Positions 1-64,000 are shown, counted from the first letter of the stretch. The stretch is 64,000 nucleotides of DNA from an uncultured Alphaproteobacteria bacterium (GCA_902595855.1 CACJRY010000004.1:1500-65499); one strand, 5' to 3'. Notes: a model not told the origin generated them from the sequence alone. Numbers and translations: made by a program.

Positions 1-311
1 AAATAACTAAAATTAAAATCGTATTTTTTTGAAAACAACTTCATATTATCAAATGAATCTTCAGGATATTTAATAACATCATTGGACATAATAGCTATAG
101 TATTAATTGACAATTTCTTTAATTCTTTAGCTTCAAAACTTAGTCTTTGAGCTATAGCAATCACATAAGGGCAATGATTACAAATAAAAGCTATAACTGT
201 ACCATTATCCCCTTTTAGTTGATCTAAAGACATATAATTTTCACTTATATCCTTAAGTATAAAATTGGGAGCTAACCATCCTAATTTTTCATTTGTAGCA
301 TTTACAGGCAT
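1..311 (-). CDS. thioredoxin-fold redoxin (AhpC/TSA-like thiol-disulfide oxidoreductase); C-terminus runs off the window
   Basis: Not in the ORF track (no stop in window). My reverse-complement translation from ATG (311-309): MPVNATNEKLGWLAPNFILKDISENYMSLDQLKGDNGTVIAFICNHCPYVIAIAQRLSFEAKELKKLSINTIAIMSNDVIKYPEDSFDNMKLFSKKYDFNFSY... CxxC motif (CNHC) sits where redoxin/thioredoxin-like proteins carry it. Confidence 0.6.
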   Translation of the reverse strand, partial: MPVNATNEKLGWLAPNFILKDISENYMSLDQLKGDNGTVIAFICNHCPYVIAIAQRLSFEAKELKKLSINTIAIMSNDVIKYPEDSFDNMKLFSKKYDFNFSY

Positions 312-333
312 AGAATTTTTGGTATATTAAAAT

Positions 334-669
334 ATGCGTTCAGTATCATCTAGTTCTATTTCAAACAATCATAAATTGTACTTTTCAAAGACAGAGTTAA
401 CCAAAATACTTAATTGTTACTCTATCGGAGTCTCAAACGGGAGTTGGAAAGATTATGCTTTAAATTTTAATAAAAATGAAGCTATTTTTTCTATCTATAA
501 ACACAGACTTGCCTCACCCGAGTGTATTTTAAAAAAATACAAAGGAAAAAAGAAAAAAAGAACTTTTTATCAACTTAGTATTAATAATAAACAAAATAGT
601 AAATATGACGATATAGATCATTTAATTGCACATATTAAAAGATCTCAATTATCAATTGTATGTCTTTAA
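334..669 (+). CDS. small conserved hypothetical protein (resembles alphaproteobacterial DUF2794-type proteins)
   Basis: 111-aa ORF, 22 nt from the divergent redoxin gene. The segment FSKTELTKILNCYSIGVSNGSWKDYALNFNKNEAIFSIY resembles the DUF2794 core as I remember it; no catalytic motif. Confidence 0.45.
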   Translation: MRSVSSSSISNNHKLYFSKTELTKILNCYSIGVSNGSWKDYALNFNKNEAIFSIYKHRLASPECILKKYKGKKKKRTFYQLSINNKQNSKYDDIDHLIAHIKRSQLSIVCL

Positions 670-670
670 T

Positions 671-2218
671 TTACTCCCACTCAATAGTTCCTGGAGGCTT
701 AGATGTAAAATCAAATAAGACTCTATTAACTTCTTTAACTTGACTTATTATTCTCTTTGATATCTCTGTGAGCTGAGTTTTGTTGAACATATAAAAATCT
801 GCAGTCATGCCATCAACTGAAGTGACTGCTCTTAAAGAAACAGCATAACTATAAGTTCTTTCATCTCCCATAACCCCAACTGATTTAACAGGCAGTAACA
901 CAGGAAAAGCTTGCCAAATTTTATTATAAATTAAATTATCGCGTAAAAATTTGATATAAATATTATCGACTTTTTGAAGTATATCTATCTTTTTTTTATC
1001 AACTTCTCCTGGTATACGTATAGCGAGACCTGGTCCTGGAAAAGGGTGTCTATTTAATAATTCAGAATTAATTTTTAGTTGTTTTCCTAAATTCCTAACT
1101 TCATCTTTAAATAATTCTTTCAGTGGTTCAACAATTTTGAGTTTCATTCTTTTTGGTAAACCACCCACATTGTGATGACTTTTTATTTTTGCTGTGGGAC
1201 CTCCAAAAAATGGAATGCTTTCAATAATATCAGGATATAGAGTTCCTTGAGCAAGATACTGGACACCGTTAATTTTTTTGGCTTCTTTTTCAAAAACCTC
1301 AATAAATGTTTTTCCTATTATTTTTCTTTTTTTTTCAGGATCTTTAATTTTTATTAAATTTTTTAAAAAAATTTGTGAAGCATTAACCTTTATAAAATTT
1401 TTACCAAATTTTTTTTTAAAAATATTTTCGACTTCTAGAGATTCATTTAATCTTAAAAGACCATGGTCAACAAATATACAAAATAAATTTTTTTTTATAG
1501 CTTTATATAATAAAAAAGAAGTAACAGTTGAGTCAACTCCTCCAGATAAACCACAAATTACTTTTTTATCTTTTAATTCCTTTCTTAAATTATTAATTTT
1601 AATTTTTAAAAAATCTTCTAGTTTAAATTTACTCTTAATGTTACAGATTTTGAAAAGAAAATTTGATAATATTTTTTTCCCCTCTAATGAATGATGAACT
1701 TCCGGATGAAATTGCAATCCAAAAATATTTTTGTTTTTATTTTCAATTGAAGATATTACTTTATCATTTGATAGAGATGTTACTACAAAACCATTTGGCT
1801 CTATCTCTATGTGATCTCCATGAGACATCCAAACTTGATTTTTGTGCTTTATTTTATCAAATAATAAGGATTGTTTTTTAACTTTAATTATAGAGTGGCC
1901 ATATTCTCTTGATCGTGATTGACCGATTTTTCCTTTAAATTCTTTACATATTAATTGAAGACCGTAACAAATACCTAATATTGGTATATTCAGATCCAAA
2001 ATTTTATTATCAAATTTAGGTGAGTTTTTTTCTTTAACTGAATTTGGTCCACCAGAAAGGATAAAACCTGATATCGTTTTATCATTCAAAATTTTCTTAT
2101 TGATTTTATTGAAAGGATAAACTTTACAAAATACTTTTTGCTCTCTAATTCGTCTGGCTATCAATTGTGTGTACTGAGAGCCATAATCAATTACTATAAT
2201 TTTTTGTTTTGTTATCAT
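671..2218 (-). CDS. guaA: GMP synthase (glutamine-hydrolysing)
   Basis: 515 aa. N-terminal class I amidotransferase (ILGICYGLQL catalytic Cys, FHPEV), ATP-PPase P-loop SGGVDSTV, C-terminal PPGTIEWE typical of GuaA. Confidence 0.95.
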   Translation of the reverse strand: MITKQKIIVIDYGSQYTQLIARRIREQKVFCKVYPFNKINKKILNDKTISGFILSGGPNSVKEKNSPKFDNKILDLNIPILGICYGLQLICKEFKGKIGQSRSREYGHSIIKVKKQSLLFDKIKHKNQVWMSHGDHIEIEPNGFVVTSLSNDKVISSIENKNKNIFGLQFHPEVHHSLEGKKILSNFLFKICNIKSKFKLEDFLKIKINNLRKELKDKKVICGLSGGVDSTVTSFLLYKAIKKNLFCIFVDHGLLRLNESLEVENIFKKKFGKNFIKVNASQIFLKNLIKIKDPEKKRKIIGKTFIEVFEKEAKKINGVQYLAQGTLYPDIIESIPFFGGPTAKIKSHHNVGGLPKRMKLKIVEPLKELFKDEVRNLGKQLKINSELLNRHPFPGPGLAIRIPGEVDKKKIDILQKVDNIYIKFLRDNLIYNKIWQAFPVLLPVKSVGVMGDERTYSYAVSLRAVTSVDGMTADFYMFNKTQLTEISKRIISQVKEVNRVLFDFTSKPPGTIEWE

Positions 2219-2220
2219 AA

Positions 2221-2811
2221 TTATTCAATGAAATTTTTTGCAATTACAAATATTTCTACAGAGTCTTTTCTTGATGATTTTGGTTTGAAATATGAAACTT
2301 CTTTAAATTTTTTTTTTAATATTTTGATTAGATTTTTTTCTTCACTGCCTTTCCATATTTTTGTAATAAATACTCCTTTTTTAATTATTATTTTATCAAG
2401 CAAATCAATTATATCAAACAACATTGAGCTTATTCTTAGATGATCCGTTGATTGGTGACCAGTAGTGTTAGGAGCTATGTCTGATAAAATTAAATCAAAT
2501 TTTTTTTCAATTTTGTCATAATTAAATTTTAAAAAATCTTCTTTATAAAATTTAACATTAGGATGATTAATTTTTAATTCTAAAACATCCAAAGCTGTAA
2601 TTTTAATATTTGGGTTTAATTCCAAAGCAACTTGACTCCAGCCTCCCGGCGATGCTCCAAATTCAAAAATTCTCTCTGATTTTTTTAAAAAATTAAATTT
2701 ATTGTCTATTTCAATTAATTTATATGCAGCCCTACTTAAATATCCTTGTTTCTTAGCCTTTTTAACAAAATAATCTTTTTTTTGTCTATTTAACCAGTCT
2801 TTTGATTTCAT
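2221..2811 (-). CDS. rlmE: 23S rRNA (uridine-2'-O)-methyltransferase RlmE/FtsJ
   Basis: 196 aa. FtsJ-type SAM methyltransferase motifs RAAYKLIEID, GASPGGWSQV, LSDIAPNTTG. 2-nt gap to guaA. Confidence 0.9.
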   Translation of the reverse strand: MKSKDWLNRQKKDYFVKKAKKQGYLSRAAYKLIEIDNKFNFLKKSERIFEFGASPGGWSQVALELNPNIKITALDVLELKINHPNVKFYKEDFLKFNYDKIEKKFDLILSDIAPNTTGHQSTDHLRISSMLFDIIDLLDKIIIKKGVFITKIWKGSEEKNLIKILKKKFKEVSYFKPKSSRKDSVEIFVIAKNFIE

Positions 2812-2879
2812 TTGTGCATTCCATTAATGACTATTGTTTTTTCTAGGTAAACTCTTATATAAACCCTTGTAATATTAAT

Positions 2880-4109
2880 ATGAAAAAATCAATTTTTATA
2901 GCTTCTTTTATCCTTTTATTAGTTGTTGGTTGGATTGGCTCTGGACAGTTCTCAAACAAAGTTATTGCACAGGATGATACCGAAGTAGTTTCAGAGTCTA
3001 AAAATTCTTATGTTGAGAATAATCAGAATGAAGAATTTGCATTTTCAGTTGAAACAAAAATTTTTACTTCAAGCTTAATTGATCAATCTATCGAATTACA
3101 AGGTCAAACAATACACAATAAAAAAATTGATGTTAAATCTGAAACATCTGGAAAAATTAATAGTATAGAATTTTCAAGAGGTGATAATGTATCTGTAAAC
3201 TCAGAAATGATAACAATATCACTAGAAGATAGAAATGAAAAATTATTAAGTGCAAAAAAAGACTTAGAGAGACTAAAAAAAGAGATTATTCTAAATGAAA
3301 AAAATAGAGACAATCTTCTAAGGCAAAATGTAGAAAGAATAGAATTATACGAAATTGAATATGCGTCTGCTAAGCAACTTATTGATAAAGGTTTAAGTTC
3401 AAAATCAAAGTTAAGCTTAGCTTCCTTTAATCTTGCAAATGCTAAAGCTGATAAAGAAGATATAAAAATAAAGTTTGAATCAACATTGGCAAGTCTTGAA
3501 GCTCAGATAACAAATATGAAATCAATTTTAAAAAATATTAAGCTTGATATAGACAAAACAAGTATCAAAGCTCCATTTGATGGAATTATTTCAGAAAGAA
3601 TGGTGGAGGAAACTGAATTTATTTCTGTTGGTACTCCGTTATTTTCTATAATTGATCTAGATCCTATTAAAATAGAAGGGTATTTATCTGAATTTGATGT
3701 AAACAAAGTTAATTTAGGTACTAAGGCAATAATTGAAGATAGCAATGGTATTAAGAAAGATGGAATTATTTCTTTTATATCCCCTTCCGCTGAAACAAGC
3801 ACTAGAACATTTGAAATTACTATTGAGGCAGATAATAAAGATTTATCATACAAAAGTGGAATAACTACTAAAATCATTATTAAAGGATCAGAATTAAAAG
3901 CACATAAAATACCCCCGTCAATTTTGACATTACTTGATGATGGTACAGTAGGTGTTAAAGCAGTTGATAACGAAAATAAGGTTACTTTTTATCCAACAAA
4001 GACAATAAAAGATACAATTGATGGAATGTGGGTGTCTGGACTACCTGAAAAAGTAAACCTAATTGTTAGTGGTCAAGAATATATCAGTATTGGTGAAGCA
4101 GTAAATTAA
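2880..4109 (+). CDS. efflux RND transporter periplasmic adaptor (HlyD/MFP family)
   Basis: 409 aa. N-terminal membrane anchor/signal, long coiled-coil region, C-terminal beta-barrel-like region. 5 nt upstream of the RND permease. Confidence 0.85.
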   Translation: MKKSIFIASFILLLVVGWIGSGQFSNKVIAQDDTEVVSESKNSYVENNQNEEFAFSVETKIFTSSLIDQSIELQGQTIHNKKIDVKSETSGKINSIEFSRGDNVSVNSEMITISLEDRNEKLLSAKKDLERLKKEIILNEKNRDNLLRQNVERIELYEIEYASAKQLIDKGLSSKSKLSLASFNLANAKADKEDIKIKFESTLASLEAQITNMKSILKNIKLDIDKTSIKAPFDGIISERMVEETEFISVGTPLFSIIDLDPIKIEGYLSEFDVNKVNLGTKAIIEDSNGIKKDGIISFISPSAETSTRTFEITIEADNKDLSYKSGITTKIIIKGSELKAHKIPPSILTLLDDGTVGVKAVDNENKVTFYPTKTIKDTIDGMWVSGLPEKVNLIVSGQEYISIGEAVN

Positions 4110-4114
4110 TTTTA

Positions 4115-7100
4115 ATGAAAATTAATATAATAGATTATGCAATTAATCATTCCCGAGTTTTTATGGGAATACTTTTATTTATAATATTTTCTGGTGCGTC
4201 AACATACATATCAATACCTAAAGAGTCGACTCCCGATGTTAGCATTCCTATTGTTTACATCTCACTTCATCAAAATGGCATTTCTGCACAAGACTCAGAA
4301 AGGCTTTTAGTTAAACCTATAGAAGATGAAGTCAAAACAGTTGAAGGGGTAAAAGAAGTTAGGTCTACTGCTTATTCAGGTGGTGGAAATGTTCTTTTAG
4401 AATTTGATGCTGGTTTTAATTCAGATCAAGCAATGATTGATATTAGAGATAAAGTAGATAGAGCTAAAGGAGACCTTCCAAGTGAAGCAGACGAGCCAAC
4501 AGTAAATGAAGTTAATATTAGTACATTTCCTATAATTCAAATCTCCTTGAGTGGTGATGTTCCAAATAGAACACTCCAGGATTTAGCCGATACATTGCAA
4601 AATGATATTGAAACTATCCCAAGTGTGTTGGAAGCTAAAATTGGAGGTAAAAGAAATGAACAAGTTGATATATTAATTAATCCCACAGCTGTCGAGAGTT
4701 ATGGCATTAACCTCGAAAGTCTAATTAGTATAGTAAGGGAAAATAATAAAATGGTTTCAGCCGGAGGTCAAGATACAGGTGATGGTAGTTTTGATATTAA
4801 GGTACCAGGACTTTATGAAACAATAGAGGATATTTTAAATACCCCTGTAAAAACTAATGGTGACTCTGTAATTACATTCAGAGATATTGCGGAAGTCAAA
4901 AGAACATTTGAAGATAGACAATCTTATGCAAATGTTAATGGCTCAAAATCAATTACAATTGATGTGTCAAAAAGAATTGGTGAAAATATTATTAATACTA
5001 TTGATGAAGTTAAAAGAGTTACCTCAATTACCTCAAAAAGTTTTCCTGACAATGTCGAAATTTCCTTTGGCAGTGATCAATCAAAGGGAATTAAAACCAT
5101 GTTAAATAGTCTACAGAACAATGTTATAGCAGCGATTATACTTGTTTTAATTATTATACTTGGTGCGCTTGGTGTAAGATCAGGTTTACTTGTTGGTGTC
5201 TCAATACCAGGATCCTTTTTATCTGGTTTATTGGCTCTTTCTATAATGGGTTTTACTATTAATATTGTTGTGCTTTTTGCATTGATACTATCTGTTGGCC
5301 TCTTAGTTGATGGCGCAATCGTCGTAGTTGAATATGCGGATAGAAAAATGAAAGAAGGATTAAGTGTAAAAGATGCTTTTGCTAATGCTTCAAAAAAAAT
5401 GTCTTTACCAATTATTTCTTCAACTGCCACAACCCTAGCGGCCTTTCTGCCACTTATATTTTGGCCAGGTTTAGCAGGTGAATTTATGAAATATCTTCCA
5501 ATTACTCTAATTTGCGTTCTAATTTCTTCTTTATTTATGGCTTTATTATTTGTTCCCGTTTTAGGTTCAATTCTGCACACTGTATCAAGAATTTTACTTC
5601 AATTTATTATACCTTTAATAGCGTTATTAATCTTTTTTAACATTTTAACATTTGGAATTGAAAAGTTAGATTTACAAAGTTTTGGCTTGATTGTGACAAT
5701 TTTTAAATATTTATTTAGCTTTTCCTTATTTATCTTCGTTTTTATTAAAATTATTCCAAGAGTTTATAAAATTTCTGAAAATGTAAACTCAACAGATACA
5801 TTAGTTTCGGGTAATGCAAAAATACTTTCTTCAGAGTCAAACGAACCTGTTTTAAATGTTACTGGGTTTGTAGGTATATATGCAAAAATATTAAATTTCT
5901 TATTATATCACCCTCTAAAGGTAATTATTAGTGCCATATTAATTTTGGTTGCTGTTAACTTTACTTATACAAAAGTTGGAGAAGGTGTTGAATTCTTTCC
6001 TGATGTTGAGCCAGATCTTGCTAAGATAGTTGTATTTGCCCGAGGAAATCTTTCTGTTGAAGAAAAAAAAGATTATGTAGCAAGGGTTGAAAATATTATT
6101 TTAAAAATTCAGTCAGAAAGAAAGGAATTTAAAAATATTTATTCATTAAGCGGAAATGTAAGTGAGCAATCAGAAGCATCTGAAGATTTTATTGGTTCAA
6201 TTAGCTTAGAATATACAGATTGGGATAAAAGAAGAAAATCCAAAATTATTCTTGCAGAAATTTTAGATGCAACAAAAAGTATTAATGGCATCAAAGTTGA
6301 GTCAAGAGAGCAACAAGGTGGCCCAGGTGAAGGGAAGCCAATTAATATTAAATTAACAAGTGATAACAAAAAACTTTTAATTGAAGAGGGAATTAAGCTT
6401 AAAAAATTTATGGATAACTATCCTAAATTGATGAATGTTGAAGATAACCTTCCTGCTCCTGGTATAGAATGGGAAATAAATGTAGATAGAAAACAAGCAT
6501 CTAAGTTTGGTGCAAATATTACAACAATCGGTAATGTCATCAAACTTGCAACGAATGGCCTTAAACTTGGTGAATATAGACCAGATGATAGTAATGAAAG
6601 TATTCCATTATATTTACGATATCCAAATGAAGGAAGAACACTGGATAGGATTGATAATTTAAGGGTATCTACCTCTAGCGGATTAGTTCCAATATCAAAT
6701 TTTGTTGATATTGTTCCTAATAATAAAACTGGCAATATAATTAGGGTAGACTCTAAAAATGCAATTAATATCCAAGCCGATGTTGAGCCTGGTGTTTATC
6801 CAGATGGTAAAGTTAGAGAACTTGAATATGTTTTAGGGATAACTGATATTGCACCATCTTGGCGAGGCAGAACATTAGATTTACCACGTTATGAATTGAG
6901 TAATGAAATTAGTGCAGAATTAATTGGTGAAAACGAAGATCAAAAACAAGCTCAAGAATTTTTGACCAAAGCATTTGGAGTTGCCCTTTTTTTAATGTTA
7001 ATGATTTTGCTTTTACAATTTAACAGTTTCTATAGTGCATTTTTAATACTTTTTGCTGTAGTTATGTCTACAGCAGGTGTTTTTATTGGTTTAATGGTAA

Positions 7101-7510
7101 CTGCTCAGCCTTTTGGGATTGTAATGTCTGGAGTTGGCGTAATTGCTCTTGCCGGCATAGTTGTCAATAATAACATCATACTTATTGATACTTTTAATTT
7201 TTTAAAAACAAAAACATCTAATATTAGAGAAGCGATAATCAAAACTGGAGCTCAAAGATTAAGACCAGTTTTGCTTACAACAACAACAACTGTTCTTGGT
7301 TTGCTTCCAATGGTAACTATGACTAATATTGATTTTGTAACAAGAGAAGTTACTAGAGGATCACCTGATACGCAATGGTGGGTTCAATTATCTACAGCAA
7401 TTGTTTTTGGTCTAATTTTTGCAACTATCCTAACTTTGGTTGTGACTCCTTCAGCGTTAATGTTGAAAGAAAATGTTGTAAATTGGTATAGAAAGAAAGT
7501 TAATTCTTAA
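4115..7510 (+). CDS. efflux RND transporter permease (AcrB/AcrD/AcrF family), unusually long
   Basis: 1131 aa. Two large periplasmic loops flanked by TM bundles; conserved C-terminal half (…GVGVIALAGIVVNNNIILID…). Extra hydrophobic segments between TM6 and TM7 (see findings). Confidence 0.9.
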   Translation: MKINIIDYAINHSRVFMGILLFIIFSGASTYISIPKESTPDVSIPIVYISLHQNGISAQDSERLLVKPIEDEVKTVEGVKEVRSTAYSGGGNVLLEFDAGFNSDQAMIDIRDKVDRAKGDLPSEADEPTVNEVNISTFPIIQISLSGDVPNRTLQDLADTLQNDIETIPSVLEAKIGGKRNEQVDILINPTAVESYGINLESLISIVRENNKMVSAGGQDTGDGSFDIKVPGLYETIEDILNTPVKTNGDSVITFRDIAEVKRTFEDRQSYANVNGSKSITIDVSKRIGENIINTIDEVKRVTSITSKSFPDNVEISFGSDQSKGIKTMLNSLQNNVIAAIILVLIIILGALGVRSGLLVGVSIPGSFLSGLLALSIMGFTINIVVLFALILSVGLLVDGAIVVVEYADRKMKEGLSVKDAFANASKKMSLPIISSTATTLAAFLPLIFWPGLAGEFMKYLPITLICVLISSLFMALLFVPVLGSILHTVSRILLQFIIPLIALLIFFNILTFGIEKLDLQSFGLIVTIFKYLFSFSLFIFVFIKIIPRVYKISENVNSTDTLVSGNAKILSSESNEPVLNVTGFVGIYAKILNFLLYHPLKVIISAILILVAVNFTYTKVGEGVEFFPDVEPDLAKIVVFARGNLSVEEKKDYVARVENIILKIQSERKEFKNIYSLSGNVSEQSEASEDFIGSISLEYTDWDKRRKSKIILAEILDATKSINGIKVESREQQGGPGEGKPINIKLTSDNKKLLIEEGIKLKKFMDNYPKLMNVEDNLPAPGIEWEINVDRKQASKFGANITTIGNVIKLATNGLKLGEYRPDDSNESIPLYLRYPNEGRTLDRIDNLRVSTSSGLVPISNFVDIVPNNKTGNIIRVDSKNAINIQADVEPGVYPDGKVRELEYVLGITDIAPSWRGRTLDLPRYELSNEISAELIGENEDQKQAQEFLTKAFGVALFLMLMILLLQFNSFYSAFLILFAVVMSTAGVFIGLMVTAQPFGIVMSGVGVIALAGIVVNNNIILIDTFNFLKTKTSNIREAIIKTGAQRLRPVLLTTTTTVLGLLPMVTMTNIDFVTREVTRGSPDTQWWVQLSTAIVFGLIFATILTLVVTPSALMLKENVVNWYRKKVNS

Positions 7511-8225
7511 TATTTCTACTTTTTAAAATCGTATAAAATACTGATAATAAATATCCACCAAAAACTATAATTAGCGTAATCCAGATTTTTGCAATTAAGG
7601 CAACACAAACTAAAACAAAGATCAAAAATATCCATGTTTTAAACTTTGGATTAATTTTTAATTTTTTTAGTGAAATGGTTGGGATTTTGCTAATCATCAT
7701 AAAACCTATTACGATTGTTGTAATTAAATTAAAATACTCATTTTTTAGGAAATCTATTTGGAATTCAAAAAAAATAAAAAGAGGCAAAAGTATTAAACCA
7801 GCAGCAGCTGGTGAGGGCACTCCCGTAAAATACTCATTTTTATCAATTGGTTTGTTTGTTATATAAATATCAGCAGTAAATCTTGCTAACCTAAGTGCAC
7901 TACATATAACAAAAAATAATGTTGCCCCCCAACCAAGCGAACCTAAAGTATTAGTGGACCACAAATAAATAAGAAAACTAGGTGCAACTCCGAAAGATAC
8001 AAAGTCACTTAAAGAGTCAAGTTCAGCACCAAAATTTGATCCACTTTTTAGTTTTCTTGCGAACCAGCCGTCAAAAAAATCAAATATTGTAGCTAATAAA
8101 ATTAAATATATAGCAATTTTCCAATCACCGTTTAATGAGAAACTGATTGAAGTAAATCCACTACTTAAAGAAAGAAGAGTGATAAAATTTGGCACATATT
8201 TGCTTATGATATTTTGATCACTCAT
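7500..8225 (-). CDS. pssA: CDP-diacylglycerol--serine O-phosphatidyltransferase
   Basis: 241 aa, polytopic. CDP-alcohol phosphatidyltransferase motif DFFDGWFARKLKSGSNFGAELDSLSD. 4-nt overlap with psd upstream. Confidence 0.85.
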   Translation of the reverse strand: MSDQNIISKYVPNFITLLSLSSGFTSISFSLNGDWKIAIYLILLATIFDFFDGWFARKLKSGSNFGAELDSLSDFVSFGVAPSFLIYLWSTNTLGSLGWGATLFFVICSALRLARFTADIYITNKPIDKNEYFTGVPSPAAAGLILLPLFIFFEFQIDFLKNEYFNLITTIVIGFMMISKIPTISLKKLKINPKFKTWIFLIFVLVCVALIAKIWITLIIVFGGYLLSVFYTILKSRNIKN

Positions 8226-8890
8226 ATTAATTTAACGTTACTAATTTTAAGTATATTGTTAGGATTAGAAATAATTGTTTCACCCCCTACTACTCTTTGG
8301 CCTTTTGCAACCAAAATATCATAATTTTCTGGAAGATATAGATCAACTCTACTGCCAAATTTTATAATTCCAATTCTATTTCCTTTTTCAACTTCTTGAT
8401 TTACTTTTAAATTACAAACAATACGCCTAGCAATTAATCCTGCGATTTGAACAATATAAAAATTATCATTATTTCTTTTAACAGAAATGATATTTCGTTC
8501 ATTTTCCTTACTAGACTTATCTAAAGTAGCATTAATAAATTTACCAGAAATATAATGTATTGAATGTATTAAGCCTTTTGTTGGCATTCTATTAACATGC
8601 ACATCAAAAACACTTAAAAAAATACTTACTTTTCTATATGTATTCTGATCTTTATGATCCTCAAGTGGATTTTTTTCAGTACCAATATAAGTTACAACTC
8701 CATCAGCTGGTGAAACAACAACTTCATCAGTTGGGACAGATCTAATAGGATCTCTAAAGAAATAAAAAATATATGCTGACAAAATAGCTAAAAAAATACC
8801 TAAAATTGTATAGAAAGGGATAACTATAATCGTTATTAAACAACTAATAACAAAATAAACCCAACCTTCGTTATGAATTCTTAATTGCAT
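8222..8890 (-). CDS. psd: phosphatidylserine decarboxylase proenzyme (short form)
   Basis: 222 aa. N-terminal TM segments; self-cleavage-type motif in IIKFGSRVDLYLP; operonic with pssA. Confidence 0.85.
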   Translation of the reverse strand: MQLRIHNEGWVYFVISCLITIIVIPFYTILGIFLAILSAYIFYFFRDPIRSVPTDEVVVSPADGVVTYIGTEKNPLEDHKDQNTYRKVSIFLSVFDVHVNRMPTKGLIHSIHYISGKFINATLDKSSKENERNIISVKRNNDNFYIVQIAGLIARRIVCNLKVNQEVEKGNRIGIIKFGSRVDLYLPENYDILVAKGQRVVGGETIISNPNNILKISNVKLI

Positions 8891-8914
8891 ATAAAAAGGA
8901 GCTAATACATAATA

Positions 8915-9466
8915 ATGAAAATAAAATCTCTAACAATTTACTGCTCAGCATCACAAAAAATAGATAAAAAATTCTTCAAAATAGCTAGGGAAACTGGAGA
9001 AATAATTTCAAACTATAAAATTAGAGTGGTTTATGGTGGTGGAAACGTTGGTCTTATGGGTGAAATTGCTAATACTTTAGTCAAATTAAATAGAGACATT
9101 ATTGGAATAATTCCAAAATTTTTAATAAATAAAGAAAAATTAAATTTAAAATTAAAAAATTTGAGAGTGGTTAATAATATGACAAAACGTAAAGAGCTAT
9201 TATTTAAATTAGGTGATGCTTTTTTAATATTACCAGGAGGTACTGGAACTTTAGAGGAAGTGACTGAAGTACTTTCTTGGAAAATTCTTAAATTACATAA
9301 TAAACCAATAATTTTTTTAAATTTTGAAAATTATTGGTCTCCTTTGATAAAACAATTTGAAAAAATGATAAAAAATGAATTTGGAAATAAAAATTTACAA
9401 AATCAATATCAAGTAATAAAGAAGCCCAAAGAATTAGAAAAAATACTTAAATTATGGTCAAATTAA
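8915..9466 (+). CDS. LOG family (TIGR00730) nucleotide phosphoribohydrolase
   Basis: 183 aa. GGGNVGLMGEIAN and PGGTGTLEE motifs diagnostic of LOG/'lysine decarboxylase-like' proteins. AAGGAG Shine-Dalgarno upstream. Confidence 0.8.
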   Translation: MKIKSLTIYCSASQKIDKKFFKIARETGEIISNYKIRVVYGGGNVGLMGEIANTLVKLNRDIIGIIPKFLINKEKLNLKLKNLRVVNNMTKRKELLFKLGDAFLILPGGTGTLEEVTEVLSWKILKLHNKPIIFLNFENYWSPLIKQFEKMIKNEFGNKNLQNQYQVIKKPKELEKILKLWSN

Positions 9467-9513
9467 TTATGACAAGCATATGTCAATATTCAAAATATAA
9501 AGGTAATTAAATT

Positions 9514-10731
9514 ATGGAAAAAATTAAAGTAAAAAATCCTGTTGTTGAAATGGATGGGGATGAAATGACAAGAATTATTTGGGAGTTTATCAAAGATAAA
9601 CTAATTCTTCCATATATTGATGTTGATATAAAATATTATGATTTAGGAGTGCAAAATAGAGATACTTCAGAAGATCAAATTACTATTGACTCTGCTGAAG
9701 CTGTTAAAAAGTATGGTGTAGGAATCAAATGTGCAACTATTACCCCGGATGAAGATAGGGTTAAAGAATTTAATTTAAAAAAAATGTGGCGTTCTCCAAA
9801 TGGAACAATAAGAAATATTTTAGGTGGAACTATTTTTAGACAACCTATTATTTGTAAAAACGTTCCTAGGATTGTGACCAATTGGAACAAGCCAATAGTT
9901 GTAGCAAGACATGCTTATGGTGATCAATATAGGGCGACCGATACACTTATTTCAAAACCAGGTAAATTGAAAATGGTTTTTGAACCAACAGATGGCAGCG
10001 AGGGATTTGAAAAGGAAGTATTTAATTTTGAAAGAAAAGGAATAGCATTATCAATGTATAATCTTGATCAATCAATTATTGATTTTGCTAGGGCTTGTTT
10101 TAATTATGGGCTTAATCTTGGCTGGCCTGTCTATTTATCTACAAAAAACACTATTTTAAAAGTTTATGATGGAAGATTTAAAGATTTATTTGAAAATGTT
10201 TTCCAAAATGAATTTGTAGATAAATTTAATGATAAAAATATAGTTTATGAACATAGATTAATAGATGACATGGTTGCTACTGCACTAAAGTGGGAAGGTA
10301 ACTTTATTTGGGCATGTAAAAATTATGATGGTGACGTTCAATCTGACTCTGTCGCTCAAGGTTATGGATCTCTGGGGTTAATGACAAGTGTTCTTATGAC
10401 ACCAGATGGAAAGACTATAGAGGCTGAAGCTGCTCATGGAACAGTAACGAGACATTTTAGAAATCATCAAAAAGGTTTAGAAACATCCACAAATCCAATT
10501 GCTTCTATTTTTGCTTGGTCAAGAGGCTTACATTTCAGAGGCAAATTTGATGACAATGAACGTTTAATGAATTTTTCAAAAACACTGGAAGAAACATGCA
10601 TCAAAACTGTTGAATCAGGCAAAATGACAAAAGATCTAGCAATTTTGATTAGCCAGGATCAAAAATGGCTAAACACTCAAGATTTCTTAAATACTCTAAA
10701 AGATAACTTGGAGAAAAACTTAGAAACTTAA
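9514..10731 (+). CDS. icd: isocitrate dehydrogenase (NADP+), eukaryote/alphaproteobacterial homodimeric type
   Basis: 405 aa. Near-colinear with IDH1-type enzymes ([43 protein letters not shown]). Confidence 0.95.
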
Positions 10732-13392
10732 ATTAGATTTAATTTTTTCAATAGCTTGGTTAATATTATCTAAATTTGCACCTCCAGCTTGTGCCATATC
10801 TTTTCGACCCCCACCCCCCTTGCCTCCTAAGATTTTTGATACTTCTTGAATAACTTTGGCTGAGTCAAAATCAGATGTTAAATCTTCAGTAACACCAAGA
10901 ACAATAGATAATTTATCACTATTATGTGAAATTATTAGAGATGCACATTTTTGTTGATATTTGTTTTTTTGATCATCAACAAATTGTTTTAAAATTTTAG
11001 TTGGATAATTTTCAGCTACTAAATATACAAAATTTATATCATTTATTAGTTCAACAACTATATTTTGTGAAGAAGTTTCTTTATTTTTATTTTGCTTCTT
11101 TTGGTCTAATAGTTTTTTTAATTCTTTTATGTTATTTGTTAAATCACTATTATGATCATAAACATAATTAAAATTTTTATCAAAATCTCTTAACTCATCT
11201 ATTAGCATTGAAATTTTGTCCATGTTTTCTTTTAATAGTTTATCACCCATCTGCATTTTTTCTTTAGTATGCTGATCAACTGCAATATTTGTTAAAGCTT
11301 CTATTCTTCTTATGCCTGAAGCTACACTAGATTGATTAATAATTTTAAAATTTAAAATATCACCAGTTTGATCAACATGTGTGCCACCACATAATTCCTT
11401 AGAAAATATTTTATTATCCTCAATTGTTCCCATTGATACCACGCGAACCTCATCGCCATACTTTTCCCCAAAAAGGGCTGTTGCTCCTTCATCTATTGCC
11501 TTTTGATGATCAATAGTCTTGATTTCTATTTGCGAGTTTGCTTTTATTTCTTTTTTTACAAAATTTTCTATTTTTATAATATTTTCTGAGCTTATTGGTT
11601 CATTGTGACTAAAGTCAAATCTTAATTTTTCACTGTTAACCAATGAACCTTTTTGTGAAACATGATTTCCAAGAATTTTTCTAAGTGCAGCATGAAGTAA
11701 ATGTGTTGAGGAATGATTACATTTAATTAATTGTCTTTTATTTGAGTCAATTGTAGCTTTTATTCTGTCACCAATTTTAAATTTCCCAGTTTTAACTTTA
11801 CCATGATGTAGAAAAAAAGAACCGAATAATTTGGTAGTGTCAGTTACTTCAAAAATATTGTTTTCTAATATTATTGTACCTATGTCCCCTACTTGACCAC
11901 CACTTTCACCGTAAAAAGGCGTTTGATTTAAAATAATAATCCCTTGATCAGCTTCATTTATTTGATCAATTTTTGTATCACTCTTAACTAAAGAAATAAT
12001 TTCACTCTCAGACTCAGTTTGTTCATAGCCTAAAAATTCAGTCGAGCTTAAATTCTCAGTAATTTTAAACCAGTTTTTTTGATCTTCTTGATCACCTGTT
12101 CCTTTCCAGTTTTTACGTGCTCTTTCTTTTTGCTCTTTCATCATTTGATTGAAAGTATCAACATCAACTTCAATATTTTTTGATTTAAGATAATCTTGCG
12201 TTAAGTCTAATGGAAAGCCATAGGTATCATATAATTTAAAAGCTATTCTACCATCTAATTGTTTTGAAGATAGAGAGATTTCATCTTCTAAAATTTTTAG
12301 ACCTTTTTCTACAGTCTCCTTGAATTTAGTTTCCTCATTAATAAAAGTATTAATTATTAAATCTTTAGCTCTTATCAATTCAGGATATGCAGTTTTAAAA
12401 ATATCTAATAATGTTGGTAAAATTTTATCAAATACTGGATCCTTATTCCCTAAAGTATGAGCATGCCTCATCCCTCTTCTCATTATTCTTCTTAGAACAT
12501 AGCCTCTGCCATCATTTGAGGGGGTAACACCATCAGCAATTAAAAAAGCTGATGATCTTAAATGATCAGCTATAACTCTATGACTTGGACTCTTCGATCT
12601 ACTATCATCATTTAACAATTCAATAGATCTATTAATTAATGGAATAAATAAATCTGTATCATAATTATCATTAGTTCCATTTAATAAGGCAGATATTCTC
12701 TCCAAACCCATACCTGTATCAATAGATGGTTTTGGAAGATTAATTCTTTCAGAGGAAGTTATTTGTTCAAATTGCATAAATACAAGGTTCCAAATTTCAA
12801 TAAATCTATCACCATCTTCATTTGGACTTCCTGGTGGTCCACCTGGATATTTATCTCCATGGTCATAAAAAATTTCCGAACATGGTCCACAAGGGCCAGT
12901 TTCACCCATTGACCAAAAATTATCAGATGTGCTTATTTTAATAATCTTCTCATCACTTAAATTTGCAATTTTTTTCCAATAATTATAAGCATTTTCGTCT
13001 TCACTAAAAACTGTGACTAATAACTTTTCTTTTTCTATTTTAAATTCTTTAGTAATCAAATTCCAAGCAAATTCTATAGCTTGGTCTTTAAAATAATCAC
13101 CAAAGGAAAAATTACCTAACATTTCAAAAAAAGTATGGTGTCTTGCTGTATACCCTACATTTTCTAAGTCATTATGTTTTCCACCTGCTCTCACACACTT
13201 TTGTGAAGTAACGGCGCGGTTATAATTTCTTTTTTCCTTACCTGTAAAAATATTTTTAAATTGAACCATTCCTGAATTAGCAAACATAAGTGTTGGATCA
13301 TTATGAGGAACAAGAGGGCTAGAATGAACTATTTCGTGACCATTTTTTTTGAAATAATTTAAAAAAGTGGATCTAATTTCACTAGAATTCAT
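10720..13392 (-). CDS. alaS: alanine--tRNA ligase
   Basis: 890 aa. Class II catalytic core, editing-domain HxxxH (HSSTHLLH) and CGGTH, C-terminal DHHA1 with [16 protein letters not shown]. Confidence 0.97.
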
Positions 13393-13431
13393 GATGATGT
13401 ATTATAGCGTCATTTTTATTATGTCTAACAC

Positions 13432-13464
13432 AAAAAAAAAGGGGGTCTTCTGCCCCCTTTTTTT
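13432..13464 (-). terminator. rho-independent terminator downstream of recA (symmetrical A9/T7 flanks)
   Basis: AAAAAAAAA GGGGG tcttctg CCCCC TTTTTTT. A GC-only 5-bp stem (extendable through A/T) in an AT-rich spacer. On the minus strand the hairpin is followed by a T9 run, 20 nt after the recA stop. Confidence 0.7.
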
Positions 13465-13484
13465 AAATTTATTTTATATCAGAT

Positions 13485-14594
13485 TTATTCTTTAATCTTT
13501 TCTTCCTTTTTTTGTTTGGAATCAATTTCACCTTCCATCATAGCTTTCTCAACTATTCCAGCATTTTCAAGAATTTTGTTTTCTATTTCTTTAGCTATAT
13601 CACGATTATCTCTTAAGAAATTTTTGACATTTTCTCTACCTTGACCAATTTTTTGATCCTTATAAGCAAACCAAGAACCAGCTTTATCAATAATTTCAGC
13701 TTTAACACCTAGGTCAACTAATTCTCCAAGCTTAGAGATACCTTCTCCATACATGATATCAAATTCTACAACTTTGAAAGGTGGGGCCACTTTATTTTTA
13801 ACAATTTTTACTCTTGTTTGATTACCAATAATCTCATCCTTATCTTTTATCGCACCAATTCTTCTTATATCCATTCTGACAGATGAATAAAATTTTAATG
13901 CATTGCCACCTGTAGTAGTTTCTGGACTTCCAAACATTACACCAATTTTCATTCTTAACTGATTAATAAACACAACTAATGTATTAGATTGAGCAATAGA
14001 ACTAGTAAGCTTTCTTAATGCTTGACTCATTAACCTAGCTTGTAATCCAGGCAAAGAATCGCCCATATCACCCTCTAATTCAGCTCTAGGCACTAGTGCA
14101 GCTACAGAATCAATTATTAGAACATCAATTCCTCCTGACTTAATAAGTGAGTCAGCTATTTCTAAACCCTGCTCACCTGTATCTGGCTGAGATATTAATA
14201 ATTCTTCTAAATTAACTCCTAATTTTTTTGCATAGGCTGGATCAAGAGCATGTTCAGCATCAATAAATGCGCAATTTCCACCTTGTTTTTGTGATTCAGC
14301 AACAATATGCGTTGCAAGTGTAGTTTTTCCTGAACTTTCAGGTCCATAAATTTCTATTATTCTGCCTTTTGGAACGCCACCAATACCCAAAGCTATATCC
14401 AGTCCAAGTGAACCTGTTGAAATTGCCTCAATATCAACATTGGTTTTTGATCCAAGTTTCATAATTGAACCTTTTCCATAGTTTTTTTCAATTAAACTTA
14501 CAGCAGCCTCTAAAGATTTGGTTCTGTTTTCTTTATCCATTGTATGATTCTCTATTACTTTTAATTTAGTTTGAGACATTGTTTTCTCCATCAT
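13485..14594 (-). CDS. recA: recombinase RecA
   Basis: 369-aa ORF. Walker [11 protein letters not shown]1/L2 regions conserved. The true start is probably the third in-frame ATG at 14579 (MSQTKLK…), which has GGAG 6 nt upstream. Confidence 0.97.
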
Positions 14595-14663
14595 TTGGTA
14601 GTTTTTTATTGTGATTCTTGCAAATCATGATTTTTTTGTACATGTTTTGTTCTCATTTTAAAA

Positions 14664-14678
14664 GTTCTATTTTTGTTC
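14664..14678 (-). promoter_or_regulatory. putative LexA (SOS) box, alphaproteobacterial direct-repeat type
   Basis: GTTC tattttt GTTC (GAAC-N7-GAAC on the recA strand), about 70-85 nt upstream of the recA start. A third GTTC lies at 14649-14652. Confidence 0.5.
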
Positions 14679-14783
14679 TTTTCATAAATATTTAATAACT
14701 TATTGAAATATATGTATTTTATTTTGAGAATATTAATCTTGAATTTAAAAAATCTTTTGATAAATCCTTTCAAGTTTTAAATT

Positions 14784-15191
14784 ATGGCTAAAATATCAAA
14801 AACATACAAACCTACTCAAAAAGAAAAGTTTATGAATGCTAAAATGAAAGAGTATTTCCGACAAAAACTTGAGAATTGGAAGGGTGAGCTTTTACGAGAA
14901 TCTTCACAAACATTAAATAACCTTCAAACAGAAAATGAAGCAAAACCTGATATGACTGATAGAGCTTCTGAAGAAATAGATAGAACATTTGAGCTTAGAA
15001 CGAGAGACAGAGAAAGAAAATTAATAAATAAAATAGATGCTGCATTAAGAAGAATCGAAGATGGAACATACGGCTATTGTGATGAGACTGGTGAGCCAAT
15101 TGGTTTAAAAAGACTTGAGGCACGTCCAGTTGCAACATTAAGTCTTGAGGCTCAAGAGATGCACGAAAAAGCCGAAAAAAGATTAAATTAA
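14784..15191 (+). CDS. dksA: RNA polymerase-binding transcription factor DksA (Cys-poor alphaproteobacterial type)
   Basis: 135 aa. Coiled-coil tip DxxDxA-type region (MTDRASEEIDRTFE) and C-terminal YGYCDETGEPIGLKRLEARPVATLSLEAQ, with only 1 of the 4 canonical Zn-finger cysteines. Confidence 0.9.
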   Translation: MAKISKTYKPTQKEKFMNAKMKEYFRQKLENWKGELLRESSQTLNNLQTENEAKPDMTDRASEEIDRTFELRTRDRERKLINKIDAALRRIEDGTYGYCDETGEPIGLKRLEARPVATLSLEAQEMHEKAEKRLN

Positions 15192-15218
15192 TTTAAATAA
15201 TATATAAGAGTATTTATA

Positions 15219-15413
15219 ATGAAAAATTACTCTAGTCTTTTTACGCCTGGTGTATATGTTATTAATCGTGATAAAAAAAATGAATGGGGAATTGGACAAA
15301 TTCAATCTTCAATTAATAATTTTATTACAGTAAATTTTGAAAATGTAGGAAAAAAAACAATTAATCTCAATAAAATCAATCTCGAAATAATTAATATTAA
15401 TGCAGCTAGTTGA
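15219..15413 (+). CDS. small conserved hypothetical protein (DUF3553-like)
   Basis: 64 aa. The core NEWGIGQIQSSINNFITVNFENVGKKTI resembles the DUF3553 signature as I recall it. Overlaps the moaA start by 14 nt. Confidence 0.45.
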   Translation: MKNYSSLFTPGVYVINRDKKNEWGIGQIQSSINNFITVNFENVGKKTINLNKINLEIININAAS

Positions 15414-16392
15414 TCAATTTCTTAGAAAAATAAATTACTTGAGAGTATCTGTTACGGACAGATGTGATTTAAGATGCGTATATTGTATGAAAGAAAAAAT
15501 GAATTTTTTACCAAAAAATGAAGTTTTGAGTCTTGAAGAAATTGAAAGACTTTGTGATAATTTTATTGAATTAGGAGTTGAAAAAATAAGATTAACTGGT
15601 GGTGAACCTCTTGTAAGAAAAAATATTATTCATCTTATCGAAAATCTTAATAAGAAAAAATCCTCTACCAACCTAAAAGAAATAACTCTAACTACTAATG
15701 GAAGCTTATTAAAAAGATATGCTAAAGATTTAAAAACAAATGGAATCAACAGAATTAATGTATCACTAGATACAATAATAGAAAAAAAATTTAGAGAAAT
15801 TACTCGTTTTGGAAATTTACAAAATACATTAGATGGTATTGAAGAAGCTATAAAAAATGGCATCAAAGTAAAAATAAATACTGTTGTTTTTAAAAACTTT
15901 AATGAAGATCAAACTACGAACCTTATTAATTGGGCTAATAAAAAATTATTAGACCTCACTTTTATTGAGGTAATGCCAATGAGTGATACTGACTTACCAA
16001 GACATATGCAATTTGTTAGTTTAGATAAAATTTTTAAGGAATTAAATAATACCTTTAATTTTATTCAATCAGATTATAAAACTGGTGGGCCATCAAATTA
16101 TTATGTTAGCGAAAAACTAGATATAAAAATTGGCTTTATTACTCCTTTATCTAATAATTTTTGTGCAACATGTAATAGAGTTAGAGTATCAAGTACTGGA
16201 AAAATGTATATGTGTCTTGGTCAAAATGATTATGTAGATTTTAGAAACATATTAAGAACTGATAGAAGTGATGATTATATAAAAGATAAAATAAGATTCG
16301 CCTTGAGTATCAAACCTAAAAGGCATGATTTTATAATTGATTCAGAAGTTAAACCTTATATTAGCCGACACATGAATGAGACAGGTGGATAG
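15400..16392 (+). CDS. moaA: GTP 3',8-cyclase (molybdenum cofactor biosynthesis protein A)
   Basis: 330 aa. Radical-SAM CDLRCVYC near the N-terminus, second cluster CATCNRVRVSSTGKMYMC, C-terminal Gly-Gly. Confidence 0.9.
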   Translation: MQLVDQFLRKINYLRVSVTDRCDLRCVYCMKEKMNFLPKNEVLSLEEIERLCDNFIELGVEKIRLTGGEPLVRKNIIHLIENLNKKKSSTNLKEITLTTNGSLLKRYAKDLKTNGINRINVSLDTIIEKKFREITRFGNLQNTLDGIEEAIKNGIKVKINTVVFKNFNEDQTTNLINWANKKLLDLTFIEVMPMSDTDLPRHMQFVSLDKIFKELNNTFNFIQSDYKTGGPSNYYVSEKLDIKIGFITPLSNNFCATCNRVRVSSTGKMYMCLGQNDYVDFRNILRTDRSDDYIKDKIRFALSIKPKRHDFIIDSEVKPYISRHMNETGG

Positions 16393-17150
16393 TGAAATTT
16401 CATTTTACTTCATCTAATTCTAAAGAAGCGCAAAAAGCAAAAGAAGATTTTGTAAGCTCCTATTCTCAAAGTGAGCCAGAGTCAGCTGATGTGATTATAC
16501 CAATTGGAGGAGATGGAATATTATTAAAATCTCTTCATGACTTCAATAGTCTTAATAAACCTTTTTTTGGAATTAATTATGGATCTGTTGGTTTTCTGAT
16601 GAATTCTGCAAATAAAAACAATTTAGAGGATACAATCAATAACTCTAAATCTACAGAATTAAAGCCGCTCAAAATGATAGCAAAAGATGATAAAAATAAT
16701 AGTTACGAATCAATTGCTTATAATGAGGTTTCATTAATGAGACAAAGTCATCAGGCTTCTAAATTCGAGATTAAGATTAATGATATTGCAAGAATGAATG
16801 AGTTAATTTGTGATGGGGTATTAGTCTCTACATCTGCTGGAAGTACTGCTTACAATTTATCAGCACATGGAAGTATATTGCCTTTAGACTCAAAATTGTT
16901 AGCTTTAACACCTATTAGTGCTTTTCGACCCAGAAGATGGAGAGGTGCTCTTCTTTCTGATAGCAATATAATTCAGATAAATGTATTGAATTTTAAAGAA
17001 AGACAAGTCAGCGTTACTGCTGATAATATAGAATTTAGAAATATCAAAGAAGTAACTATACAATCCTCAAATGATAAAAAATGTAAAATTTTATTTGATA
17101 AAAATCATTCTATTGAAGATAAAATTTTAAATGAACAATTTGAATATTAA
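16392..17150 (+). CDS. nadK: NAD(+) kinase
   Basis: 252 aa, GTG start overlapping the moaA stop by 1 nt. GGDGILL and VSTSAGSTAYNLSAHG motifs. Confidence 0.85.
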   Translation: MKFHFTSSNSKEAQKAKEDFVSSYSQSEPESADVIIPIGGDGILLKSLHDFNSLNKPFFGINYGSVGFLMNSANKNNLEDTINNSKSTELKPLKMIAKDDKNNSYESIAYNEVSLMRQSHQASKFEIKINDIARMNELICDGVLVSTSAGSTAYNLSAHGSILPLDSKLLALTPISAFRPRRWRGALLSDSNIIQINVLNFKERQVSVTADNIEFRNIKEVTIQSSNDKKCKILFDKNHSIEDKILNEQFEY

Positions 17151-17518
17151 TCAGGACAGTAAATACATATCTTATTTCCATCTAGATCTCTAAAATATGC
17201 ATAAAAATCTTCTTCATGCCTTGGTCCAGGTTTGCCTTCATCTTTTCCACCTAATTTTAGAGCTAAGTTATAAATGTTAATAACATTTTCTTTTGAGTTA
17301 GCTGTAAAAGTAATCATAGTACCATTACCAAAAGTAGCTTCTTGCTTATTGTGAGGCTTCATTAAATAGAACTCAATTATCTGACTATCTTTCTTCCCAT
17401 AACCAACATAGCGATCATCTTCTTCTACTAGTACTATTCCTATTAAACTAAGGAGTGCGTTGTAAAAATTCTTACCTTTTTCGAGATTATTTGTTCCTAA
17501 AGTTACAAAGCTAAACAT
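17147..17518 (-). CDS. VOC (glyoxalase/bleomycin-resistance/dioxygenase) family protein
   Basis: 123 aa. Typical VOC N-terminus (FSFVTLGTNNLEKGKNFY) and C-terminus (YFRDLDGNKICIY). Confidence 0.7.
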   Translation of the reverse strand: MFSFVTLGTNNLEKGKNFYNALLSLIGIVLVEEDDRYVGYGKKDSQIIEFYLMKPHNKQEATFGNGTMITFTANSKENVINIYNLALKLGGKDEGKPGPRHEEDFYAYFRDLDGNKICIYCPD

Positions 17519-17533
17519 AATATTTTAAAAGTT

Positions 17534-17618
17534 TGGTAGCCTCGGCCGGACTTGAACCGGCACTCCCAAAAGGGCAAGGATTTTAAGTCCTTTGTGTCTA
17601 CCATTCCACCACGAGGCC
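17534..17618 (-). tRNA. tRNA-Leu (anticodon UAA)
   Basis: Hand-folded reverse complement: GGCCTCG TG GTGGAATGGTAGACAC A AAGGA CTTAAAA TCCTT GCCCTTTTGGGAGT GCCGG TTCAAGT CCGGC CGAGGCT A CCA. It has a 7-bp acceptor (G1-U72 wobble), a long variable arm (class II), a TTCAAGT T-loop and an encoded CCA. Confidence 0.9.
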
Positions 17619-17636
17619 AATCTAAAAATTGTATTA

Positions 17637-18383
17637 TCAGACAATGGAGTAATTTCCACCATTTAATTTTATCATCTCACTTATTTCTTTTTCTACATCA
17701 TCTAGTGAGTTCATTGTCCATGACGATATTGATATATTAACACCGCCAGTTTTTGATAAAAAGTTAAAATATGGATAACTGCCAATTGAACATTCATTAT
17801 ATTTTTTCTGTATCTCGTTTAGAAAAGGAGCTAATTTACTTTCATATAAATTAGTATTTATAGTTACAACTTTCTTTGGCTTCCCTTTTTTTATATTTTT
17901 TAGAATATTAATAAACATCACTTCCATTATTTTAGGAACGCCAGGAAGAACATATACATTATTTAAAATAAATCCTGGCGCAGCAGTCATTGGATTATAG
18001 ATTAATTGAACATCTGATGGCATTTTAGCCATTCTTTGTCGACTTTCATTAAATTCACCTTCAGAATAGTATTTTTCTAAAATATTAAACGCTTCTTTAT
18101 TCATCTCGTATTTTTTATTAAATGCCTCAGCTACACATTCTGAAGTAATATCATCATGAGTGGGGCCAATGCCTCCAGTGGTAAAAACATAATTGTAATT
18201 CTCACTAAATAATTTTACAGAGTTAATGATATGGTTTTTATGATCTTGAATTATTTTTATTTCCTCAAGTTTTATTCCTGATGATGTTAAATTTTTTGCA
18301 ATAAAATTTGAATTTGTGTCTTGAGTTCTACCAGATAATACTTCATCTCCAATAATCAAAATTCCAGCTGTCAAAATAGTCAT
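17637..18383 (-). CDS. CinA-like molybdopterin-binding (MoCF_biosynth) domain protein, no PncC domain
   Basis: 248 aa. N-terminus ILIIGDEVLSGRTQDTNSNFIAKNL and TTGGIGPTHDDIT are typical of the CinA N-terminal/MoaB-MogA fold. Confidence 0.75.
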   Translation of the reverse strand: MTILTAGILIIGDEVLSGRTQDTNSNFIAKNLTSSGIKLEEIKIIQDHKNHIINSVKLFSENYNYVFTTGGIGPTHDDITSECVAEAFNKKYEMNKEAFNILEKYYSEGEFNESRQRMAKMPSDVQLIYNPMTAAPGFILNNVYVLPGVPKIMEVMFINILKNIKKGKPKKVVTINTNLYESKLAPFLNEIQKKYNECSIGSYPYFNFLSKTGGVNISISSWTMNSLDDVEKEISEMIKLNGGNYSIV

Positions 18384-18446
18384 AGAGCAAATTTTTTATA
18401 ATTATTCTGTTATTTATCAAATAAAAACATTAAATAGAATTAATAA

Positions 18447-19241
18447 ATGCAATCAAATAATATTCCAATTTATCACAAAAATGACTTCCAAAAGATGCAT
18501 CAAGCAGGAAGATTGGCTGCCTATGTATTGGATCAATTATATGAATTAATTCAACCAGGCATTTCTACTTTAGAAATTAATGATTTTTGTCACAATTTAA
18601 TAATTAAAAATAATGCCATCCCAGCTCCTCTTAATTATAAAGGTTTCCCAAAATCTGTATGCACATCAGTTAATCATGTTGTATGTCACGGTATACCAAA
18701 CGAAAATAAATTACTAAATAATGGTGATATCATAAATGTTGATGTTACTGTTATTTTGGATGGATGGTTTGGAGATAGTTCCAGAATGTTTGTTGCCGGT
18801 AAAACAAATAAAAAAAATTATAATTTGCTTAAGACAACATATGAATGTCTTCTTCTTGGAATAAAAGAGGCCATTCCTGGAAAAACATTTGGAGATATAG
18901 GTAGTAAAATTCAAGAATATGCTGAAATCAAGAATTATTCTGTTGTTAGAGATTTCTGTGGGCATGGCATTGGAAAAGAATTTCATACCCCTCCAAGTGT
19001 ACTTCATTATGGTAAAGTTGGTGAAGGTCCAGAACTGAAACCTGGAATGTTTTTTACTATTGAACCTATGATCAATTTAGGTGATTGGAGAATAAAAATA
19101 CTTAATGATGGATGGACAGCAGTAACTAAAGATAGATCTTTATCTGCTCAATTTGAGCATACTATTGGCATTACTGAAGAAGGTAATGAAATTTTTACCC
19201 TGTCAGAAAATAATACAGATTTTCCAATAAATGATTTATAA
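18447..19241 (+). CDS. map: type I methionine aminopeptidase
   Basis: 264 aa. VCHGIP, DVTV, CGHGIG, FTIEP and FEHT metal-ligand blocks. Confidence 0.95.
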   Translation: MQSNNIPIYHKNDFQKMHQAGRLAAYVLDQLYELIQPGISTLEINDFCHNLIIKNNAIPAPLNYKGFPKSVCTSVNHVVCHGIPNENKLLNNGDIINVDVTVILDGWFGDSSRMFVAGKTNKKNYNLLKTTYECLLLGIKEAIPGKTFGDIGSKIQEYAEIKNYSVVRDFCGHGIGKEFHTPPSVLHYGKVGEGPELKPGMFFTIEPMINLGDWRIKILNDGWTAVTKDRSLSAQFEHTIGITEEGNEIFTLSENNTDFPINDL

Positions 19242-19249
19242 AAATAATT

Positions 19250-20542
19250 ATGATACCAAGATACAATAGACCCAAAATTGAAAAAATTTGGACACTTGAA
19301 AACAAATTTAAGATTTGGACAGATATTGAAATTTTAATTGCTGAAAAATTAGCTGACATCGGCGTTATACCAAAAATTGCCTCAAAAGAGATAAAAAGAA
19401 AAGCTAAATTTAATGTTGATGAAATAAATAAATTAGAGAAACAAACAAGACACGATGTAAATGCATACATAGATAATGTAAGTAAATATATAGGTAAACA
19501 ATCAAAGTACTTTCATCATGGTGTAACTTCAAGTGATATTATAGATACTGGTTTCTCTATCCAATTGAAGCAAACTGGCGAAATAATTATAAAAGAACTT
19601 AAAATTTTATTAAAAAATTTAAAAGCTAAGTCACTAAAATATAAAAATACCGCGATGATTGGTAGAAGTCATGGAATTCATGCTGAGCCAATAACTTTTG
19701 GGTTAAAATTAGGATCTTTTTATAATGAATTTAAGAGAAATTTAAAAAGACTAGAACTGGCTATAGAAGAGATTGGTATTTGCTCAATTTCTGGACCGGT
19801 CGGAACATATGACAGCATTGATCCTAGAGTTGAAAAATATGTAGCAAATAAATTAAAATTAAAATCAGAAGATATTTCAACTCAAATCATTCCAAGAGAT
19901 AGACATGCATTCTTTTTTTCAGTACTTGGCATAATAGCATCTTCAATAGAGCGTTTTGCTGTTGAAATAAGGCACTTGCAAAGAACTGAATTACTTGAAG
20001 TTGAAGAAAAATTTAATTCTAAACAAAAAGGATCATCTGCAATGCCGCACAAAAGAAACCCTGTCTTAAGTGAAAACTTAACCGGTTTAGCTAGATATAT
20101 ACGAAGTGCAGTAATTCCTTCTATGGAGAATATTGTTTTATGGCATGAGCGAGATATTAGTCATTCAAGTGTTGAGAGAATTATGGCGCCAGATATAAGT
20201 ATTGCATTGGACTTTTCATTAAACAGATTAAATGAAATCGTTAAAACAATGACTGTTTATCCAAAAAATATGGAAAAAAATTTAAATTTATTGGGCGGAC
20301 TTTACAATAGTCAGAAACTTCTTTTAAAATTAACTAAAAAAGGTCTTTCGAGACAAGAGGCATACTCAATTGTCCAAAAAAATGCAATGAAAGCTTGGCA
20401 TAATAATAAAAAATTTCATGATGTTTTAAAAAAAGACACAAATTTATTAAAATACCTATCAAAAGAAGAACTGATAAATATTTTAAAAAATGATAAAAAA
20501 AACAGCAAAATAGATTGGATTTTCAAAAATAAAATTAAATGA
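19250..20542 (+). CDS. purB: adenylosuccinate lyase
   Basis: 430 aa. Fumarate-lyase signature GSSAMPHKRNP; typical PurB N-terminus (RYNRPKIEKIW). Confidence 0.95.
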   Translation: MIPRYNRPKIEKIWTLENKFKIWTDIEILIAEKLADIGVIPKIASKEIKRKAKFNVDEINKLEKQTRHDVNAYIDNVSKYIGKQSKYFHHGVTSSDIIDTGFSIQLKQTGEIIIKELKILLKNLKAKSLKYKNTAMIGRSHGIHAEPITFGLKLGSFYNEFKRNLKRLELAIEEIGICSISGPVGTYDSIDPRVEKYVANKLKLKSEDISTQIIPRDRHAFFFSVLGIIASSIERFAVEIRHLQRTELLEVEEKFNSKQKGSSAMPHKRNPVLSENLTGLARYIRSAVIPSMENIVLWHERDISHSSVERIMAPDISIALDFSLNRLNEIVKTMTVYPKNMEKNLNLLGGLYNSQKLLLKLTKKGLSRQEAYSIVQKNAMKAWHNNKKFHDVLKKDTNLLKYLSKEELINILKNDKKNSKIDWIFKNKIK

Positions 20543-20579
20543 TCTTTATTTTTTATAATTATTAAACTATTTAAATATT

Positions 20580-20810
20580 ATGCCACTATCAAAAAAAGAC
20601 CTGGAAAACCATATTAAAGCAAGCATTCCTGACTCTATAGTTATCATTGAAGATTTGAGAGGTGATGGTGACCACTATAGTGCTACTGTAATTTCAAAAT
20701 CTTTTGCTGGTAAATCAAAAATTGAACAACATAAGATGGTATATGACTCATTAAATGGAAAAATGGGAAATGAACTTCATGCATTAATGCTAAAAACAAG
20801 AACGGAGTAA
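20580..20810 (+). CDS. BolA family protein
   Basis: 76 aa. BolA fold signature (…GDGDHYSATVISKSFAGKSKIEQHKMVYD…ELHALMLKT). Immediately precedes a monothiol glutaredoxin, its classical partner. Confidence 0.85.
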   Translation: MPLSKKDLENHIKASIPDSIVIIEDLRGDGDHYSATVISKSFAGKSKIEQHKMVYDSLNGKMGNELHALMLKTRTE

Positions 20811-20812
20811 AT

Positions 20813-21160
20813 ATGGAAGAAAATAACATTATTGATGTCACAGAAAATATTAAAAATGAAATTAAATCAAACGATGTAGTTTTATTTATGAAAGGAACAC
20901 CAGTTTTTCCAATGTGTGGTTTCTCTGCAGCCACTGTACAAGTATTATCAGATATTGGAGTAAAATTTAGTAGCGTTAATGTATTAGATAGCAATGAAAT
21001 GAGAGAAGGAATTAAAAAATTCTCAAATTGGCCAACTATACCTCAACTGTATGTCAAAGAAGAATTTATAGGAGGGTGTGACATTGTTAAAGAAATGTAT
21101 GAAACTGGAGAGCTTATTGAATTATTCAATAGCAGAGGAATAGACGTAAAACCCTCTTAA
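20813..21160 (+). CDS. grxD: monothiol glutaredoxin (Grx4 family)
   Basis: 115 aa. CGFS active site (FPMCGFSAAT), WPTIPQLYV, GGCDI. Confidence 0.9.
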   Translation: MEENNIIDVTENIKNEIKSNDVVLFMKGTPVFPMCGFSAATVQVLSDIGVKFSSVNVLDSNEMREGIKKFSNWPTIPQLYVKEEFIGGCDIVKEMYETGELIELFNSRGIDVKPS

Positions 21161-21161
21161 T

Positions 21162-22046
21162 TTGAAAACTAATTTTATTAAAGGCATTATTTTTGCCTGC
21201 ATTGCAGCTGTATGGTGGGGTATGCCCCAACCTCTTTTTTTTAATGAAATAAACTATATTCCATCTCTAGAAGTTGCAATGCACAGAGGTCTTTGGTCTT
21301 TTTTTGTGCTTTTCTTCTCACTTGTTATTTTTAGTGAAATTAAAGATTTTTTTAAATTATTTAAATCATCAAAAAAAATAATCATATTAACAATCACCTC
21401 TTTATTGATTGCAACTAATTGGTTAGGTTTCATATACTCTGTAAGCATTAATAAAGTACAGGATGCTTCTTTAGGTTATTTTCTTACCCCAATGATCAGT
21501 ATTTCTCTTGGCTATTTTATTTTAAATGAAAACTTAAACAAAAGAAAAATAATTTCAGTCTTATTAATGTTTCTTGCATGTTTTATTCTTTTTGCAAGTT
21601 TAAATAGCTTTCCATATTTAGCGTTGTTAATTGGTACAACTTGGGGGATATATGGATTGTTAAGAAAACAAATTGAAGTTTCTCCAGCTACTGGACTTCT
21701 TTATGAGTCAGGACTGATAACATTAATAGCACTACCTTATTTAATGTATTTAAACTATTTAAATATTGGATTTTTTAGTTTTAATTTTAGCTATATTTCA
21801 GTTATGTTGTTTTTAACAGGTATCGTAACAATAATACCTTTATTTTTTTTTAATCTTGGGCTTAGATATACAACATTAAGTTTAGCTGGGGTATTATTTT
21901 ATATAGCCCCCAGTTTTCATTTCATTACCTCAGTTTTTATTTTAGGCGAATACTTAGTAAATGAAAAAATTATTGCTTTTATAATAATTTGGGTAGGAGT
22001 TACTATTTTTATTTATGATGTTGTTAAAAATTCAAAGTTATCTTGA
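21162..22046 (+). CDS. rarD: EamA/RarD family transporter
   Basis: 294 aa, about 10 TM, TTG start. RarD-like N-terminus (WWG…[10 protein letters not shown]) and two EamA repeats. Confidence 0.7.
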
Positions 22047-22658
22047 ATAATACTCGATAACCAGATTAGGTTCCATTGTTACAGGATACGGAACATCATG
22101 AATTAAGGGAGCTCTTAAAAACTTTCCTTTAAATTCTTTTACATCAACTTCTATGTACTCAGGAATCTCTCTTTCTTGAGAAACAATTGATTCTTGAACA
22201 ATATTAATTTCTTTACTTCCGTCTTTAAGAGATATTTCATCACCATCTTTAACAGAATAAGAGGGTATATTAACTCTTTTACCATTTACTTTAACATGAC
22301 CATGATTTACCAACTGTCTTGCTGCAAAAATTGTTGGTACAAATTTCATTCTATAAACAATTGCATCTAACCTTCTTTCTAAAAGTTCAATTAAGATTTG
22401 ACTTGTATCACCTTTAGTATTTGATGCTTTTGTATAAATTCTTCTGAATTGCTTTTCAGTTAAATCGCCATAATAAAATTTTAATTTTTGCTTAGCAAAA
22501 AGCTGATTTCCGTAATCTGATAGTTTTTTTCGAAGACCCATTGCTCCGTGCTGTCCAGGTTTAGTGTTTCTTTTATTGAATGGGCTTTTAGGTCTGCCCC
22601 ATAGATTGCATCCAAGTCTTCTATCAATTTTATATTTTGCAGATATTCTTTTAGTCAT
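22038..22658 (-). CDS. rpsD: 30S ribosomal protein S4
   Basis: 206 aa. [16 protein letters not shown]…; S4 RNA-binding domain ([31 protein letters not shown]). Confidence 0.97.
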
Positions 22659-22708
22659 TAATTATTGGCGTATATAGAGATTAATTTATTGATGTCAAAT
22701 CCATAATT

Positions 22709-23437
22709 TTAAATTTTTGGCTGATTTTTGAGCTTTTTATGCATTCCCCATAACATATTAAGTTCTTTTTTGGTTAAATCCATTTTATTATAAATTGAGT
22801 AGATGTTATCAATCATACTATCTTTTTTTTCTGAGGGATTAAAAAAACCTCTATTTTCAAGATCAGCAATTAAACAATTTATAAAACTAGAGAGTTCGTT
22901 TTTATTTACCTTTTGATCTTTTGTTTCATAATTTTTTTTTATTTTAGATGCTTTAAAGTTATTAGAAAATATTTCGTAAGCAATCAAGGATACTGCATGT
23001 GATAAATTAAGTGATTTATTAAGTTTTGAAGTTTTAATTGTATAAATGTCATTTGCAAATCTTAATTCATGATTAGATAAACCAGAACTTTCAGGGCCAA
23101 ATAATATTGCAATATTTTTAAAACAATTAAATTTTTTACTTAAATCATTGAAATTATTAAAAGTTTTTTTTGTTAAAAAACGTTGTCTATTAGTAGTAGC
23201 TACTACTAAATTGAATTTTGAAGTAGCATCCTCTAGATTTTCAAATATTTTTACATTTTTTAGAATATTTATTGCATGTTTGGCTGAGTTTTCAGCCTTT
23301 TTATTAGGCCAACCATCTCTTGGATTTACAAGAAATAAACTAGATAAACCAAAGTTATCCATAGCTCTCGCAGTCATCCCAATATTTTCTGGTAGCTGTG
23401 GCCTAACTAATATTATGGTAGGGTTGATTCTTTTCAA
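22709..23437 (-). CDS. SpoU/TrmH-family RNA 2'-O-methyltransferase (TrmJ-like)
   Basis: 242 aa. ILVRPQLPENIGMTARAMDNFG, ILFGPESSGLSN and LNLSHAVSLIAYE SPOUT motifs. Confidence 0.75.
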   Translation of the reverse strand: MKRINPTIILVRPQLPENIGMTARAMDNFGLSSLFLVNPRDGWPNKKAENSAKHAINILKNVKIFENLEDATSKFNLVVATTNRQRFLTKKTFNNFNDLSKKFNCFKNIAILFGPESSGLSNHELRFANDIYTIKTSKLNKSLNLSHAVSLIAYEIFSNNFKASKIKKNYETKDQKVNKNELSSFINCLIADLENRGFFNPSEKKDSMIDNIYSIYNKMDLTKKELNMLWGMHKKLKNQPKI

Positions 23438-23438
23438 T

Positions 23439-25025
23439 TTACTTATTTAAATCGTTAAAAAGCTTATAATTAATACTGTCATAGATTGCGTTATAAGAAG
23501 CGTCGATAATATTTGCAGATACTCCAACAGTAGTCCAATGTTGCTTATTAGAATCTGTGGACTCGATATGCACTCTTGTTATTGCACCCGTACCCTTATC
23601 AGATGATAAAATCATAACTTTATAGTCTGTAAGCTTTAAATCACTAAGACTTGGATAAAAATCTATCAAAGCCTGCCTTAATGCACTATCTATAGCATTT
23701 ACTGGCCCATTCCCGACTCCAACAGTCATTTTTTCTTGATTTTTAACCTCTAATTGAACTGTTGCTTCTGAGTCAGTAACTAGTTTTCCTTTTGCATTCC
23801 ATCTTCTCTCATCGGTTACTCTAAATTTATTTAAAATAAAATATTCTTTTAGTTGACCAACGTGCTTTCTAACGAGTAACTCAAAACTTGCTAGAGCTAT
23901 ATCATAAGAGAATCCTTCAGCTTCTTTTTGTTTAATTAATTCTAATATTTGATTAATTTGCTCATCATCAATCTCTATAGATAATTTTTTTAATTGACTT
24001 AATAAGTTTGATTTTCCTGCTTGATCAGAAATAATTACATTTCTTGAATTACCAACCAATTCAGGGTCAATGTGTTCATAAGTTGATGGATCTTTAGCAA
24101 CTGCTGAAGCATGTAAACCACCCTTGTGTGAAAATGCATTCTCACCAACATATGGAGCATTTTTAGATTTTGGTTGATTTAAAATATCATGCAAAGTATG
24201 TGAAATTTTTGTGAGTAATTTTAAGTTTTGTTTTTTAATATTAGTATGAAAATTCGTTTTTAAAACCAAGGAGGGTATCAATGATACAAGATTTGTGTTG
24301 CCACATCTTTCTCCAAGCCCGTTAATTGTGCCTTGTACATGTCGAACACCTGTATTGATTGCTACAAGAGCATTAGCTACGCCATTCTCAGTGTCATTAT
24401 GGGCATGAATTCCTAATTTGTTTGAAGGTATAGTCTTGATGACTTCTTTAATTATGTCTGATATTTCATTTGGAAGAGTTCCTCCATTAGTATCACATAA
24501 TACAATCCATCTTACATTAGATTTAAGTGCTATTTTTAAACATTTCAATGAGAATTCCTTGTTATGTTTAAAACCATCAAAAAAATGCTCAGCGTCATAA
24601 ATAGCTTCTCTATTTTTGTAATTTAAATAATTAAAACTATCACTTAACATTGATAGATTTTCATCTTCTGTAATACCTAGCGCATTTTTAACTTGAAAAG
24701 ATGAAGATTTTCCAACAAGACAAATTGTATGAGCATTACTATTTATAAGTGAATTTAAACCAGGATCATTTTCCGCACTTCTTCCGGGTCTTCTTGTCAT
24801 TCCAAAGGCAGTAAATTTTGATTTAGAAAAATTTAAATCTCGTGAAAAAAAATCGTTATCAGTTGGATTTGCTCCTGGCCAACCTCCCTCAATATAATCA
24901 ACACCTAACTCATCAAGATTTTTCGCCAATGTCATTTTATCGCTCACAGAAAAATTTACACCTGTAGTTTGCTGACCATCTCTTAAGGTAGTATCAAATA
25001 GATATATCTTATTGTCTTCTTCCAT
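23439..25025 (-). CDS. cimA: citramalate synthase (LeuA/HMGL-like family, TIGR00977-type)
   Basis: 528 aa. DTTLRDGQQ, HAHNDTENGVAN, C-terminal LeuA-dimer regulatory domain. Length and N-terminus fit CimA-type better than the long LeuA type. Confidence 0.7.
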   Translation of the reverse strand: MEEDNKIYLFDTTLRDGQQTTGVNFSVSDKMTLAKNLDELGVDYIEGGWPGANPTDNDFFSRDLNFSKSKFTAFGMTRRPGRSAENDPGLNSLINSNAHTICLVGKSSSFQVKNALGITEDENLSMLSDSFNYLNYKNREAIYDAEHFFDGFKHNKEFSLKCLKIALKSNVRWIVLCDTNGGTLPNEISDIIKEVIKTIPSNKLGIHAHNDTENGVANALVAINTGVRHVQGTINGLGERCGNTNLVSLIPSLVLKTNFHTNIKKQNLKLLTKISHTLHDILNQPKSKNAPYVGENAFSHKGGLHASAVAKDPSTYEHIDPELVGNSRNVIISDQAGKSNLLSQLKKLSIEIDDEQINQILELIKQKEAEGFSYDIALASFELLVRKHVGQLKEYFILNKFRVTDERRWNAKGKLVTDSEATVQLEVKNQEKMTVGVGNGPVNAIDSALRQALIDFYPSLSDLKLTDYKVMILSSDKGTGAITRVHIESTDSNKQHWTTVGVSANIIDASYNAIYDSINYKLFNDLNK

Positions 25026-25062
25026 AATTAAAAATAGCTATTAGAGAATAAAATTAATTTTT

Positions 25063-26397
25063 CTAGGTTTTTCCAAATTTTCTAAGCAATGTCTGCCTGT
25101 CTAGCAAGGGAAGAAAATTCTTAAGTTCAGGACCTTTGTCTTTTCCTGTTAAAATTAATCGTAATGGCATAAATAAATTTTTTCCTTTCAAGCCAGATTT
25201 TTCACTTATCGATTTTGTCCAAGCATCCCATGACTCATAATTAAAAGGCTCTTCTGGAATACTTTCGACTGCAGTTTGAATAAAATCTTCTGAAATATTA
25301 TAATCATTAATATCAAATATCTCCAAAATAATTTTAGACCAATCAATAATATCTTTTAAAAAGAAAATATTATTATGAGAAAAAATCCATAATTTTTCTA
25401 AGTCTAAATCAGAATTTAAAAAATTAATTCTCTTACTTATTTGTTCAAATTTATAATTCTTTAGAATATCAGCATTTAATGACTTTAGGACAGGCTCAGA
25501 AAATTTTGCAGATGAAGTTGAAATATTTTCAATATTAAAATTATCTATGATTTTATCTTTAATAGTTTCTGGCTTAATATCCTCACTTGACCCTATATTG
25601 ATTAAATAATTAATGATTGTAACATCTTCATAGCCTGTAGTTTTTAAATTTTCAATTGAGAGACTTCCAAGTCTTTTACCAAAACCTTTTCCAGCTTGAT
25701 CAGTTAAAAAAGGATGATGTGCAAATTCAGGTATGGAGTCTCCTAGCGCTTCAAATAATTGAATATGAAAAGCAGTATTTGAAATATGATCTTCCCCTCT
25801 TATAATATGAGAAATTTCCTCTTCAATATCATCAATTACCGAAGGTAAATGATATAGAAGTGAGCCATCTTCTCTTATTAATATTGGATCACTTAAATTT
25901 TTTGGATCAAATTTTACCTTTCCCTTAATTAAATCGTGCCATTCAATAATTGGGTCATTGAGTTTAAATCGCCAATGAGGTTTTTGACCAGACTTAATTT
26001 TTTCATCAATATCTTCTGCTGTTAATAATAACGAGGATCTATCATAAATTGGGGGCTTTCCAGCTGAAAGAAGAGATTTCTTTTTTAATGATAACTCTTC
26101 AGCTGTTTCAAAACAAGGATACAAACGTTTGTCCTTTTTTAATTGTTCTATTTTTAAATTGTATTTGTCAATTCTATAAGATTGGTTAAATGTCTTATCC
26201 CATTGTACACCTAACCAAGTAAGATTTTCTTTTATTTTGTTTTCAAATTCTTTTGAAGATCTTGATTCATCAGTATCATCAATTCTTAATATAAACTCTC
26301 CATTATTTTTTTTAGCGTATGCCCAGTTTAATAATGCAGATCTTACATTGCCAACATGTAATAAACCAGTAGGACTAGGTGCAAATCTACATTTCAT
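25063..26397 (-). CDS. gltX: glutamate--tRNA ligase
   Basis: 444 aa. RFAPSPTGLLHVGNVRSAL (HIGH-type), RIDDTD, class I GluRS core. Confidence 0.9.
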   Translation of the reverse strand: MKCRFAPSPTGLLHVGNVRSALLNWAYAKKNNGEFILRIDDTDESRSSKEFENKIKENLTWLGVQWDKTFNQSYRIDKYNLKIEQLKKDKRLYPCFETAEELSLKKKSLLSAGKPPIYDRSSLLLTAEDIDEKIKSGQKPHWRFKLNDPIIEWHDLIKGKVKFDPKNLSDPILIREDGSLLYHLPSVIDDIEEEISHIIRGEDHISNTAFHIQLFEALGDSIPEFAHHPFLTDQAGKGFGKRLGSLSIENLKTTGYEDVTIINYLINIGSSEDIKPETIKDKIIDNFNIENISTSSAKFSEPVLKSLNADILKNYKFEQISKRINFLNSDLDLEKLWIFSHNNIFFLKDIIDWSKIILEIFDINDYNISEDFIQTAVESIPEEPFNYESWDAWTKSISEKSGLKGKNLFMPLRLILTGKDKGPELKNFLPLLDRQTLLRKFGKT

Positions 26398-26398
26398 T

Positions 26399-27139
26399 TT
26401 AATCTTTTGGAATAATACATACAGGTATCGGTTTCATCTTATGTAAATTAGGCTCTCTTACTTTTTTATATTTATAATAATATTTACTATTTGAATTGTT
26501 CATTGCCTCTTCAATTTGCTGATAAGTAAGACCTAATTGAGACTCATCATTACGACTATCATCCCATAAACCATCAGTCGGCGCAGCTTCTATGATTTCG
26601 TCTATTACTCCTAAAGATTTTCCAATATTCCAAACATCAGTTTTTGTACAGTCAGCAATAGGAGAAATATCTACACCCCCATCACCATATTTTGTGTAAA
26701 ATCCTACTCCAAAATCTTCAACTTTATTGCCAGTTCCAACAACAATTCCATTATTAGCTTGTGCGATTTGATAAAGTGTAACCATTCTCAATCTTGATCT
26801 AGAATTAGCAAACGCTAGTTTATTGTTAAAATTAGTCATAGTAAGCTCAAAAGATCTAAAAACTTCATCAAGTTCAATAGTCATAGTTTCAACATTAGTA
26901 AATTTATGTTGAAGCCATTTTTGGTGCCTTAAACTTAACTCATGTTGGGATTGGTTTTGTTTTATCGGCATAGAAACTGCAAATGTTTTAATACCTGTTT
27001 TTGCACAAAGAGTGCTTGTAACAGCTGAGTCAATACCACCTGAAACTCCTATAATTAGGCTTGGAGGAGTAAAAGGGAGGGACATAGCATATTCTTTAAT
27101 CCAATTAGAAATATATGTAATTTTTTTGTCTGAATTCAT
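26399..27139 (-). CDS. nadE: NAD(+) synthase, ammonia-dependent (no glutaminase domain)
   Basis: 246 aa. PP-loop SGGIDSAV; 1-nt gap to gltX. Confidence 0.85.
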   Translation of the reverse strand: MNSDKKITYISNWIKEYAMSLPFTPPSLIIGVSGGIDSAVTSTLCAKTGIKTFAVSMPIKQNQSQHELSLRHQKWLQHKFTNVETMTIELDEVFRSFELTMTNFNNKLAFANSRSRLRMVTLYQIAQANNGIVVGTGNKVEDFGVGFYTKYGDGGVDISPIADCTKTDVWNIGKSLGVIDEIIEAAPTDGLWDDSRNDESQLGLTYQQIEEAMNNSNSKYYYKYKKVREPNLHKMKPIPVCIIPKD

Positions 27140-27160
27140 AATATTAATTTATATTTAAAA

Positions 27161-28534
27161 TTAAATTTGAGAAGACTTAAGGGTTAAAAATTTTTCATCT
27201 TTTAAATATTCAGAAATTAAAAAAGCAATTTCTAATGATTGAGATGCATTTAATCTTGGATCACAAAAAGTATGATATCTATTTTTTAAATCCTCATCAG
27301 TAATTTGCTGCAAGCCTCCCATGCACTCCGTTACATCCGAACCAGTCATTTCAAGATGAATACCTCCAGGATAAGTGCCTGAAGCTTTATGAATTGCGAA
27401 AAACTTTTGGATTTCAGCGAAAATGTTGTTTACTGGTCTAGTTTTATAGCCAGTTTTGGACTTTACAGTATTTCCATGCATTGGATCACAAGCCCAAACA
27501 ACAATTTTTCCTTCATTTTTAACCTTTTTAATTATTGAAGGTAAGTGACTGTCTATTTTGTCAGCTCCCATTCGACAAATTAAAGTTACTTTTCCTGCTT
27601 CATTTTCAGGATTTATAATATCGATTATTTTAACTAATTCTTCAGGATCTGAAGTAGGTCCAACCTTTATTCCAATTGGATTTTCAATTCCTTTTACAAA
27701 CTCAACATGTGCTCCATCCAATTGACGAGTTCTATCACCTACCCAGAGCATGTGAGCAGAAACATCATACCATTTACCAGAAGTACTATCAATTCTGGTT
27801 AAAGCTTCTTCATAATCTAGCAATAGAGCTTCATGACTTGTAAAAAATTCTGTTTCATAAATTTGGCTTACATTGCTATCATTAATGCCGCATGCTTTCA
27901 TGAAAGCAAGACATTCATCTATTCTATCTGCAATCTCTGCAAATTTATTAGCGTTCTCTTCTTCAACAAAACTAAGATTCCATTGATGTATTTTATTTAA
28001 ATTAGCATATCCTCCTTGTGAAAAAGCCCTAAGCAAATTCAAAGTTGAAGCTGACTGATTATATGCCTGGATTAGTCTTGAAGGATCTGGAGTTCTGTCT
28101 GACTCTGTAAATTCTATTCCATTAATTATGTCTCCTTTATATGACTCTAATTCTACTCCATTAATTGTTTCTTTATCAGATGATCTAGGTTTAGCAAATT
28201 GCCCAGCTATTCTTCCAACTTTAACAACAGGGCAAGACGCTCCAAATGTTAAAACCACTGCCATTTGCAAAATTACTTTAAAACTGTTTTTAATATTATC
28301 AGGATGAAAATCTATAAAGCTTTCGGCACAATCACCACCTTGTAATAAAAATGCCTCACCTGTTGAAACTTTAGCAAGTTTAGATTTTAAAGATCTTGCT
28401 TCTCCAGCAAATACCAAGGGAGGAAATTTTTTTATCTTATCTAAACATTCCTTTAAAGAATTTTCATCTTTATAAATTGGCATGTGTTTTGCTGGCTTTG
28501 AACGCCAGGAATTTGGTGACCATGAAGTTTTCAT
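27161..28534 (-). CDS. 3-deoxy-7-phosphoheptulonate (DAHP) synthase, class II (plant-like)
   Basis: 457 aa. [18 protein letters not shown]-terminus, [12 protein letters not shown] and CDPMHGN blocks typical of class II DAHPS. Confidence 0.9.
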
Positions 28535-28601
28535 ATTAATTTAGGCTATTAAACTCTATAGAATCTGTAAACAAGTTTTATATATTAAAGTTTAAGTAAA
28601 A

Positions 28602-29876
28602 TTAGTAAATTTTAAGCTTGGAACGTCTTACTGCAAGTTTATTGCTTGGAATATCCTTATTTATTACGCTCCCTGCAGCAATTTTTACATTATTTCCAAT
28701 TTTTAATGGAGCTATTAAAGAAGTGTTAGAGCCAATAAATGACATATTGCCTATTACAGTTTTGTTTTTTTTTACTCCATCGTAATTGCATGTTATGCAA
28801 CCAGCGCCAATATTAACTTTGTTTCCAATTTTACTATCACCAACATATGATAAATGACTTATGGATGTAAAATTTCCAATAGTAGAATTTTTAATTTCAA
28901 CGTAATTACCTATTTTGCAATTTTTCTCAATAGTTGACTTTGGTCTTAATCTTGCATGCGGGCCTATTGAACAGTTTTCTTTTACTAAAACTCCATCTAA
29001 ATCTGAAAAGTTTTTTATGATAGTTCCTGATTTTATAGAAACTTTATTTCGAATTGTCACATTTGACTCAATGATAACTTTACTTTGGATTTTAGTATCA
29101 CAATAAAAATAACAAGTTTCAGGTTTCTTAATTAAAACTCCATTATTTAAGAATTTTGTAACTAATCTTTTTTGCAAAAGTTTATCAACTTTATTAAAAT
29201 CAAATAAAGTATTTATGCCATGCATTTCCTCTTCTGGGGCATGAATAAATGTAAAAGGAATTTTTTTCTTAAAATATATATCAAAAATATCTGTTAAATA
29301 TCTTTCTTTTTTAATATTGCTAAATTTAATTAGTTTGATAAGCTTAAAAAAATTAGATTTTTTAACCAGCATTATCCCTGAATTGCAGAGTTCAATTAAT
29401 TTCTCTGAATTTGAAGTGTGAATTTCTTCAACAACTTTAACAACCTTATTTTTTTCTAAAATTACTCTTCCATATCCAGATGGATTTAAGGATTTGAATA
29501 AAATCATACTTCCAAATTTATTCTTAAAACTTTTAATTAATTTTTTTAGAGACACATCTGTAATCAAGGGAACGTCTCCAAATAAAATAATAAAGTTTTC
29601 AGTTTTTATAGAGGATTTAGCTGTCTCAATAGCATCTGCAGTACCCTTTTGATTTTTTTGAATAACAAAAGTACAATTTTTCAACAAAGATCTCAATTCA
29701 TCATGATTATCTTTATTACATACCACTATGATATTGTGTCCAGAAATTTTCTTGGCAGTATTGTATACATGGGATACTATTGGCAGGCCTGCTAAATCGT
29801 GAGTAAGTTTTGATTTGCTTGATATAAATCGTGTGCTTTTACCTGCAGCTAAAATTACAGTTGTTATTTTTTTCAT
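28602..29876 (-). CDS. glmU: bifunctional UDP-N-acetylglucosamine pyrophosphorylase / glucosamine-1-phosphate N-acetyltransferase
   Basis: 424 aa. N-terminal ILAAGKSTRF nucleotidyltransferase fold; C-terminal hexapeptide-repeat left-handed beta-helix. Confidence 0.85.
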   Translation of the reverse strand: MKKITTVILAAGKSTRFISSKSKLTHDLAGLPIVSHVYNTAKKISGHNIIVVCNKDNHDELRSLLKNCTFVIQKNQKGTADAIETAKSSIKTENFIILFGDVPLITDVSLKKLIKSFKNKFGSMILFKSLNPSGYGRVILEKNKVVKVVEEIHTSNSEKLIELCNSGIMLVKKSNFFKLIKLIKFSNIKKERYLTDIFDIYFKKKIPFTFIHAPEEEMHGINTLFDFNKVDKLLQKRLVTKFLNNGVLIKKPETCYFYCDTKIQSKVIIESNVTIRNKVSIKSGTIIKNFSDLDGVLVKENCSIGPHARLRPKSTIEKNCKIGNYVEIKNSTIGNFTSISHLSYVGDSKIGNKVNIGAGCITCNYDGVKKNKTVIGNMSFIGSNTSLIAPLKIGNNVKIAAGSVINKDIPSNKLAVRRSKLKIY

Positions 29877-29880
29877 TTAA

Positions 29881-30513
29881 CTAGAGATTTCTTATAATCT
29901 CGTTTCCAACATTGATAATTTCTTTGGATGCATCAGATGTAATATTAATATCAATTACCCCTCTGCCGACTGCAAAAGTTTCTGCAAATATTACTTTACT
30001 AGAAATTCTGGATCTTGCAATTTTTGCTCCAGAATATCTTAACCTTAATATCATAGCATCTGTAAGTTTAGCTCTTGGCATAACTCTATTTAAAATTATT
30101 AATGGTTTTTTTCTCTCTTCTCTTGCAATTTGTAAAAAAGGTAAAGTTGCCATCAAATCTAAAGGACTTGGCTGCACAGGTACAAATACACCATTTGATG
30201 ACTTTACAATTTGAATTGTTTCAAATGTAATTGCAGGCGGACTATCAATTATAATATAATCATACTTTCTTTTTATTTTTTTAATTTCATCTGGAAGATT
30301 TCTAATTTCAAAGTCATAAAAATCTATACCAACATCGTATTCACCATAGTATTTTTTTCTTTCTGAAAACCAGTATGTGAGACTTTTTTGAGGATCAGCA
30401 TCTACTATAGCTACTTTATATCCACTATTACTCCATAATACGGCAATATTAGCAGAAAGCGTTGATTTACCTGAGCCACCTTTTTGATTGGAAAATGCTA
30501 TAACTTTGCCCAT
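29881..30513 (-). CDS. orphan ParA/MinD-like P-loop ATPase
   Basis: 210 aa. Deviant Walker A NQKGGSGKST, Walker B IIIDSPP. 4 nt upstream of glmU on the same strand; no parB nearby. Confidence 0.75.
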   Translation of the reverse strand: MGKVIAFSNQKGGSGKSTLSANIAVLWSNSGYKVAIVDADPQKSLTYWFSERKKYYGEYDVGIDFYDFEIRNLPDEIKKIKRKYDYIIIDSPPAITFETIQIVKSSNGVFVPVQPSPLDLMATLPFLQIAREERKKPLIILNRVMPRAKLTDAMILRLRYSGAKIARSRISSKVIFAETFAVGRGVIDINITSDASKEIINVGNEIIRNL

Positions 30514-30575
30514 GATAAAATTTTACTAAGATAATAACAATTTTAATACTATATGAAACAAAATTTAAAAAAAAT

Positions 30576-31499
30576 ATGCATGAAAAAACTATAGTTGAGG
30601 CAAAAAAAAGACTTTTAAGAGGAGAAGTTGTTATTTTTCCCACAGAAACTGTGTATGGCATTGGCTCTAACTCAGAAAACGAAGATGCTGTTAAATTAAT
30701 TTATAAGGTAAAAAAAAGACCATTTAATAATCCTTTAATATGTCATTTTTCAAACATAAGAGAGATTAAAAAAAATTTTATATTAAATAAAAAAGATATT
30801 GAATTAGCTCAAGCTTTTTGGCCAGGACCTCTAACACTTATTTTAAAAAAAAAAGAAGAGTCCAAAATAAATACTTTAGTGTCTAATAATAAAAGTCTTG
30901 TTGGCTGTAGAATACCTAATAATAAAATAGCGTTGGATCTAATTAAAGAGTTAGGTTTTCCATTAGCTGCACCAAGTGCCAACATTGCAACTAAAACATC
31001 TATTACTTCAATAAATGATCTTGATAATGAACTTAAAAATATCTTTTATATTGATGGCGGCTCTTCAGTACTTGGTTTGGAGTCCACTGTGCTTCAGACT
31101 ACGGAAGAAGGATGTAAAATACTAAGGTTAGGTAGTCTAACAATTGAAGAAATCAAAAAAAAATTTAGTGAATATAAAATGGAAACAATAAAGTCTAATT
31201 TATCACCAGGTAATCAATTAAAACATTATTCACCTAATAAAGCTATTAGAATTAATGCTGAAAATGTTTTTGATAATGAAGCTTTGCTTAATTTTGGAAA
31301 AAATAATTTAAAGTCAAAAATCCAGGATCTAAATTTGAGCATAAGAGCTGATTTAAGTGAGGCAAGTTATAATTTTTATAATTTTCTTAACATACTAGAT
31401 AAAAGTAAATGCAATAGAATTGCAGTTGCTCCAATTCCTAATCATGGCTTGGGCAAAACTATGAACGACAGACTTAAAAGAGCAGCTTATGAAGACTGA
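30576..31499 (+). CDS. tsaC: L-threonylcarbamoyladenylate synthase (TsaC/Sua5 type with C-terminal Sua5 domain)
   Basis: 307 aa. YrdC fold motifs VVIFPTETVYGIG, KKRPFNNPLICH, SANIA. Confidence 0.85.
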   Translation: MHEKTIVEAKKRLLRGEVVIFPTETVYGIGSNSENEDAVKLIYKVKKRPFNNPLICHFSNIREIKKNFILNKKDIELAQAFWPGPLTLILKKKEESKINTLVSNNKSLVGCRIPNNKIALDLIKELGFPLAAPSANIATKTSITSINDLDNELKNIFYIDGGSSVLGLESTVLQTTEEGCKILRLGSLTIEEIKKKFSEYKMETIKSNLSPGNQLKHYSPNKAIRINAENVFDNEALLNFGKNNLKSKIQDLNLSIRADLSEASYNFYNFLNILDKSKCNRIAVAPIPNHGLGKTMNDRLKRAAYED

Positions 31500-32901
31500 A
31501 CAATTATTTATTGATTTAAGTAAAATAGTCGGAAAAAAAAATATCATTACGAATGCTGAAGATTTAACAAAATATAATAATGATTGGAGAGGTTTCTATA
31601 ATAACAAGAGTTTATGTGTACTATTTCCAGAAAGTGTGAGTATTATAAAAAAAATTGTTAAGTATTGTTATAAAAAAAATATTAAAATTGTTCCCCAGGG
31701 TGGAAATACAAGTTTAACTGGTGCATCAGTGCCAACCTATAATAACAAAGAAATTATTATTAACTTTGCAAAACTCAATAAAATACTAGAAATTGATAAA
31801 AGTAACTTAACCATACTCGTCGAGTCAGGTTCAATATTAGCTAATATTAAAGAATATCTTGATAAACAAAATTATTATTTCCCAATTGATTTATCTTCTT
31901 CAGGCTCATGTATGATTGGTGGCAATATTGCTACAAACGCTGGTGGTATTAATGCTCTTAAGTATGGCAGCATAAAAGAAAACATTATTGGACTCGAAAT
32001 AGTGACTGGTAATGGCTCAATCATAACATCTTTATCAAAAATGAAAAAAAATAACACAGGTTACGATTTAAAATCTATTATATGTAATTCTGAAGGAACA
32101 CTGGGCTTGATAACAAAGGTATTGCTCAAAATATTTCCAAAACCTCAAGATAATTTTACTTTTTTTGTTGCTTATAAAGATCTGCAAACATGCATAAAAT
32201 CATTTAATCAAATTAGAGAACTATATTATGACAAACTGGAAAGTGCTGAATTAATTCCAGATTTGTCCATTGATGTATGTGTAAAAAATAATTTCTTAAA
32301 AAAACATTTTTTTGCAAATAAAATGCCTTGGTATGTTATCTATCGATTAAATCTTTATGAGGATAAAGCTTTATTTCAAGATATTTTTGAAAAAAAATTT
32401 AATCTAATAGATAAAAATATTAGTGATATTCTTATTCCTAATTCTATCAATCAAGAAACAAAAATATGGAAATTTAGAGATGATTTAATAGAAGCATATA
32501 AAATGGAGGGTAAAATAGTTACAAATGATATCTCTATTCCACTAAATAGGATGTATAGTTTTTTTAATATTGCAGAAAAAAATATTAAAAAAATGAATTC
32601 AAAAATTAAGCTACATCCTTTTGGGCACATTGGTGATGGAAATATCCATTATAATATGATTTTACCAAATGATATTTCCCATGAAAACTATTTAAAATTG
32701 AGAAACAAAATTTATTCATATGTAAATGAATTAGTTGAAAAATTTGATGGAAGTTTTAGTGCTGAACACGGCATAGGTCAGATTAAAAAAAATAGTTTAC
32801 TAAAATTTAAGTCTAAAAATGAAATTGATATAATGAAAAAATTAAAAAAAGTTTTCGACCGTAAAAATATTCTTAATCCAGGTAAAATTTTCGATGCTTA
32901 A
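31489..32901 (+). CDS. FAD-linked oxidase (GlcD / D-2-hydroxyacid dehydrogenase-like)
   Basis: 470 aa. PCMH-type FAD-binding domain (VPQGGNTSLTGASVP); C-terminal FAD-oxidase_C (SAEHGIGQIKK…LNPGKIF). Confidence 0.75.
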   Translation: MKTEQLFIDLSKIVGKKNIITNAEDLTKYNNDWRGFYNNKSLCVLFPESVSIIKKIVKYCYKKNIKIVPQGGNTSLTGASVPTYNNKEIIINFAKLNKILEIDKSNLTILVESGSILANIKEYLDKQNYYFPIDLSSSGSCMIGGNIATNAGGINALKYGSIKENIIGLEIVTGNGSIITSLSKMKKNNTGYDLKSIICNSEGTLGLITKVLLKIFPKPQDNFTFFVAYKDLQTCIKSFNQIRELYYDKLESAELIPDLSIDVCVKNNFLKKHFFANKMPWYVIYRLNLYEDKALFQDIFEKKFNLIDKNISDILIPNSINQETKIWKFRDDLIEAYKMEGKIVTNDISIPLNRMYSFFNIAEKNIKKMNSKIKLHPFGHIGDGNIHYNMILPNDISHENYLKLRNKIYSYVNELVEKFDGSFSAEHGIGQIKKNSLLKFKSKNEIDIMKKLKKVFDRKNILNPGKIFDA

Positions 32902-32902
32902 A

Positions 32903-34219
32903 TTAGCTATTTAAATAATCTCTGATTTTATAATATAAAATTGCGCTCGAATAAATTGGTCTTCTAAATATACTTCCTAATGGAATAGACATGTGATTGA
33001 TATCACTAAAAAATTTAAATCTTTCATGATCACCATAGATATTTTCTGCAATTAATTTGCCAGCAAGTACACTTAAAGCTAATCCATGACCAGAATAACC
33101 AAATGCATATGAAACTTTATTATTCATCAATGTTCCAAAATGAGGAAGTCTATTAACCGTAATTGCCAAGGTACCACCCCAAGAATAATCAATTTTTATA
33201 TTTTTTAATTGAGGAAAAACTTTTATCATTCTTTTAGAAACAAAGGATGTTGCATTTTTTACAAAATTAGAAGTAAATGTTTCTCCGCCTCCAAAAACCA
33301 TTCTCCAATCTTCAGAAAATCTATAATAATCAATAATAAATCTAGTATCGCAAACTGCGTAATTATTTTTTATTATTTCCCTAGCTCTCTTTTCACCTAA
33401 AGGCTCAGTAGCAACAATATAATTATTGATTGGTATAAATTTATTTTTTTTAGAACCTAAAATAGTATCCAAATAACCATTACAAGCAACTACAAGCTTA
33501 TTAGCCCTAATTGTTCCTTTTTTTGATATTACTTTAACCCTATCACCCTCTTCTTTAATTTTTTCTATAGGTGTATTTTCAAATATTTTAACTTTATTTT
33601 CTTGCGCAACTTTTGCTAAACCAATTGTTAATTTTAAAGGATTAAGATGGTAACTGCCAGAATTAAGCATGCCAGCAATATACATTTTTGAATTAATTTC
33701 TTCTCTAACCTGTGACTTATTATAAAACTTATATCCATCAAAATTATAATGTTTATACATATGTTCGATTTCAAATTTGTACTCCTCAATATCTTTTTCA
33801 AAACATGCAGCTGACATAACACCATTAGTAAGATGGCAATTTATTTCATGTTCATTTATTAAATTTATTGTCTGATCAACAGCCTCAAGTCCTAAATTCC
33901 AAAGTTCTTTGGCATGACTCAGGCCTAATTTTTGCTCAATTGTATATTGATCTTTCCTCATACCAATACCAAGCTGACCACCATTTCTTCCAGAGGCTCC
34001 CCACCCTATTTTTCTTGCTTCACATAATATAACTGAGTATCCTTTATTACTCAGATTAATAGCACTTGAAATTCCAGTTAATCCACCTCCAACAATACAG
34101 ATATCTGCATCTATATCTGAAGTTAAATGATCTTGAGAATTTAAATCTTCAACAGAACTCCTATAAAAACTAATTTTTTCATTATCATGTTGTTCATAGG
34201 TTCTATTTTTGTTAAACAT
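32903..34219 (-). CDS. DAO-family FAD oxidoreductase (gamma-glutamylpolyamine oxidase PuuB/PauB-like)
   Basis: 438 aa. ICIVGGGLTGISSA…CEARKIGWGASGRNGGQ, typical of PuuB/OrdL-type enzymes. Divergent from a GS-like gene. Confidence 0.75.
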   Translation of the reverse strand: MFNKNRTYEQHDNEKISFYRSSVEDLNSQDHLTSDIDADICIVGGGLTGISSAINLSNKGYSVILCEARKIGWGASGRNGGQLGIGMRKDQYTIEQKLGLSHAKELWNLGLEAVDQTINLINEHEINCHLTNGVMSAACFEKDIEEYKFEIEHMYKHYNFDGYKFYNKSQVREEINSKMYIAGMLNSGSYHLNPLKLTIGLAKVAQENKVKIFENTPIEKIKEEGDRVKVISKKGTIRANKLVVACNGYLDTILGSKKNKFIPINNYIVATEPLGEKRAREIIKNNYAVCDTRFIIDYYRFSEDWRMVFGGGETFTSNFVKNATSFVSKRMIKVFPQLKNIKIDYSWGGTLAITVNRLPHFGTLMNNKVSYAFGYSGHGLALSVLAGKLIAENIYGDHERFKFFSDINHMSIPLGSIFRRPIYSSAILYYKIRDYLNS

Positions 34220-34286
34220 AAAAAATATATATGTCTTTATCTAATTTATTCCTCTAAACAAGAATAACTCTAATTTTATATTTCCT

Positions 34287-35651
34287 ATGAAAGAAAACTT
34301 TAAAAAATGGCTTAGTGATAACTCAATTACTGAAGTAGAATGCCTAGTCCCTGACTTAGGAGGTATCGCAAGAGGTAAAATCCTACCAACTAAGAAATTT
34401 ATTCAGGGTTTGGAAAATGATAGTCATAGGTTGCCTCAATCAGTTTTTATTCAAACTATTTCTGGAGGATATGCTACTGAAGATGAAGAATTGCCAGTGG
34501 ATGTCTATAATCCAACAGATATTGATGTAATTTTAAGACCTGATTTCAATACAATTCGAAGTGTACCCTGGTATGAGGATCCAACAGCTCAAGTGATTTG
34601 TGATGCTGTAAATCTCAATGGTACACATGTAATAAATTCAAGCCGATCAGTTCTTAAAAAAATTTTAAAACTTTTTGATGAACAAGGTTATCAACCTATA
34701 GTTTCACCCGAAGTAGAATTTTACTTAGTTAAACCAAATCCTGACTCTGACTACCCATTAGAGGTGCCAATTGGACAATCAGGAAGAGAAGAAACTGGCA
34801 AACAAGCATTTGGAATAGATGCAGTAAATGAATTCGATAATTTATTTGAAGATGTTTATAATTTCTGTGAAAATCAAAATATAGAAATTGATACAATAAA
34901 TCATGAGAGTGGTTCAGCTCAAATGGAAATTAATTTTCAGCATGGTGATCCTCTTGAATTAGCTGATCAAGTATTTTTATTTAAAAGAACACTCAGACAA
35001 GCTGCAATAAAACATAAACTGTATGCAACTTTCATGGCAAAACCTATGGAAAATCAACCAGGAAGTTCATTACATTTACATCAATCTTTAATTCGAAAAA
35101 AAAATAAAAAGAACGTATTTTTTAGTAAAAAAAGTACCATTTCAAATTTGATGAAAAACTATATTGCAGGACTTCAAACTTATACTCCAAACCTTATGCC
35201 AATACATGCACCTAATATTAATTCATATAGACGTTTGTTTGCTACATGGGATGCGCCTAGAAATACTAACTGGGGTTTAGGAAACCGATCGTGCGGTTTT
35301 AGAATCCCTTCAAATGAAGAACATAGTATGAGAATTGAAAACAGAATATCAGGTGCAGATACTAACCCATATTTAGTGTTTGCCGCAAATTTAGCTGCAG
35401 GTTATTTAGGTATTAAAAATAAACTCAAACCATCACCTGAAACTAAAAAAAGTGTTTTTGGCAAAGATAAAAGTTCATTGCCAAAAAACGTAGAGGAAGC
35501 AATTTTATTGTTTGAAAATGATGAGCAGATTAATGAAGTGTTTAATCAAAAATTTATAAGAACAATAGCAGCAATTAGAAGAGTAGAAAATCAAGCATAT
35601 TTAAAAGTAGTTAGCTCTTGGGAAAGAGAATTCTTATTACTCAATGTTTAA
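34287..35651 (+). CDS. glutamine synthetase family protein (gamma-glutamylpolyamine/alkylamine synthetase, PuuA/PauA/GmaS-like)
   Basis: 454 aa. GS catalytic domain blocks (PEVEFYL, ESGSAQMEINF, GSSLHLHQS, NINSYRRL, NRSCGFRIP, RIENRISGADTNPYL). Confidence 0.8.
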   Translation: MKENFKKWLSDNSITEVECLVPDLGGIARGKILPTKKFIQGLENDSHRLPQSVFIQTISGGYATEDEELPVDVYNPTDIDVILRPDFNTIRSVPWYEDPTAQVICDAVNLNGTHVINSSRSVLKKILKLFDEQGYQPIVSPEVEFYLVKPNPDSDYPLEVPIGQSGREETGKQAFGIDAVNEFDNLFEDVYNFCENQNIEIDTINHESGSAQMEINFQHGDPLELADQVFLFKRTLRQAAIKHKLYATFMAKPMENQPGSSLHLHQSLIRKKNKKNVFFSKKSTISNLMKNYIAGLQTYTPNLMPIHAPNINSYRRLFATWDAPRNTNWGLGNRSCGFRIPSNEEHSMRIENRISGADTNPYLVFAANLAAGYLGIKNKLKPSPETKKSVFGKDKSSLPKNVEEAILLFENDEQINEVFNQKFIRTIAAIRRVENQAYLKVVSSWEREFLLLNV

Positions 35652-37670
35652 ATTGGCATCTCTTTTACTTAAATAAATCTCTGATAAATCATCATCAAAC
35701 TCCATAGCAAATTTTCTTCCTTCATAAACAGCTGCAGCTATAGTAGATGGATTTAAACAATCTCCAATTTTATTAATAGATTTAAATTTTTTACTTTTTG
35801 TGTTTTTAATTAATTCATAAAACAAACTATCATTTGGCAACCTAGAAGTAATCATAACAATTGCATCAATATTAATTTTGGATATTTTTTCAGTATATAT
35901 GCAAGATAATGATAATTCCTTACCCTCATATGAGATAATATTTTTAGATAATTCTAATTTGACTCCAGTTTCAATTAAAGATTTTTGATAATTAAATTGC
36001 TCAGAGGTAAAATTTCCAAACTCACATACAACAGCAGAAGTTGAAATATATATTACTTGATTTCCTTTTTTTTGAAGTAGCTCAGCAATTACAGGTCCTA
36101 AATAATAGTAATCATCATCAAATATAGCAATATTTCCTGATGGAAGTTTCCCATTCATTATGTCATCAGGGGTATAAGTATTTTTGCTATTTTTTAATTT
36201 TTTTATGGGCTGAGTATTTGACCTTCCAAAACCATCTGATCTCCATTTTGATCCTGTCGCAAATATAATTCGATCTGCCTCTGAATTTAAAATATCTTCT
36301 GTTTCAAGTTTACTATTAGTATAAGCTTTTACATTTTGTAACTTTAAAAATTGCTGTTGACGGTAATCTCTTACTCTTATCCATGCATTTAATGAAGGTA
36401 GTTTTGATTCTAATAATGCTCTTCCACCTATTTCATCTTTTTCTTCTGATAGCATAACTTGATGGCCTCTCTTGCCCAAAGCATGAGCCGCTTCTAATCC
36501 AGACGGTCCTGCACCTATAATTAAAAAAGAGTCATTTGATTTTTTTTGAGGTAGTATTTCTGGGTGCCATTTTCTTTTCCATTCTTCACCAATGGTAGGA
36601 TTTTGTGTACATCTTATTGGAACACCAAGTTGATCACCCGTATAACAAATATTACAACCAATGCATTCTCGTATGTCATCTAGCCTATTTTCCTGAATTT
36701 TTTTTGGTAAAAAAGGATCAGCAATTGATGGCCTTGCACAACCAATTATATCAATTAAATTTTTGTTTATCATAGATGCCATCTTATCTGGAGAAGTAAA
36801 TCGACCTACAGCAACTACTGGTTTTGAAGTAAATTTTTTTATTTGACCTAAAAAATTTATATTATCGCCTTCTTCAACAAATCTTGAAGATCCTAATTCA
36901 ATGTCCCAATTTGAGGGTGTAAGATCCCATAAATCTGGGAGCTCTGCAATTTCATTAAAAAAATCATAGGTTTCATTTATATTGTTTATATTTTCATCAG
37001 GAGAAAATCTGACTGCAACTGCCATCTTATCTTGAGCTTCTTCTTTTAAGATTGCAATTATTTCTTTCAATAACTTAGATCTACCTTTTGCATCACCACC
37101 GTAATAATCATCCCTGTCATTAATTTCTGTATTTTGAAAATTATGCAAAAGATAATAATGATTTGCATATGCATAAATAATATCAAATTCAGCTTCTTTT
37201 GCTCTTATAACTGCTTTTCTAAACCATGATCTTAAATCTCTGAAATCTTGTTGATCCATTTTTCTTGATTGAAAAGGCACCCCTTTTATATTTGGTCTTG
37301 AATTTAAATCTAAAGGAGCAATTCTTGTATACTGACTAGAAGCATTGGCACCACTATACCAAAGTTCAACACCTGCTAAAGCGCCGTGAGTATGCACTTT
37401 TTCTGTCATTAGTTGATGAGCTTTAACATCAGATGCATCCCACAAAGAAGCATAGGAGTGAGGAAGATCATCTGAACTTGGATGAATTGAGCAATATTCA
37501 GTATTTACAACACCCCAACCGCCTTCAGCTTTTATCCCTCTCAATGCAGCTAACATATTCGGCCTCTGCCAACCCATTCCTGTGCAATGAGGAACTTGAT
37601 AAAATCTATTTTTAGATGTTACGGGGCCTATTTTTATTGGTTCAAATAAAATTTTATAATTTGGGTTCAT
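35637..37670 (-). CDS. trimethylamine-dehydrogenase-family FMN/[4Fe-4S] amine dehydrogenase (StcD N-methylproline demethylase / TMADH / histamine dehydrogenase-like)
   Basis: 677 aa. N-terminus ILFEPIKIGPVTSKNRFYQVPHCTGMG is nearly identical to TMADH as I recall it, including the Cys used for 6-S-cysteinyl-FMN. Cluster motif CIGCNICYTGDQLGVPIRC (C-x2-C-x2-C-x11-C); ADP-binding IIGAGPSGLEAA. The length matches StcD-type rather than the 729-aa TMADH. Confidence 0.8.
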   Translation of the reverse strand: MNPNYKILFEPIKIGPVTSKNRFYQVPHCTGMGWQRPNMLAALRGIKAEGGWGVVNTEYCSIHPSSDDLPHSYASLWDASDVKAHQLMTEKVHTHGALAGVELWYSGANASSQYTRIAPLDLNSRPNIKGVPFQSRKMDQQDFRDLRSWFRKAVIRAKEAEFDIIYAYANHYYLLHNFQNTEINDRDDYYGGDAKGRSKLLKEIIAILKEEAQDKMAVAVRFSPDENINNINETYDFFNEIAELPDLWDLTPSNWDIELGSSRFVEEGDNINFLGQIKKFTSKPVVAVGRFTSPDKMASMINKNLIDIIGCARPSIADPFLPKKIQENRLDDIRECIGCNICYTGDQLGVPIRCTQNPTIGEEWKRKWHPEILPQKKSNDSFLIIGAGPSGLEAAHALGKRGHQVMLSEEKDEIGGRALLESKLPSLNAWIRVRDYRQQQFLKLQNVKAYTNSKLETEDILNSEADRIIFATGSKWRSDGFGRSNTQPIKKLKNSKNTYTPDDIMNGKLPSGNIAIFDDDYYYLGPVIAELLQKKGNQVIYISTSAVVCEFGNFTSEQFNYQKSLIETGVKLELSKNIISYEGKELSLSCIYTEKISKINIDAIVMITSRLPNDSLFYELIKNTKSKKFKSINKIGDCLNPSTIAAAVYEGRKFAMEFDDDLSEIYLSKRDANLNIE

Positions 37671-37696
37671 AATTTAATTGCTTACGCAACTAAATA

Positions 37697-38929
37697 CTAT
37701 GCCAGACTTTTTTCAAGATGTCTTAAGTACCATTTTTTAAATTTCTCTAATCCTTTTTCCATTTCTGAAAGAGGTCCTGGAATATATTTTTCAGATAAAA
37801 CTCCTTTTTGATTATCTTCAATAATTCTTTTGTCAGCTATCGTTGTTACATCCCACATCCATTTCATTTCATCAAGATTATAGTCTTTGCCCTCTTCTGC
37901 ATCTTTATGAACTAACCACATTAACTCTACCTGAGTATATAAAGGTGAAACTGGTATAAATGTAAATAATGTTGCAAAATCATTACACATTAAGAGGCTA
38001 TTAAATGGTGATGTACCAACTGACGTGTATCCACAATCATAATCTGTAAATTTACCCATTAATTTAGATACTGGTTTTCCTGATTTGGTCTCAGTAAACA
38101 TCCCTTCTTTTAAAGGTGTTCTCTCAGCACTTCTTGAATAGTCGTTAAATTCAGTTTCTGAATACTCTCCAGTTAAGTGACCCATTTTTTTTACCTTTTC
38201 ATTCCATTCGGATAAAACTCTATCAAATTTTTCTGAAGCTGGTCCTGTGTTACTTCCTGCGCCATAGGCAATTATATATTCTTTGTCATGCACTTGACAG
38301 TATTCAGGGTGTGATGGATGGCAATGATAACACTCATGAAAGTTATCAAGGGTAAGTTTCCAATTACCATGTGTAGGATAGTACTGTCTGTGAGCAATCT
38401 TTGCATCAGCTAGACCATGAAATTCTATAAATTTTTTTGTTGGCGATATAAATTCCTCAAAGCTATTAGGTTTTTCAGATAGATTAATAAAAATTAAACC
38501 CTCAAAAATTTTTACATTACATTCATGCAAGTGCCATTGGTTTTTATCAAAACCTTTTTCCATTAACCTAGCACCTCTTAAAGATCCATCTAAATTATAA
38601 GTCCATGCATGATAAGGACAAATTAAAGCTTTTGTATTTCCCTCATTTTCTAAACAAATATGAGACCCTCGATGACGACATACATTGTAATGAGCATGTA
38701 CCGAATTGTCTTTATCTCTAATAATTATTATCGACTCTTTACCAATATTAAAAAGAAAATAATCCCCATAGTTTGGTATTCTAGAGACATGACCAACAAA
38801 CACCCATTGTTTTGAAAAAATATTTTTAATATCAAGATCAAAAATATGCTGATTTATATAAAATTCTTGATCTAGAGAAAAATTACTTTTTTGCTTTTGG
38901 ATTAAATGTTTTAGATCAGTATTATTCAT
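37697..38929 (-). CDS. Rieske [2Fe-2S] non-haem-iron oxygenase alpha subunit (quaternary-amine demethylase/monooxygenase-like: Stc2/GbcA/CntA class)
   Basis: Rieske motif CRHRGSHIC…CPYHAWTY; mononuclear iron region DNFHECYHCHPSHPEY. The ORF track extends to a TTG at 38965 (MNAYSINIIIIF…). I prefer the ATG at 38929 (MNNTDLKHL…) because the extension overlaps a palindromic operator-like site. Confidence 0.8.
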   Translation of the reverse strand: MNNTDLKHLIQKQKSNFSLDQEFYINQHIFDLDIKNIFSKQWVFVGHVSRIPNYGDYFLFNIGKESIIIIRDKDNSVHAHYNVCRHRGSHICLENEGNTKALICPYHAWTYNLDGSLRGARLMEKGFDKNQWHLHECNVKIFEGLIFINLSEKPNSFEEFISPTKKFIEFHGLADAKIAHRQYYPTHGNWKLTLDNFHECYHCHPSHPEYCQVHDKEYIIAYGAGSNTGPASEKFDRVLSEWNEKVKKMGHLTGEYSETEFNDYSRSAERTPLKEGMFTETKSGKPVSKLMGKFTDYDCGYTSVGTSPFNSLLMCNDFATLFTFIPVSPLYTQVELMWLVHKDAEEGKDYNLDEMKWMWDVTTIADKRIIEDNQKGVLSEKYIPGPLSEMEKGLEKFKKWYLRHLEKSLA

Positions 38930-38948
38930 AAATATTATTATAATATTG

Positions 38949-38966
38949 ATTGAATAAGCATTCAAT
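38949..38966. promoter_or_regulatory. palindromic operator-like site ATTGAAT-AAGC-ATTCAAT (site 1 of 3)
   Basis: Perfect 7-4-7 inverted repeat in the divergent spacer between the Rieske gene and the DAO-type gene, 18 nt before the ATG at 38984. Same core (TTGAAT-N4-ATTCAA) as 49862-49877 and 58175-58189. Confidence 0.45.
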
Positions 38967-38983
38967 GAAATTTATACTATCTT

Positions 38984-40321
38984 ATGGCAAACCTGTACCA
39001 TAATGATATTTATAAATTCGAAAAACCCATAAACAGTTATTGGGAGTCAACAATTTCCACACACGGCAAATACGAAACTTTTCAAAAAGATTTAAGCACA
39101 AATGTGGTTGTAATTGGCGGAGGCTATACAGGCATGTCTTGCGCTTTATCCTTGGCTAAAGAATATAATGAAGAAGTAGTTTTGCTTGAAGCAGGACATA
39201 TAGGATGGGGATCTTCTGGAAGAAATGCTGGTTTCTGCTGCATACCTCCTGCAAAAATGTCTGTAAAAAAAATGTTCAAAAAATTTGGAAAAAAAGAAAC
39301 AAAAAAATTTTTTCAAAATACAATTGAAGGTTCCAAATTTACTAAAAATATAATTTTAGAGTATAATATTGATTGTGATCTAACAGGAGATAGAAATTTT
39401 GAAGTTGCACCTCATCCAAGTTACTTTGAAAGTATTAAAGATGAAGCTGAAACCTATAAAAAAGAATTTGGAATTGAAACTCAAGTTTATTCAAAAGAAG
39501 AGTTTAATGAAATTGGTCATGGCGGAAATGAGCAATTCGGAGCCATGTCATATCAGCCAGGTTTTGCAATTAATCCGCTTAAATTTTTACTAGGTATGGC
39601 GAATGAAGCAAAAAAATCAGGAGTAAAGATTTTTCAAAAAAGTAAAGTTACTAAAATTGAAAAAAATAATGGAAAATATAAAATCATCTCAAATGGTCAC
39701 ACTATTAAAGCTAATAAAGTTGTTATGGCAACAAATGGTTTTTATAAAGATGATATTTTTCCTCAATTAAACAATATGATACTACCTGTAATATCTAATA
39801 TAATTATTACAAGACCACTCACAAAAGATGAAATTGACTCACATAATTTTATTACCAATAATCCTGTATTAAACATCAGAAATCTTCTTTTTTATTATAG
39901 ATTATTAAAAGACAATAGATTTTTATTTGGAGCAAGAGGAGATTTGATTGGTAGTGAAAAATCATCACTAGAAAAATCAAAAAGTATGGAAAAGCAAATG
40001 AAGAATGTATTTCCAAATTGGAGTAATATTAATATTGATTTTCATTGGAGGGGTTTAGTTGCGGTCACGGCTAAATTTACTCCCTCAATTGGAAAATTAG
40101 ACGATGATGAAATTTATTACAGCTTTGGATATCAAGCTAATGGAGTTAATACTGCACCATGGTCAGGAAATCAATTAGCTAAATTGATTATGTCAAACAG
40201 TAAAGAATTAGACATATCGAACTTATACAAAGGCCTTCCTAATAAATTTCCTTTTCCTAAATTGAGGTTATTTTATCTTAGATTAGCACTAGCGTATTAT
40301 AAATTTATGGATAAATATTAA
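38984..40321 (+). CDS. DAO-family FAD oxidoreductase (PuuB/PauB-like paralog)
   Basis: 445 aa. VVVIGGGYTGMSCA…LEAGHIGWGSSGRNAGF; paralogous in layout to 32903-34219. Confidence 0.75.
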   Translation: MANLYHNDIYKFEKPINSYWESTISTHGKYETFQKDLSTNVVVIGGGYTGMSCALSLAKEYNEEVVLLEAGHIGWGSSGRNAGFCCIPPAKMSVKKMFKKFGKKETKKFFQNTIEGSKFTKNIILEYNIDCDLTGDRNFEVAPHPSYFESIKDEAETYKKEFGIETQVYSKEEFNEIGHGGNEQFGAMSYQPGFAINPLKFLLGMANEAKKSGVKIFQKSKVTKIEKNNGKYKIISNGHTIKANKVVMATNGFYKDDIFPQLNNMILPVISNIIITRPLTKDEIDSHNFITNNPVLNIRNLLFYYRLLKDNRFLFGARGDLIGSEKSSLEKSKSMEKQMKNVFPNWSNINIDFHWRGLVAVTAKFTPSIGKLDDDEIYYSFGYQANGVNTAPWSGNQLAKLIMSNSKELDISNLYKGLPNKFPFPKLRLFYLRLALAYYKFMDKY

Positions 40322-40452
40322 TGAAAAATAAAATTATTTTAATTTTTTTTGCTATTTTTTTAGTGATGGGTTGTGCTGATACAATATCAAAGAAAGGAAA
40401 AAAGGGTGATTTCTCCTTTAGAAAATGTACAAGCTGTGACTCAACAAATTAA
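40321..40452 (+). CDS. 43-aa putative lipoprotein (unannotated small ORF)
   Basis: Below the ORF-track size cut-off. My translation: MKNKIILIFFAIFLVMGCADTISKKGKKGDFSFRKCTSCDSTN. It has a basic N-terminus, a hydrophobic core and an LVMGC lipobox. The ATG overlaps the upstream stop (TAATG), and its TAA is immediately followed by the aguA ATG. Confidence 0.5.
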   Translation: MKNKIILIFFAIFLVMGCADTISKKGKKGDFSFRKCTSCDSTN

Positions 40453-41502
40453 ATGACATATCCGCAATCCTTAAATTACTACATGCCTCCTGAATGGTAC
40501 CAACATGAATGTTGTTGGATGCAATGGCCACATGAAGATCCAAATAGAAATTCGTATCTTGAAGTTGAAAGTTGGTCACATTTTGATTTTGAAAAGGGAA
40601 GACATAAATGGGCTGAAGTTGCAAAAGCGATATCTAATTTTGAAAAAGTAAAAATGATTGTTCATCCTATGGATATAAAAATTGCAAAAACGATACTCCA
40701 TAATTCAATTGAGATCTGTGAGATTAAAAATGATGATTGTTGGGCACGAGACTCCGGTGCTACATTCTTATTAAATGATCAAAGAAAATTAGGAGGAATT
40801 GATTGGGAATTTAATGGTTGGGGGAAATTTAGTCCTCACGACTCAGATAATAAAATTGCAAAATTTATGATTGAGAAAAGTTCGGCAAAATATTTTAAAT
40901 CTTCAATGGTTCTGGAGGGAGGTTCTATACATGTAGATGGTGCAGGAACGCTAATTACAACTGAACAATGTTTATTAAATAAAAATAGAAACCCAAATCT
41001 TTCAAAAATAGAAATAGAAGAAAACCTAAAAAAATATTTAAACATTAAAAAAATTATTTGGTTAAAGCACGGAACTGACGAAGGTACTGATGGACATGTA
41101 GACAATATAGCCTGCTTTGCTGATGAGAATAAAGTTTTAGCTTTAGCTTGTAATGATAAACAGGATCCATTTTATGATAAATTAAATGAAAATCTTGAAA
41201 TATTAAAAACAGAAAAAGATGCTGACGGCAGAAGACTAGAAGTAATTGAAATTGAAATGTCCTACAAGAGACTTATTCCTGATGATGATGAGCCAAGCTC
41301 ATATATAAATTTTTACATTGCGAATGGAGGAATAGTCATGCCTTCATTTGATGATGAAAAAGCAGATAAAAAAGCTCATAATATAATTAAATCAGTTTTC
41401 CCTAAAAGAAAAATCTTAGCTCTTAATGGAATTGATATTTCTCTTGGAGGTGGAAATATTCATTGCATAACACAACAACAACCATTAAGCATTAACAAAT
41501 GA
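40453..41502 (+). CDS. aguA: agmatine deiminase
   Basis: 349 aa. PAD_porph family: MPPEWYQHECCWMQWP, CWARDSG, C-terminal GGGNIHCITQQQP with the catalytic Cys. Confidence 0.9.
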   Translation: MTYPQSLNYYMPPEWYQHECCWMQWPHEDPNRNSYLEVESWSHFDFEKGRHKWAEVAKAISNFEKVKMIVHPMDIKIAKTILHNSIEICEIKNDDCWARDSGATFLLNDQRKLGGIDWEFNGWGKFSPHDSDNKIAKFMIEKSSAKYFKSSMVLEGGSIHVDGAGTLITTEQCLLNKNRNPNLSKIEIEENLKKYLNIKKIIWLKHGTDEGTDGHVDNIACFADENKVLALACNDKQDPFYDKLNENLEILKTEKDADGRRLEVIEIEMSYKRLIPDDDEPSSYINFYIANGGIVMPSFDDEKADKKAHNIIKSVFPKRKILALNGIDISLGGGNIHCITQQQPLSINK

Positions 41503-41723
41503 ATTTGATAGATGATTCTAAGAAACATTGTAGTGATGCAAATGAAAATTATTTTCAACATATGGCAGTAGCTCAAAAAATTTCATTTGAATTGCTTAAA
41601 GCTTCATTAATGGCCTTTTTACATTCTATAATTCCTGCATTATTTCAAACCAATGCAAGTAAAAAGATAATAGATTTGAATAAATATTTAGAAGAAAAAA
41701 AACGAGTTAAAAATGAAAGTTAA
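41499..41723 (+). CDS. small conserved hypothetical protein (DUF6356-like, one hydrophobic helix)
   Basis: 74 aa. ATGA overlap with aguA and 11-nt overlap with aguB. ENYFQHMAVAQKISFELLKASLMAFLHSIIPALFQTNASK resembles a small proteobacterial family I recall as DUF6356. Confidence 0.45.
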   Translation: MNLIDDSKKHCSDANENYFQHMAVAQKISFELLKASLMAFLHSIIPALFQTNASKKIIDLNKYLEEKKRVKNES

Positions 41724-42582
41724 AATAGCTGCTACTCAAATGAGTTGTGATTGGGAAATTGAAAACAATTTAAATAAAGCTATAAAATTAGTTGAAACAG
41801 CTGCCCAAAAGGGAGCAAATATTATTTTATTGCAAGAATTATTTCTAACACCCTATTTTTGCATTCAATATGATGAAGAAATTTTTAAATTAGCTCAAAC
41901 TTTTGAAGATAGTACTTTACTAAAAAAAATGAGTGATATTGCAAAAAAAAATAATGTTGTTTTGCCCATAAGTTTTTTTGAAAAAGAAAATAACTCTTAT
42001 TTTAATTCTTTAGCAGTTATAGATGCAGATGGGAGTGTACTTGGAAAGTATAGAAAGTCACACATACCTGATGGACCAGGTTATCTTGAGAAATATTATT
42101 TTAATCCAGGCGATACTGGCTTTCAAGTTTGGGAAACTAAGTTTGGTAAAATTGGTATAGGTATTTGTTGGGATCAATGGTTTCCTGAAGCAGCAAGAAT
42201 TATGGCGTTAAAAGGTGCAGAAATTCTTCTTTACCCAACTGCAATTGGAGATGAATTAATGAGTGAATATGACAGTTCTGATGCATGGCAAACAGTAATG
42301 AGAGGTCACGCTGCAGCAAATATCATGCCTGTTGTAGCCTCTAATCGAATTGGTTCTGAGTCAGTTAAAGGTCAAGTTAATGGTTTTTATGGAAGATCTT
42401 TCATATGTGACCGCTCTGGTAAGATGCTAGCTGAAGCGTCAAAAGATAAGGAAGAAATCATTTTTGCAGATGTTGATACAGAGGATAATCACTTATTTAG
42501 AAGAAATTGGGGGTTATTTAGAGATAGAAGGCCAGAATTATATAAAGAGATATTAACTCTGAATGGCAAAATTAAAGATTAA
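41713..42582 (+). CDS. aguB: N-carbamoylputrescine amidase
   Basis: 289 aa. Nitrilase-superfamily E-K-C triad context (LLQELF, YRKSHIP, GIGICWDQWFPE). Confidence 0.9.
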   Translation: MKVKIAATQMSCDWEIENNLNKAIKLVETAAQKGANIILLQELFLTPYFCIQYDEEIFKLAQTFEDSTLLKKMSDIAKKNNVVLPISFFEKENNSYFNSLAVIDADGSVLGKYRKSHIPDGPGYLEKYYFNPGDTGFQVWETKFGKIGIGICWDQWFPEAARIMALKGAEILLYPTAIGDELMSEYDSSDAWQTVMRGHAAANIMPVVASNRIGSESVKGQVNGFYGRSFICDRSGKMLAEASKDKEEIIFADVDTEDNHLFRRNWGLFRDRRPELYKEILTLNGKIKD

Positions 42583-43954
42583 GATACCATTTAAGTTCTG
42601 TATTTGAAATTTCTGAATTAAAAGACTCTTGCTCTTTTCTTTTTAAGTCAACAAAAATTTTTACATACTCCTTTGTTAAATATTTATTTAATACTTTGGA
42701 TTTTTCTAACCTTGCAAGAGCATCATTAATATTTAAAGGCATATCTTTATCAGGATTATCACAAGCATTATCTGTCCTAGGTTTATCTGGTGTTAATTTA
42801 TTTTTAATGCCAAACATAATTCCACTTAAAATTGATGAGAGTACTAAATAAGCATTTGCTTCAGCTCCTGCTACTCTATGCTCAATTCTTGTAGCATCTT
42901 CATCGCTAACTGGAATCCTAAAAGCAACTGATCTATTATTAGGACCCCAGCTTGAATTCACTGGCACAAATTGATCAGGTAGAAATCTTCTATAAGAATT
43001 TATGTTAGGTGCAAAGATTGCCATAGACTCGTACATTGTCTTTTGCAAACCAGCAATTGCATTAAGTAGATATTTATTTTTTAATTTATTTTTAGAGAAA
43101 ATATTAACATCATTTTTATCGTATAAACTTAAATGAACATGCATACCGCTTCCAGCCTCACTTAAATAGGGTTTTGACAGAAAAGTTGCTTCATAACCAT
43201 GTTTAACAGCTGTTTCTTTTACAAGTCTTCTTAATAAAATAGAGTCATCTGCAGCTTTTAATAAATCAGTAGTGCTATTAAGATTTATTTCAAATTGACC
43301 GGGAGCAAATTCAGAAGAAGCTGTTGAAGCAGGTATATTTTGAATTTTGCAAAATTTATTTACGTCTTCTAAAAAATCATAGAAATCATCAAGTTCACTC
43401 ATTCCATAAACTTGCGTTCCCTCTGCTTGTCTTTTATTTCTTTTAGAAATTGGTGGTGATGGAACTTCATCAAGTTTTTTTCTTGTTTTTATCAAATAGA
43501 ATTCTAACTCAAAAGCTACTCTTGGATATAATTTTAATTTTGAAAAAATATCCCATACATTAGCTAAAACATTTCTTGGATCCACAATTGATGAATAAAG
43601 CGAGTCATCTTGGATTGAAATTAAGACTTGAGCAATATTATCTTTATGCCAAGGCGTCATAGATAAAGTATTTTTTACCGGAAAATAATTGGCATCTGGA
43701 TCGCCATCAGTAAACCCCCTACCCTCAGCATCTGGACAATAACCAGATGTATCGAGTAAAAATGTTGAATAACAAAACTGCACTCCAGATTTAAAAATTT
43801 TTTCTGCATCAGCAATTGGAATTCTTTTGCCCCTGATTATACCCGATAAATCTCCTAATATTACATCAAGATATTTAACTTTTTGGTGTTGTTTTATAAA
43901 ATTATTAAAATCATCAATATTGGCTAGAACTACTTTTTTAAACTTCGGTTTCAT
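42572..43954 (-). CDS. glutamine synthetase family protein (second PuuA/PauA-like gamma-glutamyl-amine synthetase)
   Basis: 460 aa. FELEFYL, GQFEINL, GSGMHVHLS, NINSYRRF, NRSVAFRIP, RIEHRVAGAEANAYL. Paralog of 34287-35651. Confidence 0.8.
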   Translation of the reverse strand: MKPKFKKVVLANIDDFNNFIKQHQKVKYLDVILGDLSGIIRGKRIPIADAEKIFKSGVQFCYSTFLLDTSGYCPDAEGRGFTDGDPDANYFPVKNTLSMTPWHKDNIAQVLISIQDDSLYSSIVDPRNVLANVWDIFSKLKLYPRVAFELEFYLIKTRKKLDEVPSPPISKRNKRQAEGTQVYGMSELDDFYDFLEDVNKFCKIQNIPASTASSEFAPGQFEINLNSTTDLLKAADDSILLRRLVKETAVKHGYEATFLSKPYLSEAGSGMHVHLSLYDKNDVNIFSKNKLKNKYLLNAIAGLQKTMYESMAIFAPNINSYRRFLPDQFVPVNSSWGPNNRSVAFRIPVSDEDATRIEHRVAGAEANAYLVLSSILSGIMFGIKNKLTPDKPRTDNACDNPDKDMPLNINDALARLEKSKVLNKYLTKEYVKIFVDLKRKEQESFNSEISNTELKWYLNL

Positions 43955-44078
43955 AAATTGAATTTAACTAAGCATTTTAAGAGATAAATGAAAGTAAATT
44001 TATATAATTTTTAAAAAAAGTGTTGAAAAAACCCAATTTATTTGATGTTATAAAAATATAATTTGGAAGGAAAAAATT

Positions 44079-45191
44079 ATGCCTAAATACGATTTATCAA
44101 AACGAATTGTAAATGGTGAGCTAACTAGAAGACAAATGCTCAAAGGTCTTGGTGCTGCAGGTGTTTTATCAACTACAGTACCTTTATTACCAAAAACAGC
44201 ATTTGCTAAACAGCAAGCTCAACTATTTACTTGGGGTGGATATGATGATGAGGGTCTTTATGCTGGATACATTGAGAAACATGGCGGAGATCCTGAATAT
44301 TCAATATTTGGTGATGCAGAAGAAGGACTTCAAAAACTAAGATCTGGTTATGTTGTCGATGTTGCTCATCCTTGCCATTCTGACCCACCAAGATGGAATA
44401 GAGCTGGAGTAATTCAACCTCTTGATACTAGCAGACTAAGCAATTGGAATGATTTATTTCCAGAACTAATCAATATGAGCTCAATTAATTTTGATGGACA
44501 TTATTGGATGGCTCCTGTTGATTGGGGTGATACTTCAATAGTATACAATCCTGATAAAGTTGATTGGGTAAAACCTGGTGAGGAAAGTCTTAGCCTTCTC
44601 TGGGATGAGAGAATGAAAGGCAAGTTCGCTATCATGGACTCTGCAGCTGACTCTTGGTATGTTTATGCGATTGCTCTTGGCTTAGATGTCAAGAAAATGG
44701 AAAACATTTCTAAAGCTGATGTTGATATGGTTTATGAAAAAGCTGCTGGTTGGAGAGATAACGTAAAAATGTTTACAACTGACACAGCAACAATGGAACA
44801 GGCTCTTATGGATGAAGAAGTTTGGGCAGCTTTATGCTGGAATGAATCTTCATGGAATTCAGGATATCCAATGATGAGTCCAAAAGAGGGCAACCTTACT
44901 TGGTCTTGTGGATTAGTAATTCATAAGGATGCACCAAATTTAGATCTGGCATATGATCTTATTGACTCTGCTATTAGCGCTGAAACATCTGCGTACATGC
45001 TGAGTGAATGGGGCTATGGTCATTCAAATAAAAAAGGATTTGAGACAATCAGTAAAGCTGATTTAGCTGAAAGAGGTGTTGCTCAAGATCCAATTTCTCA
45101 TTTGCAAAATGGCCACTTCAATAACAGTCCTTCAGATGAAGTTAATGACTACATCGAACAAAAATGGGCTGAATATACAATTGGAGGCTAA
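44079..45191 (+). CDS. ABC transporter periplasmic substrate-binding protein (PotD/PotF polyamine family) with twin-arginine signal
   Basis: 370 aa. Tat-type signal LTRRQMLKGLGAAGVLSTTVPLLPKTAFA; family-1 SBP fold. GGAAGGA Shine-Dalgarno; own terminator. Confidence 0.85.
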   Translation: MPKYDLSKRIVNGELTRRQMLKGLGAAGVLSTTVPLLPKTAFAKQQAQLFTWGGYDDEGLYAGYIEKHGGDPEYSIFGDAEEGLQKLRSGYVVDVAHPCHSDPPRWNRAGVIQPLDTSRLSNWNDLFPELINMSSINFDGHYWMAPVDWGDTSIVYNPDKVDWVKPGEESLSLLWDERMKGKFAIMDSAADSWYVYAIALGLDVKKMENISKADVDMVYEKAAGWRDNVKMFTTDTATMEQALMDEEVWAALCWNESSWNSGYPMMSPKEGNLTWSCGLVIHKDAPNLDLAYDLIDSAISAETSAYMLSEWGYGHSNKKGFETISKADLAERGVAQDPISHLQNGHFNNSPSDEVNDYIEQKWAEYTIGG

Positions 45192-45200
45192 TAAATATTT

Positions 45201-45227
45201 AACCCGCTCTTTCGAGCGGGTTTTTAA
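45201..45227 (+). terminator. rho-independent terminator of the binding-protein gene
   Basis: AACCCGCTC tttc GAGCGGGTT + TTT. Perfect 9-bp stem, 4-nt loop, T-run on the + strand. It abuts the stop codon of the convergent ATPase gene. Confidence 0.7.
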
Positions 45228-46306
45228 TCTTTTATTATTTTTAGATTTTGTGAATTAAAGTTTACGAAACAATTATCACTTTCACTAAAAGTTTCTTTAG
45301 ATTCATTTGTTGATACCATCAAAATTTTCTCAGAATTATCAAGCTGTATATAAAAGTAAGTACTCTCTCCATAAAATGAAATATTTTTAACCTTACCATT
45401 AAAATTGCAATCATGATTAGGGTCACTAACTTTAGAGATATTGATTTCCTCAGGTCTGATTGCTATATTAAATCGATCACCCTCAATAATTTTTTGATGA
45501 TTTTTTAATGTCATTAATCCAAAGCCATCTACTGAAATAGAAATAGACTCGCTTGAAACATTCTTAAGATCAGCATCTAAAATATTAATATTTCCGATAA
45601 ACTGAGAGACAAATTTATTTTTAGGGTTGTGATAGATTTCTCTCGGTGGTGAAACTTGAAGAATATTTCCTTCATCCATTACAGCAATTCTGTCAGACAT
45701 TGTCATTGCCTCTTCTTGATCATGAGTAACAAAAATAAAAGTAATACCAAGACTCTTTTGCAAATTTCTTAATTCAATTTGCATTTCTTCTCTTAATTTT
45801 TTATCAAGAGCACCAAGAGGTTCATCAAGAAGTAGTACTTTTGGTTGTTTAACTAAAGCCCTTGCAAGAGCAATTCTTTGTCTTTGACCTCCAGATAATT
45901 GATTTGAGTATCTATTTTCATAACCTTCTAACTGAACCATCTTAAGAGCATTTTCAACTCTTTCTCCCATTTCAGCTTTGCTTAAATTTTCTTTTCTTAA
46001 ACCAAATTCAATATTTCTTTGAACATTAATGTGGGGGAAAATAGCATAGTTTTGAAATACCATATTTGAAGGTCGAAGGTTGGGTGGAAGAGATGTAACA
46101 TTAGCATCATCAAAAAATACTTCACCCTCTGATGGATATTCAAATCCAGCTAATATTCTCAGTAAAGTAGTTTTTCCACATCCAGATGGTCCAAGTAGCG
46201 AGAAAAATTCACCCTCTTCTACTTCAAGATTAATGTTTTTTAAAACTTCAACATCTCCAAAACTTTTGGATAAATTTTTAATTTTGATATAATTTTTAGT
46301 ACTCAT
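45224..46306 (-). CDS. ABC transporter ATP-binding protein (PotA/PotG-like)
   Basis: 360 aa. Walker A GPSGCGKTT, signature LSGGQRQR, Walker B LLLDEP, C-terminal TOBE-like domain. Confidence 0.9.
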   Translation of the reverse strand: MSTKNYIKIKNLSKSFGDVEVLKNINLEVEEGEFFSLLGPSGCGKTTLLRILAGFEYPSEGEVFFDDANVTSLPPNLRPSNMVFQNYAIFPHINVQRNIEFGLRKENLSKAEMGERVENALKMVQLEGYENRYSNQLSGGQRQRIALARALVKQPKVLLLDEPLGALDKKLREEMQIELRNLQKSLGITFIFVTHDQEEAMTMSDRIAVMDEGNILQVSPPREIYHNPKNKFVSQFIGNINILDADLKNVSSESISISVDGFGLMTLKNHQKIIEGDRFNIAIRPEEINISKVSDPNHDCNFNGKVKNISFYGESTYFYIQLDNSEKILMVSTNESKETFSESDNCFVNFNSQNLKIIKD

Positions 46307-46310
46307 AATT

Positions 46311-47117
46311 TTAAATACCTATACTAAAATCTTTTTTCTTGCCTTGTCCAAGATTTCTTAACCAATATGCCGTCATAACAATTAGAGAAGTGACTATAAT
46401 AATAATAGCACCTAATGCCAATATATGAGGGAATTTTTTTGGAAACCTTAATTGACTCCACATATAAATCGGAAGTGTTTGATCACTGGAGCTTAAAAAG
46501 AATGCTAATATAAATTCATCGAAGGATATAACAAATGCTAAAAGCAATGATGCAATTATCCCTGGAAGTAAAAGGGGGAAGGTGACTCTCCAGAAAGTCC
46601 AAAAAGAATTTTCACCTAAATCCATCGAGGCTTCTTCTAAACTTTTATCAAAACCTTCCATTCTAGAAATTAAAATTAGCATACAAAATGGTGTGCAAAA
46701 AAGAATATGAGAAATAGTAACCGGTATTAAACCTAATTTTAGTCCCATACTAGTCCAGATAACTATTAGAGCCACTGCAATTATAATTTCAGGAATTATA
46801 AATGGCAAAAGTATTGCTCCATATGATAACCCATGAAATTTAACTTTGTATCTTGTAAAAGCTTTAGCAGCAAATAAAGCTATGAATGTACTTACTACTG
46901 AAGCAATGATACCCACTTTAATACTGTTAAATAGTGCTTGATGCAGTCTACTTTTATTCCACATTTGAATATACCAGTCGAAAGTAAAGCCTTTTAAAGG
47001 GAACACCATATGAAAAGAGTCATTGAATGAAAAAATTGGTAGCAAAAGAACAGGAATATACAAAAAGGCAAAATAAAAAATACAATAGATAAAAAGTGTG
47101 TTGTTCTTATTATACAT
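46311..47117 (-). CDS. ABC transporter permease (PotC/PotI-like)
   Basis: 268 aa, 6 TM. EAA-loop EEASMDLGENSFWTFWRVTFPLLLPG. Confidence 0.85.
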   Translation of the reverse strand: MYNKNNTLFIYCIFYFAFLYIPVLLLPIFSFNDSFHMVFPLKGFTFDWYIQMWNKSRLHQALFNSIKVGIIASVVSTFIALFAAKAFTRYKVKFHGLSYGAILLPFIIPEIIIAVALIVIWTSMGLKLGLIPVTISHILFCTPFCMLILISRMEGFDKSLEEASMDLGENSFWTFWRVTFPLLLPGIIASLLLAFVISFDEFILAFFLSSSDQTLPIYMWSQLRFPKKFPHILALGAIIIIVTSLIVMTAYWLRNLGQGKKKDFSIGI

Positions 47118-48001
47118 TATGACATCCTCATTGAAACTTTTTTAGTGATATATGTAACTAAAGCAGCAATTAAGCAAACTGTTGTGAGCATTAATACAGC
47201 AGAGGCTGCACCTAAAGGAAAATTATTTGCCCTACCAAACAAACTTTGAATCATATTTGATAACATTCGACCATCAGTCCCTCCAACTAACTGTGGGGTA
47301 ACATAATCACCTACTGTTGGGATAAAAATAATTAATATTGCCCCAATAACGCCTGGTAATGACAAAGGAAAGGTTACCCTCCAAAATGTTTCAAATTTAG
47401 TATTACCAAGATCATAAGATGCTTCCAAAAGAGATTTATCAATTTTATCAAGCGATACATACAAAGGCAAAATAGCAAATGCCGCCCATGCATGAGACAA
47501 AGTGATTATTACAGCTGCCTGATTGTATAATAAAAATCCAAGTGGCTCGTCAATCATTCCAGTTCCCATTAAAGCAGAATTTATTACACCTTTATTTCCT
47601 AAAATTACTCTCCATGAAAAAACTCTGAGTAGATAGCTAGTCCAAAAAGGAAGTGTCATTAAGACAATCCATAGCATTTTATTTTTTTTGACATAAAAAG
47701 CTATGTAGTAAGCCAATGGATAAGTGGTTAATAAAGTCAACAAGGTAACAAAAAATGATATTTTTACTGAGCGAAACAAAAGCATTGAAAAGATAGGTTT
47801 TGAAAAAAAATCCTCATATCTACCTGTTGTAAAAGTTCTATCAATTTCAATCATTGATATTTGAGTATTGAAACTTGTAAATATCATTACTATCATTGGG
47901 GCAGCCATAGCAAAAATAACTAAGATTAATGCAGGACTTAAAAGAGTATATGCTTTGGCCTGATCACTTCTAAAATATATATTTTGTATAGTTGAGCTCA
48001 T
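47117..48001 (-). CDS. ABC transporter permease (PotB/PotH-like)
   Basis: 294 aa, 6 TM. EAA-loop LEASYDLGNTKFETFWRVTFPLSLPG. 1-nt overlap with the next permease. Confidence 0.85.
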   Translation of the reverse strand: MSSTIQNIYFRSDQAKAYTLLSPALILVIFAMAAPMIVMIFTSFNTQISMIEIDRTFTTGRYEDFFSKPIFSMLLFRSVKISFFVTLLTLLTTYPLAYYIAFYVKKNKMLWIVLMTLPFWTSYLLRVFSWRVILGNKGVINSALMGTGMIDEPLGFLLYNQAAVIITLSHAWAAFAILPLYVSLDKIDKSLLEASYDLGNTKFETFWRVTFPLSLPGVIGAILIIFIPTVGDYVTPQLVGGTDGRMLSNMIQSLFGRANNFPLGAASAVLMLTTVCLIAALVTYITKKVSMRMS

Positions 48002-48002
48002 A

Positions 48003-49178
48003 TCAAATTAAATTTTCTAAACCTCTTTTATAAAGTGAATTTGCAATAATGATACGTTGAATTTCACTTGTTCCTTCCCAGATACGATCTGCTCTCAACT
48101 CTCTAAAAAATCTTTCAGCCACATTTTCTCTCATATAGCCTCTTCCACCAAATATTTGTACTGCCCTATCGGCTACACGGTTAGCCATTTCTGATGCATA
48201 TAATTTTATCATTGAGCATTTAGCATGCAGGATTTTGACATCAGTTTGATTATCATGCTCTTTGCAAATTTCAAAAAGCAAGACTCTTGTTGCAGCAAGT
48301 TCAGTTACACTATCAGCTAACATTGACTGAATTAATTGAAAATCTTTTATTTTAGTTCCATTAGCTTCTCTATCTTTGGCAAATTTAGTTGCTTCAAATA
48401 TTAATCTTTCTGCTGCCCCACAACACCTAGCAGCAATTCCTAATCTTTCATGACGAAACCAAGAATGCGTATATGCCATTCCATCATCTTCTTTTCCAAT
48501 GATACAATTCGAGGGTATCTTAACGTCATTAAAATTGTAAATACAATGATGATGAGAAAAAGTATGCGTAAATTCTGGAGTATCGATTAATTCAATACCT
48601 TCTAAATGTTTATCAACAATAAATAAGGCATGTTGATCTTTGTTTTTTCCATTTTTTAATTTTGCTTGCAAAAAAAAGAAATCAGCTTTGTTGGCGCTAG
48701 TGACATACCACTTTTCACCATTAATTATATAATTACCATCAATCAACTCAGCTGTAGTTTTGATTGAACCATTTACATCTGAGCCTGATCCTTTTTCAGT
48801 AATAGCATAACATTCTTTTTTTTCACCTTTGAGTAAAGGGTACAAATAATTTTCTTTTTGAAAAGGTGTAAAATTTTCTTCCATCCAATCTTGTGCCTCA
48901 GAGAAACACCAACATAATGCATTAGTTACTCTTCCTAACTGTTCCCAAATAATCATTTGCTCAAACATTGAAAGCTCCAAACCGCCTTCTTTTTTTGATA
49001 TTCCCATACCAGGTAAGCCGAGCTTAATTGCTATATCAGAATGCTTTTTTTCAATGTCAGAGGGCAAATTACCAGAATTTTTTTCTGCATGTACTTCCCA
49101 AGGAATTAATTCATTATCAACAAATTTTCTTATTTTGATTTGCCATTCTAAAGCTGATTTTGTCATTCCACTATACAT
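48003..49178 (-). CDS. acyl-CoA dehydrogenase family protein
   Basis: 391 aa. ACAD blocks CYAITEKGSGSDV, QIFGGRGYM, RADRIWEGTSEIQR. Tightly packed between the TetR gene and the ABC permease genes. Confidence 0.85.
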   Translation of the reverse strand: MYSGMTKSALEWQIKIRKFVDNELIPWEVHAEKNSGNLPSDIEKKHSDIAIKLGLPGMGISKKEGGLELSMFEQMIIWEQLGRVTNALCWCFSEAQDWMEENFTPFQKENYLYPLLKGEKKECYAITEKGSGSDVNGSIKTTAELIDGNYIINGEKWYVTSANKADFFFLQAKLKNGKNKDQHALFIVDKHLEGIELIDTPEFTHTFSHHHCIYNFNDVKIPSNCIIGKEDDGMAYTHSWFRHERLGIAARCCGAAERLIFEATKFAKDREANGTKIKDFQLIQSMLADSVTELAATRVLLFEICKEHDNQTDVKILHAKCSMIKLYASEMANRVADRAVQIFGGRGYMRENVAERFFRELRADRIWEGTSEIQRIIIANSLYKRGLENLI

Positions 49179-49801
49179 TAAGAATATCCTTTGAATTGTT
49201 TCGGAAAATGAGTTTTAAGATAATCAATACATATTTTCTTTGACTCAGATCTAGAAAATTTTGATGGTTCATCTAATTGATTAAGCCATAGACCCATAAT
49301 TAATGATTGAAATGCTATTGATAAACTTTTTTTGGATAAATTATTTTTTTCAATCTTAATTAATTCAGAAAATATATTTTCTGTTACATTCTGATAATAT
49401 AAATCTCTTTCTCTACAGATTTGCCTATAAGCAGGCTTGAATTTAATTTCACTAAAGAAAGTAAACCATACAGAAATTTTTTCTGGAGTACATATTTTGG
49501 AACTAAAATCATTTTCTATCATATTGATTATTTTTAACTTAGGATCATCTCCAGCTTTTTTTAAATATTTATCAAATGATGTCAGATATTCGTTAGAAAT
49601 AAATTTCAAAGTTTCTATCAACAGTAATTCTTTACTTTTGAAATGAAAGTTAACTATCCCTTGTGATAAACCTGCGCCTTGAGACACATCATTCATAGTA
49701 AGGTCATTTATGCCTTTTTTTGATAAATTTTTTATCGTTGAAGATATAAGTCTTAAATTACTATTTTTTTTATTCTCTGATCTTTGATTTTTACTAGCCA
49801 T
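49178..49801 (-). CDS. TetR/AcrR family transcriptional regulator
   Basis: 207 aa. N-terminal HTH (INDLTMNDVSQGAGLSQGIVNFHFKSKELL). First gene of the TetR-ACAD-permease-permease-ATPase operon. Confidence 0.85.
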   Translation of the reverse strand: MASKNQRSENKKNSNLRLISSTIKNLSKKGINDLTMNDVSQGAGLSQGIVNFHFKSKELLLIETLKFISNEYLTSFDKYLKKAGDDPKLKIINMIENDFSSKICTPEKISVWFTFFSEIKFKPAYRQICRERDLYYQNVTENIFSELIKIEKNNLSKKSLSIAFQSLIMGLWLNQLDEPSKFSRSESKKICIDYLKTHFPKQFKGYS

Positions 49802-49861
49802 TTAAATTCTCTAAAATAAAGTGATTTTTTCATAAAATTATTGTTTTTTCAAGGAATTTGG

Positions 49862-49877
49862 TTGAATGGTCATTCAA
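49862..49877. promoter_or_regulatory. palindromic operator-like site TTGAATG-GT-CATTCAA (site 2 of 3), candidate TetR operator
   Basis: Perfect 7-2-7 (equivalently TTGAAT-N4-ATTCAA) inverted repeat in the 95-nt divergent spacer. It lies 19 nt before the ATG at 49897 and 60 nt from the TetR start. Confidence 0.5.
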
Positions 49878-49896
49878 AGAAATATAAGAAATCAAA

Positions 49897-51525
49897 ATGC
49901 CAAAAACTAAGTATGATGTAGCAATTGTTGGTGGTGGTCATAATGGCCTGACAACTGCATGTTATCTAGCTAAAGCTGGATTAAAAGTAGCTGTAATCGA
50001 ACGTCATAGTTATGTTGGCGGAGCTGCTGTAAGTAGAGAATTGCATCCAGGCTGGACTTATTCTAATTGTTCGTATGTATGTAGCTTACTTAGACCAGAG
50101 ATATTTAGAGATTTAGAGCTTTCCAAGTACGGTTTGCAAATAATTCCTTATGAAGGAAGCGCTTCAATGCTTGATGATGGTAGATTTTATGCTCATTATA
50201 GTGACCATGATCTAAATTACAGATCAATAGCTCAATTTTCAAAAAAAGATGCAGAAGCTTATGAGAGATTTGGGAAAGATGTCATGAGGCAGTGCAAAAT
50301 AATAAAACCTCTTTTAAAAATGACACCTCCTGATCCAACTTCATTTAGGCCAAAAGATATTATGGGGCTTTTGGAGTTTGCAAAATATTTTGCAGCAAAA
50401 GATGAATTAGGTGGATTAGGAGAAAAAGAGATTTATGACACAATTCGTTTTTGGACAATGAGTGTTCGTGATTATTTAGAAGAATATTTTGAGTCAGATG
50501 TAGTCAAAGCACATTTAGCTGGATCAGCAATAATTGGCACCGCTCTTGGTCCCTATTCACCAGGTTCAGCTTATGTATTATTGCATCATTATATGGGTGA
50601 GGTTGATGGAACTGTTGGCGCATGGGGATACTCACGTGGAGGAATGGGATCAATTACAAAAGCAATGGCTGCTTCTCTAAAAGCAAATGGAGGTGATATC
50701 ATCGCAGGATCTCCCGTAACTAAAATATTAATTAAAAATAATCGTAGTCATGGAGTTGTTCTAGAAAATGGAGATGAAATATTTGCAGATAAGTTAGTTT
50801 CAAATCTTGATGTGAAAAGAACTTTTTTAAAAGTTGTTGAGAAAAAAGAATTACCTGATGATTTTTATAATGCAGTAAAAAATTTTAAAATAAGAGGTTC
50901 ATCAGGAAAATTAAATATTGCACTTGATGATTTACCAATATGGAAAAGTATTCCTGAAGGAGATCCTGCTGGAACAGGAGACTTACACATTACCCAAAGT
51001 ATAGAAGAAATGGAAGGCGCATATGATGATTGGAAAGATGGACGATGGTCAAAATTCCCATACGTAGATATGTGTATACCGAGTATCAATGATCCAACAA
51101 TGGCACCACAAGGTAAGCATTATATGTCTGTTTTTGTTCAATATGTACCTTATAATTTAACAGATGGAGGATGGACTGAAGAAAAGAGATTAGAGTTTGG
51201 GAAACATGTGATGAGTAGAATTGGTTCATACTCTGAAAACTTTAATGATATTATAAATCATGCTGAAATAAGAACACCTAAAGAACTTGAAAAAGAAGTT
51301 GGATTAACTGAAGGAAATATTTTCCAAGGTGAGCTCACAATGGATCAATTAATGTTTAATAGACCAATACCTGGTTATGCCCAATATAAAACACCTATTA
51401 AAAATCTTTATATGTGTGGATCTAGTACTCACCCAGGTGGAGGTGTTATGGGAGCACCAGGAGCAAATGCTGCTAGAGAAATTTTAATCGATTTAAAAAA
51501 ACAATTTAATTCACATTACATATGA
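49897..51525 (+). CDS. NAD(P)/FAD-dependent oxidoreductase, CrtI/amine-oxidase fold (COG1233-like), function unknown
   Basis: 542 aa. Dinucleotide fold DVAIVGGGHNGLTTACYLAKAGLKVAVIERHSYVGG; C-terminal LYMCGSSTHPGGGVMGAPGANAA, typical of the phytoene-desaturase-like family. Confidence 0.75.
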   Translation: MPKTKYDVAIVGGGHNGLTTACYLAKAGLKVAVIERHSYVGGAAVSRELHPGWTYSNCSYVCSLLRPEIFRDLELSKYGLQIIPYEGSASMLDDGRFYAHYSDHDLNYRSIAQFSKKDAEAYERFGKDVMRQCKIIKPLLKMTPPDPTSFRPKDIMGLLEFAKYFAAKDELGGLGEKEIYDTIRFWTMSVRDYLEEYFESDVVKAHLAGSAIIGTALGPYSPGSAYVLLHHYMGEVDGTVGAWGYSRGGMGSITKAMAASLKANGGDIIAGSPVTKILIKNNRSHGVVLENGDEIFADKLVSNLDVKRTFLKVVEKKELPDDFYNAVKNFKIRGSSGKLNIALDDLPIWKSIPEGDPAGTGDLHITQSIEEMEGAYDDWKDGRWSKFPYVDMCIPSINDPTMAPQGKHYMSVFVQYVPYNLTDGGWTEEKRLEFGKHVMSRIGSYSENFNDIINHAEIRTPKELEKEVGLTEGNIFQGELTMDQLMFNRPIPGYAQYKTPIKNLYMCGSSTHPGGGVMGAPGANAAREILIDLKKQFNSHYI

Positions 51526-53000
51526 GAAAATTTGATATTATAATTATAGGGGGAGGACACAATGGTTTAGTTGCAGCAAGTGTTCTTTCAAAAAAAGGAA
51601 ATAAAGTTCTGGTTATAGAGAAAAATGAACAATTAGGTGGTCTCTCTAACTACGTTGACTCATTAAGTTATATTTCTGAAGAAGTTTTAAAAGAATTAAA
51701 TATTAAAATTGAAAAAGATATAAATGAAAATTATGTTTCTGCTTTATCTGACGATTTAAATCATACGGTACTTAAAATTAATGGTAACAAAAATATTGAA
51801 ATTTTACAAACTAATGCGAGTGAGTCTGATCAAGTAAATTTTATTAAATTAATCAATAAATACGATTTATTTGCTAGAACATTAAGATCATTCATGTTTA
51901 AAAAACCTCCAAGAGTTAAATCAGGTTCTAGATCTGATATATGGCAATTAGTTTCAATGGGTCTTAAAGTCAGACTTCTTGGCAAAAAAAACATGCGAGA
52001 ATTATTACGAGTCATCGGTTTAAATATTGCTGATGATTTAGAAGATAATATAACCGATAATATTCTAAAGGGTCTGTTATCAAATGAGGCTGTTATTGGT
52101 ACAAATCTTGGTGCAAGATCTCCAGGATCAATTTTAAATTTATTGTATAACCAGGCGACAAATAATTCAATTTTTAGAATTAATAAATACAATACAAATT
52201 CTTTTTTAAATTCCATTAGAGAAATCTGTAAAAAAAATAATGTTGAAATTGAAACTAATAAAAAAGTAGAGAAAATTAATATTTCTAATCAAAATGTTAA
52301 TTCAGTTTTACTTGATACTGGAGAAGAAATTCAGACTTCTTCAATAATCTCGAATGTAGACCCAAAAACCACATATTTAAAATTGGTCGGAGCTGCTAAT
52401 CTTGATACTGACTTCATCAGAAGAACCAAAAACTATCGCACCAAAGGAACAGTGGCCAAAATTCATATCGACTTTGAGAATGAGATAAAAATTAATAATT
52501 TAGACACAAAATATTTATCTGGTAAATTTGTTTATGCTCCTGATATAAAATATATAGAACATGCTTTTAATGATAATAAGTATAATAAATTATCATCTAA
52601 TCCCTGTTTAGAATTTTATATCAATAAAAATAAATTGTCTGCAAATATTTATTTTATACCTTATTTAATTAATTCCGCACATGATAAGAAAAAAATATTG
52701 TCAAATGTTAAACTGATTTTAGAAAAATTTGTCACAGAAAATCAAATTCTTTCATCTACAATTGAAACACCTAATGATATTGAGGATAAATATAATATTA
52801 GTGGTGGCCATTGGAGTCATGGTGATATGGAAATTGATCAACTTTTAATGATGCGTCCATTTTATGGATCATCCCAATATTCAACTCCAATAAATGGCTT
52901 GTATCTCTGTAGCGCGGGTACACATCCTGGTGGTGGCGTAACAGGCATTAATGGAATTAATGCTGCAAAACAATTACTAAAGGACAATCGTAATGGATAA
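51522..53000 (+). CDS. second CrtI/amine-oxidase-fold NAD(P)/FAD-dependent oxidoreductase (divergent paralog)
   Basis: 492 aa. DIIIIGGGHNGLVAASVLSKKGNKVLVIEKNEQLGG and LYLCSAGTHPGGGVTGINGINAA. ATGA overlap with the upstream paralog. Confidence 0.7.
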   Translation: MRKFDIIIIGGGHNGLVAASVLSKKGNKVLVIEKNEQLGGLSNYVDSLSYISEEVLKELNIKIEKDINENYVSALSDDLNHTVLKINGNKNIEILQTNASESDQVNFIKLINKYDLFARTLRSFMFKKPPRVKSGSRSDIWQLVSMGLKVRLLGKKNMRELLRVIGLNIADDLEDNITDNILKGLLSNEAVIGTNLGARSPGSILNLLYNQATNNSIFRINKYNTNSFLNSIREICKKNNVEIETNKKVEKINISNQNVNSVLLDTGEEIQTSSIISNVDPKTTYLKLVGAANLDTDFIRRTKNYRTKGTVAKIHIDFENEIKINNLDTKYLSGKFVYAPDIKYIEHAFNDNKYNKLSSNPCLEFYINKNKLSANIYFIPYLINSAHDKKKILSNVKLILEKFVTENQILSSTIETPNDIEDKYNISGGHWSHGDMEIDQLLMMRPFYGSSQYSTPINGLYLCSAGTHPGGGVTGINGINAAKQLLKDNRNG

Positions 53001-54180
53001 TTCATTTTCATTTACTAAACCTCTTTTAGAAACACCTTTTCATGAAAGGACTTATGAAGCTTGCTATAACAATGATTGGTATCGTTGGGCTGGATACAAA
53101 ATTGCAAGAGAGTATTCTAATACAGAATTAGAATATACCGCTATGAGAAATACAGCAGGTGTCTTAGATATAACACCAATGCATAAGTATGATATTAAAG
53201 GAGCAGATGCGATAAGATTTGTAGATAAATTAGTCACAAGAAATGTAACTGAAATAAAGTCTGGCCAAGTTATGTATATTATTTGGTGTAATGAAGATGG
53301 AAATGTGATCGATGATGGTACTGTCTTCTGTTTTGACTCAAATCACTTAAGAATATTTTGTGCAGAAAGAAATTTGAATTGGTTTTCTGATACAGCAATA
53401 GGTTTTGATGTTGAAGTAGAAGATGTAAGTGACACTATTGCTGCTTTAGCATTTCAAGGCCCTCTTTCTTGTAAAATTTTAAATTTATTAAATGTCAAAA
53501 ATATAGAAAACCTGAAACCATTTTACTTTGATGATTTTGATCTTAATGGTTGCAAAGTTACCATATCAAGAACAGGTTTTTCTGGAGATTTAGGCTATGA
53601 AATTTGGTGTAAAAATGAAGATGCTATTAGTGTATGGGACTCACTATTCAAGTTTAATAGAGACTACAAAGTTTTACCTGCGGGTATGAATGCATTAGAA
53701 ATGGTTAGAGTTGAAGCAGGATTTATTCAACCTAATGCAGACTTTATGTCAGCTGAACAAGCATTACGTCCAAATAGAATGAGGAATCCATTTGAATTAG
53801 GTATGGGCTGGTTAGTAGATTTAAACAAAAACTATTTTACAGGAAAAAAAAATCTAGTTGACCTTAAGAAAAAAACTTTAACTAAAAAATTAGTTGGTCT
53901 TGATATTCAAGGTGATAAACCTGCTATTGGTTCAGTTTTATATGATAAAAATAAAAAAGAAATTGGTATTGTGACTGCAGGTATGTGGTCGCCTAGCTTA
54001 AAATCCAATATAGCTTTTGGTTATGTCGATAAGGATCATATGAAAATTGGATCTAAAGTTTTTGCTGAAATATATCATCCTGAGGAATTAGAATATAAAA
54101 AAATATGGGCTGAATGTTCAGTTGTAAAAAAACAGTTTTTTAATCCACCAAGACGGCATAAAGTACCTGCTGAGATATAA
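52993..54180 (+). CDS. aminomethyltransferase (GcvT) family folate-binding protein, stand-alone
   Basis: 395 aa. TPFHERT…, ELEYTAMRNTAGVLDITPMHKYDIKGADA, ISRTGFSGDLGYEIW, RVEAGF, typical of the GcvT/DmdA/sarcosine-oxidase-alpha folate domains. 8-nt overlap with the upstream gene. Confidence 0.8.
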   Translation: MDNSFSFTKPLLETPFHERTYEACYNNDWYRWAGYKIAREYSNTELEYTAMRNTAGVLDITPMHKYDIKGADAIRFVDKLVTRNVTEIKSGQVMYIIWCNEDGNVIDDGTVFCFDSNHLRIFCAERNLNWFSDTAIGFDVEVEDVSDTIAALAFQGPLSCKILNLLNVKNIENLKPFYFDDFDLNGCKVTISRTGFSGDLGYEIWCKNEDAISVWDSLFKFNRDYKVLPAGMNALEMVRVEAGFIQPNADFMSAEQALRPNRMRNPFELGMGWLVDLNKNYFTGKKNLVDLKKKTLTKKLVGLDIQGDKPAIGSVLYDKNKKEIGIVTAGMWSPSLKSNIAFGYVDKDHMKIGSKVFAEIYHPEELEYKKIWAECSVVKKQFFNPPRRHKVPAEI

Positions 54181-54184
54181 TAAA

Positions 54185-55336
54185 ATGGAATTCAATTTTA
54201 CTGAAGAGCAAAATCTTTTAATAAATACAACTAAAGCTTTTGTAAAAGCAGAGTTACTTCAACATGAAGAACTTTTAGAAAAAACAAATAATTTGCCAAA
54301 AGAATTATATGATGAAATTAAGAAAAAAAGTATTGAAGCAGGATTATATGCTTGCAATATGCCAGTTGAGCATGGTGGTGGTGGTTTAAATGCTTTTGAT
54401 TTAACCTTAGTTGAAAAACATTTAGGTTTTGCATCTCTTGCCTTAGCTGAAATTGCTTGGCGTCCACAAAATATCCTAATGGCCTGTGAGGGTGAATTAA
54501 TTGATGAATACTTAAAACCTGCCATTACTGGTGAGAGAAAAGATTGTATTGCGATGACCGAGCCTGAGGCTGGTTCAGATCTTAGAGGAATGAAAACAAA
54601 TGCAAAAAAAGATGGTGATGATTGGGTAATAAATGGAACTAAACATTTTATATCAAATGCTCATATTTCTGACTTTGTTGTTTTATTTGCCTCAACTGGA
54701 ACTGACGAACAAGGAAGAAATTTATTGTCATGTTTTCTGGTTGATCTTCATCAAAAAGGTGTTGAAGTAACTAAGGGCTACGACTGTGTTTCTCATAGAG
54801 GATATGTAAATAATGTTATCAATTTTAATGACTGCAGAATACCTGGAAAAAATATTTTAGGTGAAAAGGATAAAGGTTTTGAATTAATGAATGTGTGGTT
54901 AGAAGCAACACGATTAACAGTAGCGGCAACTTCTGTATCAAGGGCAGAAAGAGCATTTGATATTGCACTTGACTGGTCAGCTAATAGAAAACAATTTGGA
55001 AAAGTAATTGGAAAGTTTCAAGGTGTTTCTTTTAAATTAGCAGATATGGCCACAAATATTAAAGCTGCAAATCTAATGCTACTTGAGTCAGCATGGAAGA
55101 TTGATGAAAAAACTCTATCATCTCAAGATGCTGCGATGACAAAATTATTTTGTACTGAAATGCTTGGAAAAGTATCAGATGAAGCAATTCAAATTTGTGG
55201 AGGCATGGGTTTAATGTCTGACATTCCACTAGAAAGAATCTGGCGTGATGCAAGAATAGAGCGGATTTGGGAAGGCACAAGTGAAATCCAAAGGCATATT
55301 ATCTCAAGATCTTTGTTAAGACCTCTTGGGGCTTAA
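54185..55336 (+). CDS. acyl-CoA dehydrogenase
   Basis: 383 aa. CIAMTEPEAGSDL, QICGGMGLM, RDARIERIWEGTSEIQR. Confidence 0.9.
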   Translation: MEFNFTEEQNLLINTTKAFVKAELLQHEELLEKTNNLPKELYDEIKKKSIEAGLYACNMPVEHGGGGLNAFDLTLVEKHLGFASLALAEIAWRPQNILMACEGELIDEYLKPAITGERKDCIAMTEPEAGSDLRGMKTNAKKDGDDWVINGTKHFISNAHISDFVVLFASTGTDEQGRNLLSCFLVDLHQKGVEVTKGYDCVSHRGYVNNVINFNDCRIPGKNILGEKDKGFELMNVWLEATRLTVAATSVSRAERAFDIALDWSANRKQFGKVIGKFQGVSFKLADMATNIKAANLMLLESAWKIDEKTLSSQDAAMTKLFCTEMLGKVSDEAIQICGGMGLMSDIPLERIWRDARIERIWEGTSEIQRHIISRSLLRPLGA

Positions 55337-57383
55337 TTTTGTGAACTTGAATAAATTATTTAGACCAAAAAAACTTGCAATAATTGGAGGATATTGGGCT
55401 GACTTTGTTTATGATGAAAATATAAAGATTGGCTTTAAAGGAGAAATTTGGCACATTAATCCAAAGAGAAAAAGTTCAAAAAAAAAGAAATATTACAAAA
55501 GTATAGCTGACTTACCGTCAATCCCTGATTGCGTTTATATTGCAGTTTCAAACAATTTAACAATTCAATTAATGAAGCAAATTTCTGAAATTGGTGCTGG
55601 AGGTGCTGTATGCTTAGCTTCAAGATTTTCAGAATTAAATACTGCAGAGGGAAAAGAAAAAACTAAAAAATTAATAAGTAATTCAGGCAAAACTCCTTTT
55701 TTAGGCCCTAATTGTTATGGATTTATAAATTATTTCGATAGAGTTTCAGTTTGGTCAGATCAAGTTGCGGGTAGTCAAACAAACAAAGGTGTGGCTATTA
55801 TTTGTCAAAGTGGAACTATTGGCAATACAATTAGTTTCAATCACAGATCTCTTCCAATAGGATACATCATATCATTGGGCAATCAGGCTAAAATAAGCAT
55901 TGAGGATACAATTGAATATTCTCTGAGAGATAAAAGAGTTACGGCAATCGGTATATACGCTGAAGGTTTCACAAGCATAAATAAACTAATTAAAGTATTA
56001 AAAATCTCCAAAGAAAAAAAAATCCCAATAGCTATTGTCAAAGTTGGCAGGTCAAAAGTTGCATCTGAAACAATTTTAACTCATACAGGCTCATTAAGTG
56101 GCAAAGAAAATATTTATGATGCTTTGTTTAAAAGAATGGGAGTAGCTAGATGCGAAACACTATCAGAACTTACAGAGTTGTTAAAATATTTTCATACACA
56201 TGGAGTTATTTCGAATGATCTAATATCAATTATGGGACCCTCAGGTGGAGATATGGCAATGTTAGGAGATGCCGCTGAAACATTAGATTTAAAATTTGGA
56301 AAAATTAAAACAGAAATTAAAAATGATCTAAAAAAAGTAAATCATCCTGGTGTAATAGTATCTAATCCTTTTGATATGCAAACATATAATTGGAATGATC
56401 CTGACAATATAGAAAAGACATTTAAAATTTTTTTTAAAAATAATTTTAGTTCAATAAGCTTAATGTTAGATTTTCCAAATATGGAAAATTGCGATACTGA
56501 TGAATGGGATGCTATAGTTGATAAATTTATAAAAGTTGCAAAAAAATATAAAAACGGAAGCCTAATTTCATCTTTATCAGACACTATGCCAAAGCATATT
56601 CGTGATAAATGTATAAAGAATGGAGTTTCGCCTCTTCAAGGAATGAGAGAAGCTCTATTCACAATTAAAAAAGCAATAGAAATCGGAAGTATTTGGAAGA
56701 AGGAGTCACCTGTAAATAGTTATAAAGTAGAGAATAATAGTAGTAAAAATATAAAAACTTACTCTGAATTTGAGTCTAAAAAACTGTTAAATAAAATTGG
56801 AATTAAAACCCCTAAAGGATTAATTTCAAATAAAAATAAATTAAAAAAAGATAGTGCTAAAATTGGTTTTCCATTAGTTGCTAAAATTCACTCAAACAAA
56901 ATATTTCATAAATCCGAGCTCAATGGTGTCATCACCAATATTAAAAATGTGAATGAATTAATTACCAAAACAAAAACATTTAAAGATCAAATTTTATTAG
57001 AAAAAATGGTCGACAATACAATAATAGAAATTTTAATAGGTATCAAAATTGATTCTGAATTTGGTCCTGTAATTGTTATAGGTTCTGGAGGAATTTACAC
57101 AGAGCTGATAAGAGAAACCAAAACTCTTCTATTGCCCTTAGCAAAAAAAGATATCAAAAATGAATTAAAAAAAATGAAAATAGGTAAAATTTTATTTGGC
57201 TATAGAAATGCTAACTCAGCAGATGTAAAGGTTTTAATTAATACTGTATTAAAATTATCTAAATTTGCTGAAAAAAATATAAATAAATTGCATGAAATTG
57301 AAATTAATCCACTAATTGTTTGCAAAAAAAATAAAGGTGTATTTGCTGTCGACGCACTAATACATTATTTTGAAGAATTATGA
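55326..57383 (+). CDS. ADP-forming acyl-CoA synthetase (fused CoA-binding + succinyl-CoA-synthetase-like + ATP-grasp domains)
   Basis: 685 aa. N-terminal LFRPKKLAIIGG CoA-binding domain, central ligase-CoA domain, C-terminal ATP-grasp (GFPLVAKIHS…). Start uncertain: TTG 55326 in the track, GTG 55341 also possible. Confidence 0.8.
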   Translation: MGLNFVNLNKLFRPKKLAIIGGYWADFVYDENIKIGFKGEIWHINPKRKSSKKKKYYKSIADLPSIPDCVYIAVSNNLTIQLMKQISEIGAGGAVCLASRFSELNTAEGKEKTKKLISNSGKTPFLGPNCYGFINYFDRVSVWSDQVAGSQTNKGVAIICQSGTIGNTISFNHRSLPIGYIISLGNQAKISIEDTIEYSLRDKRVTAIGIYAEGFTSINKLIKVLKISKEKKIPIAIVKVGRSKVASETILTHTGSLSGKENIYDALFKRMGVARCETLSELTELLKYFHTHGVISNDLISIMGPSGGDMAMLGDAAETLDLKFGKIKTEIKNDLKKVNHPGVIVSNPFDMQTYNWNDPDNIEKTFKIFFKNNFSSISLMLDFPNMENCDTDEWDAIVDKFIKVAKKYKNGSLISSLSDTMPKHIRDKCIKNGVSPLQGMREALFTIKKAIEIGSIWKKESPVNSYKVENNSSKNIKTYSEFESKKLLNKIGIKTPKGLISNKNKLKKDSAKIGFPLVAKIHSNKIFHKSELNGVITNIKNVNELITKTKTFKDQILLEKMVDNTIIEILIGIKIDSEFGPVIVIGSGGIYTELIRETKTLLLPLAKKDIKNELKKMKIGKILFGYRNANSADVKVLINTVLKLSKFAEKNINKLHEIEINPLIVCKKNKGVFAVDALIHYFEEL

Positions 57384-58156
57384 ACGAACCTGTTAAAACA
57401 ATAATAAAAGACTCAATCCTCGAAGTTACAATAGATAGACCTAAAGCAAACGCTATTGATGCAAAAACTAGTATAATTTTAGGAGAAATTTTTTCTAACT
57501 TTAGAGATGATCCAAATTTAAAAGTAGCAATTATAACTGGCGCTGGAGAGAAATTTTTTTCAGCTGGATGGGATTTAAAAGCAGTTAATGAGGGAGAAGA
57601 GGCTGATGCTTACTATGGAGAAGGTGGATTTGGGGGATTACAAGAGCTTCCAAATTTAAATAAGCCAGTTATTGCAGCAGTAAACGGTATAGCATGTGGT
57701 GGTGGATTTGAAATAATGATATCTGCAGATATTATTGTAGCTTCAGAAGATTCTACTTTTGCATTACCTGAAATTAATGTGGGTGTAATAGCTGATGCAG
57801 CAACTATAAAACTAAGAAGAAGAATTCCATATCATGTAGCAGTTGAATTTTTGATGACTGGAAGATGGATGGATACTAGGGAAGCAAAACATTGGGGTCT
57901 AATTAATGAGGTTGTTGAAAAAAAAGATGTATTAAATAGAGCATGGGATATAGCAACAAAAATCTCAAAAGGACCTAACTTAATTTATGCTTCAATTAAA
58001 GAGGTTCTAAGAGAAACCGAAAATGAAAAAGAGCTACCTTCATTTAAAATATTACGATCTCTAGAAACTGTTAAAAAGGTATATGGTAGTCATGATTTAA
58101 AAGAAGGGGCTTCATCTTTTGTTAAAAAAACTGACCCTAAATGGCAAGATAAATAA
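57380..58156 (+). CDS. caiD: crotonase-family hydratase, carnitinyl-CoA dehydratase (CaiD)-like
   Basis: 258 aa. Long identical runs to E. coli CaiD as I remember it: DRPKANAIDAKTS, FRDDPxLxVAIITGAGEKFFSAGWDLKA, KPVIAAVNG. ATGA overlap with the synthetase gene. Confidence 0.8.
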   Translation: MNEPVKTIIKDSILEVTIDRPKANAIDAKTSIILGEIFSNFRDDPNLKVAIITGAGEKFFSAGWDLKAVNEGEEADAYYGEGGFGGLQELPNLNKPVIAAVNGIACGGGFEIMISADIIVASEDSTFALPEINVGVIADAATIKLRRRIPYHVAVEFLMTGRWMDTREAKHWGLINEVVEKKDVLNRAWDIATKISKGPNLIYASIKEVLRETENEKELPSFKILRSLETVKKVYGSHDLKEGASSFVKKTDPKWQDK

Positions 58157-58174
58157 TATTTCTATATATTTTCG

Positions 58175-58189
58175 TTGAATGCATATTCA
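58175..58189. promoter_or_regulatory. operator-like site TTGAAT-GCAT-ATTCA (site 3 of 3, 11 of 12 core positions)
   Basis: In the 56-nt spacer between the caiD-like gene and the aminotransferase gene, 23 nt before the ATG at 58213. Confidence 0.35.
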
Positions 58190-58212
58190 GCGAATGATAC
58201 TATACATTTACA

Positions 58213-59595
58213 ATGAAGAACGATTATATTTCAGAAATTTACGAAAAAGATAAACTGGTTTTGCATCCTTATGAAAATTTCAATGATAGAGGAACATATA
58301 ACCGAAAATTAATAACTAAATCCGATAATATCTACTTGTATGATGAGAATGGTAATAAGTTCATAGACGGCCCAGGGGGAATGTGGTGCAATAATATTGG
58401 TCATGGAAATAGAGAAATTGGTGAAGCGGTAAAAAATCAAATTGAAAAAATGGATTATTGCAGTCCATTTTCAGAATCTACAGAAATTTCAGCTGAATTA
58501 GCATCTGTATTGGCAGATCTTTCTCCAGGAGATTTAAATACTATTTTTTTTACTTCAGATGGGTCTACTGCAAATGAGACTGCATTAAGATTTGTTATGT
58601 TCTATAATAATATTTTAGGCAAACCCAATAAGAAACATATTATCACAAGAGATAAAGCCTATCATGGAAGTACTTACTTAACTGGATCCATAACTGGGAA
58701 AGATAGAGAAAAAAATAATTTTGATTTTGAAAAGAACTTTATTCATCATTTAAGTTCCCCCCTACCCTACAGAAGACCAAAGGATCAAACTCCAGAACAA
58801 TTTTGTGATTTTCTTGTTAAAGAATTTGAAAATAAAATTGAAGAACTTGGTTCAGAAAATGTCGCTGCTTTTATAGCTGAACCTATCTTAGCTTCAGGTG
58901 GATGTATAGTACCTCCAGAAGGATATTATAAAAAAATATATGATGTTTGTAAAAGAAATGAAATAATATTTATAGCTGATGAGGTTGTGACTGGGTTTGG
59001 AAGACTTGGTCATTTTTTCTCATCAGAAAAAGTTTTTGGAGTAGTGCCAGATATCATTACTTGTGCCAAAGGTATAACTTCTGGTTATTTGCCTTTAGGA
59101 GCCGTTTTGTTTTCAGACAAATTAATAAGTGATCTAAAGCATGACTCATCATTATTTTTTCATGGATACACTTACTCTGGTCATCCTGCTTGTTGTGCAG
59201 CTGCTCTTAAAAATATCGAAATATTAAAAAGAGATAAAATTTTAGAACATGTTCGTGAAATTGAACCTTACTTTTTTGATAAACTAAACACACTTTATGA
59301 ACTTCCAATTGTTGGCGATATTAGAGGAAAAGGTTTGATGGCTGGAATTGAATGTGTAATTAACAAAGATAGCAAAGAAGCGTTGGTTTTGGATAAAGCA
59401 ATTGGCTCAAGAATTGATGAGGAGTCTATAAAATTAGGTCTTATAATCAGACCTCTCTACCATATTTGTGTTCTCTCGCCTGCTTTGATTATAACTAAAA
59501 GTCAAATTGATGATCTTACTGAAAAATTATATCTAGCTATTTCAAACACAATTGATCAATTACAAAAAGAGGGACTCTGGTCTAATCAAAAATGA
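58213..59595 (+). CDS. class III (omega-amine:pyruvate/2-oxoglutarate) PLP aminotransferase
   Basis: 460 aa. FFTSDGSTANE, IADEVVTGFGRLG, PLP-lysine block ITCAKGITSGYLPLGA. Confidence 0.9.
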   Translation: MKNDYISEIYEKDKLVLHPYENFNDRGTYNRKLITKSDNIYLYDENGNKFIDGPGGMWCNNIGHGNREIGEAVKNQIEKMDYCSPFSESTEISAELASVLADLSPGDLNTIFFTSDGSTANETALRFVMFYNNILGKPNKKHIITRDKAYHGSTYLTGSITGKDREKNNFDFEKNFIHHLSSPLPYRRPKDQTPEQFCDFLVKEFENKIEELGSENVAAFIAEPILASGGCIVPPEGYYKKIYDVCKRNEIIFIADEVVTGFGRLGHFFSSEKVFGVVPDIITCAKGITSGYLPLGAVLFSDKLISDLKHDSSLFFHGYTYSGHPACCAAALKNIEILKRDKILEHVREIEPYFFDKLNTLYELPIVGDIRGKGLMAGIECVINKDSKEALVLDKAIGSRIDEESIKLGLIIRPLYHICVLSPALIITKSQIDDLTEKLYLAISNTIDQLQKEGLWSNQK

Positions 59596-60770
59596 TTCTA
59601 AATAGTATTAAAAACTATTTAGATTTTAATATTGTCAGTCCTAGTGTAAAATATTTATCTTTAGTTGCCTTCTGCACAGGCATAATTTTAAGTTATTTTT
59701 ATACAATTTTAGTAATAATTCAAAAATATGCTGGATATTCAGAATTTACAATTGGATTAGTAGCTTCTTTTGGGCCATTAGGACTTATATTTTCAGGATT
59801 TTTTACTACAAAACTATTAAAGAAATTTGGTTTCTATAAAATTATCTTTATCTCAACAGTTGTGCAAGGCTTGTGTATCACTGCAATGTTAGAATTTTTA
59901 AATCCATACAATTTAGCAGTATGGTTTTTTATTCTTGGCATGATGGGTGGTTTGACTTGGATGACTATGGATACGTGGGTGAATGTTGTATCCAATAACT
60001 CAAATCGAGGCAAATCTATAGGAATTTATAATTCCTCTGTTACTACCGGTTTAGCAATGGGTCCATTAATTGTTGGCTTATTCGGAACATCTGGAAGAAT
60101 ACCTATTACTGTTTGCTTAATATTAGTGCTTTTTAAAATAGGAAGTTTGATCAGCATTAAAAAGTATGTAAATCTAGTATCAATTCCAGAACAATCTACG
60201 AAAATGAAATTTTCAATTATTCTAATATCTCCTTTTGTATTCCTCGCAATTTTTTTTGCAGGCATTGAAGATTCTGCATTTTTATCTTTATTTCCAGCAT
60301 TTATGATAAATGATTTTTTCTCAGATAAACAAATTGGAATTTATATTTTTATTGGAGGCATATTTGGCGTTCTTTGCCAACCGTTTGTGGGGGCGCTATC
60401 GGATAATTTTAATAAGCGTTTAATAGTTTTCGTACTATTGTTAGCTCACGTAACCTGGTTAATGTTATTAAAAATATCAAATTCTAACGAAATCATAATT
60501 ATTATAGCTTTAATGATCAGTGGTTTTGCTTCTACAAGCTTATATACTGTAACATTGGCATATCTTGGGGAAAGAATTAGCGTTTCAAATATTGCTTTTG
60601 CTACATCACTTTTTATAATTATATACGAAATAGGTGAATATTTAGGACCTATTATAGTTGGATTTAACATGAATATTTTTGGCAATACTGGTTTCACAAA
60701 TACATTGTTAAGTTTTGCATTTTTTAGTATCATTTTTGGGATAATAAGATCATTATTTTATAAAAAATGA
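59592..60770 (+). CDS. MFS transporter
   Basis: 392 aa, about 12 TM segments in two 6-TM halves. ATGA overlap with the aminotransferase gene. Confidence 0.8.
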   Translation: MILNSIKNYLDFNIVSPSVKYLSLVAFCTGIILSYFYTILVIIQKYAGYSEFTIGLVASFGPLGLIFSGFFTTKLLKKFGFYKIIFISTVVQGLCITAMLEFLNPYNLAVWFFILGMMGGLTWMTMDTWVNVVSNNSNRGKSIGIYNSSVTTGLAMGPLIVGLFGTSGRIPITVCLILVLFKIGSLISIKKYVNLVSIPEQSTKMKFSIILISPFVFLAIFFAGIEDSAFLSLFPAFMINDFFSDKQIGIYIFIGGIFGVLCQPFVGALSDNFNKRLIVFVLLLAHVTWLMLLKISNSNEIIIIIALMISGFASTSLYTVTLAYLGERISVSNIAFATSLFIIIYEIGEYLGPIIVGFNMNIFGNTGFTNTLLSFAFFSIIFGIIRSLFYKK

Positions 60771-61213
60771 GTACTAAAATTATAAAAGCAACTAAGAAAA
60801 ATATAAATGAAGCAGGTTATTTGTTTGATCTTTATCGTCAATTTTACAAATATAAATCTAATATAAAAGCATCTACAAATTATATTAAAGATAGAATTAA
60901 TAAAAAAGACTCTTTTATTTTTTTATGTTTATATCAAAATCAACCTGCTGGTTTCCTGCAGTTATATGAAACATTCGACTCTCTAAATATTAATAAAAAA
61001 TTAATACTTTATGATTTGTATGTTGAGAAAAAATTCAGAAGAAATGGAATTGGAAGAAAACTAATGAATACAGCAAAAAAACTAGCAAAATCCAAAAAAA
61101 TAAAAATTGTTGAGTTATCTACTGCTACAAACAACAAAAAAGCTCAGGCACTTTACGAATCTCTTGATTACAAAAGAGACAAAGAATATTATACTTATTT
61201 TCTTGAATTATAA
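60767..61213 (+). CDS. GNAT family N-acetyltransferase
   Basis: 148 aa. Acetyl-CoA motif A: VEKKFRRNGIGRKLMNTAKKLAK. ATGA overlap with the MFS gene. Confidence 0.8.
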   Translation: MSTKIIKATKKNINEAGYLFDLYRQFYKYKSNIKASTNYIKDRINKKDSFIFLCLYQNQPAGFLQLYETFDSLNINKKLILYDLYVEKKFRRNGIGRKLMNTAKKLAKSKKIKIVELSTATNNKKAQALYESLDYKRDKEYYTYFLEL

Positions 61214-61219
61214 TTTGAT

Positions 61220-61789
61220 ATGGAAAAAGTAAAATTTACAGAAATGCAACATGGAGATAAAGAAGATTACGATCTTCTCACAAAGTTTGAAGATAAATAT
61301 ATAGAAGGAACTGCTGATAGAGTTATCCGTATATTAAAAAATCTTGATTCATCACTTGGCGGATATCAAGTATCAAGGTTAGAGCATTCTCTTCAAGCTG
61401 CTTCGAGAGCACTTAGAGATAATGCAGATGAAGAAATGATCGTGGCTTCTCTTTTGCATGATATTGGCGATGAAATTGCTCCATTAAATCATTCTGAAAT
61501 TTCTGCAGCTGTTTTAAGACCATTTGTTTCTGAAAAAACTCATTGGATAGTTCAACAGCATGGTCTCTTTCAAGCTTATTATTATAATCATCATTATGGG
61601 CATGATAGAAATTTACGAGACAAGTACAAAGGACATCCATTTTATAATGATACAATTAGATTTTGTGAAACGTATGATCAAAATTCTTTTGACCCCACTT
61701 ATAATACTATAAAGTTAGAAGAATTTATACCAATGGTTCATCGAATATTTGATAGAGAGCCACATAAGCACGTCTATTTAGGACTATAA
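61220..61789 (+). CDS. HD-domain protein with PhnZ/TmpB-like (mixed-valent diiron oxygenase) ligand pattern
   Basis: 189 aa. H…HD…H…H…D pattern in contexts resembling PhnZ as I recall it: RLEHSLQAA, EEMIVASLLHDIGD, LNHSEISAAVL, VQQHG, RFCETYDQ. Confidence 0.6.
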   Translation: MEKVKFTEMQHGDKEDYDLLTKFEDKYIEGTADRVIRILKNLDSSLGGYQVSRLEHSLQAASRALRDNADEEMIVASLLHDIGDEIAPLNHSEISAAVLRPFVSEKTHWIVQQHGLFQAYYYNHHYGHDRNLRDKYKGHPFYNDTIRFCETYDQNSFDPTYNTIKLEEFIPMVHRIFDREPHKHVYLGL

Positions 61790-62257
61790 TTATTTTTTTA
61801 ACTTATTTATTAAATGAAGATTTTCTGAATTAAATTTATCTTTATTTTCGTCTATAAAAGATTGGATTAAATCCCGTTTACTATCCTCAAACTCAGTAAC
61901 TCTTCTAGTGCTTAAATCAACATATAAAGAACAAACCTCAGTTGTTGATGCTAAATACTTTTCCTTTTTGTGAATCATCTCTAACTTATAGACTAATCTC
62001 TTTTTATCAAAATCAAGAAAAATTAAGTTCATATCAACCTCGTCATTGACTTTTACTTCCATATCGTAGGTTGTGTGAGACTCTACGGCAAAAGTTGTCC
62101 TCTTTTCATTTTTAGCTGAGTGCTCGCCAATATTAAATTTTTCTAATAATACTTCCCATGAAGAATCAAAAAGATGAATATAGAAAGCCAAATTCATGTG
62201 ACCATTATAGTCGGTCCACTCTGGTAATACTTTTCCTGTTTTTAGATATATAGACAC
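61790..62257 (-). CDS. hotdog-fold (4HBT-type) acyl-CoA thioesterase, betainyl/carnitinyl-CoA thioesterase-like by context
   Basis: 155 aa. VLPEWTDYNGHMNLAFYIHLFD N-terminal catalytic region, typical of YbgC/4HBT-like thioesterases. Divergent from the BKACE gene. Confidence 0.65.
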   Translation of the reverse strand: MSIYLKTGKVLPEWTDYNGHMNLAFYIHLFDSSWEVLLEKFNIGEHSAKNEKRTTFAVESHTTYDMEVKVNDEVDMNLIFLDFDKKRLVYKLEMIHKKEKYLASTTEVCSLYVDLSTRRVTEFEDSKRDLIQSFIDENKDKFNSENLHLINKLKK

Positions 62258-62300
62258 TTGTTAATTTCCTCTAACTGAGATACATCATTTTTTAAGAAAA

Positions 62301-63191
62301 ATGAATAATGAAGTTGTAATAAGTTGTGCTGTAACAGGATCTGGTGATACTGCAAAAAAACATCCTGATCTTCCTATTACTCCAAAACAAATAGCAGAAG
62401 CATCAATAGAAGCTGCAAAAGCTGGTGCAGCTGTTGCCCATATTCATGTTAGAGAAGAAGATGGTAAACCAAGTAGAAAATTAGAATATTACAAGGAAGT
62501 AGCGGATAGAATTCGATCTTCAAATACTGATGTAATAATAAATTTTACAACAGGCATGGGCGGGGATTTTGAAGTTGGCGAAGGAAAGGACCCTCTTAAT
62601 CCAGTAGGCCCAAATACGGATATGATTCATGCTTTAGACAGACTTGAACATGTTGAAGAGTTATTACCAGAAATATGCACGCTTGATTGTGGTTCTCTTA
62701 ATTTTGGTGATACTAATATGACCTTTATTCACACACCTGTTCAATTAAGAGCTGCAGCACAAAAAATGCAAGAATTAGGCATTAAACCTGAAATGGAAGC
62801 TTTTGAAATGGGTCACCTATGGTTTGCTAATCAACTTTATAAAGAAGGATTGGTTGATTCCCCTCCTCTTTATCAGATTTGTTTAGGAATTCCTTGGGGT
62901 GCGCCAGCAACAACCGCCTCAATGAAAGTAATGGCTGATATGATTCCGGAAGGAGCTAACTGGGCTGGATTTGGAATTGGAAGACATCAAATGCCTATGG
63001 TGGCGCAATCTGTAATTTTAGGTGGTAATGTTAGAGTTGGACTAGAAGATAATTTATATTTAGAAAAAGGTGTGCTAGCCTCTAATGCACAACTAGTTGA
63101 AAAATCTGCAAGAATAATCAATGATCTTGGTGCAAAAATTCTTAATCCTGAAGAAGCAAGAAAAAAATTAAACTTAAAGAAACAATTTTAA
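62301..63191 (+). CDS. beta-keto acid cleavage enzyme (BKACE/DUF849), dehydrocarnitine cleavage enzyme-like
   Basis: 296 aa. [12 protein letters not shown]…[35 protein letters not shown], the BKACE TIM-barrel signature. Confidence 0.85.
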
Positions 63192-63193
63192 AA

Positions 63194-64000
63194 GTGCAAG
63201 ACTCTTTTGATACTATTGCAGTTATTGGAACTGGTGTAATTGGTACAGGATGGATTATAAGATTTTTATTTAATAAAAAAAAAGTTAAAGTATTTGATCC
63301 AAGTAAAAAACAAAAAAAATTTTTACTAAATGAGATAAAAAGAACTTCAAAAACTTTAGAAAGATTTTATGCCAAAAAAATTAATTTAGAAAAACAATTA
63401 TTTTTTTGTAATTCAGTTCAAGAAGCAGTCAAGAATGCAGATTGGATACAAGAGAATGCTCCTGAAAATGAAAAGTTAAAAACAAAAGTTATAAAAAATA
63501 TCAGTTTAAGTGCCCCTAAATATGCAATCATAGCATCAAGTTCATCTGGTCTTTTGCCAACAAAAATACAAGCTAAAGCAAAAAATCCAGAGAGAGTACT
63601 AATAGCCCACCCTTTTAATCCGGTCTATCTTCTACCGTTAGTTGAGCTAGTGCCTGGGAAAAAAACAACTAAAGCAAATATTTTAAAAGCGAATAGATTT
63701 TACTCCAAAATTGGTATGAAAACCCTAACATTAAAAAAAGAGTTACCTGGTTATCTTTCTGATAGATTACAAGAATCTATGTGGAGAGAGTCATTGCATA
63801 TCATTAACGAAGGTTATGCATCTACTAAAGACCTAGATGATGCAATTATTTATGGACCTGGTCTTAGGTGGTCATTAATGGGTACTTTTTTGACTTTTCA
63901 TTTAGCTGGTGGAGAGTCAGGCATGAAACATATGCTTGAACAATTCGGACCTGCATTAAAATTACCATGGACTAAACTGAAGGCGCCAAAATTAACTGAT
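63194..64000 (+). CDS. L-carnitine dehydrogenase (3-hydroxyacyl-CoA dehydrogenase-fold), 3' end beyond window
   Basis: Not in the ORF track (no stop in window). GTG start 2 nt after the BKACE stop. My translation: (M)QDSFDTIAVIGTGVIGTGWI…IQENAPENEKLK…IAHPFNPVYLLPLVELV…GPGLRWSLMGTFLTFHLAGGESGMKHMLEQFGPALKLPWTKLKAPKLTD. It matches the blocks I recall from Pseudomonas L-carnitine dehydrogenase. Confidence 0.8.
   Translation, partial: MQDSFDTIAVIGTGVIGTGWIIRFLFNKKKVKVFDPSKKQKKFLLNEIKRTSKTLERFYAKKINLEKQLFFCNSVQEAVKNADWIQENAPENEKLKTKVIKNISLSAPKYAIIASSSSGLLPTKIQAKAKNPERVLIAHPFNPVYLLPLVELVPGKKTTKANILKANRFYSKIGMKTLTLKKELPGYLSDRLQESMWRESLHIINEGYASTKDLDDAIIYGPGLRWSLMGTFLTFHLAGGESGMKHMLEQFGPALKLPWTKLKAPKLTD

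Follow-up and report, generated by a model that had tools for sequence, protein, structure and literature searches.

Two CrtI/amine-oxidase-fold flavoproteins and a free-standing GcvT-type protein as a conserved proteobacterial module and candidate folate-coupled N-demethylase

In dimethylglycine oxidase/dehydrogenase (DMGO/DMGDH), sarcosine dehydrogenase and 4-methylaminobutyrate oxidase, flavin-dependent oxidation of N-methyl groups is combined with a GcvT-fold tetrahydrofolate (THF) site to give 5,10-methylene-THF. In these DMGO-type enzymes a single polypeptide joins the folate domain to a flavin domain of the DAO family (PF01266). The multi-subunit enzymes SoxABDG (heterotetrameric sarcosine oxidase) and MgdABCD (N-methylglutamate dehydrogenase) have one catalytic flavoprotein and place the GcvT-fold folate site on its partner, a second Rossmann-type subunit. 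DmmD and the C-terminal domain of the TMAO demethylase Tdm are GcvT-fold modules that stand beside, or are attached to, a methylamine demethylase and turn formaldehyde into methylene-THF. For the Tdm domain this conversion of channelled formaldehyde has been shown experimentally (PMC13619132), and for the free-standing DmmD the same role has been proposed with dimethylamine monooxygenase (PMC5520151). The monooxygenase DmmABC is a haem/flavin/FeS enzyme, and the core of Tdm is a Zn-containing DUF1989 domain. LSD1/KDM1A is a PF01593-fold FAD enzyme that demethylates mono- and dimethyl-lysine via an iminium; in work attributed to Luka et al. it is said to bind tetrahydrofolate, and folate has been put forward as what takes up the formaldehyde.

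The window that we analysed, 64,000 nucleotides of DNA from an uncultured alphaproteobacterium, encodes a trio of proteins, FlvA, FlvB and a GcvT-like protein, that can be set against these systems (Table 1). The FlvA and FlvB genes meet in an ATGA at 51522-51525, the FlvB stop codon (TAA, 52998-53000) overlaps the start of the GcvT-like gene (ATG, 52993) by 8 nt, and the GcvT-like stop (54178-54180) is followed after 4 nt by an ATG at 54185. This direct reading agrees with the ORF coordinates and overlaps given in an earlier note on the same DNA, and the palindromic operator that it placed ahead of the trio is there as well (TTGAATGGTCATTCAA, 49862-49877). Its operon of seven genes was too short, since ten genes form a tight same-strand run that continues through the MFS, GNAT and HD genes to 61789. 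Marine metatranscriptome contigs cross the FlvA/FlvB, FlvB/GcvT and GcvT/ACAD junctions, showing that the trio is transcribed in the sea.

Table 1. Coordinates of the trio and surrounding features in the window
Feature	Position	Strand	Remarks
OYE/FMN-FeS flavoprotein	35637-37670	-	probably same regulon
GbcA-like Rieske oxygenase	37697-38965	-	probably same regulon
Second operator-like palindrome	38950-38965		near Rieske/DAO genes
DAO-family oxidase	38984-40321	+	probably same regulon
PotABCD-type ABC importer	44079-48001		substrate-binding protein (SBP), ATPase, permeases
Importer SBP	44079-45191	+	
Importer ATPase	45224-46306	-	
Importer permeases	46311-48001	-	
Acyl-CoA dehydrogenase ACAD0	48003-49178	-	co-transcribed with TetR; frequent partner
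TetR-family regulator, BetI-like	49178-49801	-	divergent; PF00440 and PF13977 (BetI-type C-terminal domain)
Operator-like palindrome TTGAATGGTCATTCAA	49862-49877		divergent promoter, about 20 nt upstream of FlvA
FlvA	49897-51525	+	542 aa; PYROXD2-like FAD flavoprotein, CrtI/amine-oxidase fold
FlvB	51522-53000	+	492 aa; divergent FlvA paralogue
GcvT-like	52993-54180	+	395 aa; free-standing GcvT-fold, predicted tetrahydrofolate-binding protein
Next ORF after GcvT-like gene	54185-55336	+	
Acyl-CoA dehydrogenase, ADP-forming CoA ligase, CaiD-like crotonase	54185-58156	+	clade-specific insertion
Class III omega-amine transaminase	58213-59595	+	PF00202 296 bits; NF005447 658 bits (cut-off 618)
MFS transporter, GNAT acetyltransferase, small HD-domain protein	59592-61789	+	tail of gene run

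Compared with the DMGO-type enzymes, the trio has two CrtI/PYROXD2-type (PF01593) flavoproteins, and its folate protein, which aligns to their folate domains with 98-101 bits (DMGDH) and 70 bits (DMGO), is a separate polypeptide. It differs from SoxABDG/MgdABCD in flavoprotein fold, is without their delta or gamma subunits and scores below the cut-offs of the soxA (144 bits, cut-off 1164) and soxB (32 bits, cut-off 529) models. In the GcvT-like protein, as in Tdm, the Arg of the 'GAR' motif has become Leu, and the two have an entrance Arg in common (R480 in Tdm, R83 here), but DmmABC and the Tdm core are unrelated to the trio flavoproteins, and the flavoprotein paralogue pair is absent from DmmDABC and Tdm. 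LSD1 acts on protein substrates, is not known to have a GcvT-fold partner and would be similar only at superfamily level. Likeness to the DMSP demethylation pathway DmdABCD is limited to the window, where a GcvT-fold gene is followed by acyl-CoA dehydrogenase, CoA ligase and crotonase; the ligase is ADP-forming, not AMP-forming, and the trio's conserved partners do not include the CoA genes. Papers and database names yielded no characterised system of such composition, as the earlier note had supposed, and papers and databases hold no function name for the trio. The folate-linked N-demethylase logic put forward in that note is supported as a reading but is not entirely novel: DmmD is a free-standing GcvT-type precedent and LSD1 one for an amine-oxidase-fold demethylase that binds folate, so that the trio would vary a logic already known. 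As a whole, the earlier interpretation is partly supported, and those of its refuting conditions that were examined, on carotenoid context, folate residues, orthology and linkage of the trio, all came down on its side.

We compared 80 related loci from SAR11, Rhodospirillales, Rhizobiales and Gammaproteobacteria. Wherever there was enough sequence, FlvB followed FlvA (70/70) and the GcvT-like gene came next (65/65), so that the linkage held in all loci examined, and the junction gaps were almost always between -14 and +11 nt across Alpha- and Gammaproteobacteria. The same order with near-zero spacing in 65-70 informative loci of distant lineages is more than chance, and the trio is an uncharacterised module that many marine and soil proteobacteria share. 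Its conserved partners are TetR (59/80 loci), the PotABCD-type importer (46-50 loci) and an adjoining transaminase orthologue with 51-58% identity (51 loci). An ACAD0 orthologue (53-61% identity) occurs in 10 non-SAR11 loci. The earlier description of the trio as heading a CoA-dependent betaine operon fits the window's own clade only; set against the other loci, the acyl-CoA dehydrogenase/ligase/crotonase block is an insertion, which separates the GcvT-like gene from the transaminase in most of loci L001-L012 and nowhere else. Its crotonase matches the crotonobetainyl-CoA hydratase model at 288 bits.

Other neighbours vary with lineage. GNAT and MFS genes accompany the trio in both SAR11 clades, Rieske and DAO genes come directly after the transaminase in Pelagibacteraceae, and OYE-type and Rieske genes are found near the trio in 8 and 6 loci outside SAR11. 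In the window the genes at 35637-40321 probably share the trio's regulon. Both SAR11 clades and seven loci outside SAR11 have the operator form TTGAAT-N4-ATTCAA ahead of FlvA, and the divergent regulator scores 99 bits with the BetI model TIGR03384 (cut-off 201). The closest structures to the transaminase are 3I5T and putrescine or polyamine:pyruvate transaminases. The importer SBP retains the aromatic residues of PotD, and three of the four acidic polyamine-binding residues are gone.

The family assignments proposed earlier are borne out by Pfam, with PF01593 in FlvA (59.8 bits) and FlvB (43.2 bits; cut-off 19.8 for both) and PF01571 (193 bits) and PF08669 (50.5 bits) in the GcvT-like protein. 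Both flavoproteins also carry the reported GGGHNGL near the N-terminus, where FlvA has an FAD motif, and THPGGGV near the C-terminus. The AF2 model of FlvA (pLDDT 75) fits best to CrtD (4rep, TM 0.76/0.83), followed by CrtI and then by NicA2, MAO and putrescine oxidase; CrtI, CrtD and CrtO have this fold and the CrtI-type C-terminal FAD signature in common with FlvA, with identity to CrtD and CrtI of only 16-18% in fold alignments. The best NCBIfam match of FlvA is CrtO at 285 bits, and all carotenoid-family scores are far under the cut-off (285/1000; crtI_fam 103/238; 97/640). FlvA is 60-74% identical across non-SAR11 loci and Pelagibacteraceae and up to 99% inside the window's clade.

A new finding is the similarity of FlvA to mammalian PYROXD2. 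The mouse protein matches FlvA over its full length (38% identity, 384 bits, E 1e-131), and the two share the motifs LLHHxMG...GAWxYxxGGMG, GNIFxG..DQLxFxRP and HPGGGVMGA. Judging by this identity and these motifs, FlvA appears to be the bacterial counterpart of human PYROXD2, which differs in being eukaryotic and mitochondrial and in having no known FlvB-like or GcvT-like partner. PYROXD2 is an orphan mitochondrial flavoprotein whose enzymatic function is not established (PMC8777681). Among human metabolite loci, its gene marks the one most strongly tied to N6-methyl- and dimethyl-lysine, dimethylamine and trimethylamine. In correlative data, a haplotype with lower expression goes with higher trimethylamine and dimethylamine (PMC3169529), and a missense variant at the locus explains ~50% of the variance of plasma N6-methyllysine and N6,N6-dimethyllysine (PMC8109053).

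FlvB is 27% identical to FlvA and 24% to PYROXD2, and between lineages outside the window's clade only about 27-43% to itself. It has a conserved motif of its own, GGHWHHGE, and in the window's clade it is missing the GGMG and DPxxAPxGKH segments conserved elsewhere. From its sequence FlvB may be a partner of FlvA or a second flavoprotein. The 150 FlvB-family representatives and the FlvA homologues that were listed include neither FlvA-FlvB nor FlvB-GcvT fusions, so a physical complex gains no support from fusion.

Among NCBIfam models, the GcvT-like protein scores highest (249 bits) with the C-terminal half of the TMAO demethylase Tdm. Its scores with the GcvT models (230/300 and 198/236 bits), the DmdA model (154/410) and every other equivalog stay below the cut-offs. 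The GcvT-specific Arg is absent, and the protein is not an orthologue of GcvT, DmdA or Tdm. The folate-site residues are kept: in 67 orthologues D108, which corresponds to the catalytic Asp (D96) of T. maritima GcvT, E203 and R239 never vary, and the 'GAR' Arg is replaced by Leu in 66 of the 67; the folate Glu, that of GYE, is invariant.

We lean, with modest confidence, towards a reading in which the three proteins together carry out folate-coupled oxidative N-demethylation of secondary and/or tertiary N-methylamines and feed the transaminase. The reaction chemistry, complex formation, electron acceptor and substrate are matters that we infer. The strongly conserved, PYROXD2-like FAD protein FlvA, likely the catalytic subunit, would oxidise the N-CH3 bond to an iminium, and the GcvT-like protein would pass the C1 unit, as iminium or freed formaldehyde, to THF as 5,10-methylene-THF. 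FlvB would be an obligate partner subunit or would perform a second demethylation step. The conserved class III transaminase would then take the amino group from the primary amine product. The substrate may enter through the adjacent PotD-like ABC system, and the BetI-like TetR may repress at the TTGAAT-N4-ATTCAA operator. In SAR11 the neighbouring Rieske and OYE/TMADH-type genes could do earlier quaternary or tertiary steps, and an onium compound, for instance gamma-butyrobetaine, beta-alanine betaine or an omega-(methyl)amino relative, might in this way lose all its methyl groups.

This reading draws on the invariant FlvA-FlvB-GcvT linkage with metatranscriptome contigs over three junctions, on a PF01571/PF08669 folate module with invariant Asp and Glu and the Tdm C-terminal domain as its closest model, and on the PF01593 fold common to flavin amine oxidases. 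The similarity to PYROXD2 gives independent support for an N-methylamine link. The context points the same way, with an omega-transaminase downstream, a BetI-like regulator and operator, an SBP aromatic box without the acidic residues, and recurrent GbcA-like Rieske and OYE/TMADH-like genes, one window pair having a similar palindrome. Against it, the DAO-family and OYE-type enzymes in the window could themselves cover the secondary and tertiary steps, the FlvB of the window's clade has lost two conserved motifs, and the recurrent acyl-CoA dehydrogenase and ADP-forming CoA ligase near the trio are not accounted for.

The match to CrtD and the CrtI-type signature leave room for C-C desaturation by FlvA, and this enters into an unlikely alternative, a nitrogen analogue of the Dmd route. 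Here a DmdA-like GcvT-like protein would move a methyl group from an onium compound directly to THF. Activation, desaturation and hydrolysis of the 3-(alkylamino)propionyl- or butyryl-CoA would fall to the CoA ligase, acyl-CoA dehydrogenase and crotonase, and FlvA/FlvB would serve another redox step, for example desaturating a C-C bond or oxidising the amine set free. The window operon does hold the four families of DmdA-D, and outside SAR11 ACAD0 and an ADP-forming ligase are again found next to the trio. However, the DmdA score is low, the Asp of methylene chemistry is retained, crotonase is absent outside the window's clade, and the sole invariant association is of GcvT with two flavoproteins, not with CoA enzymes. 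Somewhat less probable again is a polyamine or secondary-amine oxidase, in which FlvA/FlvB cut a non-methyl C-N bond (spermidine, norspermidine) and the GcvT-like protein is ancillary or unrelated. PF01593 takes in polyamine oxidases, the transporter is of PotD/PotF type, and the neighbourhood includes PuuA-, PuuC- and PuuD-like genes, agmatine deiminase and SpuC-like transaminases, but the regulator is BetI-like and the SBP has lost its acidic residues. Such cleavage frees no C1 unit, which leaves the absolute GcvT-fold linkage unexplained. Canonical spermidine/norspermidine genes, spdH among them, are reported missing from SAR11, which nevertheless uses spermidine (PMC8437039), and the one SAR11 PotD-like SBP that has been assayed bound glycine betaine and DMSP, not polyamines (PMC11485210).

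There is a small chance that the N-demethylase mechanism applies to free dimethylamine, supplying the dimethylamine-to-methylamine step that SAR11, which is without dmmDABC (PMC5520151), lacks. The human PYROXD2 data, in which expression anticorrelates with trimethylamine and the low-expression haplotype has higher dimethylamine, and nearby glutamine-synthetase-like genes would fit, but these genes score under the type III/GmaS-type cut-off, and the omega-transaminase and importer would be left without a role. The trio is also apparently absent from HTCC1062, HTCC1002 and HTCC7211, whose four AMT paralogues include none described beside a phytoene-dehydrogenase-like gene (PMC3160333). We consider it very improbable that the flavoproteins are what the database label 'phytoene dehydrogenase-like' suggests, true desaturases or ketolases of carotenoids, retinoids or squalene. 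The C-terminal signature and the CrtO and CrtD matches speak for this, but the family scores do not, and crtB, crtE and crtY are found neither in a scan of the window's larger ORFs, as the earlier note had stated, nor among the recurrent neighbour families of the 80 loci. A carotenoid context was never seen; every context is one of amine or osmolyte catabolism.

The ORFs of the trio agree in their coordinates with the earlier note (see the table), and the junctions that it had described can be read from the sequence. FlvA and FlvB, two paralogous flavoproteins of the CrtI/amine-oxidase fold, overlap by an ATGA at 51522-51525, FlvB overlaps the gene of the free-standing GcvT-like folate-fold protein by 8 nt (52993-53000), and a gap of 4 nt leads to the next gene, which starts at 54185. 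The operon had been given as seven genes, but the tightly packed run on this strand holds ten and reaches 61789. The palindromic operator is present as a perfect 16-bp TTGAATGGTCATTCAA in the divergent promoter that the trio shares with a TetR gene; counts from a promoter and terminator scan were at or below the shuffle expectation for the window at its GC of about 29%. The first 30 kb of the window carry housekeeping genes and the remainder is given to amine and osmolyte catabolism, including a polyamine and gamma-glutamylation island. The trio locus is 99% identical to SAR11-type single-cell genomes such as AG-447-J18.

Features of the window around the trio (positions count from the window start)
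Feature	Position	Strand	Remark
Polyamine and gamma-glutamylation island	32903-43954		
DAO-family oxidase	32903-34219	-	
PuuA-like glutamine-synthetase homologue	34287-35651	+	
Operator-like palindrome	38950-38965		TTGAATGCTTATTCAA
DAO-family oxidase	38984-40321	+	
Agmatine deiminase	40453-41502		
N-carbamoylputrescine amidase	41713-42582		
PuuA-like glutamine-synthetase homologue	42572-43954	-	
PotD-like binding protein	44079-45191		
Acyl-CoA dehydrogenase ACAD0	48003-49178		beside TetR gene
Palindromic operator	49862-49877		perfect, 16 bp
FlvA	49897-51525	+	542 aa
FlvB	51522-53000	+	492 aa
GcvT-like gene	52993-54180	+	395 aa
ACAD-ligase-crotonase block	54185-58156		
Class III omega-transaminase	58213-59595		
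Small HD-domain protein	61220-61789		end of gene run; kept in window's clade
4HBT-type thioesterase	61790-62257	-	putative carnitine-to-glycine-betaine module
BKACE	62301-63191	+	putative carnitine-to-glycine-betaine module
Partial ORF	~63200 to window end		GTGVIGTGW NAD motif, typical of L-carnitine/3-hydroxyacyl-CoA dehydrogenases

The linkage of the three genes is conserved well beyond this window. A scan of one genome per GTDB species returned at least 583 FlvA relatives, and the best 80 loci were fetched; these come from two SAR11 clades, Rhodospirillales, Kiloniellales, Hyphomicrobiales/Rhizobiaceae, Paracoccaceae, Woeseia, Steroidobacteraceae, Arenicellales and others. Among these best 80 of at least 583, FlvB directly follows FlvA in all 70 loci where the contig is long enough, and the GcvT-like gene directly follows FlvB in 65 of 65, with estimated junction gaps that are almost always between -14 and +11 nt. 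Identity of FlvA is 60-74% over the non-SAR11 loci and Pelagibacteraceae (the second SAR11 clade) and reaches up to 99% inside the window's own clade, that of FlvB is about 27-43% between lineages outside this clade, and the GcvT-like protein lies between the two at 41-57%. Marine metatranscriptome contigs cover the trio genes and span the FlvA/FlvB, FlvB/GcvT and GcvT/ACAD junctions, though DNA carry-over in the libraries is possible.

Both flavoproteins match PF01593 from end to end (FlvA 59.8 bits, FlvB 43.2 bits, cut-off 19.8), and both have the GGGHNGL and THPGGGV motifs that had been noticed in them. The closest folds to the AF2 model of FlvA (pLDDT 75) are CrtD (4rep, TM 0.76/0.83) and CrtI, followed by the flavin amine oxidases NicA2, MAO, putrescine oxidase and cyclohexylamine oxidase, so that the fold leaves C-C against C-N chemistry undecided. 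Sequence homology is more specific. FlvA aligns with mouse PYROXD2 (P0427) at 38% identity over residues 3-534, which correspond to 32-579 (384 bits, E 1e-131), and this full-length homology is clearly stronger than that to other CrtI-like proteins, which places FlvA in the PYROXD2 family. FlvB is more distant, with 24% identity and 142 bits to the same mouse protein and 27% identity to FlvA. The motifs LLHHxMG...GAWxYxxGGMG and GNIFxG..DQLxFxRP occur in FlvA and PYROXD2 and are missing from FlvB, which has a conserved motif of its own, GGHWHHGE. The PYROXD2 search was seeded with a human sequence; it matched genuine PYROXD2 entries at 98% identity, and the best 120 matches listed were mammalian only.

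The GcvT-like protein has the PF01571 (193 bits) and PF08669 (50.5 bits) domains expected of it. D108 and E203, which are invariant in 67 orthologues, align with the catalytic D96 and the G[FY]E Glu E195 of T. maritima GcvT (1WOO), and the catalytic Asp and folate-binding Glu are thus retained. In the 'GAR' motif, the Arg (R227 in T. maritima) that both aligned bona fide GcvT structures have and DmdA lacks is replaced by Leu in 66 of the 67 orthologues, including that of the window. The same replacement is found in Tdm, the TMAO demethylase, and R83 corresponds to the Tdm entrance Arg R480. Scores stay below the cut-offs of the GcvT equivalogs (TIGR00528, 197.6 against 235.85; PRK00389, 230.1 against 300) and of the DmdA equivalog (NF009133, 154.3 against 410), which sets the protein apart from an orthologous GcvT or DmdA. 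Its best NCBIfam match is the C-terminal half of Tdm (249 against a cut-off of 1100, model positions 387-758 of 763); it is without the N-terminal Zn/DUF1989 core and so is not a two-domain Tdm. Scores for soxA (144 against 1164) and soxB (32 against 529) are also below cut-off, the cluster holds no gene for a small (delta/gamma) subunit of heterotetrameric sarcosine oxidase, and gcvH and gcvP were seen neither close to the trio in the window nor in the neighbour families that recur. The GcvT-like domain of Tdm has been shown to turn channelled formaldehyde into methylene-THF (PMC13619132), and the same role was proposed for the free-standing GcvT-like DmmD of dimethylamine monooxygenase (PMC5520151).

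To describe the neighbours of the trio, all ORFs of the 80 loci were clustered and representatives were scanned against Pfam and NCBIfam. The recurrent partners are a divergent BetI-like TetR (59 of 80 loci), a class III omega-transaminase orthologous to that of the window (51 loci, 51-58% identity), PotABC-type permease and ATPase genes (46-50 loci) and a PotD/PotF-type binding protein. Less frequent are ACAD0 (10 non-SAR11 loci), a second, GntE/HemL-like transaminase (11 loci), an ADP-forming CoA ligase (6 loci), and PuuC-like aldehyde dehydrogenase, PuuA-like glutamine-synthetase homologues and PuuD-like peptidase. An OYE/FMN-FeS flavoprotein of TMADH/DgcA architecture is found in 8 non-SAR11 loci, and a GbcA-like Rieske oxygenase in 6 non-SAR11 and 19 Pelagibacteraceae loci.

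The earlier note had the trio heading a CoA-dependent betaine operon. This holds in the window's own clade, where the ACAD-ligase-crotonase block follows, but not elsewhere: only in this clade (most of L001-L012) does the block separate the GcvT-like gene from the transaminase, which makes it an insertion into an older FlvA-FlvB-GcvT-transaminase unit. The block itself may be part of a route from gamma-butyrobetaine through carnitine to glycine betaine, given the CaiD-like crotonase (288 bits), the downstream thioesterase, BKACE and the carnitine-dehydrogenase-like partial ORF; this assignment follows the pathways of S. meliloti and Pseudomonas. The small HD-domain protein that closes the gene run has weak local matches (37-41 bits) to PhnZ/TmpB-type phosphonate oxygenases in the HD motif region only.

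The binding protein of the adjacent importer bears on what the trio could be supplied with. We aligned it to E. coli PotD using a list of ligand residues that we take to be correct, since the HMMER numbering reproduces W34/T35/E36/Y37. The aromatics W34, Y37, W229, W255 and Y293 are all kept. Among the acidic and polar positions the only conservative change is E171 to D; E36 has become G, D168 S, D257 C, S83 C and Y85 S, so that three of the four acidic ligand residues are replaced. Aromatics kept and acidic residues lost argue against a classical polyamine and for a methylated ammonium group bound by cation-pi contacts, and on this comparison the 'spermidine/putrescine' label is probably a mis-annotation. 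The ligand may be a methylated onium compound, as for the annotated PotD of SAR11 (SAR11_1336), which binds glycine betaine and DMSP (PMC11485210).

An invariant flavoprotein pair and folate protein, with an omega-amine transaminase as the next most conserved partner, are most simply accounted for by a chemistry that needs all of them, namely oxidation, C1 capture and transamination. We therefore lean, if only slightly, towards the trio being a folate-coupled oxidative N-demethylase. A secondary or tertiary N-methyl amine would undergo FAD-dependent oxidation to the iminium, the C1 unit would be captured on THF, and the primary amine finally exposed would be transaminated. FlvA and FlvB could form a heterodimer or take one step each, FlvB may have a structural or specificity role or act as a second catalyst, and the quaternary and tertiary steps could fall to the Rieske and OYE/TMADH-type neighbours. 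Our confidence in any one substrate is much lower. The candidates would be methylated omega-amino acids or diamines, such as gamma-butyrobetaine-derived 4-(di)methylaminobutyrate, beta-alanine-betaine derivatives, N-methylputrescine and N-methyl-lysine-type compounds.

The alternatives each leave part of these observations aside. A nitrogen analogue of the Dmd pathway would account for the CoA genes, but it does not explain the invariant linkage of the flavoproteins to a GcvT-like protein, and we think it unlikely. Cleavage of polyamine C-N bonds is improbable in our view, since it yields no C1 unit for folate and the binding protein is without the acidic residues concerned. Free dimethylamine as the substrate seems to us quite improbable, because it leaves the conserved transaminase and importer unexplained. 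The trio also appears to be missing from the cultured SAR11 Ia strains HTCC1062, HTCC1002 and HTCC7211, which have only four AMT paralogues (PMC3160333), and the physiology and proteomics of these strains are therefore not usable for the trio. As for carotenoid enzymes, FlvA and FlvB score far below the cut-offs of both crtI_fam TIGR02734 (103 and 67, cut-off 238) and CrtO NF045689 (285 and 135, cut-off 1000). No carotenoid genes (crtB, crtE, crtY) were seen among the larger ORFs scanned across the window, as had been noticed before, and none are among the recurrent neighbour families of the 80 loci. Scores and gene context together rule this role out, and we leave it next to no probability.

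The TetR protein scores 99 bits against the BetI equivalog, which is under the cut-off, and the sequence TTGAAT-N4-ATTCAA is kept upstream of FlvA in both SAR11 clades and seven non-SAR11 loci. A second operator-like palindrome, with 2 mismatches to the FlvA operator, sits exactly in the space that separates the divergent GbcA-like Rieske/OYE-type genes from a DAO-family oxidase gene. Operator matches at up to 3 mismatches are weakly above chance in the window (6 against 2.4 expected), and this site is the only one among them with contextual backing. In Pelagibacteraceae the Rieske and DAO genes directly follow the transaminase, a linkage matched by the shared operator-like sites in the window's clade. 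The second palindrome and its position suggest one BetI-like regulon of about 25 kb that would span the trio and the Rieske/OYE/DAO genes.

Functionally the proposed module resembles DMGO, DMGDH, SARDH, MABO, heterotetrameric sarcosine oxidase/NMG dehydrogenase, Tdm and DmmDABC, but the trio is a member of none of them. As had been supposed, neither papers nor database names turned up a characterised system of this composition. Literature searches on the gene combination and on candidate substrates yielded no characterisation (an R. pomeroyi transcript-marker preprint and a glycine-betaine/MtgBCD paper concern other genes), and databases name the flavoproteins 'phytoene dehydrogenase-like protein' or 'NAD(P)/FAD-dependent oxidoreductase' and nothing else. 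The claim of a new logic needs to be divided. Flavin-dependent demethylation with capture by a GcvT fold is already known, DmmD is a precedent for a separate GcvT-type helper, and LSD1 is one for a folate-using demethylase of the amine-oxidase fold. What is new is the PYROXD2/CrtI-type flavoprotein family, the obligate paralogue pair and the arrangement over three polypeptides.

The enzymatic function of PYROXD2 is not known (PMC8777681). Urinary trimethylamine and plasma dimethylamine map to its locus, both being higher with the low-expression haplotype, and trimethylamine itself showed a strong inverse correlation with PYROXD2 expression (PMC3169529). Of the plasma variance in N6-methyllysine and N6,N6-dimethyllysine, about 50% is explained by the locus, which also affects N-methylpipecolate and trimethyllysine (PMC8109053). 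As evidence for consumption of N-methylated aliphatic amines by the family, these genetics are independent but correlative. With more doubt than belief, we extend the proposal to the whole family, including the human mitochondrial enzyme, as N-methylamine dehydrogenases or demethylases that hand their one-carbon product to tetrahydrofolate. If this were true, folate-linked demethylation would have in the module a third structural solution, beside DAO-fused enzymes and Sox-type complexes, and the FlvA-FlvB-GcvT operon would be a 'Rosetta stone' for the function behind a very strong human metabolite QTL (N6-methyl- and dimethyl-lysine, dimethylamine and trimethylamine). In the ocean, methylated omega-amino compounds would then have a widespread sink in the module. 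The bacterial context of a folate protein and then a transaminase gives a first mechanistic hypothesis for PYROXD2, which can be tested with easily expressed bacterial proteins.

A concrete reaction is thus proposed for a trio that at least several hundred proteobacterial species carry, abundant SAR11 lineages included. If the proposal is right, the module would open a route by which methyl groups and nitrogen of osmolyte- or polyamine-derived methylated amines enter one-carbon metabolism in oligotrophic oceans. Annotation is mended as well: the trio has no place among carotenoid genes, and the cargo of the adjacent 'polyamine' transporter is probably a methylated onium compound. The weight of the finding comes from how widely the module occurs, from its expression in SAR11 and most of all from the tie to a human orphan enzyme.

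Some variation among the loci deserves mention. The FlvB of the window's clade keeps both FAD motifs, but it has lost two segments conserved in the rest of the family, GGMG and DPxxAPxGKH, as well as a stretch near residues 41-52 (compared with L041, L062, L069 and L074). FlvB evolves much faster than FlvA, with about 60% identity among relatives whose FlvA remains above 90%, and this together with the lost segments points to relaxed or shifted constraint on FlvB in this clade. A natural fusion, which would have spoken for a complex, was not found for FlvB with either FlvA or the GcvT-like protein among the listed FlvA homologues and the best 150 FlvB-family representatives, the longest of which has no more than 589 aa. 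Two apparent fusions were rejected: in the 1065-aa ORF at 9988-13185 of L053 the first half is out-of-frame, stop-free, high-GC sequence, and the 904-aa protein P0110 reads on into FlvB after a frameshift near the FlvA C-terminus. Two contigs binned as Bacteroidetes (L037) and Salibacteraceae (L050) have FlvA 73% and 65% identical to the SAR11/proteobacterial forms; both are short, and mis-binning is therefore likelier than real transfer. In two gammaproteobacterial MAGs a second FlvA paralogue (57-58% identity) lies a few kb upstream of the trio on the opposite strand, at 774-2480 (-) in L065 and in the same layout in L076. That of L076 adjoins an OYE/FMN-FeS flavoprotein gene, and L065 also has a second class III transaminase and a sodium:solute symporter nearby.
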